A stretch of DNA of 64,000 nucleotides, taken from Silvanigrellaceae bacterium (GTDB lineage: Bacteria > Bdellovibrionota_B > Oligoflexia > Silvanigrellales > Silvanigrellaceae). Both the position numbers and the translations under genes were made by a program. The stretch lies in contig JBMSQQ010000001.1 of the NCBI GenBank assembly GCA_049423385.1, positions 25,492 to 89,491 of the forward strand, in the 5' to 3' direction. The notes beneath the pieces were generated by a model. The model was not told the DNA's origin, ran no database searches, and saw only the letters and a list, made by a program, of their open reading frames with translations. Shown one piece after another: positions 1-64,000 of this stretch (positions are counted from its first letter, which is position 1; each line of letters begins with the position of its first letter).

Positions 1-1
1 G

Positions 2-121
2 GTCCACAAGCAAGCACGGTTCACTTTGCAAGACGGAGATCGTCGGGAAATGTGGAAAAATCTGAAACCAGCAGCAACACATGAACAGAAACTCTCCAGT
101 GCGAGGGAATATCGAAAATGA
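2..121 (+). CDS. 3' end of an upstream CDS (partial), translationally coupled to nrdJ
   Basis: Frame 2 is open from the window edge (VHKQARFTLQDGDRREMWKNLKPAATHEQKLSSAREYRK) to TGA at 119-121, overlapping the nrdJ ATG as ATGA. Confidence 0.5.
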   Translation, partial: VHKQARFTLQDGDRREMWKNLKPAATHEQKLSSAREYRK

Positions 122-1974
122 GCCTTGGCCGGAGACTGTTGTCGGAACTGGTATTCTATCGAACCTATCCTGTTTTCACCGACAGCGGATTTCGCGAAAC
201 ACGCAACCAAACCATCTCCAGGGTCGAACAGATGCACCTGGACAGATTTCCTGGCCTGACAAAAGAGATCCGCAATGCCTTTGGATGGATCTATTCCGGA
301 CACGTACGCCCGAGCATGAGATCATTTCAATTTGCCGGAGACCCCATCCGGCGCGAGAACGTCCGTATGTTCAACTGCGCAGGTCAAGGATTGGACAACG
401 TGCAGAAATTTTCGGACTTCCTCTACATCTTGATGTGCGGGACAGGACAGGGATTCTCGGTCGAAAAAAGATTCATCCAGCAATTGCCCGTTATCGTTCA
501 TGGCCATGAGGCACAATTTACGATCGAGGACAGCAAAGAGTCATGGGCTGACAGCGTACGATCATTGATTCTCAATCCCAAGACTCAATTCAATTATGGA
601 CTCATTCGGGCGAGGGGAACCCCGCTGACAACCGGGGGAACAGCAAGCGGACCTGAGCCCCTGAGACAGGCGCATGAACGAATTCGGGAAATTCTCAAAT
701 CAGCCAGGGGTCGCAAACTCAAGGACATCGAGTGCGCAGATATCGTCTGCATGCTCGCAGAAGTTGTTGTTGTTGGAGGTGTCCGGCGCGCGGCTCTGAT
801 TTGCCTTTTTGATTCAGACAGCGCCGAGATGCTCTCCTTCAAATCAGGTCGTTGGTGGGAAACACATCCCTGGCGGGCAAGAACAAACATCAGTGCACGC
901 TTGCTGCGAACCGACGAACATTTTGAGGACAAACTGAGAGCAGTTGTTGCATCATGCTTTGCCAATCAAAGTGGTGAACCTGGTTTAAGCCTGATGAATG
1001 ACCCGGATTGGTTTTACAATCCCTGCCACGAGGTTTCACTCAAGGCATTCTGCAACTTGACCTCGGTCAACGTTGCTGCGTGCAGAAACAGACAGGAATT
1101 TCTCGAGAGCGTGAAGGCAGCAACATTCATTGGAGTTCTGCAAAAAAATTACACTTCATTTCATTACATTTCGCGCCAATGGCAAGTCGACTGCGAGCAG
1201 GAGGCTCTGTTGGGCGTGAGTTTCACCGGCCTTGCGCTGGCATGGCACCTTGTCTCGGAACCCTCTTTGATGGCTGCCGCTGCAGCAATTGCCCTTGAAA
1301 CAGACGAACACTTCTCGCATCTTCTTGGCATGCCGCAGGCAGCCCGCATCGGCACCATCAAGCCCTCGGGAACCGAGTCGGCAGAACTGGGAGTGACTTC
1401 CGGCATCCATGCTGCTCATGCCAAACACTATGTCAGACGCGTCCGTATCGAACGAAATTCTGCGATTGCAGATTATCTTTTGGCACGCTGGACAGAAGGA
1501 GAACCTGGATCGGGATGCTTCATCGAAAGGGATGCACATGGGGAAGGTTCAATCGTTGTCGCATTTCCAGTCTCTCACGATGAAGGAATCATCAGAGCCA
1601 ACGAATCGTCGATTCAACTGCTTGAACGTTGCAAATACATGACCCAAAATTGGATATTGCCGACCCATCGACGGGGACCCAATCCACACAATGTGAGCGT
1701 GACCGTGAGTTACAAGCCACAGGAACACGAAGACATCTGCAACTGGATGATTGCCAACAGAACCTCATTCAGCGGAATCAGTCTGCTTCCCGACAATGGA
1801 GGCGAATATCTGCAGGCACCATTTCAAAGCTTGAGCAAAGACGAATTCGAAAAGCGATGCGCTGAACTTCCGCGAAACCTGGATTTCTCGCAAGTCATCG
1901 GTCCCGCCGGAAAATCGCACGACGACAGATTTATCGATTGGGCATGTGCTGGTGACAGTTGCGAACCATCCTGA
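118..1974 (+). CDS. nrdJ: Class II (adenosylcobalamin-dependent) ribonucleotide reductase, monomeric RTPR-like
   Basis: FNCA, GTGQGFS, GGVRRAA, GEPG, NPCHE (thiyl radical Cys), CNLT, IKPSGT, C-terminal CAGDSC redox pair. Confidence 0.9.
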   Translation: MSLGRRLLSELVFYRTYPVFTDSGFRETRNQTISRVEQMHLDRFPGLTKEIRNAFGWIYSGHVRPSMRSFQFAGDPIRRENVRMFNCAGQGLDNVQKFSDFLYILMCGTGQGFSVEKRFIQQLPVIVHGHEAQFTIEDSKESWADSVRSLILNPKTQFNYGLIRARGTPLTTGGTASGPEPLRQAHERIREILKSARGRKLKDIECADIVCMLAEVVVVGGVRRAALICLFDSDSAEMLSFKSGRWWETHPWRARTNISARLLRTDEHFEDKLRAVVASCFANQSGEPGLSLMNDPDWFYNPCHEVSLKAFCNLTSVNVAACRNRQEFLESVKAATFIGVLQKNYTSFHYISRQWQVDCEQEALLGVSFTGLALAWHLVSEPSLMAAAAAIALETDEHFSHLLGMPQAARIGTIKPSGTESAELGVTSGIHAAHAKHYVRRVRIERNSAIADYLLARWTEGEPGSGCFIERDAHGEGSIVVAFPVSHDEGIIRANESSIQLLERCKYMTQNWILPTHRRGPNPHNVSVTVSYKPQEHEDICNWMIANRTSFSGISLLPDNGGEYLQAPFQSLSKDEFEKRCAELPRNLDFSQVIGPAGKSHDDRFIDWACAGDSCEPS

Positions 1975-1982
1975 GGTGCGAA

Positions 1983-3158
1983 CTATTTTTGGCACTTGAA
2001 TTCGGATCCGAACTCTAGCGCTCCGCCATCAAACACGGATTCCTCCAAAAGTCGGCCTCCGTCACGATTGGGAGAAAACGGCATGACTTCGAATAGCTTC
2101 GTCGTGATTCGTGTTTGAAAAGATTGCTCAGAGCCATTCTTTTCAAATCCTGACTCCTTGGGTATCGCAATTCCTCCGAAAGTCTTCCTGTCCGCGACTG
2201 CGGAAATGGTCAGCCGGCGGTTTAGAAATGCGGAACTCAATTCAAAGTCGCCGTTACAGGCATCAACTTTACTTTCAAAGACAGTGCCGAGATTTTGAGG
2301 CGCAAAATCGATTGAAACGAGGGGGCTTCTGTAACCAACCAGCCAAGCCTCTGGTTTTATCACTCCCACCTGCAATGGTCGTCCGCCGGCCACCGCAACA
2401 CCACGATTGCGGACTTTGTCATAGGCCTGCATCCACACATAAGCAGGCGGAAACGAGACGCCCCAGTTTTTTTCAATGTGGGCGAATCCGGTTCCCGAAA
2501 CACGTTGCAACCCATTTCCATTTCGACTGGGCAGACTTGCCTCAAATTCCACGCGAGAGCGCAAACTGTGGACAAACCAATGCAGTGGAAAAGACCTGAA
2601 AAGGCTGATGTATCCCTCGGGACCAAGGCCACTCGCATTCCACGAAGTCACTTCCAGCCAACGTGCACGAGCTGAAACACCGTTACTCAAACTGAGCTGA
2701 ACTGCATCGGCAGAAAACTCTCCTACACCTTCGGCCGTCCAGCGGAATGATGCCTTTCCCGTCGGAGCAGGATCACGATTTACAATATCGCTATGATTCA
2801 GAAATAATTTGGTGTTCTTCGGAAAGACCTCGAAGGATCGCAAAGGTTGACCCGACGAACCACCATCCAGGACAGCTGCATAGCCAGTAAGACCTTTGCT
2901 CTCGGCGTCTGTTCGAGCTTCGCCCGGTGGCAGATAAGAGCCAACGATGACTCCCAATGACTGCTGTGTGGCGCTGTCGGGCGTAATCCGGACGTACCAA
3001 CCTTCAAACCAGGGTCCGCGATCTGGAAGGCGATGAGGATCGAGCAGCGAATCAACGGAAGATTCAGGTGGTCCAAAACTCCGCTTTTGACATCCCATCG
3101 CAAAAAGAGTCAGAAGTCCCGGCCAAAATATTCTGAACAGAGAATTTCTTTTGTGCAC
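1983..3158 (-). CDS. Tocopherol-cyclase-like protein, probable lipoprotein
   Basis: PWFEGWY and HIEKNWGVSFPPAYVWMQ motifs of the tocopherol cyclase family; basic N-terminus, hydrophobic stretch and lipobox-like FAMGC. Confidence 0.7.
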   Translation of the reverse strand: MHKRNSLFRIFWPGLLTLFAMGCQKRSFGPPESSVDSLLDPHRLPDRGPWFEGWYVRITPDSATQQSLGVIVGSYLPPGEARTDAESKGLTGYAAVLDGGSSGQPLRSFEVFPKNTKLFLNHSDIVNRDPAPTGKASFRWTAEGVGEFSADAVQLSLSNGVSARARWLEVTSWNASGLGPEGYISLFRSFPLHWFVHSLRSRVEFEASLPSRNGNGLQRVSGTGFAHIEKNWGVSFPPAYVWMQAYDKVRNRGVAVAGGRPLQVGVIKPEAWLVGYRSPLVSIDFAPQNLGTVFESKVDACNGDFELSSAFLNRRLTISAVADRKTFGGIAIPKESGFEKNGSEQSFQTRITTKLFEVMPFSPNRDGGRLLEESVFDGGALEFGSEFKCQK

Positions 3159-3187
3159 CGGGCACTCCCATGAAAAGGTTGCGCAGG

Positions 3188-5314
3188 CTACCCGGCCCGC
3201 TTCGACGATTCCTGCCGCAATGCAGACTCGTTCACCTCTGGTTCATGCTCCTCGGATTCAACCACCAAACGTGGACGCATCTTTTGAGCCAATCTGTCCA
3301 CGGCATCTGCCCGTGCCCGTTCGGGTGAAATATCAGAACCACGTCGAAAGACCTGCGTCGTCTGATTCTTCTTCAACCTGCTGCGCACGCGAAGGCCTCT
3401 CACAGCATGTCCAAGATCCTGAACCACATCTTCAATACGATAAGACTGCTCGCGAACATCCTGAACATGACGATTCAGCTCTACTCGAATATTTCCAGTA
3501 TGGTTGAGAGCAGACTCAACCATGTCAACCTGGTCACAGATATTCCTGACAATCTGATCTTGCTCCCTGAGTGACTGAACAGAGAGCTCAATCGCCTCGA
3601 CAACGCTCGGCAAAGGCGTATTCATTTGATGCGAAGACTTTGTAGCCTCGGAAACCATTTGAACGGTTGTGGAAATTCTCTGCCTGAAAACCGCCGAAGC
3701 GTCGAAGATTTGCTTCCTCGATTTTGAAACTGCATCCGAGACCTCCCTCGAAAGCTTCTCGGTGACTTCGGAAAATCCACGTATTTCTTTCGCAACGTTT
3801 GCAAAGCCCTTGCCATGTTGCCCGGCACGGTTTGCTTCGATGGAGGCGTTGAAGCCAACAAGTTGAGCCTTGAACACCAGGTCATTCAATTCGGCAAGGT
3901 GGCCATGAATTTCATCCAAAGACTGCTCAATACCGCCAATCAGCTGTGCAGCCTCCTCGATACCGGAAAGTCCATCAACAACAGGACCCAGATCATTGCG
4001 AACCGAAGACGCATCAGAAATAAAATTGCGCAATGCTTTGGCGCTCTCAGACAATGCTTCTCCGCGGGTTTCCGACTGTGTGAGAATGTCGCGACCTTTT
4101 TGAAGGACATCCGAAATTGACTCAACCCCAACTGAATCGAGTGAACCAATTCGCTTGAGGGCTTCGTTCAATTCATCGCCAACCTCGATCAGCCGGATCG
4201 TCTCATCCTTCAGCTTCACCGAATACTCAAGATATTCCCTCACAAGCGAGCGGGCGGCACCGTAGCCGACAAGTCCAAAAACAACAGTAAACATGAACAA
4301 CAGTGAATAGAAAATTCTCTTTTGGGTGGTGATATCGGACATCACTTCGGCACTGGCTGCCGATACGAGAACCGACCAATTGAGACTCTCGGGAATTCTG
4401 GGGTCCTTGATTTGATGATAGCCCCACAGTCGCTCCGCACGGGTCACACGATCCACTTCCACCAATGCACCCGTTTTTCCGCTGACAGCCTCCTGTGCCG
4501 CAGCTTGGCCCAATTGGGTTGCCACATTCCAGCGTAAAATCCGGTCCTGATTTCTTTTGACTTCTCCCTTTTCTCCAATTACTTCCGAAGAAACTTCGGC
4601 TGAAAGAAGTCCATCCCTGTTCAACAACATCAATTGGGCAGTTTGTACGCCACTGTAACGCATGCTTTCAAAAATGCGCTGGAGTTCGCTTTCAACGAAT
4701 CGAATACTCACCCGTGCCGTAATCACACCAACCCGGTTGCCGTCTGGACCATTCACCGCGCGCGAGAAACCAACGCCTTGCAAGGTCGTGCCATGCAATG
4801 CGCTTGATATTGGATCAACCTGCAGATCTTCAAAGAAGGCTCCTCCGACGAGCCGGGGCTTTTCATTTTTCGGCTCCGCCTTGATCACACCCTGAAACCA
4901 TGGGGTTTCTGCGAACGAGCGGCCCTCCATTGTTTTGTTGTCCAGTGCCCGTCCGTCGAAAGTTTTGGTGTTTGAGGCCAAGAATTTTCCACTTGCATCG
5001 ACAAACATGATGGTGTCGTAGACTTGGTATCCTGCCACGAGAGAATTCAATACGGAGGTCATGGCTTCGCGCTGATTCGATTGAAAGACGGTATTGGATG
5101 CAAAAGCGTCAATATCCGCGGCCCGCTCAAAGAAGGAAGAAGAGACGTTCTGCCCCGCAAGCATGGCACGAGATGTATATTCGGATTTTTGCGCAGTGGT
5201 GCGTGCCTGAAAGTTTTGGTTTGCTTGCAGGAAAGCAAAGACCACCACGGTCGCCAATCCAGCGAGTGCCAGGAACAAAAGCTTGCTCCGCAGCGAAAGT
5301 GCACGCCAGAACAT
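3188..5314 (-). CDS. Methyl-accepting chemotaxis protein with Cache-like periplasmic sensor
   Basis: Two TM segments flanking a large periplasmic domain; signalling hairpin GFNASIEANRAGQHGKGFANVAKEI. Start chosen at the ATG after a GGGAG RBS. Confidence 0.88.
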   Translation of the reverse strand: MFWRALSLRSKLLFLALAGLATVVVFAFLQANQNFQARTTAQKSEYTSRAMLAGQNVSSSFFERAADIDAFASNTVFQSNQREAMTSVLNSLVAGYQVYDTIMFVDASGKFLASNTKTFDGRALDNKTMEGRSFAETPWFQGVIKAEPKNEKPRLVGGAFFEDLQVDPISSALHGTTLQGVGFSRAVNGPDGNRVGVITARVSIRFVESELQRIFESMRYSGVQTAQLMLLNRDGLLSAEVSSEVIGEKGEVKRNQDRILRWNVATQLGQAAAQEAVSGKTGALVEVDRVTRAERLWGYHQIKDPRIPESLNWSVLVSAASAEVMSDITTQKRIFYSLLFMFTVVFGLVGYGAARSLVREYLEYSVKLKDETIRLIEVGDELNEALKRIGSLDSVGVESISDVLQKGRDILTQSETRGEALSESAKALRNFISDASSVRNDLGPVVDGLSGIEEAAQLIGGIEQSLDEIHGHLAELNDLVFKAQLVGFNASIEANRAGQHGKGFANVAKEIRGFSEVTEKLSREVSDAVSKSRKQIFDASAVFRQRISTTVQMVSEATKSSHQMNTPLPSVVEAIELSVQSLREQDQIVRNICDQVDMVESALNHTGNIRVELNRHVQDVREQSYRIEDVVQDLGHAVRGLRVRSRLKKNQTTQVFRRGSDISPERARADAVDRLAQKMRPRLVVESEEHEPEVNESALRQESSKRAG

Positions 5315-5328
5315 GTTCCCGTCTCCCT

Positions 5329-5823
5329 TCAAACGGCCCACCTTTCCTTGCGTTCCGAAGCCACATCAACATGGCTGCAAAGCGCACGAACGTCCAAAAG
5401 GGTAGCCAAACCTTGTTTCAATCTTCCCAATCCAATCATTCCACCAGCTGAAAACGAGCTGGGAATGCTCTTTGCATACTCGATTTCTTTGCTTTCGAGT
5501 TGACAAATTGTCTCGATGGAATCGGCAGCCACGGCCATCAATCCGAGGCCGGATTCACAAACCAGCAGTGCCTTGGGTGTTGCCTTTTCTGCTGTTGCAC
5601 TGTTGTCCGGAAACCAAAGCCTCATGTCCACAACGCCAGCAATTTCGCCGCGAAGGTTGATGATTCCCAGATAATGCTTCTTTGTGTTCGGAACAGGGCG
5701 AGGCTTGTGATACGGAACCACCTCGCGAATACCGGAAAGGGGTGTCCCGTAGAGTTCACCGTGCACACGGAAGAGCAGGAACATGTGACGACTGCCAGTT
5801 TCAAATCCGACCGGATGGTTCAT
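5329..5823 (-). CDS. cheW: Chemotaxis coupling protein CheW
   Basis: FRVHGELYG, IREV, VPNT..LGIINLRGEI..VVD motifs. Confidence 0.9.
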   Translation of the reverse strand: MNHPVGFETGSRHMFLLFRVHGELYGTPLSGIREVVPYHKPRPVPNTKKHYLGIINLRGEIAGVVDMRLWFPDNSATAEKATPKALLVCESGLGLMAVAADSIETICQLESKEIEYAKSIPSSFSAGGMIGLGRLKQGLATLLDVRALCSHVDVASERKERWAV

Positions 5824-7436
5824 GCGACCTCCCGATCTGTTCTCTGTGACCAGAAGGCATCCGTAATATCCACGAGGTCCACCATCAACACCGGATCTCC
5901 GGATCCGGTCATCATTGTTCCCGCAATTCCCTTCACATTTTGAAGGTGAGGTGCGAGAGGTGTGACCACGGATCTCTCTTTTCCAATCAACCTGTCAATT
6001 CCCAACGCTATAGGCTCGCGGCCACAGCGCAGAAGCAATGCATGGGCTTTTTCAATTGCGATCGACGCCTGAACCCGCGGACGTTGGCGCGGCGGAACCT
6101 TCTCGAGCAATTCGGAAAGTGTCACGAAGGGATAAATTTTTGAATTGTACTCGATGAACTGTTTGTCTCCACGCAACGTATGCGTTTTAAAATGGCCCGG
6201 CTCAACCAGATCATCAATCACTTGATTTGGCAACGAGTAAATCTGATCAAGACTCTCGACGACAACCACATCCATCAACCTCAACGACTCCGGCAACGAA
6301 ATCTGGTAGCTGGAAGTTTTGTCCTTCTCTGAAATCACTTTCACTGTTCCGGAAATGACCGACAAGTGTTTGCGCACTTCGTCCAAACGCCTTCTGAGCT
6401 CAGTGGAGGAATTTGTTGGCTCGTTTTCACCAATTCCCCTGCCATCATCTTCAAGGGAAATCCTGACGACTCCATTTTCTGATGTGGCTGAAAGCTTGAA
6501 AACGATCGAAGGAAGCTTTCCGACCTGAACACGCTCATCCGGAGTATCAAAATCCATTTCAAATGCGGTCATGACAAGTTGGGAAAGAGTTTTCCAGAGC
6601 CCATCTATGAGTGCAACATCAACTTCAACTTCTCCACCGTCATGGTCAAACTGAAGCGCAAGACCACGCTCTTCGGCAAGGTCAAGGATGTAATCTTCTA
6701 TGCGACCAAACAACTTGACCAACGAGGTCATTCTCAAACCAACAGCACGATTCTGGATTTCAATCGAAAGCTGTGAGCATATATCCCAAGCGTTGTTGAA
6801 GGTCTCGGAGTTCCGCTCGCCGACCTTCAGGCACTGCGCCATGACCGCATGTTGAGTCGAAAGCCGACCCACAGAATCTATCAACTCCTCAATCCTGAGT
6901 TGTTCCAAACTGATGGTTTGATTCGCGTGCAACGATCCTTCCTTTTGCAGATGGACCGATTGAATTCCACTGGGCTCATCCTGGGAACCAGCGCTCATGG
7001 ATTGCGATTCCGCGAGAGCCCTTTGCATTCCAGACCTGCAAATTCGGATTGCATCACTCAGAGCCGTGATGTCTTCGACATAATCCGGGTCTGTACGGAC
7101 ACCCACCAGCCAACGGCTGAGTGTGGAATGCGCCAATGTCAGTGTGTCGAGAATTGCTTTGTGGGGCTGACTGTCGCTGCGAAGCAATTCGCGTATGAGT
7201 TCCTCACTTGAACCCAAAGTCTGTGCGAACTCTTCGAGCCCGACTCCTCGGCTGGCCCTGCGAAGGTTCTGCGCACAGCGCATGACCCAAAGCAATGCTT
7301 CACGCGTGTCTTCGCCCTTTTCAAGAGCGCAGCACGCTTCGTCCCACTGGCCGAGCAGATCCGCTGCTTCTCCCAGAAAGATATTGAAGACATCCTGAGG
7401 TATGTGCCCCAACAGTCCCACGTGGTCCTCCGACAC
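5820..7436 (-). CDS. CheA-like protein (Hpt-dimerisation-HATPase-CheW architecture) with degenerate catalytic motifs
   Basis: N-terminal IFLGEAADLL Hpt helix, EDDGRGI G1 box, C-terminal CheW domain (GIAGTMMTGSGDPVLMVD). GTG start after GAGG RBS. Confidence 0.8.
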   Translation of the reverse strand: MSEDHVGLLGHIPQDVFNIFLGEAADLLGQWDEACCALEKGEDTREALLWVMRCAQNLRRASRGVGLEEFAQTLGSSEELIRELLRSDSQPHKAILDTLTLAHSTLSRWLVGVRTDPDYVEDITALSDAIRICRSGMQRALAESQSMSAGSQDEPSGIQSVHLQKEGSLHANQTISLEQLRIEELIDSVGRLSTQHAVMAQCLKVGERNSETFNNAWDICSQLSIEIQNRAVGLRMTSLVKLFGRIEDYILDLAEERGLALQFDHDGGEVEVDVALIDGLWKTLSQLVMTAFEMDFDTPDERVQVGKLPSIVFKLSATSENGVVRISLEDDGRGIGENEPTNSSTELRRRLDEVRKHLSVISGTVKVISEKDKTSSYQISLPESLRLMDVVVVESLDQIYSLPNQVIDDLVEPGHFKTHTLRGDKQFIEYNSKIYPFVTLSELLEKVPPRQRPRVQASIAIEKAHALLLRCGREPIALGIDRLIGKERSVVTPLAPHLQNVKGIAGTMMTGSGDPVLMVDLVDITDAFWSQRTDREVA

Positions 7437-7562
7437 CGTTCGTCCTCTGTGGGTTTCGGAATGACCGTTGCGAAAATGAGCCAAGTTGACTGCCAAGAAT
7501 ATGGCGTTCAATTCTAGTGTACCGGGCAAACGTTGCCAAAAGACGATGAAATCAGACTTTCC

Positions 7563-7590
7563 TAAAGTTTTTCCGGTGCGATGCCGATAA
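7563..7590 (+). promoter_or_regulatory. Sigma-28 (FliA)-type promoter
   Basis: TAAA(GTTT)-N16-GCCGATAA, 28 nt upstream of the ATG at 7619. Confidence 0.7.
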
Positions 7591-7618
7591 TGAACAAATT
7601 GTTCTGGAGGCCGAAGTC

Positions 7619-8428
7619 ATGTTCATCAACACTCAACGTATTTTCACGTTCGTGTTTGGAATTTCTGCAGCGGTGGCGGCAGCGGGCTGCGTTCCAGGGC
7701 AATACACCACAGCGCCACTTCCCACCGCCTATAAAAAGTCGGGTGCAGATGGCACGGGTCAACCGGGAATCACAACCACCGCCGGCTCAGACAGCGGTCA
7801 GAAGCCAAGCACCTCAACCAACTCACCGACCACTGGAACTCCAACCAATGGCTCCACTGGAATCACTTTCGCGCCGGGTGTTCCTGAGCAGGATGCGCTC
7901 AGGAAGTGCTTGAACCTGTGGGGCACTGTTCCGTTCAAGGAGATCAAGCCGTCACAAGTCAAGGTCATGGATGTGAATGTGGGCATTGGCGGTGGATTAC
8001 TTGGAAGCAGCTCGCCACTGGGTGGTCTTGGCAACATCATCAACTTTGGAAATCCCAAGGATCTTGAGGTCACGAGTGAACCAAGACTTGTCATTCTGCC
8101 ACTGAGCGTGAACGTTGGAGGCGCGACAACATTCGAATTGATGAACCCAAACGGTTGGTACTGCATGAAGGCTGCAGTGGGAGCCAAAAGCACAGTCAAC
8201 ATCAAGATTCATTGCAACGCGAAACTCGCGCAATCTGATTTGGGTGTCAGCGTTGAAACCAATCCAACGGGCGGCGCAACACCCGGACCAAATGCAACGC
8301 CGGTGATTCCGGTCAAGGTGGGAATCAACGATGGCAAAACCCCGGGAGGGCAACTCGGGATCATGGTTGATTCGAGTGTCAATTTGACCCGCGTCAGCAG
8401 CTCAGGCGTTGCGAACTGCTCTCCCTGA
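7619..8428 (+). CDS. Hypothetical lipoprotein with T/G/P/S-rich linker and Cys-containing C-terminal domain
   Basis: GGAGG RBS; lipobox AAGC; low-complexity linker; domain with CLNLWG..PF, NPNGWYC, IHCNAKLA. Confidence 0.75.
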   Translation: MFINTQRIFTFVFGISAAVAAAGCVPGQYTTAPLPTAYKKSGADGTGQPGITTTAGSDSGQKPSTSTNSPTTGTPTNGSTGITFAPGVPEQDALRKCLNLWGTVPFKEIKPSQVKVMDVNVGIGGGLLGSSSPLGGLGNIINFGNPKDLEVTSEPRLVILPLSVNVGGATTFELMNPNGWYCMKAAVGAKSTVNIKIHCNAKLAQSDLGVSVETNPTGGATPGPNATPVIPVKVGINDGKTPGGQLGIMVDSSVNLTRVSSSGVANCSP

Positions 8429-8520
8429 TTTTCTGGACATTTGACTCATCTGCCTGAATTTGAGTTGCCACTTGCCGGCAACGGTGTCACCCTTTTGCAT
8501 TCGTACAGGAGGTGACAAAC

Positions 8521-9072
8521 ATGGCTTCGATGGCAGCAGTAGCGTCCAAAGTGTTGTTGGTGACGGGACTTTTGAATTTTTCAGTTGCCCGGGCAGACGC
8601 ATTGAAAGTCGGGGACAGCGCTCCAAACCTGAACCTGATCACTCATGAAGGACAACCATTTTCGCTTGAAAGCAGAAAAGGAAAGGGTTGGACAATCCTT
8701 TATTTTTATCCGAAAGCAGGCACTCCGGGATGCACCAAGCAGGCCTGTGCCTTTCGTGATGCGGCCGAAAACATCCGCAAGCAGGGTGCCGAAATCTATG
8801 GAATCAGCACCGATACAGCCGAAAAACTTGCAAGCTTCCACAAAGAACACAATTTGAAATTCACCTTGCTCGCAGACCCGGAAGCAAAGGCTGCAGAGGC
8901 TTTTGGAGTCAAGATTCCGGTCATAAAAATCGCAAAAAGATGGACTTTCATGGTGGATCCGGATCTCAAGATTCGCAACATCGACGACAACGTCGATCCA
9001 CTGCTGGACGCAAAAAACGTAGCCGATATGCTCAAAAAGTTTTCTGCCAAGGCTGAAACTAAAAAACAGTAG
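8521..9072 (+). CDS. bcp: Peroxiredoxin, BCP/PrxQ family, with signal peptide
   Basis: YFYPKAGTPGCTKQACAFRD motif; AGGAGG RBS; N-terminal signal ending ARA. Confidence 0.9.
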   Translation: MASMAAVASKVLLVTGLLNFSVARADALKVGDSAPNLNLITHEGQPFSLESRKGKGWTILYFYPKAGTPGCTKQACAFRDAAENIRKQGAEIYGISTDTAEKLASFHKEHNLKFTLLADPEAKAAEAFGVKIPVIKIAKRWTFMVDPDLKIRNIDDNVDPLLDAKNVADMLKKFSAKAETKKQ

Positions 9073-9120
9073 ACCCGTTTTCAGAGATGCCGAAAACTGG
9101 CCTTCAAGCTTCAGGCTGAA

Positions 9121-9987
9121 CTACTTTTTCCAGCGATCGTGCATCCAAAAATATTCCTTGGGATTGGCAACAATCATTTGTTCGACGACTTGATTCATCC
9201 GTTGTCCGTTCGTGCGGATGAATTCATCAGCTGTCCAGAGAGAATTCGTCTCGATTTTGAACTCATCGTGAAAAATCACCTGGAATCGATTGTATCCCCT
9301 TCTTGCAACCGTCACCGGCAGAATCGGTGCTTCATATTGTTTCCAAAGCGCAATAAGACTCGTGTTCGTCCATGCAGGTTCACCAAAAAAGGGCAGGAGG
9401 GTTCCTTTACTGCGCCGCTGATCCACCATGAATCCAACGACTTCATTTTTCCGCAGGCCATCCAACAGACGTGCTGTTCGGCTGGTTCCTTTGCCACGTT
9501 CATTCACGATTTCAACAATGCCATTCTTTTCCCGGCGAGCCTTGACCCACAATGCCAACTTGCCCTTGCCGATTGGTTTCACGGGCGCGTGGACCAAGGC
9601 AAAGTTTTTGCCCACGGCAGAGCCCATCAATTCGAAATTGCCCATGTGGATGCCCATCAAATACACGCCACGCCCCCGCCCGAGAGCTTCATTCATTCTC
9701 TCCGGGTTGATGAATTCAACCTGCTGCTGTGGAAAAACAATGCGGGCCGAAAAAAATTCGAGCGTCGTCAGAATGAAATTTGCAAGGGACGCGCGGCCGA
9801 TGCCTACGCATACGTTGGGATTGGCGTCCCGACCAAAGGCCCTGCCAATGTTTTGCAGAACCATCTTTCGCCGAAGTCGAATGACATCAAAACCTATCAC
9901 AGCCAGAGTCCAGGCAATGAAGGAACGCCCACGAGGACCCAGAGCAGCCAGGCTGACTCCCAAGGCTTCTGCCAGAAACACTATCAT
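9121..9987 (-). CDS. Lipid A secondary (lauroyl/myristoyl) acyltransferase, LpxL/HtrB family
   Basis: HMGNFE catalytic dyad motif, VDQ, PFFG, EYFWMHDRWK C-terminus. Confidence 0.88.
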   Translation of the reverse strand: MIVFLAEALGVSLAALGPRGRSFIAWTLAVIGFDVIRLRRKMVLQNIGRAFGRDANPNVCVGIGRASLANFILTTLEFFSARIVFPQQQVEFINPERMNEALGRGRGVYLMGIHMGNFELMGSAVGKNFALVHAPVKPIGKGKLALWVKARREKNGIVEIVNERGKGTSRTARLLDGLRKNEVVGFMVDQRRSKGTLLPFFGEPAWTNTSLIALWKQYEAPILPVTVARRGYNRFQVIFHDEFKIETNSLWTADEFIRTNGQRMNQVVEQMIVANPKEYFWMHDRWKK

Positions 9988-10065
9988 TTTCAGGATCCTC
10001 CCGAACATCTCTGTCGGAAAATTTTGCAGCGCAGAAAAATCGGGTCGCACGCGACCCAAAGAATG

Positions 10066-10092
10066 TCAAGTTATTGCTGAATTCTCCGATCA
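10066..10092 (+). promoter_or_regulatory. Possible sigma-28-type promoter
   Basis: TCAA(GTT)-N15-TCCGATCA upstream of the OMP gene; imperfect match. Confidence 0.4.
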
Positions 10093-10130
10093 CCCTCACA
10101 GACTCACACGTGAAATGGAGACTATCCGCT

Positions 10131-10832
10131 ATGTTGCGCTGCATGGGCCCAATTTCAAGATTACTTTGCGCGGCAGGAGTTTGCTCACTGTCGGCAACAG
10201 CCCTGGCTTCCGATGGCGCACTTCGAATTCCAGCCCTGTCAGCGTTCGCGGAAGTTGGCTACTTTACCTACAAAAGCAAGTTGGCTGCGAGCAACGACAC
10301 TGGCTTGCGTTACAGTTATGGCTTTCAGATTTTTGGTGGAGACGACCGCAATCTTGGAGCCGGGATGCGGGCAAACACCATGGCCGCCTCTTTCGCTCTC
10401 AACTCGAACAAGGTGACGGAGAAAAACCAGTCGTTCATCTTCAATTATCGAAAAGGATTTGTTTACGCAGGCGCCGCATTCGGAACAACGCAGGTTGCCT
10501 TCACGGAAAATGGAACAGACGCCATGGATGCTTTCGGCAACACCATGGGTGGAAACCTGGGCGCCATGATTCCATTTGGCCGCGGCAATCTTGTTCAAAG
10601 CGATGTTCTCATCCTCAAACCATCCAGCGTGAAGGATTCACAGCAGCGGAACGTCAGCCTTGGCTTGAGAATAGAGTCGGACACCACCTTGAGTTTCGCA
10701 CTTTCCAGAAAATTCATCGATCTGGTGCTGGGCTTCAAGTACATCAAGCATACTGCGACGGTTGGCAGTGCCGGCGGCACAGAAACACAGACGATTCCCT
10801 CGGCAGGATTGCGATTCGGCGCGAACCTTTAA
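10131..10832 (+). CDS. Outer-membrane beta-barrel protein (hypothetical)
   Basis: Signal peptide ending ALA, alternating amphipathic beta-strands, C-terminal AGLRFGANL beta-signal-like end. Confidence 0.65.
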   Translation: MLRCMGPISRLLCAAGVCSLSATALASDGALRIPALSAFAEVGYFTYKSKLAASNDTGLRYSYGFQIFGGDDRNLGAGMRANTMAASFALNSNKVTEKNQSFIFNYRKGFVYAGAAFGTTQVAFTENGTDAMDAFGNTMGGNLGAMIPFGRGNLVQSDVLILKPSSVKDSQQRNVSLGLRIESDTTLSFALSRKFIDLVLGFKYIKHTATVGSAGGTETQTIPSAGLRFGANL

Positions 10833-10895
10833 GACAAAATCCTCGCCCGGATCTTTTTGAATTCATTTATTGAAGACTGTTATGACCAGAGAGGG

Positions 10896-10971
10896 TGGTC
10901 GGGGATACGCGACTCGAACGCGTGACCTCTTGCTCCCGAAACAAGCGCGCTACCAACTGCGCTAATCCCCG
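10896..10971 (-). tRNA. tRNA-Pro (anticodon CGG)
   Basis: Reverse complement folds as a cloverleaf: acceptor CGGGGAT/ATCCCCG, D-arm GCGC, anticodon loop TTCGGGA, T-loop TTCGAGT, A73 and encoded CCA. Confidence 0.97.
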
Positions 10972-10981
10972 AATTAAGCTT

Positions 10982-13045
10982 TCAACGACCACCGAGTCCT
11001 TGTTGACCCGCAGTAGCCCCTCTTTGATTCGTCAATTCGACCAAATCTCGCAAGATATTGAGGGCCTCGCCCAGCTGGATGTCGGATTTGCGCACGACAA
11101 TATTGTCGTCTCGCATTTCCTTGAGCTCTTGCTCCTCTTTTTCCTTGTCCTTGATCCGCTCTGCCTTGCTCTTGGCGTCTTCAAGCAATGAAAGTGCAGC
11201 GCGATCTTTTTCCTTTCGAGCCTTATCTATTTTTTCCTTGAGCTCGGAAAATTCTTTTGACTTTGCCACCCGATCCTTGCTGGCCTGTTCCAGTGCGGGA
11301 ATCAAGGCATCTATCTTTCCAATCACGCGAAAGCCGGGAGCCTGCTGAATGGTGTCGTTCTTCAAAACGAAGTCGTTCTCTTTTTCACCCACATCGCTGG
11401 CTTCCAGAACACTCGGAATCATGATGTCGGACTGCACACCAATTTCCTGGTTGCTGCGCCCACTGGGGCGATAGAATTTTTGTTGCGTGATCTTCAATGC
11501 CCCGTTGGACTGACGACCTTCTGTTCCAGGAACTTCCTGGACCACCTGAACTGTAGCTTTGCCGTAGGTGTGGCTGTCTCCAACAATCACCGCCCTGCGA
11601 TAATCCTGCAATGCACCCGAAACAATCTCAGAGGCAGATGCACTGTGCTTGTTGATTAACACGACCAACGGCCCGGAATATTGCTGCGAAGGATCTGCGT
11701 CCAGCAAAGGTCTGCGACTGCGTTTGCGGTCGACGGTTTGAACCACAGGCCCTTCTTCGATGAACAAGCCCGACAATTGAATGCTCTCGCTCAGATCGCC
11801 TCCGCCATTGTTGCGCAGGTCGAGGAGAACCCCGTCAACCTTTGCGGCCTGGAGTTTTTTCAATTCACGCAGAACATGAATCGCAGCTCCGCCGCATTCG
11901 CGAAAGAATCGAGCGCGACATGAAAAGTCTGTATAAAACGCCGGAAGGCGAACAACACCGAGCTTTTTTCCATTGACTTCGACAGCTTCGCCCTTGGCTT
12001 CGGCGGAAGCAATTTTCACTGCATCCCGGATGATGGGAATGATGATTCGCTCGGTGTTTCCCTGTTCTGTTTTCCGCAAGACCTGGAGCGTCACGCGCGT
12101 GCCTTTTTTGCCGCGGATAAGTCGCACTGCCTTGCTCAATTCCAAGTCGATCAGATCGGTCGTTCCCTGGCCATCTCCTGAATCAACAGCAACAATCTTG
12201 TCGCCCACCTTGAGACGACCGTCGCGCTGTGCGGCACCACCCGCGATGAGCGCCTGAACGGTGATGTATCCATCAACTTCCTGCAAAGTCGCACCAATAC
12301 CTTCGAGTTGATTCCCCAACCTGATGTTGAAATCTTCCTGCTCAACAGGAAGAAGATGCGTGGAATGAGGATCAAGCGACAAGGCGAACGCGTTCAGGAA
12401 AAGATTGTTGACCTCATCCGAACTCATCTCTTCAAAGTTTTTGCGAATTTGATCATAGCGTCGCTTCAGACGTTCTCGTGCTTTGGGTTCACCGTCCGGA
12501 TCCTTCATGGTCATGACCTGGAATTTGATTCTCTTGCGCCAGCGCTCATTCAGTTGAACGATGTCTGGAGACCAGTCTTGTTTGCCGACGCTCATTTCCT
12601 CTGCGACGTTGAATGCAAACGGCTTTGCCAACAACGAATCCGCATATTGACTGCGCTCTTTGACGCGAGCCAGGAAAACCTTGTGGACACTGTCGATAAA
12701 GCCACAGTCGGCCTTGGCGATGTTTTCGTCAATCTTTTCTTGCAGCTTGGCGAATTGAGCGAAGTCGGATTTCAGGAAATAAAACTTGCCCGGATCGAGC
12801 GTTTCAAAAAACTTGCCATACGTGCGGCGCGACAATTCCTTGTCGAACGAACGATAGACGTAATGATTTTGCAAATAGACATCGACCCTGTTGCGCACTT
12901 CGCGGCACGTCAGGATCGGATTTGGAGAATTCGCATTTCGGCCAGTCGCTCCACTGGCAACCATCATCAAGGTTGCAACAAGCACTCCGGCGGTTAACAC
13001 CACCATCCAGCGCGCTCCCCCTGACCAGCTCCTTGCTTTCACCAT
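10982..13045 (-). CDS. prc: Carboxy-terminal processing protease Prc/Tsp (S41, PDZ)
   Basis: LDPHS, GIGA PDZ, LDLRNNGGG, SASASEI (catalytic Ser), TYGKATVQ (Lys), KFYRPSG. Confidence 0.93.
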   Translation of the reverse strand: MVKARSWSGGARWMVVLTAGVLVATLMMVASGATGRNANSPNPILTCREVRNRVDVYLQNHYVYRSFDKELSRRTYGKFFETLDPGKFYFLKSDFAQFAKLQEKIDENIAKADCGFIDSVHKVFLARVKERSQYADSLLAKPFAFNVAEEMSVGKQDWSPDIVQLNERWRKRIKFQVMTMKDPDGEPKARERLKRRYDQIRKNFEEMSSDEVNNLFLNAFALSLDPHSTHLLPVEQEDFNIRLGNQLEGIGATLQEVDGYITVQALIAGGAAQRDGRLKVGDKIVAVDSGDGQGTTDLIDLELSKAVRLIRGKKGTRVTLQVLRKTEQGNTERIIIPIIRDAVKIASAEAKGEAVEVNGKKLGVVRLPAFYTDFSCRARFFRECGGAAIHVLRELKKLQAAKVDGVLLDLRNNGGGDLSESIQLSGLFIEEGPVVQTVDRKRSRRPLLDADPSQQYSGPLVVLINKHSASASEIVSGALQDYRRAVIVGDSHTYGKATVQVVQEVPGTEGRQSNGALKITQQKFYRPSGRSNQEIGVQSDIMIPSVLEASDVGEKENDFVLKNDTIQQAPGFRVIGKIDALIPALEQASKDRVAKSKEFSELKEKIDKARKEKDRAALSLLEDAKSKAERIKDKEKEEQELKEMRDDNIVVRKSDIQLGEALNILRDLVELTNQRGATAGQQGLGGR

Positions 13046-13214
13046 TGCGCAAAACTCCTTTTACCAATGACCCTCGGTTCCAACACATACACTGAAGCCT
13101 GGGGAGGCGCTGGTCAATCGGGAAATATGGCCGCCCGACAGACAAAGTTGGCACTTCGCTATTTGTGCCTTATACCCTCACTGGACCCACGAAAATGGAG
13201 AACAGGCGAGCACC

Positions 13215-13700
13215 ATGACGCACCCAACTGCGCCATCAGACACCACCCGGGATGCAAGAATTCACGAGGCATTCGATGCCTATCTGTCCCGTCTTGGCCT
13301 GCGTCAGACCAAGCAGCGCAAAATCATCGTTGAAGCCGCCCTGCAGATTGGCCCCCATGTGGATGCCGAAGCCATTGCCACCCGGGCACGCCAACTCGAC
13401 CGCAGCATCGGAACCGCAACTGTTTATCGCACACTTCAATTGATGACAGCAGCCGGACTTTTGTTGGAACATTCGTTTGGCAAAGACCGGTCAACCTTTG
13501 AATTTGTTGGCCCAGACAAAGAACATCACGACCATTTGATTTGCAACCAGTGCGGCTGCATCGTCGAGTTCTGCGACGAGCCTTTGGAAAAACTTCAAGA
13601 ACAAATTGCAAAAAGGCTTGGATTCAGGCTTAAAAACCACCGCATGGAATTGTTTGCGGACTGCCTGACGCCTTCCAATTGCAGTCGACGCAAAGCATAG
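13215..13700 (+). CDS. fur: Fur-family transcriptional regulator
   Basis: T.QR..I, ATVYRTL, HHDHLICNQCG motifs. Confidence 0.9.
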   Translation: MTHPTAPSDTTRDARIHEAFDAYLSRLGLRQTKQRKIIVEAALQIGPHVDAEAIATRARQLDRSIGTATVYRTLQLMTAAGLLLEHSFGKDRSTFEFVGPDKEHHDHLICNQCGCIVEFCDEPLEKLQEQIAKRLGFRLKNHRMELFADCLTPSNCSRRKA

Positions 13701-13715
13701 AGAGGATTCACGACA

Positions 13716-15305
13716 ATGACCGACAATTCAGCCAGCTCGCTCAAGGCCCCCGTTCTGCCCAAGACCAAAATCTTGTGGTCACTGTCGCAGTCCTCGTTTG
13801 AGAAAAAATCGAGAACCGAAATCGCCGCTCATTTATGCGCAATCGACATCAACGCGCTTCGGGTCACCGTGACTCCCAGCCTGTTGCCTCGTCTGCAAGC
13901 ACTTCGAGAAGACATTTCAGCCCAACTGCGCTCGACTCTTCATCGACCAAATGTCGGAGGATTGATTCCCTTTGTGTGCAGCCTTGTGGGACGTCGTGCA
14001 CGACTGAGGGTGCCCAATGGCAGCCGCGACATTCCTGCCGGCGAACCATTCACGGTTCTCATGCGCACCGACTTCGAAGCCTGTGTGCATCCGGATCAAC
14101 TCCCCCATCCCTCGGATGTGGAAATTGTCATGAGTTCAGCGGATGTTGCGAACAAAATCGCGGTCGGCAGCCAACTGACCGTGTCTTATGGCCAAACAGT
14201 TCTGGAAGTCACCGGACTGGAGACCACGGGCGGGCAGCAAAGACTCAAGGTGGTGGCATCTCAACCAACCCAGCTGCTTTCAGGAATGGATATTCATTCG
14301 CCAAACTTGTCGAGGCAACTGCTCCCGTTGCTTCCCCAGGATGAAGAAGTCATCAACCACAAGTTCAGTCACATTGCCGACTATGTGATCATTCATGGAG
14401 TGAACAGCAAAGAAGAATTGCTCAAAATCAAGGCTCGCATCATGCCTGAACATTCAGGCCAAGGCTCGTTGAGACACCCCAGTGTGCCTGTCGGACCCGC
14501 AGTGCGCGACAGCAAAGCTTCACTTCCACCTCGTTGGATTTGGAAAGTGGATTCCCGCGAGTCACTGGAACTTCTGCCTACCATTCTCGAGAACGTCGAT
14601 GGTGTGCTGTTGAGTCGTTCTGAACTTGGCTTGACCATTCCACCGAACAGTCTTCCGATCATCCAGAAGGATCTTCTCGCACGCTGCAACCAGGCAGCAA
14701 AAATCGTGATTGTTGCTTCCGAACTCATGTATTCGATGCGGGTCAACCCGAACCCGACACGTGCCGAAGTGAGCGACCTCGCCAACGCTGCTGCAGATGG
14801 CGCAGATGCCTTGTTGTTGGCGGAAGAGGTGACTGAAGGGCCGTTTGGTCCTTTGGTGGCAGAAATGTCACAGGAGACTTTGGTCAACGCCGCACCGTTT
14901 CTCGAATCAAACTGGAATCGGGTTCAATTCCAGGCAAAGTCGGATGAAGACGCCATTGCATATGGAGCATTGAAGGTGGCACGCGAAATTGGCGCACGCG
15001 CCATCGTCTGCCTGACGGAGGGTGGCTACACGGCGTACCGGCTCGCTTCCCTGCGCACACCCGTTGAAGTCATTGCAATCTCGTACAACGAAAACATCAT
15101 GCGACAGTTGGCATTGGTGAACTCGGTTCGTGGAATGACCATCGACAGCAATTTGCCGTTTGATCAAATTCTTGCTGAAACAAAGCTGAAGCTTCACCAA
15201 TCATTTGGATTCAACAAGGGCGACAAAATCGTCTTTGTATCGCTCACTGCATCGAGCGTCTCGGCACGAAATTCCAATATTTTCACAGTTCAGGAAATTG
15301 ATTAA
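13716..15305 (+). CDS. Pyruvate-kinase-like protein with substituted active-site motifs
   Basis: TKI N-terminus, PTRAEVSDLANA..DGAD, C-domain AIVCLTEGGYTA..R; many canonical residues altered. Confidence 0.8.
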   Translation: MTDNSASSLKAPVLPKTKILWSLSQSSFEKKSRTEIAAHLCAIDINALRVTVTPSLLPRLQALREDISAQLRSTLHRPNVGGLIPFVCSLVGRRARLRVPNGSRDIPAGEPFTVLMRTDFEACVHPDQLPHPSDVEIVMSSADVANKIAVGSQLTVSYGQTVLEVTGLETTGGQQRLKVVASQPTQLLSGMDIHSPNLSRQLLPLLPQDEEVINHKFSHIADYVIIHGVNSKEELLKIKARIMPEHSGQGSLRHPSVPVGPAVRDSKASLPPRWIWKVDSRESLELLPTILENVDGVLLSRSELGLTIPPNSLPIIQKDLLARCNQAAKIVIVASELMYSMRVNPNPTRAEVSDLANAAADGADALLLAEEVTEGPFGPLVAEMSQETLVNAAPFLESNWNRVQFQAKSDEDAIAYGALKVAREIGARAIVCLTEGGYTAYRLASLRTPVEVIAISYNENIMRQLALVNSVRGMTIDSNLPFDQILAETKLKLHQSFGFNKGDKIVFVSLTASSVSARNSNIFTVQEID

Positions 15306-15691
15306 TCGCCGCTTGTATCGCCCTTGATTCCGTTGGGCACGGGTCCCATCGAACCGCTCTTGCGTCTTTCCTCGATTCGCCTGAGCTTGTCGACCACACT
15401 CGGCTCGAGATCGATTCCGCGCGCGTTGCAGTAATTCATCAGCGCAATGAAGACATCTGCTGCTTCATCGGCAATCGCCCGCGGCTCGATAGCGCAATTT
15501 GGATCTCGCCATAGTTTTTTCTCGAGATTCGCCAGTTCGCCACATTCACCCGCAAGTTCCAGGGCAAAAAAAGAAGCGCTCCGCTGCCCAAAGGCGCGGA
15601 GCTGATAGTCCATGAAAGACTGTTGAGTTTTTTTGAGACCCTCGACCCCTGGGGGGACGAGAGTCTCAATCATATTGGAGCCGGGTTTCAC
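15302..15691 (-). CDS. MazG-like all-alpha NTP pyrophosphohydrolase
   Basis: LAGECGELAN..KK and IADEAADVF motifs. Confidence 0.8.
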   Translation of the reverse strand: MKPGSNMIETLVPPGVEGLKKTQQSFMDYQLRAFGQRSASFFALELAGECGELANLEKKLWRDPNCAIEPRAIADEAADVFIALMNYCNARGIDLEPSVVDKLRRIEERRKSGSMGPVPNGIKGDTSGD

Positions 15692-16629
15692 AGAAAACCC
15701 TTGGTGATGTTCATCAGCTCGACGTTTGCAGCGACAGATTTCTTGAACGCTTCGCTTTCCGATGGGCTGAGTTCGAACTGGTAGATTTTCTCTACACCCT
15801 TGTTGGTCAGCTTGACCGGCACGCCAACAAAGCAGTCGGACACTCCGAATTCACCCTTGAGTTCCACAGAGCAGGGAAGCACACGGCCCTGGTTGCGAAC
15901 GATTGCTTCAACCATGAGTGCAGTGCCCGAACCAGGCGCAAGCCAGGCAGAAGTGCCGATGAGTGCCGTGAGTTCCGCTCCACCTTTTTTGGTGCGCTCC
16001 ACCACATCCGTCACTTGTTGTTCGTTGAGCATTTTTGTCAGTGGCACGCCGCCGACCATTGCAGTCGAGATGACTGGAACCATGTCCTTGTCGGTGTGGG
16101 CACCCAGAACAATTGCATGCACATCTTCAACCGACGCACCGGTTGCAAGAGCAATGTTTGTGCGGAAGCGAGCCGAGTCGAGCGTTCCTGCAGAACCAAT
16201 CACGCGCTCACGAGGAAAGCCGGTGACTTGCTTGGCAACATAGACCATTGCATCGAGAGGATTCGAAACCACAATCAAAATCGAATTTGGAGCAAACTTT
16301 TTAACGTTCTGACAGATTTCCTTGACGATTCCGGCGTTGATGTTCACCAGTTCCTCGCGGCTCTGGCCAGGCTTGCGTGGAACACCCGCGGTCATGACGA
16401 CAACGTCGGCATCCTGCATCAGCGCAGCATCGCTTCCGGCGGTGAAGGCGTTGTTGAATCCTTCGAATGGTCCACATTGCGTCAGGTCGAGTCCGCGACC
16501 CTTTGCAACATCACCCTTGAGGTCGATGAGAACGAGCTCACCCAACTCCTTGATGGCAGCCCAGTGCGCCACCGCTGCACCCACGTTTCCACCCGCACCC
16601 ACAATTGCAATCTTTGGACGTTTCACCAT
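15688..16629 (-). CDS. mdh: Malate dehydrogenase (LDH-like)
   Basis: GAGGNVG Rossmann, AGVPRKPG, SNPLD, LDSARF, catalytic His in LGAH. Confidence 0.93.
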   Translation of the reverse strand: MVKRPKIAIVGAGGNVGAAVAHWAAIKELGELVLIDLKGDVAKGRGLDLTQCGPFEGFNNAFTAGSDAALMQDADVVVMTAGVPRKPGQSREELVNINAGIVKEICQNVKKFAPNSILIVVSNPLDAMVYVAKQVTGFPRERVIGSAGTLDSARFRTNIALATGASVEDVHAIVLGAHTDKDMVPVISTAMVGGVPLTKMLNEQQVTDVVERTKKGGAELTALIGTSAWLAPGSGTALMVEAIVRNQGRVLPCSVELKGEFGVSDCFVGVPVKLTNKGVEKIYQFELSPSESEAFKKSVAANVELMNITKGFL

Positions 16630-16654
16630 GATCCAGGCTCCCTTGATTAGAAAA

Positions 16655-17404
16655 TTACGGTTTATCGGCAACAAACAATCGCGTGGCTCCCGAGAGCCAC
16701 ATCTGCTGTGACACGTTTATAAAACCAATATCTCCCAGCGTCTGGGCAAACGATTCAGCGCTCGGCATGGATCCCACCGACGCAGGCAAATATTGGTACG
16801 CATCACGATCAGAAAGCAGACCTCCCACTTTGGGCAGCACATTTTTAAAGTAAAAATCGAACGCTTTTGCGAAGACTGTACTGTGGGGTTGGAAAAATTC
16901 CAAAACCAGCAAACGACCACCGGGCTTCAGCACTCGAAACATGTCTCTTAAAGCTTGCTCGCGGTTGTCCACGTTGCGCAATCCAAATGCGATTGTCACA
17001 GCGTGGGCACTGTTGGTGTCGGCAGGAATAGCCTCGGCAGACGCCTGGGTGAACGAACAGCGCAGATTGCGCTTGCGAACCCATTTGCCAATGTCGGGTC
17101 GTCCCTCGCCTCGCCGCAACATTTCAAAGGAAATGTCATATCCGCGAATTTCCGCATAGTCCTGGCGCCGGCGCGCAACTTCCAACATCACGTCTCCGGT
17201 ACCACAGGCAATGTCGTACAAAATTCCTTGCCTGTCGGTTTGAATCGGCAATTTGGCAACCAGTGCCTTTCGCCAGCGAACATCCTGACGCGCGCTCAAC
17301 AAACGATTGAGCAGGTCGTATCGCTCGGCGATGCGATCAAACATCACTTGAACCCTTTGGGATTTTTCACTCAGTCGAAGCAAATCATTGGGCCTGTAGA
17401 CCAC
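16655..17404 (-). CDS. ubiE: UbiE/MenG ubiquinone/menaquinone C-methyltransferase
   Basis: MFDRIA.RYDLLN, DIACGTGD, IAFGLRNV, RVLKPGG, YQYL..S. GTG start after GAGAGG. Confidence 0.9.
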   Translation of the reverse strand: MVYRPNDLLRLSEKSQRVQVMFDRIAERYDLLNRLLSARQDVRWRKALVAKLPIQTDRQGILYDIACGTGDVMLEVARRRQDYAEIRGYDISFEMLRRGEGRPDIGKWVRKRNLRCSFTQASAEAIPADTNSAHAVTIAFGLRNVDNREQALRDMFRVLKPGGRLLVLEFFQPHSTVFAKAFDFYFKNVLPKVGGLLSDRDAYQYLPASVGSMPSAESFAQTLGDIGFINVSQQMWLSGATRLFVADKP

Positions 17405-17483
17405 GGAAGTCCTCTCATGCAATCGCAGCGCAAATGCAGCGCGAAATTGCCTTTTGTTTACGTCCCGCAGCGAGAAATGGCAA

Positions 17484-18125
17484 CTAAACGCCAGCCAGGA
17501 TTCGCCGTATATGGCTGCTGTCGACGCAGCGAAGCACGGTGCCCTCGGGTGGGAGCGGTGTCCGTCCTGCTGGCCAGAGGAAAGCCTGACCCGTCTGCAT
17601 GGAAACGCCAAAATCAGATTGCTTTACAATGCGGCGATTCCAGGTGCTCAGCAAATCGCGAAACAATCGTCCCGCCTCGCCGGACGGAACAACCCCCGAA
17701 CCAACTTCAGCCGAAATCAAGACAACACTGCACTTCAAGTCATTGAGTGAAGCAAGCAGCTGAGTGAATTCCATGTCCAGATGAACTTTCAGTTGACTCG
17801 TGGTGTAGAGCGACATGCCCCGGTGAATTTGGGCTGCCAACCAAAGATTCAAAGAGTCCATCACGAACACCTGGGGTGAACCTGCAGATTCCCTTCCGAT
17901 GCTCGCCTGTCCTGGCCAGGCCCATGGGCCATCAAACAACAGCCAGCCGGGGTTTCGATTGCTTTTGAGACTTGCCAAGCGTTCCTGCCAATCCAAGTCC
18001 GTGGACTGCTCAGTTGCCGTTCCCCACCATTCCACGTCCTTGAAGGATTCACAGGCATCAGTGACAAAATCGCTTTTGCCGCTCTTGGCACCGCCTGAAA
18101 CAAAAATCCATTTGTCCATGCTCAT
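17484..18125 (-). CDS. cobU: CobU/CobP-like adenosylcobinamide kinase / guanylyltransferase homolog
   Basis: GGAKSGKS P-loop, DSLNLW, EVGSGVVP, RLFRD motifs; the guanylyl-accepting His appears absent. Confidence 0.8.
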   Translation of the reverse strand: MSMDKWIFVSGGAKSGKSDFVTDACESFKDVEWWGTATEQSTDLDWQERLASLKSNRNPGWLLFDGPWAWPGQASIGRESAGSPQVFVMDSLNLWLAAQIHRGMSLYTTSQLKVHLDMEFTQLLASLNDLKCSVVLISAEVGSGVVPSGEAGRLFRDLLSTWNRRIVKQSDFGVSMQTGQAFLWPAGRTPLPPEGTVLRCVDSSHIRRILAGV

Positions 18126-19198
18126 GGCCTCTTTCGCTCGGTGAATTTCATGATGACGTCGATGAGTGCTGCGATTTTTTCGGCTGACACAATTTCAAGA
18201 TTGTCGGCGGGAGTGTGCCATTCCTGAAGATTCGTCCAGTCGATGACGTGGACAAATGGAATCCCAAGGCGCTTGAAGGGAATGTGATCATCCTCGACTG
18301 CCAAAGGTACTTTCTTCATTTGAATTCCACCACGCAGGGCGATCAATTGCTCGGCAATCAGTGACTCACTGCCCTCCGTGATAAACAGATTCTGGTTTTT
18401 ATGACCCACCATGTCGAGGTTCAAGAAAAGCTTGATTGGCTTTTTTTTCCATCCAACGCTCTGGCCACTGCGCGGCAAGCGATTGACGAATTCGCGTGAA
18501 CCGTAGAGGTTGTCGCGTATCCCGAAAAGACGATCACCATCTGTCCACTCGGGCAACAAGGACTCTTCTCCATCGAAAAAAGCCATCACCAGATCGCACT
18601 CGAACCAAACTCCACCTGGCTTTTGCCGCGACGAAAGTGCGTGTGCCGGATGGGTCCACAACCGCGCCAACTCAAGCATCAGAGCTGTGGATGAGCCACC
18701 ATCGTTGGCACCCACGAAACGAGTGCCTTCAGGAAAATATTTGCTGTCATAGTGGCCACCAATGATGAATGCACAATCATCTACGCCGGGTCGCCACGCA
18801 ACAACGTTGCGACCTGTCCGGGAAACCAGAGTTTTTTCCTTCCCAACCAACGGAGGCGTCTTGACTGTGAAGCGTTGCTCCTCGGTTTTCCAACCCCAGG
18901 AAGCGAGCAATTTCATCATCCACCTCGACAAGCGCGCCTGCTCCGGACTCCCCATCGGATGCGGTGCCTGGGTGATGACCCGCAAAGACTTTTCGATGTT
19001 GGAAATATTTGGAGCAGACGCCTGCCGGACAAATTGACCTGCGCCCGGATAACCGATGGCGTCAATTGATCCCGCAGCCAGAATTGTATGCCGCGACGTA
19101 AGATGGTCGAATAGCACACACGCCACGGAAACCATCAAAAGCGGCATCAATTGTTTGGCCCATGTCCGCTTGGCAGGGCGCAAGTTTGTGGGTATCAC
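18122..19198 (-). CDS. M28-family zinc enzyme, glutaminyl-cyclase-like, membrane-anchored or exported
   Basis: GHYDSK, GANDGGSS, FFDGEE, LYGSR, LDMVG, EDDHIPF, WHT..DN; N-terminal hydrophobic segment. Confidence 0.8.
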   Translation of the reverse strand: MIPTNLRPAKRTWAKQLMPLLMVSVACVLFDHLTSRHTILAAGSIDAIGYPGAGQFVRQASAPNISNIEKSLRVITQAPHPMGSPEQARLSRWMMKLLASWGWKTEEQRFTVKTPPLVGKEKTLVSRTGRNVVAWRPGVDDCAFIIGGHYDSKYFPEGTRFVGANDGGSSTALMLELARLWTHPAHALSSRQKPGGVWFECDLVMAFFDGEESLLPEWTDGDRLFGIRDNLYGSREFVNRLPRSGQSVGWKKKPIKLFLNLDMVGHKNQNLFITEGSESLIAEQLIALRGGIQMKKVPLAVEDDHIPFKRLGIPFVHVIDWTNLQEWHTPADNLEIVSAEKIAALIDVIMKFTERKRP

Positions 19199-19229
19199 AC
19201 GGCCACCTTTATCAGTCGGGAGCAGACAT

Positions 19230-20015
19230 ATGAGGATCCTATTGTGTAACGACGATGGCTATCAGGCAATGGGCATCCAAACATTGGCAGCCACTTTGCG
19301 CGACGCCGGACACACAGTCACCATTGTTGCGCCCCATGAAGAGCGCAGTGGACAATCACATGCCATGACATTTTTTCGTCCGGTGCTGGTCCGCAAGGTG
19401 GACACCCAGACGTACGCGGTTTTTGGCACTCCTGCCGATTGCGCTTTTTTGGCTCTGCACGACATTTTCAAAAACGAAAAATTCGACATGGTGATCTCCG
19501 GAATCAATCACGGACTCAATGTGGGTTGGGATGTGAATTACAGCGGCACAGTGGGAGCTGCCACGGAAGCCGCTTCATTGGGTTACAAAGCCATCGCCAT
19601 TTCGGTGGACCTTGAGGGCTGCACGACGCCTGATCTGATGAAGAAGGCCTTTCAGAATGCCGCCAATCTGGTTCAGTGGGTCATCGAACGCAGTGCCAAC
19701 ATTCACTGGCCAAAAATGGAAGTGCTCAACCTGAATCATCCAGGTCTGCAGGTCAAAGGATTCAAAACTGCTGCATGTGGCTCACTCAGTGTCTACGTTC
19801 CAACCGCTCATAAAATGACGACTGAGGAACTGAGTCAATACGGCACAACCGTGTACATGATAGGCGGACAAGCCCGTCGAAATTCACCGCGCAATGACGA
19901 GGACGTCAACCTGATTCAAGCAGGCTATGCCACTGCAAGCTTTCTTGAGGTCAGACAGGCCAGCACAACAAACACCGCCAGCCTCAACACTTTGGCGGAG
20001 TCCTGGAAACTGTAA
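19230..20015 (+). CDS. surE: 5'/3'-nucleotidase SurE
   Basis: ILLCNDDG, SGQSHA, GTPADC, SGINHGLN, YSGTVGAA.E. Confidence 0.95.
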   Translation: MRILLCNDDGYQAMGIQTLAATLRDAGHTVTIVAPHEERSGQSHAMTFFRPVLVRKVDTQTYAVFGTPADCAFLALHDIFKNEKFDMVISGINHGLNVGWDVNYSGTVGAATEAASLGYKAIAISVDLEGCTTPDLMKKAFQNAANLVQWVIERSANIHWPKMEVLNLNHPGLQVKGFKTAACGSLSVYVPTAHKMTTEELSQYGTTVYMIGGQARRNSPRNDEDVNLIQAGYATASFLEVRQASTTNTASLNTLAESWKL

Positions 20016-20020
20016 AGAGT

Positions 20021-21139
20021 ATGTCTTCGAACGATGGAGCATTGGAGTCGAATCAATCATGGGCGCAGCAACTGCGTCGGGGCCTCGTGACGCTCGAGCA
20101 ATTGGAAGAGCGGGGCTGGCTTGATTCTTTTGCAAACAACGACGACCTTCAGATTGCAAAATCCGCCCTGGACATACGTGTCCCTGTCGTTTTTCATGAT
20201 GAGATCAGCAAGGGCGATTTGAGTCTCATCAATCAATTTATTCCCTCTGCGCGTGAAGCGAGGATTGCTCCCGAAGAATTGGGCGACCCGATTGGTGATG
20301 AAACATTCTCACCCGTGGCGGGCCTCACTCATCGATATCCCGATCGTGTCCTCGTCAAAATCACCTACCAATGCGCCGTCTATTGCCGCTTCTGCTTTCG
20401 TCGTCACAAGGTTTCGCACAGCGAAGAAAACCTCAGTTACGATGCGCTGGATGCAGCATACAGATACGTTGAAGTGCATCCGGAAATCAAAGAAGTGATC
20501 TTCACTGGCGGTGATCCGCTTGTCCTGACGGACAAGAGATTGCAGCAGCATTTGGAACGTGTCGAGCGCATCCCGCACGTGGAATCCATTCGATTTCACA
20601 CCCGGGTTCCGGTTGTCCTGCCTGAACGAATCACGCCAGAATTGTGCGAAATGTTCAGCGGACTGAAAAAGCTTCCATGGGTGGTGATCCATATCAACAG
20701 TGCGTCTGAATTGACTGATTCTGCCCGGGCAGCCATAACGCGCCTGCGCCGCGCCGGAATACCCATGGCATCCCAATCTGTTCTGCTCAATGGGGTCAAT
20801 GATTCGACAGAGAAGCTCGAAATCCTTTTTCGCTCGTTGTTCCGGATTGGAATCAAGCCCTACTATCTGCACTACCCGGACCTTGCGAAGGGAACGGGCC
20901 ATTTTCGCATGCCTCTGAGCCATGCCCTCAAGACAATGGCGGCCCTCCAGGGGAAGCTCCCGGGCCTTGCCATCCCTCAACTGACGGTCGACATCCCCGG
21001 AGGGCACGGAAAAATCGCAGTCAGTTCGGATTCTTGTGTTCCAAAGGCAACTGGCAGCCAAAACTCCGGCGAAATCTGGAACATGAAGAGCCCCATCACC
21101 GGGGAATGGGTCAAAGTTCAATATCCCCATTGCCCCTAA
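20021..21139 (+). CDS. KamA/EpmB family radical SAM lysine 2,3-aminomutase
   Basis: GLTHRYPDRVL, CAVYCRFCFRR (CxxxCxxC), TGGDPL, QSVLL.GVND, DIPGG.GK. Confidence 0.9.
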   Translation: MSSNDGALESNQSWAQQLRRGLVTLEQLEERGWLDSFANNDDLQIAKSALDIRVPVVFHDEISKGDLSLINQFIPSAREARIAPEELGDPIGDETFSPVAGLTHRYPDRVLVKITYQCAVYCRFCFRRHKVSHSEENLSYDALDAAYRYVEVHPEIKEVIFTGGDPLVLTDKRLQQHLERVERIPHVESIRFHTRVPVVLPERITPELCEMFSGLKKLPWVVIHINSASELTDSARAAITRLRRAGIPMASQSVLLNGVNDSTEKLEILFRSLFRIGIKPYYLHYPDLAKGTGHFRMPLSHALKTMAALQGKLPGLAIPQLTVDIPGGHGKIAVSSDSCVPKATGSQNSGEIWNMKSPITGEWVKVQYPHCP

Positions 21140-21147
21140 GAAACTCC

Positions 21148-21174
21148 TAAAGTTCAAATTCAGCCTGCCGAATC
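21148..21174 (+). promoter_or_regulatory. Sigma-28-type promoter upstream of the pilin gene
   Basis: TAAA(GTT)-N15-GCCGAATC. Confidence 0.6.
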
Positions 21175-21222
21175 ATCCCATGAGGGTTTGGTACACAGAT
21201 ATTCTGTGGGGAGGCAGGACAC

Positions 21223-21786
21223 ATGAACTCACTCAACTTGAAAAGACCGGCGAAGGTGGCCCTCAGTGGCACGGCCGGGACGATGGCAGGTTTTACGCTC
21301 GTCGAACTGATGGTGGTTGTGGCCATTATCGGAATTCTCGCGGCAGTGGCTGGTCCTCGTGTTCAGGCTTTCCGCGCGCGCGGCGTTCAATCCGAAGCCA
21401 AGGCCAATCTGAACAGCATTTACCTGGCTCAATCGGCCTACCAGGACGCCAAGGACCAATTTTTCGAAGCGGGGGCAAATGGTGCCAAAGGCGCTGTTGT
21501 CAAATGCAGCGGAGTTGTAGGAGCCGACTGCGGCACTGACTTCGCCTTCAGGCAGTTGCCAGGCTCGAAGTATGATTATCAGGTGATTGGAAGCAGTGGT
21601 TCGTGGGCTGCGCTTGCCGTCAGCAAACAACAAATATTGAACGCCAAGACCGATGTCTGGAGAATCAACGCGAGCAAAACGTTGTGCTCACCGCAAGATG
21701 CCGTCACCAAAAAAGACGCTACGGCCAACAATTGCGCGAACCAGACTGCAACCGTTGACATCGTGACGGGCGACGAAGCGATGTGA
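21223..21786 (+). CDS. Type IV pilin / pseudopilin
   Basis: Class III signal G|FTLVELMVVVAIIGILAAVA; SEAKANL..I helix; four Cys; GGAGG RBS. Confidence 0.92.
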   Translation: MNSLNLKRPAKVALSGTAGTMAGFTLVELMVVVAIIGILAAVAGPRVQAFRARGVQSEAKANLNSIYLAQSAYQDAKDQFFEAGANGAKGAVVKCSGVVGADCGTDFAFRQLPGSKYDYQVIGSSGSWAALAVSKQQILNAKTDVWRINASKTLCSPQDAVTKKDATANNCANQTATVDIVTGDEAM

Positions 21787-21821
21787 CCCTCACCGAAGTT
21801 GAATTACTTTACGCTTTTCTT

Positions 21822-21880
21822 GCCCACCGCACCGGACTGTGCTACGAGCCACAGCTCCGGTGCTGGTGTTTTGGGCTTTT
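21822..21880 (+). terminator. Long imperfect hairpin after the pilin gene, probable terminator
   Basis: CACC-GCACCGGA-CTGTG...CACAG-C-TCCGGTGC-T-GGTG, followed by T-runs. Confidence 0.55.
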
Positions 21881-21954
21881 GACGCTTGAACTCTAGCAGT
21901 TTTCCTAGGAATATTGGTTTTTTATCTTTGCAAAGATTGTTTTAGGAGGTTCCT

Positions 21955-22065
21955 GTGCACGGTTCACGCCATAGAAGAAAGCATCCCAAGGGTCGTCGTA
22001 AGGTCGGTCGCAAGAAGCGTCGTCTTCTCCGCCGTCGTCGCGCTGCGAGAACTGGTGGCAAGTAA
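21955..22065 (+). CDS. 36-aa very basic small protein MHGSRHRRKHPKGRRKVGRKKRRLLRRRRAARTGGK (absent from the ORF track)
   Basis: AGGAGG at 21944-21949, GTG start, TAA stop, 13 Arg + 6 Lys and no acidic residues, all Lys as AAG and most Arg as CGT/CGC, downstream terminator. Confidence 0.8.
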   Translation: MHGSRHRRKHPKGRRKVGRKKRRLLRRRRAARTGGK

Positions 22066-22124
22066 GCCCTGAATCACCTCTGATGTTTGGCTCACGCCAG
22101 GCAAGTCGGAGGCGATTCAAAACC

Positions 22125-22160
22125 AAAAAAAGGTCCGGGAGACGTCCCGGGCCTTTTTTT
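22125..22160. terminator. Bidirectional rho-independent terminator
   Basis: A7-GGTCCGGGA-GACG-TCCCGGGCC-T7. Confidence 0.9.
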
Positions 22161-22252
22161 CGTGCCCTGCTCCGGCAAGTACTATTTTCAGCGACCTGTA
22201 CTTCTTTTTCGCCTCCCCGCCTGCTGCACAATTGGTTGGCATTCCTCCTCAG

Positions 22253-22339
22253 TTATACACAAGTTATCCACATGGCCAGTCATCCAAGAAACTCATGTGC
22301 CCGTTGCTGTAGAATTTGGCCGTGAATGTTTTATGCACA
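22253..22339 (+). promoter_or_regulatory. Cluster of three co-oriented DnaA boxes
   Basis: TTATACACA (22253-22261), TTATCCACA (22264-22272), TTATGCACA (22331-22339); all match TTWTNCACA. Confidence 0.6.
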
Positions 22340-22373
22340 AAAAAAATCCCGAAGCATGGAATGCTTCGGGATT
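22339..22373 (-). terminator. Rho-independent terminator of rplM-rpsI
   Basis: 13-bp perfect stem AATCCCGAAGCAT/ATGCTTCGGGATT followed by a U-run on the minus strand. Confidence 0.88.
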
Positions 22374-22451
22374 GTCCAATTTCGTGACCAAAGAACCGCA
22401 CAAAGACAAGGCAGCCCAATCCGGACGATGCCACCTTTTGCGGAAATTTGA

Positions 22452-22844
22452 TTAACGCTTCGAGAACTGGAAGCGAGCGCGGGCGGAACGCAAACCGTAG
22501 AGTTTACGCTCTTTGCTGCGTGGGTCACGAGTGACAAAGCCAGCAGCTTTGAGAGTCGGACGCAACTCAGCGTTGTAAGCCATGAGCGCTCGGGTCAAAC
22601 CATGACGAATCGCTCCCGCTTGACCAGACAAACCACCGCCAATCACGTTGACGTTGATGTCGATCTTGCCGTTGAGAGCAACCAACTTGAGCGCTTGCTC
22701 AACAACCATGCGCGAGGTTGGACGCTTGAAGTAGTCCTCGAGGGTGCGGGAATTGACCGTGATCTTTCCCTTGCCTTCCTTGATGTAAACGCGGGCGATT
22801 GCGGTTTTACGCTTGCCGAGACCTGTGAAGTATTTGATGGCCAT
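22452..22844 (-). CDS. rpsI: 30S ribosomal protein S9 (uS9)
   Basis: [40 protein letters not shown]. Confidence 0.98.
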
Positions 22845-22887
22845 TTTTGAAGCCTTCCTTTTCTAATCCGTTTGAAAACCGTTCGAA

Positions 22888-23328
22888 TCAAGCCTTGGTG
22901 CGTGCAGGAAGCGGTTCAGGCTTCTGAGCAGCATGGGGATGTTCGGTTCCGTTGTACACCTTCAGATTTCTGAACAATTCGCGGCCCAGAACGTTGTGGG
23001 GCAACATTCCCTTGACCGCCAATTCAATGAGGCGCTCGGGATGCTTTGCACGAATGTCGGCAGCGGTGAACGACTTGAGTCCACCAAAGTAACCGCTGTG
23101 GCGGTAGTACATCTTGGTGTTTTCCTTTGTTCCGGCCAAACGGATTTTTTCGGCGTTGATCACGATGATGTTGTCACCGGTATCGATATGGGGCGTGAAG
23201 ATGGCTTTGTGCTTTCCACGCAGAACGTATGCAATTTGCGTCGCAAGACGGCCAAGAGTCTGGCCATCGGCGTCAACGATGAACCACTTCTTCTGAACAT
23301 CGGATGGTTTGGCGCTGTATGTTTTCAT
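22888..23328 (-). CDS. rplM: 50S ribosomal protein L13 (uL13)
   Basis: [39 protein letters not shown]. Confidence 0.98.
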
Positions 23329-23659
23329 TTCCTGAACTCCACGTGATTTTCAACATCGAAAACCACACTGTTACTGATCCGACTGCACGTATTTTTCGAT
23401 CATCCGGAAACCTGAAACTGCAGGGCGTTATCTCAACGCAAAGTTCCTGATTCGGACACATCGGCCATCACGAGCCAACGGATGTCATCTTCATGCGAGT
23501 CCAAAACGTTCGCCGTCGGGACAAACCGTGGATAGTTTGTTTTTCCGCCGACTTAACGCGTGCCAGCCATCTGACACACACGCAAAAGACAACCACTGCG
23601 ACCCCAGCCAAGCCGGGCATAATGAACGCAGGACGCCCCTTATAGTGAGAGGACGAGCT

Positions 23660-24868
23660 GTGGTCAACCTTGATTTGCTATCTAAAAACGCAGCGGCTTT
23701 GCTCCCTGTCAGTGGAGTGGTCGACACCGTTGTGATCCGCCTCGGTCGTTTGCTGGCAAACCGCCTGCTGGAATGCGGCAACCCCTCGGCATCAGAGCTG
23801 ATTGTCTATGAATCCGAGGACACACCTTCGCACGATGAGTGCGACTTGTACCTGAGTCATTTTGATTGTCATTTGGTCAACAATCTTAGAAATTTGGCAG
23901 CCCTGACAGCACTCCAGTCCAAATACGAAGTCATGGAAGACAGACTGCTGGGTCTGCTCGCCCAGCGGGCCCGCCGCGAACTCAACACCATAAATGAAGA
24001 CCCACCACTGGCCACCCGTCTGGCTCAGGAAATAGAGGCCCTCCTGGCGATCTCTCCCGCCCGTGGAGCAAACGCCCGTGAAGCTGCCGAATTTGGCGGG
24101 GGGTTCCTGGCGAGTTTGACCCAACGATGTCAGGAACTCATGCAAAAACCCAATCTCGATTGGACGGATCTCATCAAAGCGGACAAACCGCTGCCTGCGG
24201 AAGCGCTGTTGCGTTGGGCAAGTCGTCTTGCGCATGCCGTTGCAACGGCGGGAAGCATCATGCACAGGCTGGAAAATTTCTTTGGCAAAGATCCCATCGA
24301 CGACGCGGGACGCAAGGGAGTCCACAATTACAGACAAATCATGAAACAAAAACACCGTCCGCTGCACCGCGCCGTGACGCAGGGATTATCCTCTCATCGA
24401 CCACAAACCCGTCGATGGGAAGACGAATCGGCGCAACTCATGACCGAGCGAAACTTTCATGCCTTCGCGGTTTGTGTCGACCAGGTTGTTGCACAGCTGT
24501 CAGCCCGGCTCGAGGTGTGGAGCAAAAATGAAATCCAAAGAAGCTCAAATCCAAAACCCAGGCTGATTGAAGTTGAAAACTTCTTTTACGTCGACAGCAT
24601 GAGACGCACTCTCCATCAGCTCGGGGAAGGCCTTGAAGATGCCACCATGTGCGCTGAAAAACTGCTCGAGTATTGTCATGAAAGCAATGTTGCGGCGGCT
24701 GAGTTGATTGATGACGAAATTTGGTCGCTGTATCCGCGAATCAATCGCGAGACCTTGAAGCAAGCCCGCCTGAAGGTGCGCCACTCCGATGATCATTTTC
24801 CTTTGAGTGTTGCTCACAGGGAGTGGATCACTCGGCTGTCTGAACAGGCTCTTGTGGCGAAGGCTTGA
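23660..24868 (+). CDS. Helical protein distantly resembling argininosuccinate lyase (fumarase/aspartase superfamily)
   Basis: Segments TERNFHAF..QLSARLEVWS and KLLEYCHESNV..AELIDDEIWSLYP resemble ArgH SDRDF..HLSRL.E...WS and its C-terminal domain. GTG start after GAGAGGA. Confidence 0.5.
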   Translation: MVNLDLLSKNAAALLPVSGVVDTVVIRLGRLLANRLLECGNPSASELIVYESEDTPSHDECDLYLSHFDCHLVNNLRNLAALTALQSKYEVMEDRLLGLLAQRARRELNTINEDPPLATRLAQEIEALLAISPARGANAREAAEFGGGFLASLTQRCQELMQKPNLDWTDLIKADKPLPAEALLRWASRLAHAVATAGSIMHRLENFFGKDPIDDAGRKGVHNYRQIMKQKHRPLHRAVTQGLSSHRPQTRRWEDESAQLMTERNFHAFAVCVDQVVAQLSARLEVWSKNEIQRSSNPKPRLIEVENFFYVDSMRRTLHQLGEGLEDATMCAEKLLEYCHESNVAAAELIDDEIWSLYPRINRETLKQARLKVRHSDDHFPLSVAHREWITRLSEQALVAKA

Positions 24869-25661
24869 CAGCTGGATTCGCCGGCGAACCCTCGTCTCCA
24901 AATTCAGGTGCTGCTTCATAGAACTTTTCACCGATCGTGATGATCACCGGAGAAAAAAGTTCTTCTTGCCGAAGCAAAACATGATGCGCCTTGGCGAGTT
25001 CAAGAGTTGCCATGATGGTGATGATCAAGTCGTAGCGGGTTTCGCAGTCCTCAAACAATTCGCGCAGCGTGACTTGCTGCGTCATTTCAAGACGCCTCTT
25101 GATGACAACCATTCGACTTTGAATCGTGACTTTTTGGGCGCGCACTTTCACCGTTGGAGCGGCCTGGCTTTGCGCAAACCTCAAAAGCATTCTCTCGAAG
25201 GCAATCACCAAAGAGAACGCGTCTCCCTTGATGGGTGCGTGCAGCTTTTCATGTTCATCCGCACGGCGTGTGGGTTCACCGGTTGGAAAGACATCCCGGC
25301 CAAGAATGCTCAGCCTGTCGAGCCGTTCACATGCTTCCCGGATGGCCTCGAACTCCAACAAGCTCTCGACCAGCGGACGACGAGGGTCATCTTCAGGAAT
25401 TTCCTCAAGTGACTGGGCGTCGACCAGGCGATTTTGCAAGGCAGGCACCAGCAGATTGGCCTTGATTTCGAGCAGTTGCGCGGCCATTGCCAAAAATTCG
25501 CCGGCCATATGGAAGTCGAGCATGGGGGCATTGCGCAGAAACGACACATACTGTTCTGCGACGATGGAAATTGGAATATTGAAAATATTGATTTCCTGCT
25601 GCTTGATGAGATGCAACAGCAGATCGAGGGGTCCATCAAAATTTTCAAGACGCAGATACAT
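24828..25661 (-). CDS. scpA: Segregation and condensation protein A (kleisin)
   Basis: FDGPLDLLLHLI, EFLAMAAQLLEIKA..L, EDDPR..LV, LELAK....L.QEELFSP. Confidence 0.93.
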   Translation of the reverse strand: MYLRLENFDGPLDLLLHLIKQQEINIFNIPISIVAEQYVSFLRNAPMLDFHMAGEFLAMAAQLLEIKANLLVPALQNRLVDAQSLEEIPEDDPRRPLVESLLEFEAIREACERLDRLSILGRDVFPTGEPTRRADEHEKLHAPIKGDAFSLVIAFERMLLRFAQSQAAPTVKVRAQKVTIQSRMVVIKRRLEMTQQVTLRELFEDCETRYDLIITIMATLELAKAHHVLLRQEELFSPVIITIGEKFYEAAPEFGDEGSPANPAVKPSPQEPVQTAE

Positions 25662-25747
25662 GTTTTTTGCTCAAATCTTGTCGGTGCGGGTAAGATACGC
25701 ATTGACATTGTGTCTGGCAAACCTGTTTTCGCATGGAGCCACAAAAA

Positions 25748-26215
25748 ATGCCTAAAATAGCCCGAACTCTCGTGGGTTTTGGATTTGTCTGGATGTCCCT
25801 TTGGGCGACTTTCGGCGCATTGATGGGTGCCAAACTGAACCAGGCATTGCTCAACGAGGACAGCAGCTGGCTCGGAGGGCTTCAACGCACGATACTGCGC
25901 AGTGCGCACGCTCACATGAATGCAATGTCACTGGCCCTTGTGGCCCTGGGCCTGTCGTACATGGCTGCCCGACGCAGAGCAAAACAACGCACCGTGGTGT
26001 TCTGCTCAATTGCAGCTTTGGCGGGAACAATCGTCTTTGGAATCGGACTTCTTTTGGAAGCCTTCTTTCCACCCGTGCGCGGCAGTTTGCCCTGGGCCTC
26101 CGGTATCACCGCGATGGGAGGAGTTGTCTACCTGCTTTCAGTTGGATTATGGGGGATCATTTTTCTTGGAAAATCGCCCAACGACAAGCCAGAGGAGCAA
26201 AACGCGAACCCATGA
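25748..26215 (+). CDS. Four-TM membrane protein with AHAH motif (possible heme binder)
   Basis: Four hydrophobic segments; RSAHAHMN motif. Confidence 0.6.
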   Translation: MPKIARTLVGFGFVWMSLWATFGALMGAKLNQALLNEDSSWLGGLQRTILRSAHAHMNAMSLALVALGLSYMAARRRAKQRTVVFCSIAALAGTIVFGIGLLLEAFFPPVRGSLPWASGITAMGGVVYLLSVGLWGIIFLGKSPNDKPEEQNANP

Positions 26216-27438
26216 TGCCACCTGCGGCAGCGGAGAATTCCAACTCCATACATTCGATTGGCAATCATGACACCGCGCCTGCGCTGATGCTCGTGAGAAT
26301 ATCGGCGATTGGCGACACAATTCTGGCCTCGCGAACCCATCGCTGGGCACTCGAAAAGGGTTATCGCCCATTTCTCGTCACCCATGCCAGCAATGTGTCG
26401 TTGCTCAATTGCATGCCGCTACTGGCAGGTGCCTGTCTTGTTGGCGATCACGATTTTAAATTTCTGCTGAAGCAAAACGAAAATCCTGATTTCAAGGAAG
26501 TCGATGAAAAACAGTTTTCCGAGGCGATCCGCAGCGCCAACAAACCCACAAGTCACACCACAGCCAAACCGCTTCATCAGATCATTCACCTTGCAGATCT
26601 GCAAGCCACGCGTCGCAGCAGGCGAACCATACAACAACTGAAAAAACGCCTTGCTCCCTTGGGAATTTCATTTCGCCGCCATGAGGTGAGCAAAATCACA
26701 TTCTGGCGCGTTCTCCTCGTGGTTTGGTGTTTTCTGCGATTCAAACAACGTGCAGGGTTGAATCCACCCCTCTGGCTTCGCAGAAAGCTCAAACCCGTCT
26801 ATCGACTTCAGAAAACACTGTTGGATGAATTGCCCTCACTGCCTCCTGTCGGCCGCCCGGACTCCGGCACACGGGTTTTGAAATCCCCAAGCACGGACGT
26901 GGGGCAACCGCATGGACTCGAACCAAACGACAAACATATCGTCCTGCTGCTCGGATCGAGTCACAAGTTGAAAAGTTGGCCACAAGCCCACTTCCGAAAG
27001 CTCACTGAATTGATACTCGCGAGGACTTCGTTGCAAATCGTGTTGTGCGGGGGAAAAGAGGATCACTTGGTGGCCAACTACCTGGCGTACCTCAATCCTT
27101 CAAGAATCATCGATCTTGCCGGAAAAACTCCACTTTCAGAGACCTTGTTGTTGATTCAAAAAGCCAGCTATGTGGTTACCGGCGATTCGTTCGGCAGCCA
27201 CGCTGCCGATCTGTTGGGTACCCCGGCAAGTGTTCTGTTTGGTGCCACGCACCCCCTGCTGGGCTTTGCTCCCGAGAGTCCTCACGTCACAATTCACCAC
27301 AAAGGGTATTCATGCAGCCCTTGCAGTCGCCATGGTCAGGGAGAGTGCAGATACAAAAATATTCGCTGCTTAACGACCATCACACCTGAAGAAGTCTTCT
27401 CGAAAATCGAGCAAGTTCTGGCTCGCAACGGTCAATAG
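26212..27438 (+). CDS. GT9 glycosyltransferase (LPS heptosyltransferase-like)
   Basis: RISAIGD, KSWP, DLAGKT.L, TGDS..SHAA, LFGAT, C-terminal CSPC..C..C motif. Confidence 0.85.
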   Translation: MMPPAAAENSNSIHSIGNHDTAPALMLVRISAIGDTILASRTHRWALEKGYRPFLVTHASNVSLLNCMPLLAGACLVGDHDFKFLLKQNENPDFKEVDEKQFSEAIRSANKPTSHTTAKPLHQIIHLADLQATRRSRRTIQQLKKRLAPLGISFRRHEVSKITFWRVLLVVWCFLRFKQRAGLNPPLWLRRKLKPVYRLQKTLLDELPSLPPVGRPDSGTRVLKSPSTDVGQPHGLEPNDKHIVLLLGSSHKLKSWPQAHFRKLTELILARTSLQIVLCGGKEDHLVANYLAYLNPSRIIDLAGKTPLSETLLLIQKASYVVTGDSFGSHAADLLGTPASVLFGATHPLLGFAPESPHVTIHHKGYSCSPCSRHGQGECRYKNIRCLTTITPEEVFSKIEQVLARNGQ

Positions 27439-27525
27439 ACTGACGCTCCTCTGCCAGACGGTTGACTCTTGACCTTTCAAATCCGCGAAAATCAATGAAA
27501 ATCAAGTCAAGGGGGTATTTGTGGT

Positions 27526-28356
27526 TTGCTGAACAATGTTCGCTGCACAAAACAAATTCAGCTCGGCGCTGTGGCATTGATTGCTGCGGTTGCGAATTTG
27601 TTTGCCTGCACGAAAAGCAAAACCCTGCCCGCTGTCGAACAAGACACCCTGACCATCGATATGTCAATGCATGATTTTGCGAGCGATGGTTACTCCATTC
27701 TCAACGGAGGTTGGAGCGGAGTCGACTTCAAGGGTCATGTTCTGCCTGACGATCGATACGGAAAAGAAAATTTCATCCAATTCGAAATCGAGCCAAAGCA
27801 GATTCAATTCTTTACTTTGGACATTGAATCCCGCGCCGGAATCCTTCCGCTCGCGACTGCTGATGATTCAAGCAAGACAGAGTCTTCCCTGTCAGAACTC
27901 ATTCGCAGCGATGCGAACGTCAATTCAGCCAACGCGTTGATGTCCTTTATAAGACTCGGTGCTTTGGCAAAGGACTACAACATCGGCACGCCCAAACCAA
28001 TCACACTGCCTTTCACCATAGTGACAAATCGCGATGAGTTGCCCTATTCGCCCAAGCCAAACGCAGGGCCCGAGTGGAACCAGTTCATTCGTGACTATTG
28101 TGGCGGTTTCCAAAACCCACAGCTGGGCTTCATCTGGTTGGACGGAAACAGGAAATACTGTTTGAAAGTTTGGAAAGGCCCTACACGGCAACTGATGCGC
28201 ATGCGTGCGCTGGTCAGTTTGCCACGAAGCCACACATCGAGCGCTCTCGATGCGCGGGTCAGTCCGTGGATCACCTTCACACGCCCGGTGACTCAACCCA
28301 ATCCGTCACCCGTTGTTGAACCAAATCCAACCTCAACTGAAGCTTCCAAAAAATAA
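27526..28356 (+). CDS. Hypothetical lipoprotein
   Basis: Signal with lipobox LFAC; no recognised domain; start uncertain. Confidence 0.65.
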   Translation: MLNNVRCTKQIQLGAVALIAAVANLFACTKSKTLPAVEQDTLTIDMSMHDFASDGYSILNGGWSGVDFKGHVLPDDRYGKENFIQFEIEPKQIQFFTLDIESRAGILPLATADDSSKTESSLSELIRSDANVNSANALMSFIRLGALAKDYNIGTPKPITLPFTIVTNRDELPYSPKPNAGPEWNQFIRDYCGGFQNPQLGFIWLDGNRKYCLKVWKGPTRQLMRMRALVSLPRSHTSSALDARVSPWITFTRPVTQPNPSPVVEPNPTSTEASKK

Positions 28357-29838
28357 TCAGACAACGGCCCAAATTGCGGGGTCCTCTCCAAGCCAGAAAA
28401 TGATGTCGGCCAATGAGGCGCGACCACGGACAAACGGAGAAAACCGAATCGCCCAGCGGAACTCCTGTGCGGTTGCCGCCCGCGACAATTCCTCGGGGAT
28501 GATCGGCAGGCCAGACTTTTCCAACAGCTCGCGCATTTCATCTGCGGAAATAACCAGGCTCCTCAGATGTTGACGAGTCTCCAGCCAATGCTTTTCGAAA
28601 TCTGAACACCTGTCCTGAACGGCAACCCATCGCCGATGCTTTGCGAGATAGTCCCCCGAAAAAATTTCACATGCGCGATCGATTCCGGACTGCAATCCAG
28701 CCAAAGCCTGCTTGCGTTCTTCGGACGACAATACGGCCTCCGCTGGACCAAAATAGGGAGCGTTCAGAAGCATCTGACCAATCATCCGCTTCAAGTGATC
28801 TTCTGAAAGTATGCGTCGACCCTGCAAAGAAATTGTTTCCATCGCCAGCAATTGATCAAACGAATGCGCACTTGCAAGGCTCGCAAGCGCAACCTGCTCT
28901 CCGTGCCAACACAAATTCCTTTTTCCCGTGAGACGCAGAAAATCGAGTGCATGGCTGATGGTGTGTTCATAACCGCTGAGTGGAGTGGTTTCTCCAGAGA
29001 CAGACATGGCTATCCCGGCCATCGATAAAATAGCCGAAAGTTTTTCCATCGCATTGTTCGAAACGGGCCAATGCTTCAGTTCAGGTGCACAGTCCTTGAG
29101 CTCACGTGCAAATGCGTCCATCAATCGCCAGGCCAGTTCGTCGTAACGTTCTGCGACTCCAAACCGCCAGGCAAGATACCAATCTCCATAAGCAACAAAT
29201 CTCGCAAGGAGATCGCCATATCCTGCGCGGGTCATTTCCAGCGGTGCCGACGAGAGCACAGGCGCGAACCAAAAGCAGCAATCCACTCTGCGAGACATGC
29301 GGGTGCGCTTTGCACCTGCTTCCTCAAGCACCGCGAAATGCGATGTGAATGCTGTGACCGTCAACGCTGTTGGCAACACAAGGAAAGGAACATCCTGCCA
29401 CTGGAGTTCATATAAAGCGTGCTTGACGATATCCGTGACAGAGCCACTGCCAACAACCAACACCGGCACTGGCTTCATCTGCCCCAGCCGGCTTTTGACC
29501 TGCTGAACAGCCTCGGTTGATGCATGCACTTCCTCGGGTCGACAATTTGCAACATCTGCAATCGACAAATGTTCCATTGGGATTTTAAGTACAGAAAGAC
29601 TCTGGGCAACGAGTTCATCGATTTCGAGATCATCACAACCTGAATTTTTGCTGACACCATCAGACAAAACCAGAAGCGAAGGGATATTCCGTGCAGAAAA
29701 AAATGAGCCCAGGGCCTGAATCAGTTCATGCCGGTTTCTTGAAAAGATGTTTTCAGTCGGCTCGGAAACCTGTTCCTCTGGAAGCAAACGGCTGAGCGTT
29801 TCTTTCAGCAACGTAAAATATTTGGATGACTGATTCAT
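28357..29838 (-). CDS. sn-glycerol-1-phosphate dehydrogenase-like protein (EgsA/AraM family, DHQS/Fe-ADH superfamily)
   Basis: VGSGSVTDIVK, PTA, AGYGDLLA, SGYEHTISHALD, HGEQVA metal-binding motifs. Confidence 0.78.
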   Translation of the reverse strand: MNQSSKYFTLLKETLSRLLPEEQVSEPTENIFSRNRHELIQALGSFFSARNIPSLLVLSDGVSKNSGCDDLEIDELVAQSLSVLKIPMEHLSIADVANCRPEEVHASTEAVQQVKSRLGQMKPVPVLVVGSGSVTDIVKHALYELQWQDVPFLVLPTALTVTAFTSHFAVLEEAGAKRTRMSRRVDCCFWFAPVLSSAPLEMTRAGYGDLLARFVAYGDWYLAWRFGVAERYDELAWRLMDAFARELKDCAPELKHWPVSNNAMEKLSAILSMAGIAMSVSGETTPLSGYEHTISHALDFLRLTGKRNLCWHGEQVALASLASAHSFDQLLAMETISLQGRRILSEDHLKRMIGQMLLNAPYFGPAEAVLSSEERKQALAGLQSGIDRACEIFSGDYLAKHRRWVAVQDRCSDFEKHWLETRQHLRSLVISADEMRELLEKSGLPIIPEELSRAATAQEFRWAIRFSPFVRGRASLADIIFWLGEDPAIWAVV

Positions 29839-29867
29839 GATGGTTCACCCATGCAATGCCGTGTGGT

Positions 29868-30689
29868 TCAACCCGGGCGCGCTTGCGCGAGCCTCAAACG
29901 CATCAGACAGTACGCACAAAAAGCCACAATGAGAAGTGAAATTCCACTGGAAGTCGAAAGCTGTGTACCAGGGAAAAATCCGCGCGGATCACCTCGAAAA
30001 CCCTCATTGAAAAAGCGATGGGCAGATGTCAGGAGAGCAAGCCATGCAGCCGTTCGTCCGGAACGAACAGGCGAGGTGGGAGAATAGGATTTCCGCAACA
30101 TCGACAACCCGAAAACGCCAATCACAAGGCAAGCAATGCTCTCTTCGAGCTGCACAGGGAAGCGATATATTCCACCATCCTGGAGAACATCGAATTTCAC
30201 TGACCACCAGGGAGGCTGTGATTGATTGGCAACCGGAACTCCGTAGTCATCGCCATTCAAAAAACAGCCAATCCGCCCCACCGCGAGCGCAAAGACGCCG
30301 CCCAGGACTCCCAGATCGAGCGCCATTTTAAGATCCAGGGCGCGCCGTTTTGCGTAGATGCTGCCAAACAATACAGCGGCACAGGCACCGCCGTAAAAGG
30401 TCATCGGCCCAATCGAAAAGAGTTCCTTGAAGAATTGAAAAAACGTTGAGACCTCAAATTGCTCGACGGCGATACTCAAAGCACGTGCACCAAACCAACC
30501 TGACAGATAACAAACAACGAACAAGTTGCTGAGAGCGTCCAAAAAAGGCTGGGCTGGGGCATGCCCAAGGTTCAACAATCGACGAGCTGCCAAAAGAGTA
30601 AAAACATATGCCGTCAGCGCAGCCAGAACAAAAAAGAAATGCCAGGATGGCACACCCCAGCCTAAAATTTCAAAAAGGATTGGACGCAC
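29868..30689 (-). CDS. lgt: Prolipoprotein diacylglyceryl transferase
   Basis: FYGG, GRIGCFLNGDDYG, P.QL.E, RFFNEGFRGD. GTG start after AGGAG. Confidence 0.88.
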   Translation of the reverse strand: MRPILFEILGWGVPSWHFFFVLAALTAYVFTLLAARRLLNLGHAPAQPFLDALSNLFVVCYLSGWFGARALSIAVEQFEVSTFFQFFKELFSIGPMTFYGGACAAVLFGSIYAKRRALDLKMALDLGVLGGVFALAVGRIGCFLNGDDYGVPVANQSQPPWWSVKFDVLQDGGIYRFPVQLEESIACLVIGVFGLSMLRKSYSPTSPVRSGRTAAWLALLTSAHRFFNEGFRGDPRGFFPGTQLSTSSGISLLIVAFCAYCLMRLRLAQARPG

Positions 30690-30742
30690 AAAATCTCCTG
30701 CCCGCAACAACAATCCAGGAATTCAAACGGGCGGGCCTGAAC

Positions 30743-32353
30743 TCAATGGGTCGCGTGGGCTCTTGGCGAATCGATGACAGCTTTCGAAGCAGGTTCGGTT
30801 GCTTTTTCTGTTGTTGCTTTTTGCACCGAGACTTCCCGAGCAAATGTTGGGTTGATCGACGCCACCCAGCGCGGGCCAATCAAACCCACAACAAGGCTGG
30901 CCACCGCCACGATTCCCACCAGGACACGAACGTCGCGCGCATCTTCACTTTCCTGTGGATTGACGGAACTGCGTGTCGCAGGCTTGAGCCAGATCTCGAC
31001 CAACAGCGAAAGATAATAGAAAAGCGAGATGCAACTCAGAACCACCATGACGATCGCAAGACCAATCAATCCCACCGAGACGGCAGAGTTGATCAACATG
31101 AACTTGCCGAAGAAGCCCGCTGCAGGAGGTATACCCGCAAGACCAAGGATAAAGATGGTCAGGCAGGTTGCGACAAACGGCGCACGCTTGCCCAGCCCAG
31201 ACAATTCTTCCTTGAGGAGATCCTCGCGACTGCTATCCTCAAGCCAAGCCAAGATTGAAAACATTCCCAGATTCAAAATCGTGTAGATGGCTGTGTAAGC
31301 AAGAAGAGCCTGACGAGCTTCGACACTTTTTGGCGAGACTGCGAGCGTTGCAAAAGCCAAACAAAAATATCCGGCATTGGCGATCGATGAATACGCAAGC
31401 ATGCGCTTGACACTGTTGTGCACGAGACCGAAAATCGAGCCCACGAGAATTGAGAGGGTGGCCATAATCCAGAAGACTCTTGCCAACCAATCACCACTTT
31501 CAGCGCTTCCAAAACCGTTGCCCAGGATGCGCAAAAGCACCAGCACGATGCCAACCTTGACCAAGGTGGACATGTAGCCCGTCAAGGTCGAATGTGCTCC
31601 TTGATAGACATCAGGACCCCAGGTGTGAAACGGTGCAACACCCAGCTTGAACGCCAATCCACAGACAAAAAGCAACAGGCCTATAACGGCAAACGGATTG
31701 CTCAAAGAAACGTTCAAGGTTGCGAAATCGGCCCAACGCAGCGAACCGATGTTCAAATAAATCAGCGCCATGCCCATGAGGATAATTGCAGAGGCAGTCG
31801 CGCCCATGAGGAAGTACTTAACAGCCGCTTCAAGGCCGCGCATGTCCTGACGCTGATATCCGACGAGAACATAGAGCGAGACGCTCATGAGTTCGAGTCC
31901 GGTGAAGAACGTCATGAACTCGCCCGCCGATGCCAAAATCATGATCCCTGCCGACGCAAACATCAGCAGGCAAACAAGTTCCGGACGCAACAGTTGACGA
32001 CCGTTGTTTGAAATTTCAGCCATAAAAAGAGTGAACATGGTGCCAAGGCCAACAATCAGAAATGCGAATTGACTGATTTGATCTCCGAGGAATCCGCTTC
32101 CAAGCCACGCAGGCGGCTGGGCAATATTTCCTCCGAAAGATCCGGGCGCGCTCAGCAGCAACAAAGGAACAATGACGGCAGGAAAACAACTGATGAATCC
32201 AACCTGATAGGCGAGCATGTTGGGCCTGTCGGGATTGCCTTTGAAGACACCCGCGATCAAAGCCACGAGACCACCCACGAGCAGCGAAAGAATCGGCGCT
32301 GCATGCAGGTAGAATTCAAGCGGTGGGAAAACCAGATTCAAACTCTCAGTCAT
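30743..32353 (-). CDS. nuoN: NADH-quinone oxidoreductase subunit N
   Basis: EAAVKYF, FKLGVAPFHTWGPDVYQGA, KRMLAYSSI, LAGIPP..GFFGKF. Confidence 0.95.
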   Translation of the reverse strand: MTESLNLVFPPLEFYLHAAPILSLLVGGLVALIAGVFKGNPDRPNMLAYQVGFISCFPAVIVPLLLLSAPGSFGGNIAQPPAWLGSGFLGDQISQFAFLIVGLGTMFTLFMAEISNNGRQLLRPELVCLLMFASAGIMILASAGEFMTFFTGLELMSVSLYVLVGYQRQDMRGLEAAVKYFLMGATASAIILMGMALIYLNIGSLRWADFATLNVSLSNPFAVIGLLLFVCGLAFKLGVAPFHTWGPDVYQGAHSTLTGYMSTLVKVGIVLVLLRILGNGFGSAESGDWLARVFWIMATLSILVGSIFGLVHNSVKRMLAYSSIANAGYFCLAFATLAVSPKSVEARQALLAYTAIYTILNLGMFSILAWLEDSSREDLLKEELSGLGKRAPFVATCLTIFILGLAGIPPAAGFFGKFMLINSAVSVGLIGLAIVMVVLSCISLFYYLSLLVEIWLKPATRSSVNPQESEDARDVRVLVGIVAVASLVVGLIGPRWVASINPTFAREVSVQKATTEKATEPASKAVIDSPRAHATH

Positions 32354-32410
32354 CACATTCACTCCCGGATCACTCTGCGATTTGCATTCAATCCATCAAA
32401 CTGGGGGATC

Positions 32411-33979
32411 TTAACGTTGCATCATCACCTTGAGGGGCTCATTTGATCCCCTGTGGATGACGAGCTCTGTTTTGTAGGCCTCTTTCGCATTGACGCTTTC
32501 TTGCAGCTTTTTCATTGTCGGCTCGGTGTGTGCGAGCATGGGCGTCGACAAAAAGCCAGTGGCAAAAACAAAGACGGACAATGTTCCCAAAACGAACGCT
32601 TCGCGCGGGGAGCAGTCAGCCAGCTTCTTGTTCTCTTCGTTGTTGAGTGGTCCCCAGACAACTTTTAGAACCAGCCAAAGCATATAAATCGCACCCAGAA
32701 TCACGCCTGTTCCTGCCAGGACCGCCATCGTTGGCGAAGACTGGAAAACGCCATTCAGAATCAACCACTCGCCAATGAATCCACCGGTGCCGGGCAGTGC
32801 CACGGATCCCATGGTCGCGACCACAAAGAAAAACGCATACCAGGGCATCTGCTTTGCCAGCCCGCCGTATTCGCTCATTTCGCGAGTGTGGCGGCGCTCA
32901 TAAACAACACCAATCAAAAGGAACAGAGCGCCGGTGGACACGCCGTGATTGACCATCTGGTACAACGCGCCGGTGAATCCCAACTCATTGAAAGCAAACA
33001 TACCGGCAACAACGAAGCCAAGGTGGCTCACAGATGAGTAGGCGACGAGTTTCTTGATGTCGGTTTGCCGCCATGCGATCAGCGCACCATAAATAATGCC
33101 GATCACACCCAGGGCAATCATCACGGGGGCCGCCTGATGAGCAGCCTCGGGAAACATCGGGATGCTCATGCGCATGAGCCCATAGGTACCCATTTTCAAA
33201 AGCACACCCGCCAGAATCACGGAACCGGGAGTGGGCGCCTGAACGTGGGCATCCGGCAACCAGGTATGGAACGGGAAGAGGGGGACCTTGATTGCAAATG
33301 CAAGGGCAGTTGCCGAGAACAACCAAAGCTGAACATCAGCCGGCAGTCCGGCAGCCGTCTTGTAGAGCTCGATGAGGCTCGTCGAGAAGACTCCGTTTTG
33401 CTGGTAGTGCGCGTAGTATAGATACGAGAACGCAACGAGCATCAATAGACTTCCGACAACCGTATAAATGAAGAACTTGGTTGTTGCGTAAATGCGATCC
33501 TTGCCACCCCAGACGCCGATGATGAAATACATCGGGATCAGCATCGCTTCCCAGAAAACATAAAACAAAACGAGGTCAAGGCTCACCAGGGCGCCAATCA
33601 TGGCCGACTCAAGGAACAGGAACAGCGCCAAAAACGATTTCACGTTGCTTTCAATGGAAGAATAACTTGAAAGAAAAACCAGCGGACAGATGATCGTGGT
33701 CAGCATGACCAAAAGGAGACTGAGACCATCAACACCCACGGTGTATCGAATCCCGGTTCCTCGCGGCAACCACGCGAGGTCCTGCGCAAATTGCATGGCT
33801 GAGGAGTCAGGATTGAAATGCGCCAACAGGTGAAACGAAAAAATCATTTCGAGTACCGAGATGATCACCGCCAGATGGCGAGCCTTTTGCGCATCCTTGG
33901 TGAACGCAACCAGAACTGCACCCAAAAGCGGGAAGAAGATGAGCAGAGAGAGAATCCACTGCGATATCAACGAGACCAT
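32411..33979 (-). CDS. nuoM: NADH-quinone oxidoreductase subunit M
   Basis: FYVFWE, KVPLFPFHTWLPDAHVQAP, LLKMG.YG, AYSSVSH, LPGT.GF.GE. Confidence 0.96.
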   Translation of the reverse strand: MVSLISQWILSLLIFFPLLGAVLVAFTKDAQKARHLAVIISVLEMIFSFHLLAHFNPDSSAMQFAQDLAWLPRGTGIRYTVGVDGLSLLLVMLTTIICPLVFLSSYSSIESNVKSFLALFLFLESAMIGALVSLDLVLFYVFWEAMLIPMYFIIGVWGGKDRIYATTKFFIYTVVGSLLMLVAFSYLYYAHYQQNGVFSTSLIELYKTAAGLPADVQLWLFSATALAFAIKVPLFPFHTWLPDAHVQAPTPGSVILAGVLLKMGTYGLMRMSIPMFPEAAHQAAPVMIALGVIGIIYGALIAWRQTDIKKLVAYSSVSHLGFVVAGMFAFNELGFTGALYQMVNHGVSTGALFLLIGVVYERRHTREMSEYGGLAKQMPWYAFFFVVATMGSVALPGTGGFIGEWLILNGVFQSSPTMAVLAGTGVILGAIYMLWLVLKVVWGPLNNEENKKLADCSPREAFVLGTLSVFVFATGFLSTPMLAHTEPTMKKLQESVNAKEAYKTELVIHRGSNEPLKVMMQR

Positions 33980-34013
33980 AAAACGTCATTCTCCTTGAAG
34001 AGCGCGGCTGCCT

Positions 34014-36011
34014 TCAGAGCAAAATCCACGCGCACAGAGCTACCACTCCGATGAAAACCAGTTTGAGATAATTGCGCACAAGTCCCGACTGGACATCGCT
34101 GAGCACCGAAGTCACGAGATAGATACCGCGCGGACCTTCGTTGATGATTCCTTCGATGACAGCCCTGTCGCCAACCTTGAAAAACACGTCCCCGACGCGC
34201 TTGAGCGGTTCGACGATGACCGCCTGATAAAGTTCGTCGATTCTCCACTTGTCGAGAATGAGGTTGTAGAGTCCGCCCACGGCCTTGGCGATCGCATCGC
34301 CTCCCTTGGGACCCGCCTTGTAAAGCGAAATGGCAAAACCACTCATGACCAACATGATCAACGTCGAAGTGCCCATCAAGCCCCATTCCAGAGCCGCAGA
34401 GCCATGACTCTCACCACGCGATGCTTCCATGACTTTCTTTGCACTTTCAAGCACCGGCGAGAGCCATTGGGTGATGAGATTTTCGTTCGCATGAATGCCA
34501 AGGACATGCATGATGGCATGTGGCATCGAAACATAACCACCCACGATTGAAAGCAATGCCAAAAGCATCAAAGGCAGGGTCATCGCCCATGGGTTTTCAT
34601 GAACCTCATGATGATGGTGGTGATCATCGTGACCATGGCCATGATGATGGGCATGGTCAGTGCGGCTCTTTCCGAAGAAAACCAGATAGGTCAGCCGCAC
34701 CATGTAAAAGCTCGTGCATGCTGCAGCGCAGGCGCCCAATGCCCACAACAATGGATGACCGAATGGTCCAGTCCACGCGTAGTAAAGAATTTCGTCTTTT
34801 GAAAAGAAGCCAGACAATCCCGGAAAGCCGATGATGGCGAGCGTGCCAATCACAAAGGTCCAACCGGTGATGGGCATCTTTTTGATGAGGCCGCCCATCT
34901 TTCGGATGTCCTGCTCGTGGTGCATTGCGTAAATCACGCTGCCGGCCCCAAGGAACAACAATGCCTTGAAGAACGCGTGAGTCATGAGGTGGGCAACACC
35001 AAATTGGAACGCTCCCACTCCGCAGCCCAGAACCATGAAACCGAGCTGGCTGACGGTCGAGTAGGCCAAAACTTTCTTGATGTCGTTCTGAACCAGGCCA
35101 ATGGTGGCAGCAAACAGCGCAGTGCATGCACCAATCACCGCAATTGTGGTCATCGCTGTTGGACTATGAACGAGCAAGAAGCTCATGCGGGTCATCAGGT
35201 AGATTCCGGAGGTCACCATCGTTGCCGCGTGAATGAGTGCCGACACGGGAGTCGGACCCGCCATTGCGTCCGGCAGCCATATATAGAGCGGCAGCTGCGC
35301 AGATTTACCCGTCACACCCAGAAGGAGGCAAAGACCAATGGCAGTGACAAGGGGAGCATTGTTGGCAGCCAATTCATTTGTCAGAGACTCGGCAATGCGT
35401 GAATAATCGAGTGTTCCAAAAAGCTTGACCGACAGGAACATCGCAATCAAGAAGCCAAGGTCACCCACACGATTGGCAACAAATGCCTTCATGCCCGCGC
35501 GTGCATTGGCCTCATCGGAATACCAATAGCCAATCAGCAAATAGGAACAGACTCCAACCCCTTCCCAACCGAGGAAGGTGACAACCATGTTGGAACCCAA
35601 GACCAGCGAAAGCATCGAAAAGACAAACAGGTTGAGATACGAGAAAAAGCGGTAGACGCCTTCTTCGTGCGACATGTATTCACCTGCATAAAGGTGAATC
35701 AAGCTACCCACTCCCGTGATGATCAACAGCAGAATTCCAGACAGACGATCGACAGCAAGGCCGAATGGAACTTCCAGGCGCCCACCGTTGAATGGCAAAG
35801 AGATCCACGTGAACAAATCCGTTTTCACGGTTTCACCGGCGGCCACCGGACCAAAAACCAGAAAACAAGACAACACAAAAGGAATGGCGATGGCCAGGGT
35901 CGCCACGGTGACTGTCACGGAGCGCGGAACCTTGCGCAGGAAGAATCCGTTGAGCAAAGATCCCACAAGCGGAATGAGAAGTACGGCTGCCAACATCGCT
36001 TGAAAGTTCAT
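34014..36011 (-). CDS. nuoL: NADH-quinone oxidoreductase subunit L
   Basis: GWEGVG, NRVGD, KSAQLPL..WLPDAMAGPTPVSALIHAATMV, HAFFKALLFL. Confidence 0.97.
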   Translation of the reverse strand: MNFQAMLAAVLLIPLVGSLLNGFFLRKVPRSVTVTVATLAIAIPFVLSCFLVFGPVAAGETVKTDLFTWISLPFNGGRLEVPFGLAVDRLSGILLLIITGVGSLIHLYAGEYMSHEEGVYRFFSYLNLFVFSMLSLVLGSNMVVTFLGWEGVGVCSYLLIGYWYSDEANARAGMKAFVANRVGDLGFLIAMFLSVKLFGTLDYSRIAESLTNELAANNAPLVTAIGLCLLLGVTGKSAQLPLYIWLPDAMAGPTPVSALIHAATMVTSGIYLMTRMSFLLVHSPTAMTTIAVIGACTALFAATIGLVQNDIKKVLAYSTVSQLGFMVLGCGVGAFQFGVAHLMTHAFFKALLFLGAGSVIYAMHHEQDIRKMGGLIKKMPITGWTFVIGTLAIIGFPGLSGFFSKDEILYYAWTGPFGHPLLWALGACAAACTSFYMVRLTYLVFFGKSRTDHAHHHGHGHDDHHHHHEVHENPWAMTLPLMLLALLSIVGGYVSMPHAIMHVLGIHANENLITQWLSPVLESAKKVMEASRGESHGSAALEWGLMGTSTLIMLVMSGFAISLYKAGPKGGDAIAKAVGGLYNLILDKWRIDELYQAVIVEPLKRVGDVFFKVGDRAVIEGIINEGPRGIYLVTSVLSDVQSGLVRNYLKLVFIGVVALCAWILL

Positions 36012-36015
36012 GTGA

Positions 36016-36321
36016 TTATCCCCTCAATGCCTTCAAGTCATCGGCTTCAATGGATGCCTTTGAACGATATAGCGAAATGATCAGTGCCAAACCCACCGCC
36101 GCTTCACATGCAGCAACGGCCATCACAAAAAACATGACCACCTGTCCGTCCATGGTGTTGGTCAACTTGCTTGCACAAACGAATGCGAGATTGGCCGCAT
36201 TGAGCAGGATTTCCACGCTCAACATCATGAATAGGATGTTCTTGCGGAACATCACTCCGGCGAGTCCAACCAGAAACATCAGAAAGGAAAAATAGAGACC
36301 GAGTTCAGGCAGCGTTAGCAT
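36016..36321 (-). CDS. nuoK: NADH-quinone oxidoreductase subunit K
   Basis: SVEILLNAANL, VAACEAAVGLA. Confidence 0.95.
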   Translation of the reverse strand: MLTLPELGLYFSFLMFLVGLAGVMFRKNILFMMLSVEILLNAANLAFVCASKLTNTMDGQVVMFFVMAVAACEAAVGLALIISLYRSKASIEADDLKALRG

Positions 36322-36874
36322 TTTCGGCGCCCCTCTTCTTGGAAATCACAACTGCGCCAATCACGGCTGCCATGATAAGAAAACTGATCAATTCAAATGC
36401 CCACAAGTATTCGACGAACATTGTGGCTGCAACGTTCTTCACGTTCTCTTCAGCCGGAAAAATCGGCCGATGCAATGCCAAGGTGGTATCCGGCTTTTGC
36501 AGACCAAGAGCTTCCACACCCGTGGTCAACAATCCATGTCCCACCTTGGTGCCGAGAGCCAAGGCCACAAGCACCGCGATGGCGGAAAGAATCATTTCAC
36601 CGACCGTAATTCCACCGTAGCGCAATTCCTCGGGTGGCAGGTTGAGCAACATGATCACGAAAACGAACACAACCATGATTGCGCCCGCGTAGACGATAAT
36701 CTGGGCGGCAGCAGCAAAATGCGCATCCAGCAGACCAAACATTCCGGCAAGCAGGGTCATGACGCCAATCAAAACCATGGCTGCACTCACAGGCCAACGG
36801 CGCGTAATCATCACGCCCGACAGCAGGACTGCCGCGATTCCCATGACGACGAAAGAAACCAAAGTCAGATCCAT
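36305..36874 (-). CDS. nuoJ: NADH-quinone oxidoreductase subunit J
   Basis: QIIVYAGAIMV.F.FVIMLL, FELIS..I..A.IGA. Confidence 0.93.
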   Translation of the reverse strand: MDLTLVSFVVMGIAAVLLSGVMITRRWPVSAAMVLIGVMTLLAGMFGLLDAHFAAAAQIIVYAGAIMVVFVFVIMLLNLPPEELRYGGITVGEMILSAIAVLVALALGTKVGHGLLTTGVEALGLQKPDTTLALHRPIFPAEENVKNVAATMFVEYLWAFELISFLIMAAVIGAVVISKKRGAENANAA

Positions 36875-36904
36875 TCAAATATCCTCGCGTTCGAAGCGAT
36901 GGCC

Positions 36905-38038
36905 TTACGCCAGTCGAAGGAAAGCAACAATCAATGCCATGACCACCAGATTCACGAGCGCCACAGGCAACATGTACACCCAACCCACGCGCATCAGCTG
37001 GTCGTAGCGGAAACGCGGAAGTGTGAAGCGCACTTGAACAAACAGGAACATGAAGATGGCCACTTTAGCGATGAGAACGCCCAGGCCAATCAGAGCAGCC
37101 ACCCAGGTTGCAGGCTCTGCCGTGAAGATCGGAGTCAACATTGCAACCAGTTGGCCATGCGGAAGCCAAGGAATCTCGTAGCCGCCCAAGAACACACAGG
37201 TGGTCAGAGCCGACAACGTGAACATCATCGCGTACTCGCCAAGGAAGAATAGAGACCAGCGCATGGAGCCGTATTCGACAAGGAATCCTGCAACCAGTTC
37301 CGCTTCACCTTCCGCAAGGTCGAATGGAAGCCGGTTGGTTTCTGCAAACATTGTGACGACAAACAAAACGAAAGAAATCGGCGAGAGGAAGATGCCCCAC
37401 TTGGGCAAAAAGCCGATCGTTTCCGACTGAGCTGCAATCATTGTTTGAAGATCGAGTGTTCCGTAAATGAAGACCATCGGCAGCAAAGCCAATCCCATGG
37501 CAAGTTCGTAGGAAATCATCTGGGCAGAAGCGCGCAAGCCACCCAACAAGGCGTACTTGTTGTTCGAGGACCATCCAGCCAGCGCAACCCCATAGACACC
37601 CAACGCGGACATCGCGAAGAGATAGAGGAATCCGGCATTCAAGTTCACTGGTTGCATATTGATGGTGTGTCCGGCAACGACAATTTCCTTGCCGAGCGGA
37701 ATACCTTGAATTGCGAGAAGACCCATCACCGCAGGAACAATTGGAGCAAGAATATAAAAGAACTTGTTGACGTGCTTGGGGACAAAATCCTCCTTGAACA
37801 GGAGCTTGATTGTGTCAGCCAGGGGTTGCCCGAGGCCAAAAAGCTTGAAGCCAAACAAACCGACGCGATTGGGTCCGATACGGCGTTGAATGAACGCCGC
37901 CTGACGTCGCTCGACCCACACCATGATGGGCGCCACTTGCAATGCAATCACGAGGGCAATCGCAATTTTGCCGATGCCGGCTACCAGAGCAACGTTGCTG
38001 TCCAGAAACTGAACGAGAGCGCTTGTTGAACCTTCCAT
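36905..38038 (-). CDS. nuoH: NADH-quinone oxidoreductase subunit H
   Basis: ERR...IQ.R.GPNRVG, QMISYE, ETNRLPFDLAEGEAELVAG, PRFRYDQ. Confidence 0.96.
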   Translation of the reverse strand: MEGSTSALVQFLDSNVALVAGIGKIAIALVIALQVAPIMVWVERRQAAFIQRRIGPNRVGLFGFKLFGLGQPLADTIKLLFKEDFVPKHVNKFFYILAPIVPAVMGLLAIQGIPLGKEIVVAGHTINMQPVNLNAGFLYLFAMSALGVYGVALAGWSSNNKYALLGGLRASAQMISYELAMGLALLPMVFIYGTLDLQTMIAAQSETIGFLPKWGIFLSPISFVLFVVTMFAETNRLPFDLAEGEAELVAGFLVEYGSMRWSLFFLGEYAMMFTLSALTTCVFLGGYEIPWLPHGQLVAMLTPIFTAEPATWVAALIGLGVLIAKVAIFMFLFVQVRFTLPRFRYDQLMRVGWVYMLPVALVNLVVMALIVAFLRLA

Positions 38039-38048
38039 GATGTTCTCC

Positions 38049-38414
38049 TCAATCCCAGTTCAATGCGCCGCGACGCAGGATGTAGATGTAACCAACCACG
38101 AGGGTGCCAACAAACAGCGCGACTTCGATGATTCCAAACCATTGCAGCTGGTCGAACAACACAGCCCAAAGGTAGAGAAAGATGGTTTCAATATCGAACA
38201 AGATGAACAGGATGGCAGTCAGATAAAATTTGACCGACAGACGCTGACGCGCGGTTCCCACCGGCGTCACACCACACTCATAAACATCGAGCTTGGCCGG
38301 GTTGGGTTTTTTGGGACCCAAAAGGAAAGATGCAATCGTCGCGCCGCCTGCAATCAGCAATCCCAAAACGAGTGCGACCAAAATGGGAAGATAAGGGTTG
38401 ATTGACGCTGTCAT
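38049..38414 (-). CDS. nuoA: NADH-quinone oxidoreductase subunit A
   Basis: YECG, FYLTAILFILFDIE, GALNW. ATG after GGAGG. Confidence 0.95.
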   Translation of the reverse strand: MTASINPYLPILVALVLGLLIAGGATIASFLLGPKKPNPAKLDVYECGVTPVGTARQRLSVKFYLTAILFILFDIETIFLYLWAVLFDQLQWFGIIEVALFVGTLVVGYIYILRRGALNWD

Positions 38415-38486
38415 CGCCAACGCCTCCAAAAAAGTCAAAAATTGGGTGCGGCACTGGCCTTAACCCATAAACGGATCTGGAACAAG

Positions 38487-39539
38487 TTAACGCAGGGCAC
38501 TCTCCAGAGAGAGGGCTCCCCGAAGCACCATTGCGGCTGCCAAACGTGAAGTTTGCATTTGCAGATCACGCGCCGGACAAAGTTCGGCGACATCGACCAC
38601 ACGACACATTTCGCGAGACATCACATCTTCCACGCATGGCCACAGAGTTTCAACCGGAACACCCAAAGAAGTTGAGGCACTCGTGCCCATTGCTGCAGCA
38701 ACGTGGAAAACATCGAGATCAATCGACAGATGAACCTGGCCAGAGGAGCGCACCGGATCGCACCAATGACTCAACCAATCCTGCAAATGCTCCCTCAAAG
38801 AGCGTTTAGGGTTCTGCGGAACGTTCCAAAAGCGCCAAGGCTCGGCGCCCGCGCAGTATTCAGCAACAGATACGCTCTTTGCGTGAGCATAATCCCACAG
38901 GCTCTGCGGATTTCGCTCACGCTGTAAACCAATTTCAAAGAGGGCGGCACCCTCTGCGACTCGATTGCCGAGATTTTCGATCACACGACGAAAGGGAGTC
39001 CCGCTGTTGATTTGCCCGTTGACCACGGGGCGAAGATCAAAATGAGCATCAAAGTTCACAATCGGAAGAGTTCCAGCGCAGCTGCGTGCATGACCGGCGT
39101 ACGAACCAAAACTGAAGTCATGTCCACCACCAATCACATGCACACGACGAGCTCCCTGCGCCAACGCCCAGTGGACAACATCGGCAAGCCGCGCATGTGT
39201 GTCGGCAATTTCGTTTTGCAAAACAACATCGCCGAGGTCGACCCAAGCAGCGCCGAACCATTCACCACCATTGAGACGAGAATCATATAGACGATAGAAC
39301 GCCTGGCGGAAGGCATCGGGACCAGCACTGGCCCCCACATGACCATGATTCAACTCCACACCGCGATCGTCGGGAATGCCTACAATCACATGTTTATTGC
39401 TGAACAGCGGGTCCGAAGCTGTTCCGTCTTGCTGAAGCTCAAAAATCTGAAGATTGCGGCCCAGCATTTCCTCGCGCAAAGCTGCAATATTGAAATTGAC
39501 AGGAGACAAATACGAGCCGGGAAAGGTGGAAGGCAACAC
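38487..39539 (-). CDS. hutG: Formimidoylglutamase / arginase-family ureohydrolase
   Basis: D.GV..N.G..GA..GP, GGGHD, NFDAHFDLR, NSGTPF, IDLDV, ELCP. Confidence 0.82.
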   Translation of the reverse strand: MLPSTFPGSYLSPVNFNIAALREEMLGRNLQIFELQQDGTASDPLFSNKHVIVGIPDDRGVELNHGHVGASAGPDAFRQAFYRLYDSRLNGGEWFGAAWVDLGDVVLQNEIADTHARLADVVHWALAQGARRVHVIGGGHDFSFGSYAGHARSCAGTLPIVNFDAHFDLRPVVNGQINSGTPFRRVIENLGNRVAEGAALFEIGLQRERNPQSLWDYAHAKSVSVAEYCAGAEPWRFWNVPQNPKRSLREHLQDWLSHWCDPVRSSGQVHLSIDLDVFHVAAAMGTSASTSLGVPVETLWPCVEDVMSREMCRVVDVAELCPARDLQMQTSRLAAAMVLRGALSLESALR

Positions 39540-39611
39540 GATTCGGTGAACTCCGCGCTGAGAGAGACGACCTCGAGCCGCCTCCCGGGAGCATCACCAA
39601 CTCAAAAATGT

Positions 39612-39815
39612 TCAAGCAGGTTTCTTGTCCGAAGGCTTGCTTTCAGAAAGTCTCTTTTTACCCAATTGTTTTTCTATGTTCCGAAGAATACGCTGCCGCA
39701 AAGCCGGGTTATCATCAAGGATGATCTTCAACAATTCGATGTCATCATTGGTGCGAAAGGCTCGCTTCTTTTTGGGATCATGTTCCAGCTTGGCTTTGGG
39801 TTTGTCGTTGCTCAT
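39612..39815 (-). CDS. Small basic hypothetical protein (67 aa)
   Basis: GAGGGGG RBS before ATG; fills the gap between co-oriented genes. Confidence 0.6.
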   Translation of the reverse strand: MSNDKPKAKLEHDPKKKRAFRTNDDIELLKIILDDNPALRQRILRNIEKQLGKKRLSESKPSDKKPA

Positions 39816-39895
39816 GCAAGTCCCCCTCTTTCCCCTGGGATCGGCATAACAGGGGGCGTTCTTTCGGAGAAAGCTGCAGGGCAGGAACTTTGACG

Positions 39896-41062
39896 TCAGC
39901 TCAGGGCATTGCGCAAATCGTCGACCAGGTCCTCGGCACTTTCGATACCCACCGAAAACCTCAGCAGATTTGAGTCAATACCAATCTTCTTACGGTGCTC
40001 AGGCGGAACGCTGGCATGGGTCATTGTTTCCGGATGATTCACCAGCGACTCAACCCCTCCCAGGCTCTCGGCAAGACTGAAAACCTGCAGGCGGCTCAAA
40101 AAGCGCTTCACATCATCGAAAGAACCCTTGAGACGAACACTGACCATTCCAGAAAAGCCGGACATTTGTTGGCGAGCAAGTGCGTGTTGGGGATGTTGCT
40201 CGAGACCAGGAAATATCACTTCGGAAAAACCCGACATTCCAGTGAGTGCCTGGGCCACTTTGCAGGCATTTTCATGATGCCGTTGCATGCGCAAAGCCAA
40301 AGTCTTGATACTGCGCAAGAGAATAAAACACTCTTGAGGAGCATTCACTGCACCACCTGCAAATTGAATAAAGCGCAATTGCTCGGCCAGAGTGTCGTCG
40401 TTGAGCATCAGAGCGCCGCCAACGAGATCAGAGTGTCCGCCAATGTATTTGGTCGTGCTGTGCAATACGATGTCAGCACCCAAAGACAAAGGTTGCTGGA
40501 AAATCGGCGAAGCAAAAGTGTTGTCGACAACCGTCATGGTACCGTGCTTACGCGCCAAATCTGCAACTGCCTGAATGTCAACGATGCGCAGCAATGGATT
40601 GGTCGGCGTTTCTATCCAGACAAGGCGGGTTTGTTTCTTGAATAATGGCTTCAATGCGGCCGGATCTCGCATGTCCACGAAATCGAATTCAATACCGTAT
40701 TTCGCAAACAGGCGCCGAAACAAGCGCCCCGTTCCGCCATAGACATCATCGCAAACCAAAACATGATCGCCCGGATTCAAAAGTTGAGCGATGGCATGCA
40801 CAGCAGCAAGACCTGAAGCGAAGGAAATGCCATGCTTGGCGCGCTCAAGTGCTGCCAATGCCGATTCCAGAGAGGTTCTGGTGGGATTTCCACCGCGCGA
40901 ATAGTCGTATCCCTTGTGTTCGCCGGGACCCGACTGAACATAGGTTGAGGTTTGAAAAATGGGCGTCATGATGGCACCGGTCATCGGTTCCGGCTCAACC
41001 CCGGCATGAACGCAAACTGTTTCAATTCCATGTTTCGATATCGCACTTGGTCTGTTCTGCAT
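39896..41062 (-). CDS. metB: Cystathionine gamma-synthase/lyase (PLP Cys/Met metabolism family)
   Basis: YSRGGNPT, ETPTNP, VDNTF, HSTTKYIGGHSD (PLP Lys), SLGGVESL. Confidence 0.88.
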   Translation of the reverse strand: MQNRPSAISKHGIETVCVHAGVEPEPMTGAIMTPIFQTSTYVQSGPGEHKGYDYSRGGNPTRTSLESALAALERAKHGISFASGLAAVHAIAQLLNPGDHVLVCDDVYGGTGRLFRRLFAKYGIEFDFVDMRDPAALKPLFKKQTRLVWIETPTNPLLRIVDIQAVADLARKHGTMTVVDNTFASPIFQQPLSLGADIVLHSTTKYIGGHSDLVGGALMLNDDTLAEQLRFIQFAGGAVNAPQECFILLRSIKTLALRMQRHHENACKVAQALTGMSGFSEVIFPGLEQHPQHALARQQMSGFSGMVSVRLKGSFDDVKRFLSRLQVFSLAESLGGVESLVNHPETMTHASVPPEHRKKIGIDSNLLRFSVGIESAEDLVDDLRNALS

Positions 41063-41101
41063 TGAGCGGATTCTCCATTCGCTTACGTGATCGATTGAAG
41101 T

Positions 41102-42403
41102 TCAAAAATAATGTTGCATTCCTACAACCCAGCCTTGACGCTTGCGCAGTCCAGCCAGAGCATGCGCATAATCTGCCCTCAACCTGAGTCTTGCAACAGG
41201 GCGAAGTCCGAGCCGCAGTCCGAGCCCGGCACTGGCCGCTGCAGGGTAGGGCCATTCGTTGAATGATTTTCCGGCATTGCCTGAATCCACAAACACAACA
41301 GTCTGCAACACCACATTTTGATCGACGTAACTGACCCAGCGCTCCTCGGCATTGGCTGTCCATGCAACGCGTCCAATGCGCTCTCCTTCATCCATGGCCC
41401 GAACCGAGTCAAGACTCCCCAAACGCAATAACGAGAGCAAAGAGCTCCCGTTCGTCCAATTGCCTTGAAACCGGAACCCGACATTGTGACTTTCCAAAAC
41501 CCGAAAGAAATGAGTCCCGGAAAAAGACGCGGATTGAATATTGGACAGTCCGCTCCCAGGCTCTGGAAAAAGATTGCCAATATTGACCTCCAGGCGATGA
41601 CCTTCCCAGAGAAAATCGTAGAGATTCAAACGATTCCACCGAAAATAAATTTTGGACTGCATCCCGGTCTCAATCCGCCGATCGAACTGATCATATTCAA
41701 CGCTGGACTGAATGACTGTGGAATCCAGTCCACGCTCCAGAAATTCGACATTGACGCCCAGGTCGAAGGATTGAAATCTGCGCTGGGTTGTGAGGGAAAC
41801 CCTGCTCACCATGGCGAGAGGTGTGAAATAATTCCTTGTTCCCGGATCAAGATAAAAAAAAGGGCGATTGCCAACCTGAACTTCAACCCCGGATTTCCAG
41901 GCGGTTGAAAGAAAGTTCGGCTGTCGCCACCACAGATTGACTCCAGGCTCACCTGCATACTGCTCGTATTGCAGCCCAGCCTCGATGCCGCGCCCCAACA
42001 AATTCAAGTCGTACAGGCCAGCAACCAGAAATTCGACGCCTCCGCCGGTACCACCGCGCAAAACCGGCGTGAGTGTCCACTTTTCACGGAAGTCAAAGCG
42101 CAAATTTGTGCGACCCTCAGTGCCAGCCTCCAATGCAACTTCCACCGAAACAAAAAAGTTCGTGTTCCTGAGTCGCTGCGCTACCGCCTCGACTTCAGCC
42201 TCCGAGACGATTTGTCCTGGTTCGAGTCCAATTTCCCTGAAAACAAATTCTTCTGTTGTCCGCACCAGGCCAACCAATTGTATGGCGCCCAGAGTCAATC
42301 GCCTGGAATCAGATTGAATTGGGGCGGGCACGTTTCCTTGCGCCGCAGAATTCAAAACCAGGCAGCACAGCAATAGAATGGCGGAAAAGGGCAGATGTTT
42401 CAA
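41102..42403 (-). CDS. Omp85-superfamily outer-membrane protein (single POTRA plus barrel)
   Basis: Signal peptide, POTRA-like GLVRT..E...RE...PG..RL.NT.FF, NLLGRG, VRA motif, FVDSG, terminal Phe. Confidence 0.78.
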   Translation of the reverse strand: MKHLPFSAILLLCCLVLNSAAQGNVPAPIQSDSRRLTLGAIQLVGLVRTTEEFVFREIGLEPGQIVSEAEVEAVAQRLRNTNFFVSVEVALEAGTEGRTNLRFDFREKWTLTPVLRGGTGGGVEFLVAGLYDLNLLGRGIEAGLQYEQYAGEPGVNLWWRQPNFLSTAWKSGVEVQVGNRPFFYLDPGTRNYFTPLAMVSRVSLTTQRRFQSFDLGVNVEFLERGLDSTVIQSSVEYDQFDRRIETGMQSKIYFRWNRLNLYDFLWEGHRLEVNIGNLFPEPGSGLSNIQSASFSGTHFFRVLESHNVGFRFQGNWTNGSSLLSLLRLGSLDSVRAMDEGERIGRVAWTANAEERWVSYVDQNVVLQTVVFVDSGNAGKSFNEWPYPAAASAGLGLRLGLRPVARLRLRADYAHALAGLRKRQGWVVGMQHYF

Positions 42404-43353
42404 TGGAATTTCACCTCTGCGAGTCCGGCACGCTGCAATAGATTGTTCACGCGTGAAAAAACATCCTGCTTTCCAAGTTCAACGACAAGAAGCTTCGCCA
42501 TTTCTCCGGGAGTGAGATTCCTGTTTTTCACCGACTGGAAAAACGGATAAACCACATCTTGATTGAAGAGGCTTTGAGCTGCAATCGCAAAGGAAAACGG
42601 AGCGCACATTTCAAGCGCACCCGAGTCCACATAACGCCGCAGCAATTCATCGGATGAATATGGAACACGGCGGTTGAAAATTTTGACCCTTGAATTTTTT
42701 TCCACCTCGACCCACACCCAGGTGGCCAAAGGTGCATCAGAACGGTTGGGCAGTTTTTCAACAAACGGATAACCTACGCTGCCGCAATTGAACCAGACAT
42801 TCCCCTTGTGTTCGTGTCTTCCCAGATAATGACTGTGACCGTTGAAAAAAAATGTTGTTTCGCCCGAAGACTTCTCGTCGTGGGAAGAATTGAAGGCAGA
42901 GGAAAGGGAGGACTGCTGAACAAAGAAATCAGGCACCCGATTGTTCCCTTCAACTGCTCCATGCACTGCCACGAATGGATCATCTTTGGCAACCCAGCGA
43001 TCAACACTGATCGCCTTGATGCGCGACAAGCGATCGCCCATGCGTTGAACTGTCCACGGGACAAACTTCCACAGCGGACGGGTGAATTTCTCCTCATCGG
43101 GATTCGCTGCGCATTGAAAAAGATAATCTTCATGATTACCGCGCAAATGTGGACATCCCAACTCAACAAGTCGATCATGAACAGCCGCAGGATCTGGCCC
43201 ACCGTCGAAACTGTCGCCCAGGCAAACCTTCTGGAAATGTTCCACTTCGCGTTGCCTGGAAAATTCACGCATATCGTCGAGAACTGCTTCCAGGGCCGTC
43301 ATGTTTCCATGCACATCGGTGAAAAAGGCGTAGGCCCTGATGGCATCAGACAT
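42400..43353 (-). CDS. Calcineurin-like metallophosphoesterase
   Basis: DVHGN, GD, RGNHE, VHG, GHSH, N.GSVG. Confidence 0.88.
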   Translation of the reverse strand: MSDAIRAYAFFTDVHGNMTALEAVLDDMREFSRQREVEHFQKVCLGDSFDGGPDPAAVHDRLVELGCPHLRGNHEDYLFQCAANPDEEKFTRPLWKFVPWTVQRMGDRLSRIKAISVDRWVAKDDPFVAVHGAVEGNNRVPDFFVQQSSLSSAFNSSHDEKSSGETTFFFNGHSHYLGRHEHKGNVWFNCGSVGYPFVEKLPNRSDAPLATWVWVEVEKNSRVKIFNRRVPYSSDELLRRYVDSGALEMCAPFSFAIAAQSLFNQDVVYPFFQSVKNRNLTPGEMAKLLVVELGKQDVFSRVNNLLQRAGLAEVKFH

Positions 43354-46333
43354 CTGTTTCCACCTGTGGCTCAATGGTTGGCGTCTGGCCAAAATCGATG
43401 CCAAGAACTCGAGCGAACAATTGCGCCAATGGAGTATGCTGAAGCTTGGGATCGCGCGGTATCTGCGCACGATCCAAAAGTTCCAGCGTTGGTTCATGCT
43501 GCAAAAGATCGTCGGTGAGTGGGGCAATCACGGGCTTGCGGCCCAGATCGCTGTCGGGTCGTGAAAAAAACTGAATTCCCGTGTTGTGCAACCAATGGCG
43601 AGGCAACAGAACCTTTGCTGCCACCGGATCCACGTAACCCTCTTCGTAAAATTGAAGGAATGCATCCTCGTCCGGGTGATACATCTTGTCGCCAACAATC
43701 CAATGCCCAATTGCAGCAAGGTGAACACGGATTTGGTTGGTGCGGCCTGTCTGAGGCATGCAAGCAAACAAGGTGTAATCCTGCCATTGCGAGAGTCGCA
43801 GGCAGTGGGTCAGCGCATCGAGCCCTTCCTCAGGATTGTGCCAAAGCTTCAATCGGATGCGCGAATTGATCGCCGGTCCTATTGGCAGCGCAACCCGGAA
43901 CTCATCCGGAAGCGAACGCGTTCCCTTGCAGACGGCAAGGTACATTTTCTTGACCGAGGACTCGCGGAAGCTCAGGGAAAGGTCCCGTCGCAGTGGCGTG
44001 CTGCGCGCGCAAACAAGTATTCCTGAAGTCTCGCGATCGATCCTGTGCACCGGTGCAGCGTCGGGGTAACCCATCTTTTTTGCAATTTCTATAAACGTAT
44101 TCTTTCCGTAAAGTCCTGCTGCATGAACAACAAGATTACCTGGCTTGCAAAAAACGGCCGCATCTCCATCATCATAAACGACATCCACATTGGTCATCAT
44201 GTCGGGTTCGTATTCGGGTGGATGAAACAACCAAATCTGGTCGCCCTGCTTGAGCACATAGGTTGACTTTACGGAGACAAGATTGTCGGGCGCCGCATCG
44301 CTGATGTGGTTCTTGGGCGAGTTTTGTTCCACAAGAACTTCACCAATTTCGATGCGCTGTTGCCAAATATCACGATTGTGGAACTTGAATTTCTCGCCGA
44401 GATGACGATCGATTCGCAGTCCGACCCCGACGTGTTCCAATCGCCCTCCAAGCCTGCGGAAATGAATTTTATCGAGTGCCACCCTTTGCGAACGCCGTCT
44501 GGAGATACGCGCCCTCAGCATGCTTTGGAGGACCTTCTCCGGCAGTCCCTCCTCGGATTCAAGCTCATGGTTGGGATCTGCCGTCTGCAACCGCTTCCCA
44601 GCAAGACCTGCAAACGCCGACATCGCCTTCAAGACAAGGTCAGGTTCAACGAACGTGCAATCTTGAACGTCCGGCTCGAGGCAATCAAAAAGAGCCCGCG
44701 CTCCACCACCCGTCAAAATCAATCTGGCAATCCGGTGCTGCCGGCGAAGCACATCCACAACACCACTGAACTGCAAAAGAAGACCACGCAGCATGGACAC
44801 ACGCGTCGAAAAAACCTCGGGAGCGTTTTTCAATTCAGCAAGTGAATTTGGAAGTGTCACCTTCGGGAGTCGGGCGGTTTTCTCATGCAAGGCCTGCAAC
44901 CCCATTGCAGGACCCGGCAGAATCAAGCTTTCGATGATTCCGGGCTTATCATTGACCACAATTCCAGTCAGCGCCGTTCCGACCGACAAGACCGCGACCG
45001 CAGCACCCGCATCCTGCGCCGCACGAACGGCCGTCCAGGCCTGCAGAGCACGATCGACACCCATTTCATTCGGAGCATAGTCGGCTTCGAGCCCTGCAGC
45101 ACGCAGCACTGAAAGCGAATCGACTGGAGTGAGAATGATTTCCCGACCCAGTGCGGGTTGCGACATCAATGCCGACTCGATCCCGTAGACCACCTTCATG
45201 GATTGACCCGCGTGTGCCACAGCCGACCAGATGAGTTCGATTCGAGTGGAATCTGCAACCCCTGCACATATTTTCTGTGCGAGTTCTGTTTTGGCAAAAA
45301 GTTTCGACTCGGCCAGGCTTTTGCGATCGAGCAACGCCCAGTCGCAGCTCCCGGAGGAAATTAGACTTCCGCGCTCGCATCGCCAATGAACCTGCGTGTT
45401 GCCAAAGTCGAGACAAATTTTCGCAGCTGGTTCATGAAAACCAACATCGGCTGCGAGAATGGGATCCTCAACGCCTTCCAAAAGGAGACCACCTTCGGCG
45501 GAAAGGCCAACAAATGCTCCTGTGCTTTGTCCTTTGTTGACCGACAATTTTGTTCCCAATGGCAGGGAACGCTCGAGAACCAGGTGACGCAGTTGTTCGG
45601 CTGTGCGCTCGGTGAACAGATAATCGGCAAGCTCTTTTTCAATTTCCTCGGCGACGATTTCGCTCAGGCACAAAGACATCGAATTGGAAAGTTGAGAGCG
45701 ATTGATGCCCCACATTTGAAGAACACTTCCCGCTTGCGCGACGCTTGCGGGTGCTTGAACAAGATTCAATCCAAGACCGATGCTCACAAAATGAAGCTTG
45801 TCGGCTCGAAAGGATGACTCACAGAGAATTCCTGCGAGCTTTTTCGGAACGGCGGTGGAACGAGCGCCCACATTTTCGGAAGGCCACGCCCAAACATCGT
45901 TCGGCCATTTGAGCTTTGCCTCCAGCGCTGGCTCGCCGGCAAGGAAGCTGGAAAAAGTCATCATGTTCGACAATCGGGAACGCGCTCTCCAGAGGGCATC
46001 TGCAATTGCACAGCCAACCGCAAGACTCAGCCAGCCAATCGGAATCCTGAGAAGATGACCCGGCACGACAAAAGTGCAAGGTCCAAAAATTCCAGCCTGG
46101 CGGACTGCCGAGACCAAATCATTTTTCTCAAACGTCTGGGCCTCGACGGGTGAGCGTGAGGTGACCTTTTCATTTTCAATCTCCGCCTGACTCCAAACAC
46201 TCCCGGCACGGCCCCGGCCTGCTGTTTGTGTTCGGCACATGACGACAAAAGAGTTTTCGAGGCCCTCATTCTTGATGAGGGTTCTCGCCATATCCATCGT
46301 CGAACTTGCGGTATCAGTGAAAAATGTCTTCAT
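43346..46333 (-). CDS. Fusion of biotin-protein ligase (BirA, no HTH), type III pantothenate kinase (CoaX) and RluA-family pseudouridine synthase
   Basis: BirA: QTAGRGR, KWPND, KLAGILCE, IGLGLN. CoaX: DFGNT, GVDR, GTALT, I.PG, LTGGGA. RluA: KP..L.VH, HRIDRETSG, TGRTNQIRVH, IVGDK.Y. One uninterrupted frame. Confidence 0.88.
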   Translation of the reverse strand: MKTFFTDTASSTMDMARTLIKNEGLENSFVVMCRTQTAGRGRAGSVWSQAEIENEKVTSRSPVEAQTFEKNDLVSAVRQAGIFGPCTFVVPGHLLRIPIGWLSLAVGCAIADALWRARSRLSNMMTFSSFLAGEPALEAKLKWPNDVWAWPSENVGARSTAVPKKLAGILCESSFRADKLHFVSIGLGLNLVQAPASVAQAGSVLQMWGINRSQLSNSMSLCLSEIVAEEIEKELADYLFTERTAEQLRHLVLERSLPLGTKLSVNKGQSTGAFVGLSAEGGLLLEGVEDPILAADVGFHEPAAKICLDFGNTQVHWRCERGSLISSGSCDWALLDRKSLAESKLFAKTELAQKICAGVADSTRIELIWSAVAHAGQSMKVVYGIESALMSQPALGREIILTPVDSLSVLRAAGLEADYAPNEMGVDRALQAWTAVRAAQDAGAAVAVLSVGTALTGIVVNDKPGIIESLILPGPAMGLQALHEKTARLPKVTLPNSLAELKNAPEVFSTRVSMLRGLLLQFSGVVDVLRRQHRIARLILTGGGARALFDCLEPDVQDCTFVEPDLVLKAMSAFAGLAGKRLQTADPNHELESEEGLPEKVLQSMLRARISRRRSQRVALDKIHFRRLGGRLEHVGVGLRIDRHLGEKFKFHNRDIWQQRIEIGEVLVEQNSPKNHISDAAPDNLVSVKSTYVLKQGDQIWLFHPPEYEPDMMTNVDVVYDDGDAAVFCKPGNLVVHAAGLYGKNTFIEIAKKMGYPDAAPVHRIDRETSGILVCARSTPLRRDLSLSFRESSVKKMYLAVCKGTRSLPDEFRVALPIGPAINSRIRLKLWHNPEEGLDALTHCLRLSQWQDYTLFACMPQTGRTNQIRVHLAAIGHWIVGDKMYHPDEDAFLQFYEEGYVDPVAAKVLLPRHWLHNTGIQFFSRPDSDLGRKPVIAPLTDDLLQHEPTLELLDRAQIPRDPKLQHTPLAQLFARVLGIDFGQTPTIEPQVETDV

Positions 46334-46340
46334 CTTGCCA

Positions 46341-47291
46341 TCACGTCATTCGATGCAGCTGGAGGCTCATGTCCACCCAGGTGGCCTGGTGAATCAAGGC
46401 TCCCGAACTCAAAAAGTCGATTCCCAATCCCGCATAAGTTGCGATATTTTCTTCGCTCAAATTCCCGCTGACTTCCAATTCAATCTTCCTGCTGCCTTGA
46501 TTGCGTTCCGCGACGGCAATCCTGATGTCATCGACGGCAAAATTGTCGAGCATGATAACGTCGGCACCTCCCGCCACGGCTTGTCTGAATTCACTCAGGT
46601 TTGTGACTTCGACCTCAAGACGTGTCAGCAATGGAACACTTTTTTGGGCAGAGAAGAGGGCATCGGGTATCCCCCCAAAACTGCGCAGATGATTTTCCTT
46701 GAGCATCAAACCCGTGTCCAGCGAGTGGCGATGATTGCGAACTCCAGCAAGACGGGTTGCATATTTCTCATAAAGACGCAGCCCGGGCGTCGTCTTTCGG
46801 GTTTCCAGCAACTTCGGACTGCGTGCCTGTGCACGGGCAGCCGCCGACTCGACAATCGCCAGCATTGCCGCGCTTTTGCTGGCGATTCCACTCAGGCGTG
46901 CAGCCAAATTCAACGCAACGCGCTCACCCAGCAACAAACAGCGGGCATCGCCAATCCCACTCAAAATGACATCACCTTTTTTGACATTGGCACCATCTGA
47001 AAATCGGCTTTCCAGTCGGCACGGTACCGCAGCGTGTGTGCGATGAAACACCGCTGCCATCAATGGAAGTCCGCACAACACAAAATCCTGCTTGGCAACA
47101 ATTTCGACACGCATGGGAGGAGCGTCTGGGGATTGGCTCCAAAGACTCACATCACCCCCGCCGGAATCTTCTTCGAGCCAGGCATCGACATCCCTGAAAA
47201 CGCGCTGGGGCGAAACACCGAAAAGGCTCACAAGCTGCTTGTCCACCCACGCCGGGTTGAGCTCGATTGTCTGTTTTTGTTGCTGAACCAC
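46341..47291 (-). CDS. nadC: Nicotinate-nucleotide diphosphorylase (quinolinate phosphoribosyltransferase)
   Basis: ERVALN, ETRKTTPGLR, NHR, LKENH, EVEV, IMLDN, EVSG. GTG start after AAGGAG. Confidence 0.93.
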   Translation of the reverse strand: MVQQQKQTIELNPAWVDKQLVSLFGVSPQRVFRDVDAWLEEDSGGGDVSLWSQSPDAPPMRVEIVAKQDFVLCGLPLMAAVFHRTHAAVPCRLESRFSDGANVKKGDVILSGIGDARCLLLGERVALNLAARLSGIASKSAAMLAIVESAAARAQARSPKLLETRKTTPGLRLYEKYATRLAGVRNHRHSLDTGLMLKENHLRSFGGIPDALFSAQKSVPLLTRLEVEVTNLSEFRQAVAGGADVIMLDNFAVDDIRIAVAERNQGSRKIELEVSGNLSEENIATYAGLGIDFLSSGALIHQATWVDMSLQLHRMT

Positions 47292-47391
47292 AGCCAAACT
47301 CCTTGCTGCCGCCTTGGACTTTCCGCAGCCGACGACTATTGTGACTTCATCTGCAACCAATTCCTGTGCAACCTCAGTAGAGGCCAACGAC

Positions 47392-48867
47392 ATGGACATG
47401 GGTCTACCATACACTCCCTTGATTGAAAGCCTCGAGGAACAGGTGGCTCAAGGCCTTTTCACGGCCTGGTCTTGCGCCCACCGAAGTGGTGCAATTTCAG
47501 CTTTCTACGCCGACGAGGCCAGCCCACGCGACTGGCTTCTCGACCAAAACCCCGAGCTGCATCCCCATCAGCGCACCTTTCGCGGCTGGATGCCGTCATT
47601 TGATCTCGCGAGCTTGACAAAGCCCTTGCTGGCCAACGCATGGCTGCGCCATTCACTGGGTGCGGACGCGGTGCTGTGGTGCGCCAGCCCATTGGCAAGC
47701 CTGCTTGAACCAAGAACAGAAGAGGGCCAGACGCTCAAGGACTGGGCCGAGAAACATTCATGGCTGACCCTGGCGCATCTGCTCAATCACACGAGCGGAC
47801 TGCAGGCCTGGACATGGTTTGGACGAGCCCTGTGGCATTTCACCCCACACGGATCCTCGCGGCATGGTCGAACCATCAATCGCGCTCCAGAACTTCAAAA
47901 CGATAGCGAAGGCCGAATCGCCCGCACCGCACAAAGGGACCTCACAAATCACATTCTGAGTCTTCCACTTCAAAAGCCAGAAAAAGAACCAACATCGATA
48001 TATTCGGATCTGAATTATTTCATCCTCGCACGAGTCATCGAAAATCTGGCAGTCAACCGTTTTCCGGGCTGGAAAGGAATCCTTGAAGAACTCAATGGAA
48101 TCTGGGGAAGCGAATTCTGGCACGCATCACTTGATCCCGAACGAAGCCAACAGGCCATTCCGTTTTTTCCGTACATCCATTCCCAGGTGATTGCGCATCT
48201 CTATGAGAGCAGAAAGCTGAACAACCATGCGGGTGAATTTGGTGCCGCACACGACACCAATGCCAACATCCTGGCAACCGATTTTCGCGTCGCGTGTCAT
48301 GCTTTTCCATTGGTTTCCAGTCACGCCGGAATGTTCGGAAGTATTCTCGATGTGGCAAAAGCTGCTGATTTCTTCATCACAAGTCAGAGCGAATTTTCGG
48401 CAATGGCAGTTCCTTCCGGTATCGAAAGCAAGCGATTCCGCTGGGGCCTCGACACCCCCTCCAATGAAAATTCGACGGCCGGGCTCAACATTTGGTCCCC
48501 TGCAAAAAGCAAGTCGATTTTCGGACATCTTGGCTACACGGGAACATCTCTCTGGATGGCAGACGATGGACAATTTCATGCCCTGCTGACCAACCGCACC
48601 GCCCAAAGGACATCCATTGGATCAGCAATGGTGCCGCGCATTCTTGTCTTTCAAAACGACTCAACGCGCGAACCTGAATGCTGGGTTCGGAAGCACGACA
48701 AAAAGATCACGATGCCATGGCAAAAAATCTGCTGGCAAGACGCATTTGCCTTGAGTTTTGAATACTCGAGGGGCGTGACGCGGTATTGGGACCGCAACAA
48801 CATTCGCAAGGCTCCCGATTTGGCAAATGTCCGCCGCTCGACCGGTCGATACTTATGGTCACACTGA
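47392..48867 (+). CDS. Serine hydrolase, beta-lactamase class C / PBP-like fold
   Basis: FDLASLTK (SxxK), LLNHTSGL, YSD, HD.NA, HAGMFG, GHLGYTGT. Confidence 0.82.
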   Translation: MDMGLPYTPLIESLEEQVAQGLFTAWSCAHRSGAISAFYADEASPRDWLLDQNPELHPHQRTFRGWMPSFDLASLTKPLLANAWLRHSLGADAVLWCASPLASLLEPRTEEGQTLKDWAEKHSWLTLAHLLNHTSGLQAWTWFGRALWHFTPHGSSRHGRTINRAPELQNDSEGRIARTAQRDLTNHILSLPLQKPEKEPTSIYSDLNYFILARVIENLAVNRFPGWKGILEELNGIWGSEFWHASLDPERSQQAIPFFPYIHSQVIAHLYESRKLNNHAGEFGAAHDTNANILATDFRVACHAFPLVSSHAGMFGSILDVAKAADFFITSQSEFSAMAVPSGIESKRFRWGLDTPSNENSTAGLNIWSPAKSKSIFGHLGYTGTSLWMADDGQFHALLTNRTAQRTSIGSAMVPRILVFQNDSTREPECWVRKHDKKITMPWQKICWQDAFALSFEYSRGVTRYWDRNNIRKAPDLANVRRSTGRYLWSH

Positions 48868-48922
48868 AAAGATGTTAGCTTCGTGTGTCCAAAGCCGTCT
48901 CACAACAGGGCCATGACACATC

Positions 48923-50173
48923 ATGAAAAAGCAAAGACCGTTCTATAAAAAGCCTTTGTTCATTGTCATCGCAGCATGCCTTTGTGCCGCGATCGGGATG
49001 ATCAGCTGGACGCGTTTCAACCGTCTGGCAAAGTTCGAAAAGGATCAGAATGCCAAGACCGTTTCCGTTGTTCGGCGTGATATTCGAAAAGACCTTCTCC
49101 TCACCGGAAAAATTCTCCCATCAAGCTCCATCGCGGTATACTCACCGGTTTCAGGACAGTTGAAACAAATCCATGTGCAGGAAGGGCAAAAGGTTGACGA
49201 AGGACAACTTCTTTTTGCAGTTCTGCAGGACACATCGGGACAAAAGGAACTGGAGGCACGTCAAAGCGAAGTGCAACGGACGCGAATCGAACTGCAGGCT
49301 GCCGAAGAAAACCTGGATCGCCGACAAAATGTGAAAGACCTTTTCTCGCAGGCTGAGAATGAAAAAGCCGAGAACGATTTTGAACGCGCACGTCTTGCCT
49401 TCAACACAGCACGTGAACAACTCAATCTGCTCGAGAACTCCCTTGGGCTTTCGGGAGCCGCCAACCCGGATCGCAAAACAAAAAAGAAGGATTCGTCACG
49501 CACTTCGATCATCTTCGTCAAGGCACCCAGACGTGGAGTTGTGACGTTCTTGAACAAAGCCGTGGGCGAAAGCGTGATGGCGACTGCCGAAAGCGCAGAA
49601 GCAACCGGTCGAGAAGTTCTAATTGTTTCGGACACAGAGCAGATGATGGTCCGCTCCAAAATCCTCGAATCCGACCTTGCCATCGTGAAAACTGGTCAAC
49701 CGGTTCAAATCAAGCTCGACGCCTTTCCGGAAAAATCATACCGAGGAAAAGTCAATCGCATCAGTCAACAAGGAGTTGAAGACAAAGCCGGAGGATATAC
49801 CTATTTTGTCACCGACATCCTGATAGAAAGCCCGGACCAGGATGTGCGGGCCCAGATGAATGCCAGCGTTGAACTTGTTGCTGCCGAACGCAAGGATGTC
49901 CTGGCATTGCCAGCCAATGCCGTGGCAACCCTGTCGGGAAACTCCGTGGTAGAACTGCCAAGATCGTCGGCATCTGAGCCGGCTCGCTACAAATCGGTCA
50001 AAACCGGAATCATGACGGACTTGTGGATAGAAATTGAAGGCGACGCATTGAAAATCGGAGACAAGGTTCTGGAAATCGACTTCGCCAAACTCGATCTCAA
50101 AAAACTTGCCGAGGGCCGCCTCGGTGTCGAGAACGCCGTTGATTCCGCCCGCGGTTCAATTCATCAAAAGTGA
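48923..50173 (+). CDS. MacA-like periplasmic adaptor (MFP)
   Basis: N-terminal TM anchor, SPVSG..V.EG..V..G lipoyl halves, coiled-coil hairpin, AP..G.V. Confidence 0.88.
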   Translation: MKKQRPFYKKPLFIVIAACLCAAIGMISWTRFNRLAKFEKDQNAKTVSVVRRDIRKDLLLTGKILPSSSIAVYSPVSGQLKQIHVQEGQKVDEGQLLFAVLQDTSGQKELEARQSEVQRTRIELQAAEENLDRRQNVKDLFSQAENEKAENDFERARLAFNTAREQLNLLENSLGLSGAANPDRKTKKKDSSRTSIIFVKAPRRGVVTFLNKAVGESVMATAESAEATGREVLIVSDTEQMMVRSKILESDLAIVKTGQPVQIKLDAFPEKSYRGKVNRISQQGVEDKAGGYTYFVTDILIESPDQDVRAQMNASVELVAAERKDVLALPANAVATLSGNSVVELPRSSASEPARYKSVKTGIMTDLWIEIEGDALKIGDKVLEIDFAKLDLKKLAEGRLGVENAVDSARGSIHQK

Positions 50174-50183
50174 GAAGAACACC

Positions 50184-52250
50184 ATGAATCGGAATGGAGA
50201 CTTTCTGTTTCGGTTGAAACAGGTGAGCTATACCTACAGCGCAGTGAACACTCCATCATTCGTGGCTCTTGAGAACATCAACCTTGAGATACGCCACGGA
50301 GAATTCGTTTCCATCACGGGACCCAGTGGATCGGGCAAGTCCACCCTCATGCACCTGCTCGGACTCATGGCCAGCCCGGGGCGAGGTGAGCTGTTTTTGA
50401 GTGGTATGCCGACTGCAGAATTGAACTCAAACCAAAAATCCATTCTACGAAACAAGAAAATCGGATTTCTCTTTCAACAATTTTTTCTTGTCCCCCAGCT
50501 GACCGTGCTGGAAAACATTCTGTTGCCGACAGTGTATGCAAATGAATCGTCAGATCGAGAGTCACTCCGGGAAAAAGCAATCAATCTCATTGCCCGGTTC
50601 GGATTGGACGGTCAGGAACACAAACGCCCTGGTCAGCTTTCGGGCGGCCAGCGACAAAGGGTGGCGCTCTGCCGTGCTCTCGTGATGGATCCCGAGGTCC
50701 TGCTCTGCGACGAACCGACAGGTGCGCTCGACAGCAACACGGCTCAAGAAGTTTTAAGAACGCTGGACATGCTTCACGCTTCCGGAAAGTCCATTGTCGT
50801 CATCACCCATGACACAGCGGTTGCTGACAGGGCAGAGAGAATCATTCGCATCGTCGATGGGAGAATCGTCGACGATGCAACAAATTCAAGACGGTTGACT
50901 GAGCCCTTGCCGGATGAGGATTTCAGAAAAGAAACGAAGATAACCTCCCACTGGGCCTGGACGCGGGACAAGATCCTAGGGCAACTGAAGACAATGTTTC
51001 TACCCACATTCGAGGCTTTGAAAACCCAAAGACTGCGGACTGTCTTGACAATGACCGGACTCCTCCTCGGAGTCTCGAGCATTTTCATCATGCTCACCCT
51101 CACTGGTCAGGTTGAAAAAATATTTGAGGAATTTTTTGCCACACAAGGTTCGCGCAAGGCCTTTGTCAGCTTTGATGGACGTACTGCAGAAAAGACGGGA
51201 GCACCACGGTGGCGCGGCTTGAATGTCAAGACGGATTTGCCGGTGCTGAATGATCAGCTGTCTCACTATGGTCGAATCGATCCAACGATCGAAACCAGTG
51301 ATTGCAAAATTTCATCTCCCTTTGGCAGTTTTCAAGGTAGCCTGAGCGGTGTCAATTCCCTGAAAGAGGCACAGGAAAACAGCCTGCGCATTGCGACCGG
51401 ACGCATGCCCATGCCACACGAATTTGAATCAACCACTCCGGCGCGGGTTGCCCTTCTCGGCAGTGATGCGGTCGCAAAGCTCTTTCCAACCAGGGGATCA
51501 CGGCAAAAAAAATCGGACGCCACCATTGTCGGTCAACATCTGGTGATAAGAGGCTGTCAATTTGACGGAATCATCACAATCATTGGCATCCTTGAACCCA
51601 TCGATTCCCTCTTTGACCGCGACATCAACTCAACACTCTATATTCCGTCCCAAACTCTGCTTGCGAGTGGCTCATCCATGTACAAAACCAGATTTGTGAC
51701 AGTGCCGAATCCAGGGGTAAGCCCCACCTGGTTTGCAAAACACGTGATAGGGAAATTGAGCCTGGCTACCGAAAACAAATTTCCATTCCGATTTTTTGCG
51801 GCAGAGCAGGAGCTGGAGAAGTTCAATCTGATGATGGGCATTCTCACGGGTTTGACTCTTGTGATTGGCGGTCTGTGCACACTCATCGGGGGCATTGGAG
51901 TCATGAACATCATGCTGGTGAATGTTCACGAAAGAATTCGCGAAATTGGAATCAGAAAAGCAGTTGGTGCGCAGGAAGGGCACATCAAAGGACAATTTCT
52001 GCTGGAGTCGACTGGCCTGTGCGCACTCAGCGGACTTCTTGGTGCCGGGTTTGGAGTTGTAGTGAGCATTTCTGCCTTTTCGGTCGCGAGAATGTTTCTA
52101 CCGAGGATTGCCAATCTCGAATACCAATTCGACCTCGCAGCTCTGGGCGTCGCACTGACGGTCAGTCTGACTGCGGGACTCGTTTTCGGCACCTGGCCCG
52201 CTCTCAAGGCAGCATCCATGGACGTTGTTGAAGCACTGAAGCAGGAGTAA
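50184..52250 (+). CDS. MacB-like ABC transporter (ATPase-permease fusion), copy 1
   Basis: GPSGSGKST, LSGGQRQR, DEPTGALD, ITHD; GGIGVMNIML..ERIREIGIRKAVGA. Confidence 0.92.
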   Translation: MNRNGDFLFRLKQVSYTYSAVNTPSFVALENINLEIRHGEFVSITGPSGSGKSTLMHLLGLMASPGRGELFLSGMPTAELNSNQKSILRNKKIGFLFQQFFLVPQLTVLENILLPTVYANESSDRESLREKAINLIARFGLDGQEHKRPGQLSGGQRQRVALCRALVMDPEVLLCDEPTGALDSNTAQEVLRTLDMLHASGKSIVVITHDTAVADRAERIIRIVDGRIVDDATNSRRLTEPLPDEDFRKETKITSHWAWTRDKILGQLKTMFLPTFEALKTQRLRTVLTMTGLLLGVSSIFIMLTLTGQVEKIFEEFFATQGSRKAFVSFDGRTAEKTGAPRWRGLNVKTDLPVLNDQLSHYGRIDPTIETSDCKISSPFGSFQGSLSGVNSLKEAQENSLRIATGRMPMPHEFESTTPARVALLGSDAVAKLFPTRGSRQKKSDATIVGQHLVIRGCQFDGIITIIGILEPIDSLFDRDINSTLYIPSQTLLASGSSMYKTRFVTVPNPGVSPTWFAKHVIGKLSLATENKFPFRFFAAEQELEKFNLMMGILTGLTLVIGGLCTLIGGIGVMNIMLVNVHERIREIGIRKAVGAQEGHIKGQFLLESTGLCALSGLLGAGFGVVVSISAFSVARMFLPRIANLEYQFDLAALGVALTVSLTAGLVFGTWPALKAASMDVVEALKQE

Positions 52251-52254
52251 AACG

Positions 52255-53673
52255 ATGAAAAAAAGACTATTGCAGTGCTTTATATTCTTCCACCTGTCAC
52301 TGTCCACAAGCCTTGCTTGGGCGGAAGATTTCTCCGAGGCATATGTTCCAACCGAACTGGAAATGTGGCTGCCTTCGTTTGCAAGAATTGTCGCACACCT
52401 CAACGAGGTTGATCCCACTCTCAGCCAGTTGCAGGAAGCCTTGAATGCGAAGGTCACTCAAGAACAAAGGCTCCTGCCAACCCTTTCCGCAGACGCAAAC
52501 CTTGTCCGCGGCCAGTCCAGTTCCTTCGAAGGCAACAGGGAAAACGCCTCGAACCCACGAACGACCGACCTGCAGCTCAATCTCACACTGCGACAAAACA
52601 TCTACAATGGTGGAGCAGATTGGAAGAAAATATCTCTTGCTGAATCGCGGGTGAAATTGACTCAACTGAGACGAGTGCTCCTTGTCCGCAACCATCTTCG
52701 CAATTGGCTCAGGGACACGGCCGGAATTCATCACCAGAAAAAGATTGTCTCGTACCACGTCGACGCAGCCGGCCAGGCCAAGGCATTGAATCTGCTTGCC
52801 AGCCGGAAGGAAAGCAGCGGCTTTCTCGGCAAGCGTGACCTGCTTGATTCACAAAGGGAATTGCTGCGGGTTGAACAGGAATCGATCGTTGCTGCCAACA
52901 CACTGGAGGAACTCAAGGGTCGCTTGCGCATGAATTATGGTGCTGAATTTGACGACTCAACGACCCCCTCGTTCTTTCAAAAAATTGCGAAGCAAAATCC
53001 GCAAGACCAGTTCAACAACAATTCAAGAACGAATGAAGGTGCGCCACAAATTCCGTCACTGTTGAACCTCGCAATCATGCGAGGAGAATATGAGTCGACA
53101 GTCATTGACGAAGGAATTGCGAAATCGTCAAGATTCACTCCGCGACTCGATGCAATTGCACAGGCAGGTCAAACCCACAGAATGGAAAAGGTCTCTGAAA
53201 ACGCCTCAGGCATCGTAGGATCCAATGGTATTTCAGGTTCCTGGGATTCGACCCGGAGATGGTCCATTGCGCTGGCGGGAGAAATCTCCATGAATCCCTC
53301 CAACGCATTTGGACAGATCGAGGAAAGTCGACAAAAAATAAAAACGGCGCAGCTGAATCAAGAAAAGCAGGTCCGCGAGACCCGCCTCGCGCTTGAGACC
53401 TTGAGGCTCAAACTCAAGCAAACTCGAATGCAGAAAAAATCTGCAGAGCAACTTCTTTCCATGACCTCGCAAATGCGTGAAAAAAACCAAAGGCTCTTTG
53501 AGGCTGGTGAACTGCCAATCGATCGATTGATCGCGACACAGCAAGATCTCAACCGGGACAGGATTGCGCTTGCAGTTGTTGAGCATCAGGAACTGCTCCT
53601 TGCGATGGATCTTCTGCTCTCCGAGAAATGGAATCTCCCGCCACACGCAGCTACCATGACGGGAATGCCATGA
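52255..53673 (+). CDS. TolC-family outer-membrane efflux protein
   Basis: Signal peptide, LP.L, LRQNIYNGG, repeated F.AG / E.SG helical motifs; context between two MacB genes. Confidence 0.78.
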   Translation: MKKRLLQCFIFFHLSLSTSLAWAEDFSEAYVPTELEMWLPSFARIVAHLNEVDPTLSQLQEALNAKVTQEQRLLPTLSADANLVRGQSSSFEGNRENASNPRTTDLQLNLTLRQNIYNGGADWKKISLAESRVKLTQLRRVLLVRNHLRNWLRDTAGIHHQKKIVSYHVDAAGQAKALNLLASRKESSGFLGKRDLLDSQRELLRVEQESIVAANTLEELKGRLRMNYGAEFDDSTTPSFFQKIAKQNPQDQFNNNSRTNEGAPQIPSLLNLAIMRGEYESTVIDEGIAKSSRFTPRLDAIAQAGQTHRMEKVSENASGIVGSNGISGSWDSTRRWSIALAGEISMNPSNAFGQIEESRQKIKTAQLNQEKQVRETRLALETLRLKLKQTRMQKKSAEQLLSMTSQMREKNQRLFEAGELPIDRLIATQQDLNRDRIALAVVEHQELLLAMDLLLSEKWNLPPHAATMTGMP

Positions 53674-55763
53674 TCACGGAGATCATCAAACTTGAAAAAG
53701 TGGGATATTCGTATGCGGGTCAGGAGGCCACCTTCACGGCACTCGAAGCAATCGACCTCGTCGTCGAGCCTGGCGAATACGTTGCCATCGTTGGACCTTC
53801 GGGTTCCGGAAAGTCCACCCTTCTGAATATTCTGGGACTGCTTTCGCGTCCCACCGGGGGGGAGCTTTCGATTTTCGGCCACCGTCTTTCGACGCTCGAC
53901 GAAGCTCAACTGGCACAGATTCGCAATGAAAAAATCGGGTTTGTCTTTCAGAATTTTCTCCTGGTCAGTCGACTCACTGTCCTGGAAAACATTCTTTTGC
54001 CGTCGGCCTTCGAATCGACCCATGCCCGCAATGAAGAGTACAGCCAAATGATGCAAGCTCGAGCCCTTGAATTGCTGGACAGAGTCGGCCTTTCCGGTAT
54101 GGCAGACCGCCTTCCGATGGAGCTTTCCGGCGGACAAAAACAACGGGTGGCAATATGCCGAGCAATGCTTTTAAAGCCACAGCTTCTACTTGCCGACGAG
54201 CCCACAGGAGCCCTCGATTCGGCAAGCTCAGTTGAAGTTCTCAAAATGCTGGGTGAGCTGCACTCAGATGGTTGCACCGTGGTTGTGATCACACACGACA
54301 AGGACGTGGCTTCACGGGCGCAGCGAACCGTCGCTGTGATGGATGGAAGAATATTTTCCGACGAAAAGAGTTCTGCAGTAGGCTCAAAAGCACATTCAAT
54401 TTCAGAGACGAACTACAGTCCACTCCCCATCCCGGCCAAAGACAAAACGATACCATCTTCTCCGGATGAAACAGGCATAACCGAACTCCGATACATGTTT
54501 CTTCAAAGTGTCACTTTGGCGAAACGGAGCCTTGCAACCCATCGTGTGCGGAGCATTCTTACAGGATTGGGCCTTTTCATCGGAATCCTCAGTCTCATCG
54601 TCATCAATGGCCTTGGTGAGATTGTCGAAAATGCGTTCAACAAATTGTTTTACACGAGCTCCATCCGCAAGGCATACGTTTATTACGATTCCGATCGTGG
54701 CGGGTTTCATGGCGGAAGGGGCTCTGAATGGCGTGGCCTGCACGCTCAGGTCGAGTTCCCTCGCCTGGCTCAAATGTTTTCAAGCAAAGGAACGATTCGG
54801 CCATTTCTTCGGAGCGGGACCTGCCAAGTCCGAAGCGACTCCGGAGTATTGCGGACAAGACTTTCGGGTGTGAGTGACTCAAACGAATTCGGAGAGATGG
54901 ACACGCCGCTGAAAGTTGGACGCTGGCCAAGCACAATGGAGTTCGCCAACGGTACAGCTGTCACCATACTTGGCTCGGACACTGTCGATCAGCTTTTCAA
55001 GATCAACGATCCACGCCGTCGAAGTCAAGACTTTCCTGTCGGAGAGCGTTTGACTGTCGACAACTGCAATACGCTTGTGACGTTGACCATCGTTGGGGTT
55101 TTGGGAAAACGTGACACCACTTTCGGAAACAGGGACGCAAACGATATTTTGTATGTGCCGCTTCATACGCTGCTCTCACGAATGGGGCCAACTTTTTTTA
55201 CCTGGTTCAGTGCTCTTCCACACGAAGGGATCGACACACGCCAACTTGCAAATGAATTGACAACTTACCTGAGTTTGCAATCGGGTGGAAAACTGTCTTT
55301 CGGCAGCTCAATGCCAGCCGACATTCTCGACCGGGTCCGCGGATTTCTGTGGATCGTCCAGGCGATCGTCGGCTTCATTGGTGGGCTTTGTCTTTTTGTT
55401 GGCGGCGTTGGTATCATGAACATGATGCTCGTCACGGTGGCCGAGAGAACTCAGGAAATTGGTTTGCTCAAGAGTCTCGGTGCGCGAAATTTTCATATCC
55501 GTTCGATCATCCTGGCTGAATCGGTGCTGCTTTGCTTCTGGTCAGGCTGCATCGCTGTTGTCGTAGGCTTGATTCTCAACAATTGCTTTTCCCTTGCTGT
55601 CAGCCTGTTTGTGCCGATGCTCAAGGACTTTCGATGGGTTGTCGCACCTTTGGGCATGATTCTGGGTTTGGTCGTGAGCGTTGGCTGTGGACTGGGATTT
55701 GGAGCTGTACCTGCAGCGCGAGCTGCCCGCCTCGATCCGGCCGAGTGCCTCCGCGCAGAGTAG
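53670..55763 (+). CDS. MacB-like ABC transporter (ATPase-permease fusion), copy 2
   Basis: GPSGSGKST, LSGGQKQR, DEPTGALD, ITHD; GGVGIMNMML..ERTQEIG. Confidence 0.92.
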   Translation: MITEIIKLEKVGYSYAGQEATFTALEAIDLVVEPGEYVAIVGPSGSGKSTLLNILGLLSRPTGGELSIFGHRLSTLDEAQLAQIRNEKIGFVFQNFLLVSRLTVLENILLPSAFESTHARNEEYSQMMQARALELLDRVGLSGMADRLPMELSGGQKQRVAICRAMLLKPQLLLADEPTGALDSASSVEVLKMLGELHSDGCTVVVITHDKDVASRAQRTVAVMDGRIFSDEKSSAVGSKAHSISETNYSPLPIPAKDKTIPSSPDETGITELRYMFLQSVTLAKRSLATHRVRSILTGLGLFIGILSLIVINGLGEIVENAFNKLFYTSSIRKAYVYYDSDRGGFHGGRGSEWRGLHAQVEFPRLAQMFSSKGTIRPFLRSGTCQVRSDSGVLRTRLSGVSDSNEFGEMDTPLKVGRWPSTMEFANGTAVTILGSDTVDQLFKINDPRRRSQDFPVGERLTVDNCNTLVTLTIVGVLGKRDTTFGNRDANDILYVPLHTLLSRMGPTFFTWFSALPHEGIDTRQLANELTTYLSLQSGGKLSFGSSMPADILDRVRGFLWIVQAIVGFIGGLCLFVGGVGIMNMMLVTVAERTQEIGLLKSLGARNFHIRSIILAESVLLCFWSGCIAVVVGLILNNCFSLAVSLFVPMLKDFRWVVAPLGMILGLVVSVGCGLGFGAVPAARAARLDPAECLRAE

Positions 55764-55780
55764 ACACCCCCAAAAAGATG

Positions 55781-56218
55781 TCAAAGAGAGACGTTTTGAT
55801 CTGTTTTGGCGGCGCCCTGCTTGTCTCGATATTTTTTGATTTCCCGAAAAAGCGTCTCCATCAATTCAACCCGGGAAATGGGTTTTGTCAGGTAGCCATC
55901 AAATCCACTGCTCATGCACCGCTCCCTCTCGCTGCGCATCACATGGGCCGTGAGAGCGATGATGGGTATTCGACAGTCATGGCCCCTCAAGCGCTGCACT
56001 GCCTCATACCCATCCATGCCCGGCATCTGGATATCCATCAGAATCGCATCGAAATGCTTTTGCAAAGCAAGGACTATCCCCTGCGGCGCATCTGCGGCTA
56101 CCTCGGCCTGCGCGCCCGCCAACGACAAAAACCGGGAAACGAGCAGGCGATTGTCCTGTGCATCGTCCACCACAAGAATTGTGCAACCTTCCAGTCGCCG
56201 AAGCGTATCCTGCTGCAT
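55781..56218 (-). CDS. Single-domain response regulator (receiver)
   Basis: VVDD, MDIQMPGMDG (phospho-Asp), LTAH, KP. Confidence 0.9.
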   Translation of the reverse strand: MQQDTLRRLEGCTILVVDDAQDNRLLVSRFLSLAGAQAEVAADAPQGIVLALQKHFDAILMDIQMPGMDGYEAVQRLRGHDCRIPIIALTAHVMRSERERCMSSGFDGYLTKPISRVELMETLFREIKKYRDKQGAAKTDQNVSL

Positions 56219-56392
56219 TTCTTACCCTCAAGCACAGAAGTCCATTCGTGGCATGACGCCTAAACCCGGCGGGAACTTCAGGCAAGACCTGCGGGCAATA
56301 CTGCCGGGAATGAAAAATTTTCCCACCTCGGAATTCAATTCGTTCCGAAATTCCACCAGGCACAGCTCGAGAGAATTTTTGAGGTTTTAGAC

Positions 56393-57601
56393 ATGTTATA
56401 TTTTCGCGGAAAATTTTCGGAAAATACGGCAGCCGTCATCGCATCAATCGCTGTGGGAGCGCTGTTTGCAATTCATCTGAATTCGATGACTCCCGCCGTG
56501 GCTGCCGAGACAAAGACCTCGGTCAGCGAGGATATCTACAACAAACTCTTCAGCAAAAAACGGACAGGCGAAGCCGTCCAGAAAAGAGCAAGGTCAAACA
56601 CTGCAATCATGGGGATTCGCGGTCTCGACGACGATCCGGATGCTCCCATCAAGGCATCGGCGAACGCCAACATGCGGGCAGTCTATGATATGGAAGACAG
56701 CAGTGCCGATCCCAAAATCGTCGAGGAACTGGTCGCCAGGATCAAAGCAGAATCTGCAAACATCAAAAAGGAATCTCTCCCGCCGATCGTCAATGCCACG
56801 CAACCATCACCAGTCGAATTTGAAGGTGAAATTGATCTGGGCCGAAAAATGGCCGCACAGGTGCTTGGGGCAAATCAGACATACACAAACAAGATGGTGT
56901 CACGCTATATTCAGGCGCTCGTGAAGGTGCTTGCAGAAAACGGCACCACTGCGGGAAGACCCTATCGAGTCGCCATCTTGAATTCAGAAAAGATCAATGC
57001 GTTCGCCTGTCCAGGCGGATACATCTTTGTCACAAAAGGTGCACTCAAGGCGACCCGGAGCGAAGCTCAACTTGCTTCACTTTTGGGCCATGAGATTGTT
57101 CATGTGAGCAAACGACATCTCATCACGAGCATGCAAAAGAGAGTTTCCAATGGGTCCGATGGACAAGTAAAGGGATCCGTGGATCCCATTATTGAGAGGC
57201 GCAAAAGGATCAGAAACGAATCCGATTCCGACACCTCTGCACTTGCGCAACTCCTTGGACCCAAGGGAGTGGGGTTGAGCCTCCTTCAAGCGTCCTCGGA
57301 AGCACTCGACACCTTGCTGAGCAAAGGCTTGGAAAAGGAATTCGAACTCGAGGCCGACCGCCTGGGTCAGCAGATCAGTTCCTCGTTGGGTTATGATCCA
57401 AAATCGCTGCAAGGATTTCTGACCCAAATCATGGAAAAGCAGACGGGAAAGACAAATTCGACGTTCAACACCCATCCTCCTTATCAAGCCAGAATCGAAA
57501 ACCTTGGAAATTTCATCGGTCAGTTGGTCGCCGAAGCTGGGCCCGGGATTTCAGGATCACCGCTTTTCGCCGCAATGCAGATGGAGTTGACTCGTCCATG
57601 A
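56393..57601 (+). CDS. M48-family zinc metalloprotease (BepA-like), exported
   Basis: NAFACPGGYI, HEIVH, ELEAD, THP; N-terminal signal. Confidence 0.88.
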   Translation: MLYFRGKFSENTAAVIASIAVGALFAIHLNSMTPAVAAETKTSVSEDIYNKLFSKKRTGEAVQKRARSNTAIMGIRGLDDDPDAPIKASANANMRAVYDMEDSSADPKIVEELVARIKAESANIKKESLPPIVNATQPSPVEFEGEIDLGRKMAAQVLGANQTYTNKMVSRYIQALVKVLAENGTTAGRPYRVAILNSEKINAFACPGGYIFVTKGALKATRSEAQLASLLGHEIVHVSKRHLITSMQKRVSNGSDGQVKGSVDPIIERRKRIRNESDSDTSALAQLLGPKGVGLSLLQASSEALDTLLSKGLEKEFELEADRLGQQISSSLGYDPKSLQGFLTQIMEKQTGKTNSTFNTHPPYQARIENLGNFIGQLVAEAGPGISGSPLFAAMQMELTRP

Positions 57602-59049
57602 AAATGCCCGACGTAAAAAATTATCGACTTGCTGTCCTCGCTCTCACGGCGTGCACGCTTTCCAGGGTCGCATTTGCGGGTCCATACAATTTTTCCGATG
57701 TCTTGATAGGTGATCGGGCCATGGGAATGGGAGGCGCCTTTGCTGCTGTGGCGGATGATTCGTCTGCACTCCATTACAATCCGGCCGGATTGGGTTTTGC
57801 CACTTCTTCGAATTTGTCTGCAGCCGTGAACGCGTTTCAGTTCACGCGAAAAAACTATCAAAATGTTTTTGCTGGCAAAGAATCATTTTATGAAGACAGC
57901 CAGGACGTGATCCCTTCATTCACCGGCGGGGTCATCAATCTGGGAAGGTTTTCCGACGGTCTCCATGGTGCATTCACCTTGCAAAACCTGAGTCAACAGT
58001 CGGCCAACCAGAATGATTTTATCCGACTTCCAGAGCTGGGCGTCGAATTTCTTCATCGGGCCGAAAAATCCCAGACGAGCGAATTGGTTTTCAGTGTCGG
58101 TGCCGGCAAGAGGGTTCTTCCAAATTTGTCGGTCGGACTCAGCATCGGAGGTCGGCAGCTGACTTTCGACCAACAGCAGTTCCAGGATGTGACTCAGAAA
58201 GTCACTCCAAGAAACATCAAGGTTATAGACACAGTGGCTGCAAGCAAAACCCTGTATATTGGTCGTTCATTGAACACCAAGCAATCGGCAACTGCTGTGG
58301 CCGGGGAATTTGGTGGTGGGCTTCTCTGGGCTCCGTGGCCATGGTTGAGCATTGGATTCTCATCTCACGCAGACCTTTTGATCAAGCAATCCATGCGCAA
58401 CGAGGGCGATCAGATCTCGATTTTTCATTACAACGATTTAAGTTTGCCTGTTGCATCGGACTTCGAGGCTCTGCCCAACGCCACGGCCGAAAACGTGCAG
58501 AAAGACATCGATCTTTACAGCAATAAAATTCTTCAACGTGTCACAAGCAACAGTCAACCATCAAAAGTCGGCTTTACGATCAAGCCGCAGAGTGTCGAGC
58601 GTTCGGAAGGAATGAGCTACGGGCGCACCCGATTTCGATTGGGTTTGGCGGCGTTTCCGTCACCCAAATTGATGCTCACGCTCGACGTCGCCGGCTATCA
58701 TAGCCGCACCGAATGGATTCTCACGTCTGACACGATCACTGACAATGTCATGAACATCCATCAGGGGTGCGAATATTTTTTCACTCCGCAATTTTTTGTT
58801 CGCCAGGGTTTGTTCACGAATTTCGATGCAAGGCCTGAAGTGTTGAAGTCGGTGAAGAATCCTGAACACGTGGACTTTGCCGGAACAAGTTTTTTCCTTG
58901 GGATGCAAACGTCCGATTCGCAATTTTCGCTTGGTGGAATCTATCAATACGGCTGGGGGCGGGCCCTGAAACTCGAAGGGCAATCTACTGGTACACCTGT
59001 GCGGGAAAACAAAGTGCTGCTTGCATTTACTGCCAGTCACGGGCTTTAG
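57598..59049 (+). CDS. FadL/OMPP1-like outer-membrane beta-barrel
   Basis: Signal AFA|G; RAMGMGGAFAAVADDSSALHYNPAGL hatch motif. Confidence 0.82.
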   Translation: MKMPDVKNYRLAVLALTACTLSRVAFAGPYNFSDVLIGDRAMGMGGAFAAVADDSSALHYNPAGLGFATSSNLSAAVNAFQFTRKNYQNVFAGKESFYEDSQDVIPSFTGGVINLGRFSDGLHGAFTLQNLSQQSANQNDFIRLPELGVEFLHRAEKSQTSELVFSVGAGKRVLPNLSVGLSIGGRQLTFDQQQFQDVTQKVTPRNIKVIDTVAASKTLYIGRSLNTKQSATAVAGEFGGGLLWAPWPWLSIGFSSHADLLIKQSMRNEGDQISIFHYNDLSLPVASDFEALPNATAENVQKDIDLYSNKILQRVTSNSQPSKVGFTIKPQSVERSEGMSYGRTRFRLGLAAFPSPKLMLTLDVAGYHSRTEWILTSDTITDNVMNIHQGCEYFFTPQFFVRQGLFTNFDARPEVLKSVKNPEHVDFAGTSFFLGMQTSDSQFSLGGIYQYGWGRALKLEGQSTGTPVRENKVLLAFTASHGL

Positions 59050-59069
59050 GAATTTGGCACACGTGCGGT

Positions 59070-59411
59070 TCACTTGACTCCGAGTGAATCCGAAATCGTT
59101 TTGATCCACTGTGCGATTTGCATGGACAGCGCTTGCCAGTCGTGAGCCATTTGCTCAATGGATCCTGCCTCGTTTGCCAACGATTGCATGGCAACTGCAT
59201 CACTCACGTTGGGCCATTCCCCCGAGGCCAACTCGTTGCGAATTGTAGCCATGTGAAGCAGTAGTTCATTCTTGCGATCGGCATCGATACCCGATTTGTC
59301 GACCGCGTCCATCAGCTTTTCGAGTGAACCAATCCAATTTTGGATTTGTGCAGCCTCGGGGTCCTTTTCCAAGTTCTCGATTTTCCGACCCTGGGTGTCT
59401 TGAGTTGACAT
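59070..59411 (-). CDS. Hypothetical helical protein
   Basis: GGGAG RBS before ATG (MSTQDTQ); protein-like composition. Confidence 0.6.
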   Translation of the reverse strand: MSTQDTQGRKIENLEKDPEAAQIQNWIGSLEKLMDAVDKSGIDADRKNELLLHMATIRNELASGEWPNVSDAVAMQSLANEAGSIEQMAHDWQALSMQIAQWIKTISDSLGVK

Positions 59412-59642
59412 GACTTGACTCTCCCTGAAAACAATGGACCCCGAATCGCTTTTGGCCCGCTGCCGAAGCCGAGGCTGTTCCCTCATTTCTCGCCCAATGA
59501 GCAAGCTTTCGAAAGGTGGCAAGCTTCCCGGCATGTCAGAAAGGTGGACTCTTTTCGAAAAACAACAAATATTCAGAGATCATCTGTGCCCGCCCCGTGC
59601 GCAGTGGTTCAAATTTTCCTACTCTCCTGGGAGGGAGGCCAT

Positions 59643-60209
59643 ATGCAGAGAATTCGCAAAAATTGTTGGACAGTTGTTGCCATCACCGTCGTTGTCCACA
59701 GTTTATCCACAGCGTGTGTCACCGGCCGAATAGACGCGCGGGAACGGTCCGGCAGCGACAACCCTCGCCTCTATTGGAAAGTGTATCCAAAGTCTGACAA
59801 CACGTTCTACATCCTGCCGAGGCCCGAGTTGACCACGACGCTTTCAACCCCATCGGAAATGAACAACCTGCGCAAGGATCAGGCCGAACAGATGGCCGGA
59901 AAACTCAACGCGGGTTTGCAATTTTCAGTTCAAGTTTCGAACGAAGCCGGATCACGCATGGTCCGGGTCAGTCCCGAGCCACTGATCGAAGACATCATCG
60001 ACGCCTGCAAGACGCAAGGCCGTCATCCGTTCCTCGAGGGTCGTTGCAAAAAGGAATTGGCCTGGGCAGCAAAAGGTGAGCGTCCGGATATTTACTTGCA
60101 GTTCGACGATTGTGAGGCGGTGGCATTCGCCTCAGCACTCAACAGAATCTATGGCAAAGTCATGCCGTCAACCAACCTCTGTCCAGCCTGGCATCAGGTC
60201 GAAAAATAA
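59643..60209 (+). CDS. Hypothetical lipoprotein (Cys-rich C-terminus)
   Basis: GGAGG RBS; signal with lipobox STAC. Confidence 0.6.
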   Translation: MQRIRKNCWTVVAITVVVHSLSTACVTGRIDARERSGSDNPRLYWKVYPKSDNTFYILPRPELTTTLSTPSEMNNLRKDQAEQMAGKLNAGLQFSVQVSNEAGSRMVRVSPEPLIEDIIDACKTQGRHPFLEGRCKKELAWAAKGERPDIYLQFDDCEAVAFASALNRIYGKVMPSTNLCPAWHQVEK

Positions 60210-63200
60210 CGCGCCTGGTGGTGATGGATGACCAGGGCAGAAGTGCTCTGCTCGGGAACCATCTGGTGGCTCTCCGACAAGGTCACGCCAATATCCTCTG
60301 CCTTGAGAAGCTTCAACAACGGTTCATTGAGCTCCATGTCGGGACATGCCGGATATCCAAACGAATATCTTGAACCCTGATAACCCTGGCTGAACAATGC
60401 CCGCTTGTTTTTCGCATCGCGTAAATGAATCCCAAGTTCACGCCGAATCTGTGCATGAATCAATTCAGCATAAGCCTCGGTCAGTTCAGTCGACAAACCG
60501 TGCAAGTAAAAATACTCGCTGAATTGGTTGTCTGCGTAGGCTGCATGCGCGGTTTTGCTTGCCACGTGACCCATGGTCACCAACTGAACCGCAAGGACAT
60601 CAACCAATCCCGTGGATTCGTTTGCAACAAAGTCTGCAATGCACAACTGGCGCCCATTGGACTGCCGGGGAAATTCAAAGCGGGCAACGACTTCACGCTG
60701 TTCTGGCGAACGATCCCACGAACGCGATTCCGGAGCATAAACCACAATCTCGTTGGCTCCGCGGCTGCAGGCCGGGAAATAACCATAAAGAGCGGCCGGA
60801 TGCAGTGTGCCCTCGCGGATCACTTGTTCGCGCAAGCGCTCAAACGTTGGCATCGCCTTTTCCTGGAGAACCTTTTCAAACTCGACGTCACTCAACTGCC
60901 CTTGGGCGAAACCCCAGCGACTGCGCAGCAAAGCAAAATCATCGAGGTACTCAAAAAGTTCAGGAAGTGAATGTTCAACCTTGCGCACGCCCCAGAATGG
61001 CGGTTTTGGAACAACTGCATCGCGGCGAACCCAGCTGCTTTGGCCTTGGGCATCAAGGTCCACTTTTTTATCGCCACGGCGAACCACCACCACGCCACGT
61101 TGACCAGAGCCTTCACCACCAGCACTCGCGAGCTTGGCCTTGCGCGCCGCCAACAATTCATCCACTCCACCGGAACAAATCTTTTCCATCAGATGAAGGC
61201 CTGCAAAAGCATCTTCGGCATAAAATACGGGACCCGGATAAACAGCCTGGCATTCGCGCTCCACAAAATCCCGGGTGAGGGCGGCTCCACCCAGAATGAC
61301 CGGAGTCTTGAAACCATGCGTTGCCATATACTCGAGATTTTCCTTCATGATGACGGTCGACTTGACGAGCAATCCCGACATGCCAATCGCATCTGCGCCT
61401 TGCGAACGATAAGTTTCAACGATGCTTTCAATGGGCTGCTTGATGCCGAGATTCAGAACCTCAAAGCCATTGTTCGACAGAATGATCTCGACAAGGTTCT
61501 TGCCAATGTCATGCACATCACCCTTCACTGTGGCGAGTATGATTCGACCCTTTTTATAGCCGTCGGCTTTTTCAATATAGGGTTCGAGAACACGCACTGC
61601 GGCTTTCATCGCCTCCGCGCTTTCCAGAACAAAAGGCAGCTGCATCTGGCCCGAACCAAAGCGCTCACCAACGGTCTTCATGCCGTCAAGAAGAATGTCG
61701 TTGATGATCGTCAACGGCGGATGCATCTTCAGAGCTTCGAGCGCATGCGCGCCGATCTGCCCCTTGCGGCCATCGATGATGTCGATCTTCAGCTTTTCCT
61801 CGACCGGCAAATTTTCATCGTCCACCGACCTCTGCATGCGGGCATTGGGGTCGGAAAAGATATTGAGAATTTCCTTGAGGGGATCCGCAATTTCGCTGCG
61901 CTGGTTGAACAACAACGCCTCAAATATTTTCCTGTGTTCGGCCGAGATGCGCGCGACAGGGACAATCTTTGACGCATTCAAAATCGCCATCGTCAGGCCA
62001 CGGTCGACAGCGTGATAAAGCATCAAGGAATTGAGGATCTGTCGCGGCCAGGCCTTCAAGCCAAAACTGACATTGCTCAATCCGAGAATCGTCTTGACCT
62101 GAGGCCAACGCTTTTGGATGCCAGCGATCGCATCGATGGTTTCAACCGCCGAATTGCGCCACTCGGCCTCTCCACTTCCAAGTGTGAAGGTCAACGGATC
62201 GATAATCAAATCCTCTGGCGCAAAGCCATATTCACCAACCACGAGATTGTAGAGGCGTTCGGCAATCTTCAACTTCTCTTCGCAGGTTTTTGCCATTCCC
62301 TTTTCATCGATGGTCAAGGCAACCACCGCAGCACCGTACTCCCGACACAAATCAAGTATGCGGCGCGGCTTTTCCTCGCCATCCTCAAAGTTGATGGAAT
62401 TGACGATGCATTTTCCGGGAGCAAGTTGAAGTGCTGCCTCGATGACGGGAACTTCGGTCGAATCGATCATCAGCGGAATGTTGACCTGAGTCACCAACCG
62501 CTTGAGGAACTCGCTCATGTCACGCTTTTCATCACGCGAAACATAGGCAACACAAACGTCCAGAATGTGTGCGCCTTCCTTGGATTGCTCCTTGGCGATT
62601 TCAACCATGGTATCGAAATCGTCGCGCGCCAACGCCTCGCGAAATGCCTTGGAGCCGTTGGCGTTGGTCCGTTCGCCCACGTACAAGGGACGAGGCTCGA
62701 GCGAGAGTGAGACGGAATTGTAGAGCGAACTGACAGAACGTTCGTAGCGCCCCGGGCGCACCGGAGCATTGAGTCTTCCCCGAACGTCTGCAAGCGCCTT
62801 GATGTGTTCCGGCGTGGTTCCACAACACCCACCCAAAATGTTCAGGCCAAAATCCTTGCCAATGCCAAGCACACGTTCAGCAAACGGCACGGGTCCGAGT
62901 GGATAAAAAGTTTGGCCATTTCGGTTTTCGGGCAAACCCGCATTCGGCAAGCAGCTCACCATCATCGGAGCCGACTCGCACAGATAAGCCAAGTGCGGAC
63001 GCATCTCGTCGGGACCAGTGGCACAATTCATGCCAATGACATCCACTCCCAACATTTCTATCGTGGCGAGCGCAGCTTGAATATCAGAACCCACAAGCAT
63101 TGTGCCGGTGGTTTCAATCGTGAGTTGAACCCAAATCGGAATTTTTTTCTGCATGGCGCGCATCGCATTGTGCGCGGCACGGACGGCCACCTTGATTTGT

Positions 63201-63691
63201 CCAAGATCCTGCGCCGTCTCGATCAGGATGGAATCGGCTCCTCCTGCAATCAAGCCGCGCATCTGTTCAAAATAACTTCGATACAGTGTGGGATAATCGA
63301 CCTGAAGCAGGGTCAACAATTTCGTTCCCGGCCCGACACTGCCGATCACCCATTTTTTCTCGGCAAAACTGTCTGCAACTTCACGGGCAATCTTCACGGC
63401 CTGAACGTTGAGATCAAAGACCCGATGCTCGAGTCCAAATTCCGCCATGACAATTTCGTTGCAGCCAAATGTATTGGTTTCAACAGCATCGGAACCGGCA
63501 CGAAAATAACTCTCATGAATTCCCTGAATCCACTCTGGCCGGCGCTCGTTGAGCAATTCAACGCAACCATCAAATTGCGCCCCACCATAATCCTCAAGCG
63601 TTGGACCATGGGCAAAAATCTGCGTGCCCATGGCTCCATCCAGGAGCAGAACTCTGTCGCGCAGGGCTGCGCTCAACGACACGTTTTTCAT
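60194..63691 (-). CDS. metH: Cobalamin-dependent methionine synthase
   Basis: DGAMGT, GGCCGT, GERTNANGS, GDVHDIGKN (B12-binding His), SGLL, RYSFGYPACP, PEQSTSA. Confidence 0.97.
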   Translation of the reverse strand: MKNVSLSAALRDRVLLLDGAMGTQIFAHGPTLEDYGGAQFDGCVELLNERRPEWIQGIHESYFRAGSDAVETNTFGCNEIVMAEFGLEHRVFDLNVQAVKIAREVADSFAEKKWVIGSVGPGTKLLTLLQVDYPTLYRSYFEQMRGLIAGGADSILIETAQDLGQIKVAVRAAHNAMRAMQKKIPIWVQLTIETTGTMLVGSDIQAALATIEMLGVDVIGMNCATGPDEMRPHLAYLCESAPMMVSCLPNAGLPENRNGQTFYPLGPVPFAERVLGIGKDFGLNILGGCCGTTPEHIKALADVRGRLNAPVRPGRYERSVSSLYNSVSLSLEPRPLYVGERTNANGSKAFREALARDDFDTMVEIAKEQSKEGAHILDVCVAYVSRDEKRDMSEFLKRLVTQVNIPLMIDSTEVPVIEAALQLAPGKCIVNSINFEDGEEKPRRILDLCREYGAAVVALTIDEKGMAKTCEEKLKIAERLYNLVVGEYGFAPEDLIIDPLTFTLGSGEAEWRNSAVETIDAIAGIQKRWPQVKTILGLSNVSFGLKAWPRQILNSLMLYHAVDRGLTMAILNASKIVPVARISAEHRKIFEALLFNQRSEIADPLKEILNIFSDPNARMQRSVDDENLPVEEKLKIDIIDGRKGQIGAHALEALKMHPPLTIINDILLDGMKTVGERFGSGQMQLPFVLESAEAMKAAVRVLEPYIEKADGYKKGRIILATVKGDVHDIGKNLVEIILSNNGFEVLNLGIKQPIESIVETYRSQGADAIGMSGLLVKSTVIMKENLEYMATHGFKTPVILGGAALTRDFVERECQAVYPGPVFYAEDAFAGLHLMEKICSGGVDELLAARKAKLASAGGEGSGQRGVVVVRRGDKKVDLDAQGQSSWVRRDAVVPKPPFWGVRKVEHSLPELFEYLDDFALLRSRWGFAQGQLSDVEFEKVLQEKAMPTFERLREQVIREGTLHPAALYGYFPACSRGANEIVVYAPESRSWDRSPEQREVVARFEFPRQSNGRQLCIADFVANESTGLVDVLAVQLVTMGHVASKTAHAAYADNQFSEYFYLHGLSTELTEAYAELIHAQIRRELGIHLRDAKNKRALFSQGYQGSRYSFGYPACPDMELNEPLLKLLKAEDIGVTLSESHQMVPEQSTSALVIHHHQARYFST

Positions 63692-63696
63692 AATTT

Positions 63697-63993
63697 TCAA
63701 CTTCCGATGTAATCGATGGAAACGTTGCCATGAATGCAAAATTGACAACCGAGGCGTTCATCCGCATTGGCCCCGAGGGACGACAGAAAATCACGCTCCT
63801 CGGGTGTCGGCGACGACAAGTTTTCCTGCCCGTCGACAATCCGCACACGGCAGGTACCGCAAGTGCCGCTCTTGCAACCAAACGTCACATCGGCACCCGC
63901 TGCCTCAACCACATCGGACATTTTTGTTCCGTGCGGAACCTCAACTTCCAAATCTTCGAGAACGAATACCACGCGCGATCTTTGCTGAGTCAT
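63697..63993 (-). CDS. 2Fe-2S ferredoxin
   Basis: CKSGTCGTC...RLGCQ. Confidence 0.9.
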   Translation of the reverse strand: MTQQRSRVVFVLEDLEVEVPHGTKMSDVVEAAGADVTFGCKSGTCGTCRVRIVDGQENLSSPTPEERDFLSSLGANADERLGCQFCIHGNVSIDYIGS

Positions 63994-64000
63994 TTCGAAC

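Follow-up and report, generated by a model that had tools for sequence, protein, structure and literature searches.

The closest described systems to the protein studied here are tiny basic ribosomal proteins, among which bS22 is described as a small-subunit protein which occupies a 16S pocket of h2/h27/h44/h45 and contacts 23S H68/H70. Actinobacterial bS22 corresponds to PF08213 (COX24_C/DUF1713), with the 33-aa MSMEG_0945 in M. smegmatis, and the bS22 of P. gingivalis has 30 aa. bS22 neighbours the aminoglycoside site on h44, and in M. smegmatis it influences susceptibility to kanamycin. The Borrelia bS22 (bb0822) has 30 aa as computed from the coordinates in its report, contains 61% K/R, was unannotated and uses a GUG start (PMC10618245). 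It binds the structurally conserved 16S pocket and is near-invariant within its clade, and its authors expect further such proteins in other bacteria (PMC10618245). In the same study mass spectrometry detected all the ribosomal proteins but bS22 (PMC10618245). The Bacteroidota bS22 is unlike the mycobacterial one in sequence and takes the same place in the ribosome (PMC12123416), and bS22 chains from several phyla are present in PDB (PMC10618245, PMC12123416). In published reports eL41, a single unbent helix of 24 aa (PMC10618245), and the C-terminus of mS38 are treated as structural analogues of bS22 (PMC10618245, PMC12123416). bL37 is a 24-aa actinobacterial large-subunit protein found through structure work rather than annotation. 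The literature search found no Oligoflexia ribosome structure.

The window analyzed here is a stretch of 64,000 nucleotides from a Silvanigrellaceae bacterium (contig JBMSQQ010000001.1). An earlier note had pointed to a ribosome-binding motif, a 5-nt spacer and a GTG opening a hidden 36-aa frame beside rplM-rpsI, and the sequence contains exactly these elements on the plus strand. The Shine-Dalgarno AGGAGG (21944..21949) is followed by the spacer ttcct and by the CDS (21955..22065), which starts with GTG at 21955, ends with TAA at 22063-22065 and is translated as MHGSRHRRKHPKGRRKVGRKKRRLLRRRRAARTGGK. The frame upstream of the GTG is open for just 3 codons, which fixes the start codon. Counting the composition gave the 19 Arg plus Lys among 36 residues and the lack of Asp and Glu that the note had reported (13 R, 6 K, 3 H, no Cys). 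The protein has a mass of 4398 Da, a net charge of about +19 and a K+R content of 53%, and a check of its composition found no signal peptide and no hydrophobic segment. Mass spectrometry of a tryptic digest would be expected to overlook it. In the alignment of 24 sequences from several families 21 of 36 columns are invariant, fewer across all 31 distinct peptides. The invariant positions of the N-terminal half (residues 1-18) are G3, S4, R5, H6, H10, G13 and G18, with P11 kept in at least 90%. The AlphaFold2 model predicted from alignment A1 has a mean pLDDT of 80, with a helix at 19-33 and an extended conformation for residues 1-18. Foldseek found no PDB structure similar to this model at E <= 10, as expected for a model which is one short helix. 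We give an even chance to the reading that this is a ribosomal protein specific to the lineage and embedded in rRNA, akin to bS22, eL41 and bL37.

The likeness to bS22 lies in similar length (33-36 versus 30-33 aa), extremely basic composition, a helical C-terminal part and an overlooked or 'hypothetical' status in annotation, and with Borrelia bb0822 the protein further shares the GUG start and near-invariance within the clade. It differs from bS22 in having no PF08213 match and no sequence match to solved bS22 chains, and in its N-terminal half, where His, Gly and Pro residues are invariant and an extended conformation, not a helix, is predicted. Its K+R content is also lower than that of the Borrelia protein (53% versus 61%). 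eL41 (PF05162) and the C-terminus of mS38/Cox24 are likewise tiny Arg/Lys helices, theirs being buried in rRNA at the subunit interface, but they are eukaryotic or mitochondrial, and the small protein has no eL41 profile match. bL37 and bTHX are similarly lineage-restricted, very basic and very short. bTHX, known from Thermus and chloroplast, was found through structure work rather than annotation. The small protein is 50% longer than bL37, and the Thx profile does not match its gene. The universal tiny basic proteins bL34 and bL36 are comparable in size, charge and conservation, whereas the bL36 of the relatives has a Cys-rich pattern and the small protein has no Cys.

The codons of the frame, claimed to be those of highly expressed genes, were scored against two sets from the same genome, 9 ribosomal-protein genes with 1286 codons and 1777 long ORFs, and the claim held. 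The mean log-odds of ribosomal-protein versus background usage was +0.293 per codon. The same residues sampled from background codons scored -0.27 +/- 0.16, none of 5000 samples reaching the observed value, while sampling from ribosomal-protein codon usage gave +0.22 +/- 0.12. The codon usage thus fits that of ribosomal-protein genes, unlike the genome background. Ribosomal-like codon usage suits any abundant protein, and it does not separate a ribosomal protein from a binder acting through charge. The whole 3.47-Mb assembly was also screened for ultra-basic ORFs (22-60 aa, >=40% K+R, <=1 acidic residue, SD-like motif). Three ORFs passed and the 36-aa ORF was the most basic; without the SD requirement it ranked at the top of 13. 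No other ORF of the assembly is a plausible tiny ultra-basic gene.

The earlier note had made its proposal depend on homologues in relatives, and these were found. A single-sequence search gave matches in 38 of 41 relatives. Profile A1 matched 125 of 131 genomes in a GTDB phylum sample, all of them listed as one class, the same as that of the window, and always with exactly one match each. Of the 83 good-quality genomes 79 have a match, as do 53 of the 55 genera. NCBI taxonomy places further classes under Bdellovibrionota, whereas the sample covers this one. The homologous peptides have 33-36 residues. A start codon was always present in the 61 distinct loci (GTG 46, ATG 8, TTG 7), and 58 of them carry an SD-like motif (GGAG, GAGG or AGGA) 4-18 nt before it. 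Among 60 distinct coding sequences the variable columns at codon positions 1, 2 and 3 numbered 23, 10 and 32 of 33, with entropies of 0.55, 0.22 and 1.37. The pooled pN/pS was 0.22 (pS 0.72), and the invariant Arg columns are encoded by both CGN and AGR. This pattern indicates that purifying selection acts on the protein, leaving third codon positions free. The RNA across the CDS is not unusually structured (fold z +1.3).

The identity of the small protein is 79-82% between orders and 94-97% within the family. For the same genome pairs across orders, bL36 shows 78-89%, bL34 59-69% and the bS21 core 58-60%, and uS9 shows 51-66% identity in other orders. The small protein is therefore conserved to the level of bL36 and more than bL34, bS21 and uS9. 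Near-universal single copy, slow evolution and high-expression codon usage, the working hallmarks taken for a ribosomal protein, are all present. The six unmatched genomes include both members of one family, f4 (94% and 96% complete), in neither of which a copy was detectable. In that family the protein must be dispensable or have a substitute, which counts against the ribosomal reading. A second search at E <= 10, made in all of the six but G097, gave no credible match, the best open frame in the unmatched genomes sitting within a 108-aa ORF in another frame. In one of them, G023, the flanking gene and flanking DNA were also not found, so the region is deleted or missing from that assembly. 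Taken across genomes, the comparisons indicate a real, single-copy core gene, nearly universal in Oligoflexia (Silvanigrellales, Oligoflexales and relatives). In public databases the small protein is nameless or a "hypothetical protein". Gene callers mostly miss the gene, extend its N-terminus wrongly or label the product 'hypothetical'; alignment A2, used for the protein-database homologue search, has a 54-aa database protein as its first row.

The hairpin upstream and the strong terminator downstream, both reported in the earlier note, were recovered by folding (z -4.6 and -3.9). The upstream hairpin (21822..21876, plus strand) is followed by TTTTGGGCTTTT, has a folding energy of -32.6 kcal/mol with none of 200 shuffles folding as well, and is kept in the 12 loci of the genus in the upstream alignment. 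Its most likely role is to terminate transcription of the PilA-like pilin gene before it (21223-21786), and it would thereby separate that gene from the small gene. RNA contigs of the pilin gene in two metatranscriptome runs end at 21821 and 21822, a weak hint of termination there. The downstream intrinsic terminator (22125..22160, plus strand; -26.6 kcal/mol) consists of an A-run, a GC-rich stem (core about 22132-22153), a GACG loop and a T-run, and is predicted to end the transcript of the small gene. The pattern scan reports it on the minus strand only. By the symmetry of its A-run and T-run it could be bidirectional and would then also halt read-through from the convergent rpsI. Terminator-like hairpins within 160 nt of the stop were seen in 33 of the 61 distinct loci, mainly in the window's own family. 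With a hairpin before it and a terminator behind it, the gene is predicted to be independently transcribed, and its description as a self-contained transcription unit is supported for the window's genus. The two metatranscriptome runs contain 0.21 and 0.13 of the sampled words. Within 19000-25000 their contigs extend over the pilin gene, rpsI, rplM and some stretches further right and leave out 21955-22065; as these are contigs and not reads, the gap is no evidence on whether the small gene is expressed.

A possible -35 element, TTGACG (21879..21884, plus strand), lies within the block GCTTTTGACGC, which is invariant across the genus (12 loci aligned). No convincing -10 was found at 16-19 nt from it, and a sigma-70 pattern scan gave 0 promoter-like sites in 21500-22900. 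A perfect 10-bp palindrome, TTCCTAGGAA (21902..21911), stands about 45-55 nt 5' of the start codon. Of the 12 genus loci, 11 have it unchanged and the remaining one differs by a single mismatch. The palindrome occurs as a single copy in the 3.47-Mb assembly and is not present upstream of the gene in the other genera compared. CCTAGG itself occurs 27 times in the assembly versus about 848 expected from length alone. The palindrome is a candidate operator or promoter element.

These signals bear on a reading which we consider quite improbable, in which the protein is no structural ribosomal protein but a sub-stoichiometric factor associated with the ribosome or another RNP. It might then act as an assembly chaperone, in hibernation or stress, or as the partner of a different stable RNA. 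The unique, genus-conserved palindrome could mean regulated and not constitutive expression, the start is non-ATG in 53 of 61 loci, both f4 genomes have no detectable copy, and the evidence for RNA binding and high conservation would be the same for such a factor. Against this, the codon usage is as strong as that of ribosomal-protein genes, and no other RNA partner is indicated, no Rfam family reaching its gathering score within 21000-23600. A non-ATG start at this frequency is unusual for a gene of maximal output, yet the Borrelia bS22 also has a GUG (PMC10618245).

Neighbouring genes were compared in the relatives. The earlier note had called the convergence on rplM-rpsI suggestive only, and it proved not to be conserved: of 37 relatives' loci taken from whole genomes 15 show the adjacency, all of them in the own genus or in three further genera of its family, and no locus from another order does. 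It is local to part of one family. In the window's genus the gene is accompanied by a pilin gene, a KamA-family radical SAM gene and the convergent pair of rpsI and rplM. Silvanigrella/Fluviispira-type loci have a large protein with weak histidine-kinase-ATPase similarity together with a gene for a radical SAM or CxxCxxCC-domain protein. Loci of Oligoflexales encode a HAMP-domain membrane protein, a LonB/LonC-like protease and a 250-aa protein of no known family. Synteny was rejected as a clue to function, the neighbours varying by lineage and none being indicative. Outside part of one family the neighbouring genes lend the ribosomal reading no support, which counts against it.

In Oligoflexales the gene for the protein of about 250 aa follows on the same strand, usually without a detected terminator between, an arrangement which would suit a leader peptide or uORF. 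Sub-threshold Rfam matches to Thr/Leu leaders at the position of the terminator hairpin point the same way, but they score only 20-25 bits versus gathering scores of 50-55. In the window's family, moreover, the gene is closed by the terminator and faces the convergent rpsI, so that it has nothing to lead. Selection along the full length of the protein, with third codon positions left free, argues against both a leader and a structured RNA, and the unstructured RNA of the CDS further against the latter. A secreted cationic antimicrobial or toxin peptide fits poorly with the lack of signal peptide and hydrophobic segment. Nor is it usual for antimicrobial peptides or toxins to be single-copy and near-invariant throughout a class. 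Such readings, in which the locus makes no functional protein or a secreted peptide, are together hardly credible.

The known families were searched by profile and by sequence. Pfam-A hmmscan of the window protein and 24 family members returned 0 families at E <= 10, and NCBIfam, which presumably contains a bL37 model, returned 0 families for the same proteins. Against 177,635 distinct PDB sequences, profile A1 gave 0 matches at E <= 10 and the single sequence gave one, overlapping the His-tag of an unrelated Get2 fragment; in these searches HMMER filters may discard low-complexity matches. No sequence similarity at E <= 10 was found to the bS22 chains of Borrelia/Bacteroidota type (PDB 8FMW, 7JIL and the P. 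gingivalis entry). A six-frame search of 6 genomes with PF08213 (COX24_C, bS22) at E <= 10 found none at the gene and none over the 23-bit cut-off, which 1 of 14 genomes passed in the control. Thx (PF17070, bTHX), searched six-frame in 5 genomes, gave none at the gene coordinates and none over the cut-off. Ribosomal_L41 (PF05162, eL41) in the same type of search in 5 genomes gave none at the gene, with a weak control (14 genomes, no eukaryote, 0 passed). The comparison with the HMMs of bS22, bTHX and eL41, which the earlier note had suggested, thus yielded no match at the gene, and its remark that the peptide is not recognizable as any of the tiny ribosomal proteins it lists agrees with the absence of any Pfam, NCBIfam or PDB sequence match. 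As judged from these searches, the protein has no detectable membership in any described family. The absence of matches at E <= 10 to ribosomal families or solved ribosomal chains counts against the ribosomal reading.

The L34 profile (PF00468) gave none at the coordinates of the small gene at E <= 10, the genuine rpmH being elsewhere in 4 of 5 genomes (67-81 bits) and not over the cut-off in the own assembly, which is 90.6% complete. The L36 profile (PF00444) gave none at the small gene at E <= 1, with the genuine rpmJ elsewhere in all 5. Replacement of a standard small ribosomal protein was rejected, since all 5 genomes have bS21 and bL36 at other places and 4 of the 5 have bL34.

By language-model features the nearest named Atlas cluster was a COX24_C-bearing one (0.87, 139 of 256 features, the family being on 26% of its members). 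A Ribosomal_L41 cluster came third among the named (0.84) and a bL37 helical-region cluster sixth (0.84). All three lie below 0.9 and are leads only, and the 139 features shared with the COX24_C cluster are fewer than the 170 typical of same-family matches. The Atlas resemblance is possibly driven by composition, being expected for any Arg/Lys-rich peptide.

The general traits of bS22 (about 30-33 aa, very basic, helical) have their counterparts in the 33-36 aa, the 53% K+R and the predicted helix 19-33. They raise a special case of the ribosomal explanation, a strongly diverged true bS22 homologue, forming a third sequence type next to the actinobacterial COX24_C and the Borrelia/Bacteroidota types and seated in the h44/h45 pocket, which we regard as a tentative possibility. 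The small protein would then belong to an already known ribosomal protein. Length (33-36 versus 30-33 aa), basic nature, GUG start and unannotated status are shared with the Borrelia bS22, the nearest named cluster bears COX24_C, and no other bS22 candidate was found in the assembly. The known bS22 types diverge in sequence yet keep their place in the ribosome (PMC12123416). Set against these points are the absence of PF08213 at the gene in 6 genomes (E <= 10) and in the hmmscan of 24 members, the absence of matches of profile or single sequence to any solved ribosomal chain at E <= 10, and an Atlas score below 0.9 with fewer than 170 shared features.

The kind of protein proposed here is that of tiny rRNA-embedded proteins such as bS22, eL41, the mS38 C-terminus, bL37 and bTHX. 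The invariant N-terminal half with its His, Gly and Pro would thread into a fixed pocket of the rRNA, and the Arg/Lys helix 19-33 would follow the rRNA backbone and neutralize phosphate charge, with one helix face, that of the variable position 30, exposed. RNA binding, ribosome membership and a binding site of the small protein are what we infer. The h44/h45 pocket, the site of bS22 elsewhere, is by analogy the obvious candidate site. The ribosomal reading fits the codon usage, the conservation at bL36 level and the nearest named Atlas clusters (COX24_C/bS22, eL41 and bL37), the last as leads only.

A non-ribosomal nucleic-acid binder, working through charge as a protamine-like nucleoid compactor, an RNA chaperone or a binder of a polyanion such as polyphosphate, is unlikely. 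It would suit a net charge near +19 in 36 residues with zero acidic ones, the gene's own transcription unit, the lack of conserved linkage to translation genes outside one family, and the lack of ribosomal family matches. It accords badly with the 21 of 36 columns invariant in 24 sequences, which include the non-basic G3, S4, H6, H10, G13 and G18, with P11 in at least 90%, and with conservation at the level of bL36. Binders which act mainly through charge, e.g. protamines, evolve fast. The earlier note had left open a novel ribosomal or a protamine-like protein. The gene is real and has several ribosomal-like traits, while a protamine-like protein would be harder to reconcile with non-basic residues that never vary and with so slow an evolution.

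It is doubtful, though conceivable, that the small protein forms a previously undescribed ribosomal family which arose in Oligoflexia and is unrelated by descent to bS22, bL37 and bTHX. Such a family would sit at an rRNA site at which no protein is known in other bacteria, or would fill the bS22 pocket by convergence. The spaced H2, H6 and H10, of which H6 and H10 are invariant, might then make a pH- or metal-sensitive contact, and no tiny ribosomal protein is known to have a contact of this kind. If true, the family would merit a new ribosomal protein name and would provide a clade-defining marker gene.

According to the literature, bS22, bL37 and bL38 were found lineage by lineage as unexplained cryo-EM density. 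Here a candidate tiny ribosomal protein has been identified from sequence alone, with comparative evidence. Whatever its function, the gene is a concrete case for better annotation of small ORFs and a compact marker of the clade. As bS22 neighbours the aminoglycoside site on h44, a bS22-like analogue here could matter for decoding and drug binding. If confirmed, the protein would be a clade-wide extra component of the ribosome of Oligoflexia, a poorly studied group.

The small gene extends on the forward strand from a GTG start at 21955 to a TAA at 22063-22065 and contains 36 codons. It is preceded by the Shine-Dalgarno sequence AGGAGG (21944-21949, forward strand) and the spacer ttcct. An alternative start is excluded because the frame upstream of the GTG is open for three codons only. 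The product, MHGSRHRRKHPKGRRKVGRKKRRLLRRRRAARTGGK, has a mass of 4398 Da and contains 13 arginine, 6 lysine and 3 histidine residues and no acidic residue, which gives a net charge of about +19. Upstream of the gene, a hairpin followed by a T-rich run is found at 21822-21876 on the forward strand (-32.6 kcal/mol, z -4.6), and a terminator composed of an A-run, a GC stem and a T-run is located downstream at 22125-22160 (-26.6 kcal/mol, z -3.9). The terminator hairpin was entered on the minus strand in the pattern scan and could function on either strand. Across the coding region, the RNA showed no unusual structure (z +1.3), and no Rfam family reached the gathering score in the region. The sequence statements of the earlier note about the ribosome binding site, the spacer, the GTG and the basic ORF were all correct, and folding confirmed both the upstream hairpin and the strong terminator it had described.

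Queried with the single protein, a six-frame search matched 38 of 41 related genomes (best E-values 7.6e-15 to 3.4e-8). A profile built from 24 homologues gave exactly one match each in 125 of the 131 genomes sampled from the GTDB phylum of the window, representing 79 of the 83 good-quality genomes and 53 of the 55 genera. All the 131 genomes were graded 'same class' or closer. The other classes placed by NCBI in Bdellovibrionota lie outside this GTDB 'phylum' sample; absence outside Oligoflexia rests on the protein-database and record searches. The 74 loci from which the gene was taken comprise 60 different coding sequences, which encode 31 different peptides. Over 33 gap-free codons of the 60 coding sequences, variable columns at codon positions 1, 2 and 3 numbered 23, 10 and 32, with entropies of 0.55, 0.22 and 1.37 bits. 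The invariant arginine columns alternate between CGN and AGR codons and the pooled pN/pS is 0.22, with pS already at 0.72, indicating that selection acts at the protein level in this frame, and neither on RNA nor on the complementary strand. A start codon is retained throughout (GTG 46, ATG 8 and TTG 7 in 61 distinct contexts) and is preceded by a Shine-Dalgarno-like motif in 58 of the 61. The homologous ORFs and conserved ribosome binding site which the earlier note had proposed to look for in relatives were found, and the pooled pN/pS agrees with the dN/dS below 1 it had also proposed as a check. On this sequence evidence, the small gene represents a real and well-supported new small-protein family.

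Among the 24 aligned homologues, 21 of the 36 columns are invariant, including G3, S4, R5, H6, H10, G13 and G18; the number is smaller over all 31 distinct peptides. Position 30 accepts ten different residues, as would be expected of a single exposed spot on a bound helix. Near the start, codon 2 is CAC in 55 and CAT in 1 of the 60 coding sequences, the histidine codons 6 and 10 are mostly CAT (43/60 and 41/60), and codon 8 is AGA in 42/60, a codon rare in the ribosomal-protein genes of this genome. Codon choice in this region is position-dependent, possibly owing to initiation or to low mRNA structure. That the ORF represents a leader peptide, an RNA element or a secreted peptide is very unlikely in view of the codon-position pattern and the pN/pS of 0.22, together with the terminator and the convergent rpsI found in the family of the window.

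The named records carrying the gene are bins or isolates of Silvanigrellaceae (placed by NCBI taxonomy in Oligoflexia, Bdellovibrionota), Silvanigrella, Fluviispira, Silvanigrellales, Oligoflexales, Oligoflexus and Pseudobacteriovorax; further carriers are loosely labelled MAGs. Three public MAG records named 'uncultured Polynucleobacter sp.' or 'Bdellovibrio sp. ZAP7' (L053, L056 and L057) hold an Oligoflexales-type peptide 74-77% identical to the query, and their labels look inconsistent with their gene content. A phmmer search of 1.84 billion representative proteins gave 6 matches at E <= 0.001, all of this family and several with false N-terminal extensions. A word-indexed search of 5.8 billion clusters, using an alignment headed by a 54-aa database protein, returned 20 clusters, 8 termed 'hypothetical protein' and 12 nameless; the exact small protein falls in a cluster of 6 nameless members, one of which is also in NCBI. 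With only such anonymous entries, the gene is known to databases merely as an occasional nameless call. Neither protein-database search found the family outside the Oligoflexia group, and its core motif was not found in the published literature. Six genomes of the sample gave no profile match. In G023, the small gene, its flanking DNA and the flanking gene were all not found, so the region is either lacking from the assembly or deleted. No credible match was obtained even at E <= 10 in G049, in G091 and in both genomes of one family, f4 (94% and 96% complete).

At E <= 10, hmmscan of the small protein and 24 family members assigned no family from Pfam-A or NCBIfam. Individual profiles of COX24_C (the domain of bS22 and mS38), Thx, Ribosomal_L41 and L34 (E <= 10) and of L36 (E <= 1), run in six frames against five or six genomes, likewise left the gene unmatched, in agreement with the earlier note, which had not recognised it as bTHX, bS22 or eL41. 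HMMER filters may hide weak low-complexity similarity. When all PDB sequences were searched at E <= 10, neither the 24-homologue profile nor the single sequence matched a ribosomal chain; according to published accounts, bS22 of M. smegmatis, F. johnsoniae, P. gingivalis and Borrelia is in the PDB (PMC12123416, PMC10618245). In a comparison of language-model features, small proteins without a name form the nearest clusters (0.95-0.94), and the closest named ones are COX24_C-bearing (26% of members; 0.87), eL41 (0.84) and the helical region of bL37 (0.84), scores of 0.84-0.87 being below the level at which the tool offers more than a lead and within what composition alone may give. The AlphaFold2 prediction from the profile alignment (mean pLDDT 80) has the N-terminal half extended and residues 19-33 helical, and Foldseek found nothing with this predicted structure. 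A stand-in for a standard small ribosomal protein was ruled out: 4 of 5 genomes carry a genuine bL34 at another locus, and all 5 do so for bL36 and bS21, so that the small protein comes on top of these and replaces none of them. The assembly of the window, a 90.6%-complete draft, has no rpmH (bL34) match over the cut-off while the four complete or near-complete relatives searched have one, probably reflecting an assembly gap. In a composition screen of the whole assembly, the small gene was the only convincing tiny ultra-basic gene and is thus the sole candidate if this ribosome has a bS22-like protein.

Identities were compared in five genomes from three families of the clade. Over all pairs, the small protein showed 79-97% identity, bL36 78-100%, bL34 59-98% and the bS21 core 58-100%; for cross-order pairs only, the values were 79-82%, 78-89%, 59-69% and 58-60%, respectively. 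Between the window and genomes of other orders, the small protein is 72-82% identical and uS9 51-66%. The main rival reading, a nucleic-acid binder outside the ribosome such as a nucleoid-condensing peptide, has a modest probability; this slow change and the invariant non-basic residues tell against binding by charge alone, though not decisively. The small gene uses AAG for 6/6 lysines, CGT or CGC for 10/13 arginines and GGT for 4/5 glycines. The codon test took 9 ribosomal-protein genes (S10, L23, L2, S3, L16, L29, S17, uS9 and uL13; 1286 codons) as reference and 1777 ORFs of >= 300 aa from the same assembly as background. The mean codon log-odds of +0.293 compares with +0.22 +/- 0.12 for the same residues drawn from ribosomal-protein usage and -0.27 +/- 0.16 from background usage, where 0/5000 samples reached it, bearing out the high-expression codon usage described earlier. 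AGA occurs three times, at codons 7, 8 and 32, and at the latter two it is the commonest codon family-wide.

In the window, a PilA-like type IV pilin gene (21223-21786; NCBIfam PilA_Myxo 1.2e-20, N_methyl motif) is the 5' neighbour, and rpsI (22452-22844) and, beyond it, rplM (22888-23328) are convergent with the small gene. This arrangement was present in 15 of 37 loci from genomes of relatives (12/12 of the genus of the window and three other genera of the same family) and in 0/14 loci of other orders or families, with loci extending only about 1.5 kb per side. In one Silvanigrellales bin, rplM-rpsI lies 1.8 kb upstream on the same strand. The convergence, no more than suggestive in the earlier note, was thus seen in part of one family, and such a local link carries little weight. 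In Oligoflexales, the gene is flanked by a divergent HAMP-domain gene (about 200 aa) on one side and a co-directional gene (about 250 aa) on the other, often with a LonB/LonC-like protease next. The conserved trio occupies about 2250-4200 in each of L045, L049, L054, L055, L066 and L068; the divergent protein has about 190-215 aa with a HAMP-like C-terminal part, and the co-directional one, of unknown family, has about 240-265 aa with 30-55% identity among most loci and 87% between L055 and L066. The next gene encodes a LonB/LonC-like AAA protease in L045, L049, L054 and L068 and an MFS transporter in L055 and L066. In most of the trio loci, the stretch from the small gene to the 250-aa gene showed no detectable terminator.

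The upstream region is strikingly conserved in the genus of the window. The conservation takes in the hairpin and a GCTTTTGACGC block as well as a perfect palindrome, TTCCTAGGAA, which is located at 21902-21911, some 45-55 nt ahead of the gene, and is exact in 11/12 genus loci. The palindrome is the sole copy in the 3.47-Mb assembly, where CCTAGG is strongly avoided (27 observed against about 848 expected from length alone, about 30-fold rarer), perhaps through a restriction system or general CTAG avoidance. Conservation and uniqueness despite this avoidance suggest a regulatory site, which may be an operator. No promoter was definable by the pattern scan. In both metatranscriptome runs, contigs cover the pilin gene and stop where the hairpin has its 5' foot, at 21821 and 21822, a weak hint that the pilin transcript terminates there; the RNA contigs do not cover the small ORF. 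In one contig per run, 22476 is linked directly to 23153 and 676 bases of rpsI-rplM are left out; the shorter side of the joint has just 26 letters, and joints of this sort frequently stem from repeats or other organisms. Adjoining the pilin gene in the genus, 20021-21139 encodes a KamA-family radical SAM protein (NCBIfam KamA family model 287 bits, over cut-off; AblA_like_2, lysine-2,3-aminomutase-like, 354 bits, under its 396-bit cut-off; EpmB, the EF-P beta-lysylation enzyme, 267 bits, under cut-off). Next to rplM, a 446-aa ORF (23528-24868) matches nothing in Pfam or NCBIfam at the thresholds applied; by tblastn it is found at 44-66% identity in the same place in six related loci of sufficient length, among them L016, L040, L041, L043 and L048 (44%).

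Tiny proteins embedded in rRNA provide a direct precedent. Borrelia bS22 has 30 aa by its published coordinates, is 61% K/R, was unannotated and starts with GUG; like the small protein, it is tiny, very basic and GUG/GTG-initiated. The 16S pocket it occupies is structurally conserved among bacteria, and the authors of the study foresee additional cases (PMC10618245). Bacteroidota bS22 sits in the same place with a sequence other than that of mycobacterial bS22 (PMC12123416). In mycobacteria, bS22 is dispensable and modulates the kanamycin site (bioRxiv 10.1101/2023.03.31.535098); such dispensability would fit the apparent loss of the small gene in family f4. The small gene is single-copy and present in about 95% of the genomes of a clade at class level; it is as conserved as bL36, and it has a strong Shine-Dalgarno, ribosomal-protein-like codon usage and an extreme yet position-specific cationic product, a set of traits shared with core ribosomal proteins. 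From these traits and by analogy with the known tiny proteins, the small protein has about an even chance of being a ribosomal protein. Roughly half of that chance is given to the bS22 pocket, reached either convergently or through a homology below detection. A sub-stoichiometric factor associated with the ribosome or another RNP is unlikely. With a probable ribosomal role, the new family would belong to a known kind, the tiny, lineage-restricted, basic ribosomal proteins.

Follow-up and report, generated by a model that had tools for sequence, protein, structure and literature searches.

A biotin ligase, a type III pantothenate kinase and an RluA-family pseudouridine synthase in one polypeptide of Silvanigrellales, probably working as independent modules

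Two kinds of described protein come closest to the gene analysed here. The family models NF009862 and PRK13325 (bifunctional biotin ligase/type III pantothenate kinase, 592 positions), whose source organism we take to be Neisseria, join two of its enzymes in one chain. In yeast, Pus8/Rib2 combines what is presumably an RluA-family pseudouridine synthase with a DRAP deaminase, which we take to act in the riboflavin pathway. This fusion of synthase and deaminase is described as bifunctional and essential, and a synthase-dead D211A mutant is viable, so that the essential half works without synthase activity (PMC13142501).

Here we describe a gene from a 64,000-nucleotide stretch of a Silvanigrellaceae genome (the window). 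A single stop-free frame on its minus strand encodes a protein of 995 aa, P0001, with BirA, CoaX and S4-bearing RluA-family domains. The group carrying this gene consists of freshwater bacteria, and most relatives share the join. The features are as follows.

46341..47414, minus strand: nadC, quinolinate phosphoribosyltransferase (TIGR00078, 261.7 bits, cut-off 198.4)
43346..46333, minus strand: triple fusion BirA-CoaX-S4/RluA, P0001, 995 aa (Pfam; intact in 28 of 33 family genomes)
45437..46333, minus strand: BirA biotin protein ligase domain, residues 1-299, without N-terminal HTH (motifs, PDB, dN/dS)
46219-46193, minus strand: BirA motif GRGRAGSVW
45910, minus strand: BirA motif KWPND
45841, minus strand: BirA motif KLAGIL
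44582..45427, minus strand: CoaX type III pantothenate kinase domain, residues ~303-584 (motifs, PDB, dN/dS)
45409, minus strand: CoaX motif DFGNT
45061, minus strand: CoaX motif GVDR
44986, minus strand: CoaX motif SVGTA
44462..44581, minus strand: CoaX-RluA linker, a variable acidic stretch followed by a conserved basic helix (alignment, dN/dS)
44542-44486, minus strand: linker helix, residues ~598-616, with invariant Arg609 (alignment; low pLDDT in both models)
44210..44461, minus strand: S4-like RNA-binding domain with family insert, residues ~625-708 (aligns to the RluD N-terminal domain)
43499..44209, minus strand: RluA-family pseudouridine synthase catalytic domain (HRxDRETSG invariant)
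44047-44021, minus strand: RluA motif HRIDRETSG
44038-44036, minus strand: catalytic Asp766 (D766 in 52 of 52 alignment rows)
43346..43498, minus strand: family-specific C-terminal helical extension and stop (sequences, models)
42400..43353, minus strand: calcineurin-like metallophosphoesterase (Pfam Metallophos)

The first-pass annotation had read this frame as BirA-CoaX-RluA directly downstream of nadC, and both points are borne out. P0001 matches Pfam BPL_LplA_LipB, Pan_kinase (residues 306-529) and PseudoU_synth_2 (726-874) above their cut-offs, its AlphaFold model resembles solved biotin ligases, type III pantothenate kinases and RluD, RluA and RluC in the PDB, and nadC, which scores above its TIGR00078 cut-off, ends 7 bases before the fusion starts. 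nadC lies upstream of the fusion gene in 30 of 32 family relatives. The ATG of the metallophosphoesterase gene overlaps the fusion stop by 8 bases; this gene follows the fusion in half of the relatives (16/32), and in most of the remainder its place is taken by a metC-like gene. Over 38000-51000, scans for promoters and terminators stayed at chance level (7 against 6.0; 24 against 17.7, sd 4.5). Two traits add to the first-pass annotation, namely the S4-like domain ahead of the catalytic domain and a BirA without the N-terminal repressor HTH.

The BirA domain keeps GRGRxGxxW, KWPND, KxxGxL with the catalytic lysine, and GxGxN, which we take to be the biotin ligase motifs and which were compared with PDB alignments. 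Its invariant columns are R40, G41, R42, G44, W47, K142-D146, K165, G168, G186, G188 and N190. With a BPL fold, a C-terminal beta domain and no HTH it belongs to group I; the model resembles the M. tuberculosis and other BPLs, and the catalytic domain begins at residue 2. P0001 is the only BirA found in the genome, the other BPL-clan match being LplA-like with LipB elsewhere, and a BCCP carrier-protein gene is present.

The synthase has the RluA-family fold, HRxD with the catalytic Asp, and the KP and GRTxQIR motifs, and Pfam S4 matches its free orthologues. The database label 'RluD' is unsupported, because the scores of 79, 59, 70 and 58 bits lie far below the RluD, RluC, RluA and TruC cut-offs (351, 378, 286 and 328) and because one of two further RluA-family genes in the genome is more RluD-like. 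A free orthologue clears the TIGR00005 cut-off (201 against 192.7). The synthase may resemble eukaryotic Pus9/RPUSD2; PDB and Atlas searches with it matched RluD/RluC and unnamed bacterial clusters. Modelled alone, the RluA module reaches a pTM of 0.77, compared with 0.50 for the full-length model, a monomer built from 52 sequences in which the CoaX-RluA linker is disordered; such a low monomer value does not exclude contacts that may form in a dimer.

The first-pass annotation had called for a conservation check and had held that separate genes in all close relatives would speak against the fusion. The opposite is found, as the three-domain frame is the family norm, intact in 28 of 33 Silvanigrellaceae genomes and cut by contig ends in 3 more. 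The join is retained across at least 7 genera in proteins down to ~35% identity, a long persistence if the join were purely neutral. Purifying selection acts on all three domains, with dN/dS in 9 genome pairs of 0.05-0.17 for BirA, 0.04-0.11 for CoaX and 0.013-0.037 for the RluA catalytic domain. Mean identity is highest in the synthase (0.67 compared with 0.41 and 0.35 for the other two domains). The synthase is present in 100 of 104 genomes of the class and has been independently fused to QueG in genome G052; an examination of 31 longer proteins, and of 20 among the 150 top-ranking representatives scanned, turned up no other cofactor-enzyme partner.

Of the 24 CoaX loci in the class, 17 encode BirA-CoaX double fusions, and 14 of these follow nadC. 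Outside the family, 73 of 74 listed genomes carry the RluA orthologue as a free gene, and in 39 of the 74 it stands head-to-head with smpB, whereas smpB faces pilD in 8 of 8 family genomes. Neighbours of the free gene are RNA-related (smpB, queG, mnmG) and not cofactor genes. The fused genes were therefore not old neighbours, and a rearrangement likely came first, so that the earlier notion of a 'neutral fusion of neighbours' fails in its neighbour part. The class ancestor would have carried nadC-birA::coaX at one site and a free synthase gene head-to-head with smpB at another, and in the ancestor of Silvanigrellales a rearrangement would have placed the synthase in frame behind coaX. It would consequently now be made from the nadC operon transcript and the BirA start codon. 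To separate the genes again, both a new stop and a new start would have to arise, and this barrier, not crosstalk between the activities, is the likely reason for the persistence of the join. The smpB neighbourhood hints that tmRNA or a tRNA-like RNA may be the target; a tmRNA gene was not found in the 21 loci scanned, and the tmRNA and smpB of this genome lie on other contigs.

We consider it probable, at roughly 0.7, that the polypeptide carries three active enzyme domains, each working on its own like a bead on a flexible tether. BirA would biotinylate the carboxylase carrier proteins of the cell, CoaX would phosphorylate pantothenate as its sole pantothenate kinase, and the S4/RluA domain would make pseudouridine in an RNA stem-loop. 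Type III pantothenate kinases are dimers, and CoaX dimerisation would dimerise the whole chain. Independence of the three parts is likely because one of them seems to have been detached or lost in a few relatives with small genomes. Three derived rearrangements occur, all in genomes of 1.2-1.8 Mb and each seen in one metagenome assembly. G021 encodes BirA-CoaX plus a separate RluA gene, a split in which the two frames are offset by one base and overlap by 17 bases, and which may reflect error or slippage. G033, on a long branch, encodes CoaX-RluA plus a separate convergent BirA gene. G032 (72% complete) encodes BirA-RluA, with CoaX cleanly removed in frame. The CoaX tree nests G021 and G033 within the fused clade, and the RluA tree does the same for G021 and G032. 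A type-I-like pantothenate kinase gene was found in G032 alone among 34 order genomes; this gene has 31% GC, adjoins a valS of the family type and reaches 115 bits where the cut-off is 235. CoaX thus appears to have been lost where a likely replacement arrived, with BirA and RluA intact. Of the two readings first put forward, the modular fusion fits better than a coupling of cofactor status to RNA modification, against which variable linkers, broken junctions and the loss of CoaX all speak.

The activities could also be independent and yet joined by selection for co-location or dose, which we regard as unlikely even with all routes taken together. The linker helix and S4 domain would anchor BirA and CoaX on ribosomes or tRNA, the CoaX dimer would render the synthase bivalent, or the ride on an essential gene would secure its expression. 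This would suit a basic helix, with a net charge of +1 to +7 in 27 of 28 sequences, that lies just ahead of the S4 domain, and also a synthase so widely kept in the class. Neither model places the helix, its pLDDT being low in the full-length and the RluA-module model alike, and low values are what protein-only models would give for a helix that needs RNA to fold. However, G032 retains helix and synthase without the dimerising CoaX, and the free orthologues do without the helix. The helix was also considered as a biotinylation site and rejected, position 607 being Arg in 35 of 52 rows.

Functional coupling, in which the linker helix lets the ligand state of BirA or CoaX control the synthase, or RNA binding control those two domains, we consider rather improbable; possibly it would act across the CoaX dimer and tie vitamin supply to translation. 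The order-wide retention of the join argues for it, as do the high conservation of the synthase and the helix itself, which is specific to the fusion, has a dN/dS of 0-0.10 and Arg609 in 52 of 52 rows, and is kept in G032 but absent in G021 and G033, where RluA is on a different chain from BirA. On the other hand, the two linkers span 7-72 and 29-71 residues in 28 sequences, a roughly 2- to 10-fold variation that includes the spacers around the helix, CoaX is excisable and both junctions are breakable. The orthologue is free, among RNA-related neighbours, in nearly all listed genomes outside the family, and BirA is without the repressor domain, the biotin sensor of group II enzymes. That biotin or pantothenate status switches the synthase on and off via Arg609 of the helix, from vitamin supply to tmRNA, tRNA or rRNA modification, is similarly improbable. 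If true, vitamin supply would act on RNA modification directly by allostery, in a natural three-enzyme machine.

An altered CoaX motif had been pointed out at the outset. A Ser indeed replaces the usual Asp of DxGT (S450 in 47 of 52 rows), but it does not mark the RluA join, as all 16 BirA-CoaX double fusions that could be read from the rest of the class are without the Asp. From these sequence comparisons, the alteration is class-wide in nadC-birA::coaX fusions and predates the join. Since the solved enzymes 5b8h and 4o5f also lack the Asp, with Thr at this site, it is probably a sign neither of decay nor of the RluA join. Silvanigrellales alone have E-S/N in place of the GG of GGxIxPG (E468 in 45 of 52 rows). 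The two remaining aspartates are conserved as D309 of DxGN (51 of 52 rows) and D427 of GxDR (52 of 52). The domain scores 64.2 bits with Pfam Pan_kinase (cut-off 24.7), its fold matches 3djc, 2f9t, 5b8h and 2gtd, and it is the only Pan_kinase match and only CoaX in the genome. These data make a catalytically dead scaffold very improbable, although both substitutions are widely shared, no domain differs more between genera than CoaX (mean identity 0.35) and its score of 54.5-56 lies just below the TIGR00671 cut-off of 58.2. The structure 5b8h contains pantothenate, a type I kinase was not found in G000, G021, G025 and G027 (two of them single-contig genomes) yet a coaBC homologue is present, and the only genome without the CoaX domain has the likely replacement kinase. 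A search with PF03630 (type II pantothenate kinase) gave no match anywhere, controls included, and carries no information on absence.

An assembly or read-through artefact, or a separately made RluA part, has a negligible chance. Of 33 family genomes, 28 contain the complete frame, and named species have database entries for proteins of 1031-1044 aa. The internal start suggested by a conserved Met605 just before the synthase and by one database gene call beginning near it (P0111) was rejected, with Leu in 7 of 52 rows and no common ribosome-binding site ahead of it. For four other sequencing runs from one study no indel or joint was listed at the gene, and one contig covers all of it with 0 gaps, though it is flagged as a possible source of this same DNA. 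The run search listed no RNA data set with the gene, which carries no information on expression.

BirA-CoaX-RluA is a new domain architecture that marks a whole bacterial order and has been masked by single-function database names ('type III pantothenate kinase', 'RluD'). In line with the first-pass annotation, which knew of no pseudouridine synthase attached to BirA-CoaX, no description of the triple architecture was found among the openly accessible literature listings and abstract openings covered. In its natural dissections each junction is broken in one genome, and the only genome to have gained another pantothenate kinase has lost the middle domain; they offer a clean test of whether a gene fusion must serve a function to last. 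Because the fusion occurs in cultured species, coupling is directly testable, and the class-wide synthase subfamily head-to-head with smpB is a testable lead to the RNA target.

Compared with the known systems, NF009862/PRK13325 have the same two enzymes in the same order in one chain, and the class relatives of 474-598 aa share this double architecture. P0001 is not a PRK13325 member, because the cut-off is 761 bits and its residues 1-581 reach 28.9; it also lacks the HTH and adds the S4/RluA module. Its CoaX has Burkholderia-type enzymes (5b8h, 4o5f) as top profile matches, which share the exchanged Asp (Thr or Ser) and the TxE stretch after GTA, but these are free enzymes that keep the GG of GGxIxPG. 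With E. coli RluD and RluC (TIGR00005) it shares the HRxD motif, S4 domain and fold, while falling far below every equivalog cut-off. The closest precedent found is Pus8/Rib2, likewise a pseudouridine synthase joined to a cofactor-pathway enzyme, but eukaryotic, with two domains instead of three, another partner and tRNA position 32 as its known target.

P0001 is encoded by a single frame of 995 codons in which BPL_LplA_LipB, Pan_kinase and PseudoU_synth_2 are all matched above their own Pfam cut-offs, and an S4-like domain precedes the synthase core. The gene lies among the following features of the window.

43346-46333 (-): BirA-CoaX-S4/RluA fusion gene (P0001)
metallophosphoesterase gene, overlapping the P0001 stop by 8 bases
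nadC, ending 7 bases upstream of the P0001 gene
47314-48867: 517-aa frame upstream of nadC, whose counterparts in relatives weakly match Pfam Beta-lactamase (serine hydrolase)
48923-50173: efflux adaptor gene (this and the three features below judged from translations alone)
50106-52250 (+): MacB-like ABC-permease fusion gene, first of a tandem pair
52255-53673: TolC-like gene, accompanying the pair with the adaptor
53628-55763 (+): second MacB-like ABC-permease fusion gene

The AlphaFold model (mean pLDDT 82.8, 52 aligned rows) resembles the solved structures of biotin ligases, of type III pantothenate kinases and of RluD/RluA/RluC. BirA has a family-specific insert at residues 50-100 (window about 46186-46034), following the loop that binds biotin; part of this insert is disordered in the model.

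The triple fusion is real and order-wide. Three domains share one frame in 28 of the 33 family genomes. In G017, G019 and G030 the locus is cut at contig ends in a pattern compatible with the fusion, although the synthase part of G019 was not found; only G021 and G032 depart from the pattern. The continuous frame directly downstream of nadC described in the first-pass annotation is thus upheld, and nadC precedes the gene in 30/32 relatives. 'Type III pantothenate kinase' is the recorded name of the Pigmentibacter and Fluviispira proteins P0043-P0045 (1031-1044 aa). In JGI the usual label of the fusion is 23S 1911/1915/1917 synthase, and one automatic name gives all three activities.

Each of the three domains is intact and under selection. 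Their catalytic motifs are invariant or almost so across 52 rows, some of which are near-duplicates. Nei-Gojobori dN/dS, rough because many dS values exceed 1, is 0.05-0.17 for BirA and 0.04-0.11 for CoaX (9 genome pairs), and 0.013-0.037 for the synthase core (7 pairs, 2 further pairs being saturated). P0001 holds the sole Pan_kinase match of the genome; its second BPL-clan match resembles LplA, and LipB is encoded separately. The genome, 91% complete, also has BCCP and a coaBC homologue, while a search for a type I pantothenate kinase found none.

The fusion is most likely modular. BirA, CoaX and synthase would work as three independent activities on one chain, which would dimerise via CoaX, as type III pantothenate kinases dimerise, and the join, brought about by rearrangement, would be kept because reversal is difficult. 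We give this combined reading a probability of about 0.68. Linkers vary from 7 to 72 and from 29 to 71 residues, residues 581-602 are disordered in the model, and pTM is 0.50 for the whole chain vs 0.77 for the synthase module alone. The small genomes G021, G032 and G033 together cover every simple rearrangement, each form in one assembly only: in G021 the synthase is separate from BirA-CoaX (whose BirA contains an assembly gap), G032 joins BirA to the synthase in frame, and G033, from the sister family, has a CoaX-synthase fusion with BirA on the opposite strand. The 17-base G021 overlap of coaX stop and synthase start (L046:6822-6838) is A/T-rich with a +1 frame offset, and may be a true split, slippage or assembly error.

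Outside the family, 28 genomes hold 24 CoaX loci, 17 of them BirA-CoaX double fusions of 474-598 aa, 14 of these after nadC; BirA-CoaX is therefore older than the triple fusion. The synthase orthologue occurs in 100/104 genomes searched and, outside the family, its frame is short and partnerless in all listed genomes except G052. By counts of one hand-picked match per genome, related genomes not being independent, the free orthologue stands head-to-head with smpB (<=350 bases) in 39/74 Oligoflexia genomes (8/15 families; L066-L069, L075, L076, L080, L082, L083 and others); of the remaining genomes, 8 have smpB <=6 kb away, 26 carry it on a different contig and 1 has none. In 8/8 family genomes examined smpB faces pilD. 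We infer that a rearrangement in the ancestor of the order brought the synthase behind coaX. Fused synthases form a single clade (support 98/98), as do fused CoaX domains in a quick tree with 14/28 fusions and some long branches.

The synthase scores below the RluD, RluC, RluA and TruC cut-offs, and the genome holds two other RluA-family genes. The neighbours of free orthologues, smpB, queG and mnmG, may point to tmRNA or a tRNA-like RNA as the target, although synteny by itself could account for this link. E. coli tmRNA bears pseudouridine 342 (PMC11925731). G052 carries a QueG (epoxyqueuosine reductase)-synthase fusion (L065:5805-7730) and G036 has QueG directly upstream of the synthase (L071:5644-6693); upstream in both genomes are tRNA-Thr(cgt) and a gene for shikimate dehydrogenase. 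In P0082-P0089, of ~600 aa, an RluA-family domain is joined to a rhodanese and a PF17773 domain, a partner that we take to be of the tRNA hydroxylase TrhO type.

The linker helix at ~598-616 has dN/dS of 0-0.10, with Arg609 in 52/52 rows; it is absent from free orthologues, G021 and G033, and present in G032. Its pLDDT is low both in the full-chain and in the synthase-alone model, which makes RNA, the second subunit of a dimer or BirA a possible partner. The earlier choice between coupling and a neutral fusion is met halfway: long retention and the helix argue against pure neutrality, while variable linkers and the rearranged genomes favour modularity. Selection of the join for co-location or dose is unlikely, and allosteric coupling between the parts is about as unlikely.

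That CoaX is a dead domain is very improbable. Its motif is altered as first noted, Ser450 replacing the usual Asp, and by sequence comparison the change appears to be nothing special: solved type III enzymes 5b8h (with pantothenate) and 4o5f have Thr there, and Asp is absent from all 16 BirA-CoaX fusions of the rest of the class that could be read, while 5 free CoaX of another clade have it. E-S in place of G-G is an order-specific change. HTH-less BirA-CoaX double fusions after nadC (L094-L109, L112) are common across Oligoflexia, their DxGT aspartate being S, A, T, N, C or G. In G032 CoaX was not found (genome 72% complete), and this genome alone among 34 of the order has a type-I-like pantothenate kinase gene.

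L123:1818-2540: type-I-like pantothenate kinase gene of G032, a short 240 aa, after valS

It matches best TIGR00554, at 115 bits where the cut-off is 235, and type I kinases of solved structure, at 4e-19. The gene has 31% GC vs 37-41% nearby, and the adjacent valS shares 53-54% identity with genomes of the same genus and 27-29% with those of other families; the kinase is likely a horizontally gained replacement. This loss and gain suggests that CoaX is the working kinase, dispensable to its neighbours once replaced.

An artefact can practically be dismissed: no indel or joint at the gene is listed in four further sequencing runs, which come from a single study, one contig spans it with 4 substitutions but is itself a possible source of the window DNA, and the comparison of relatives is the stronger support.

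As the first-pass annotation supposed, no pseudouridine synthase attached to BirA-CoaX, nor the triple architecture, was found described in the open-access literature searched, and the available part of PMC8366970 does not mention the fusion. BirA-CoaX double fusions are already known and catalogued as PRK13325, of which P0001 is not a member; the order-wide addition of the synthase is a new variant. The nearest precedent is yeast Pus8/Rib2, a pseudouridine synthase joined to a cofactor-pathway enzyme, which PMC13142501 reports to be both bifunctional and essential, a synthase-dead mutant being viable.
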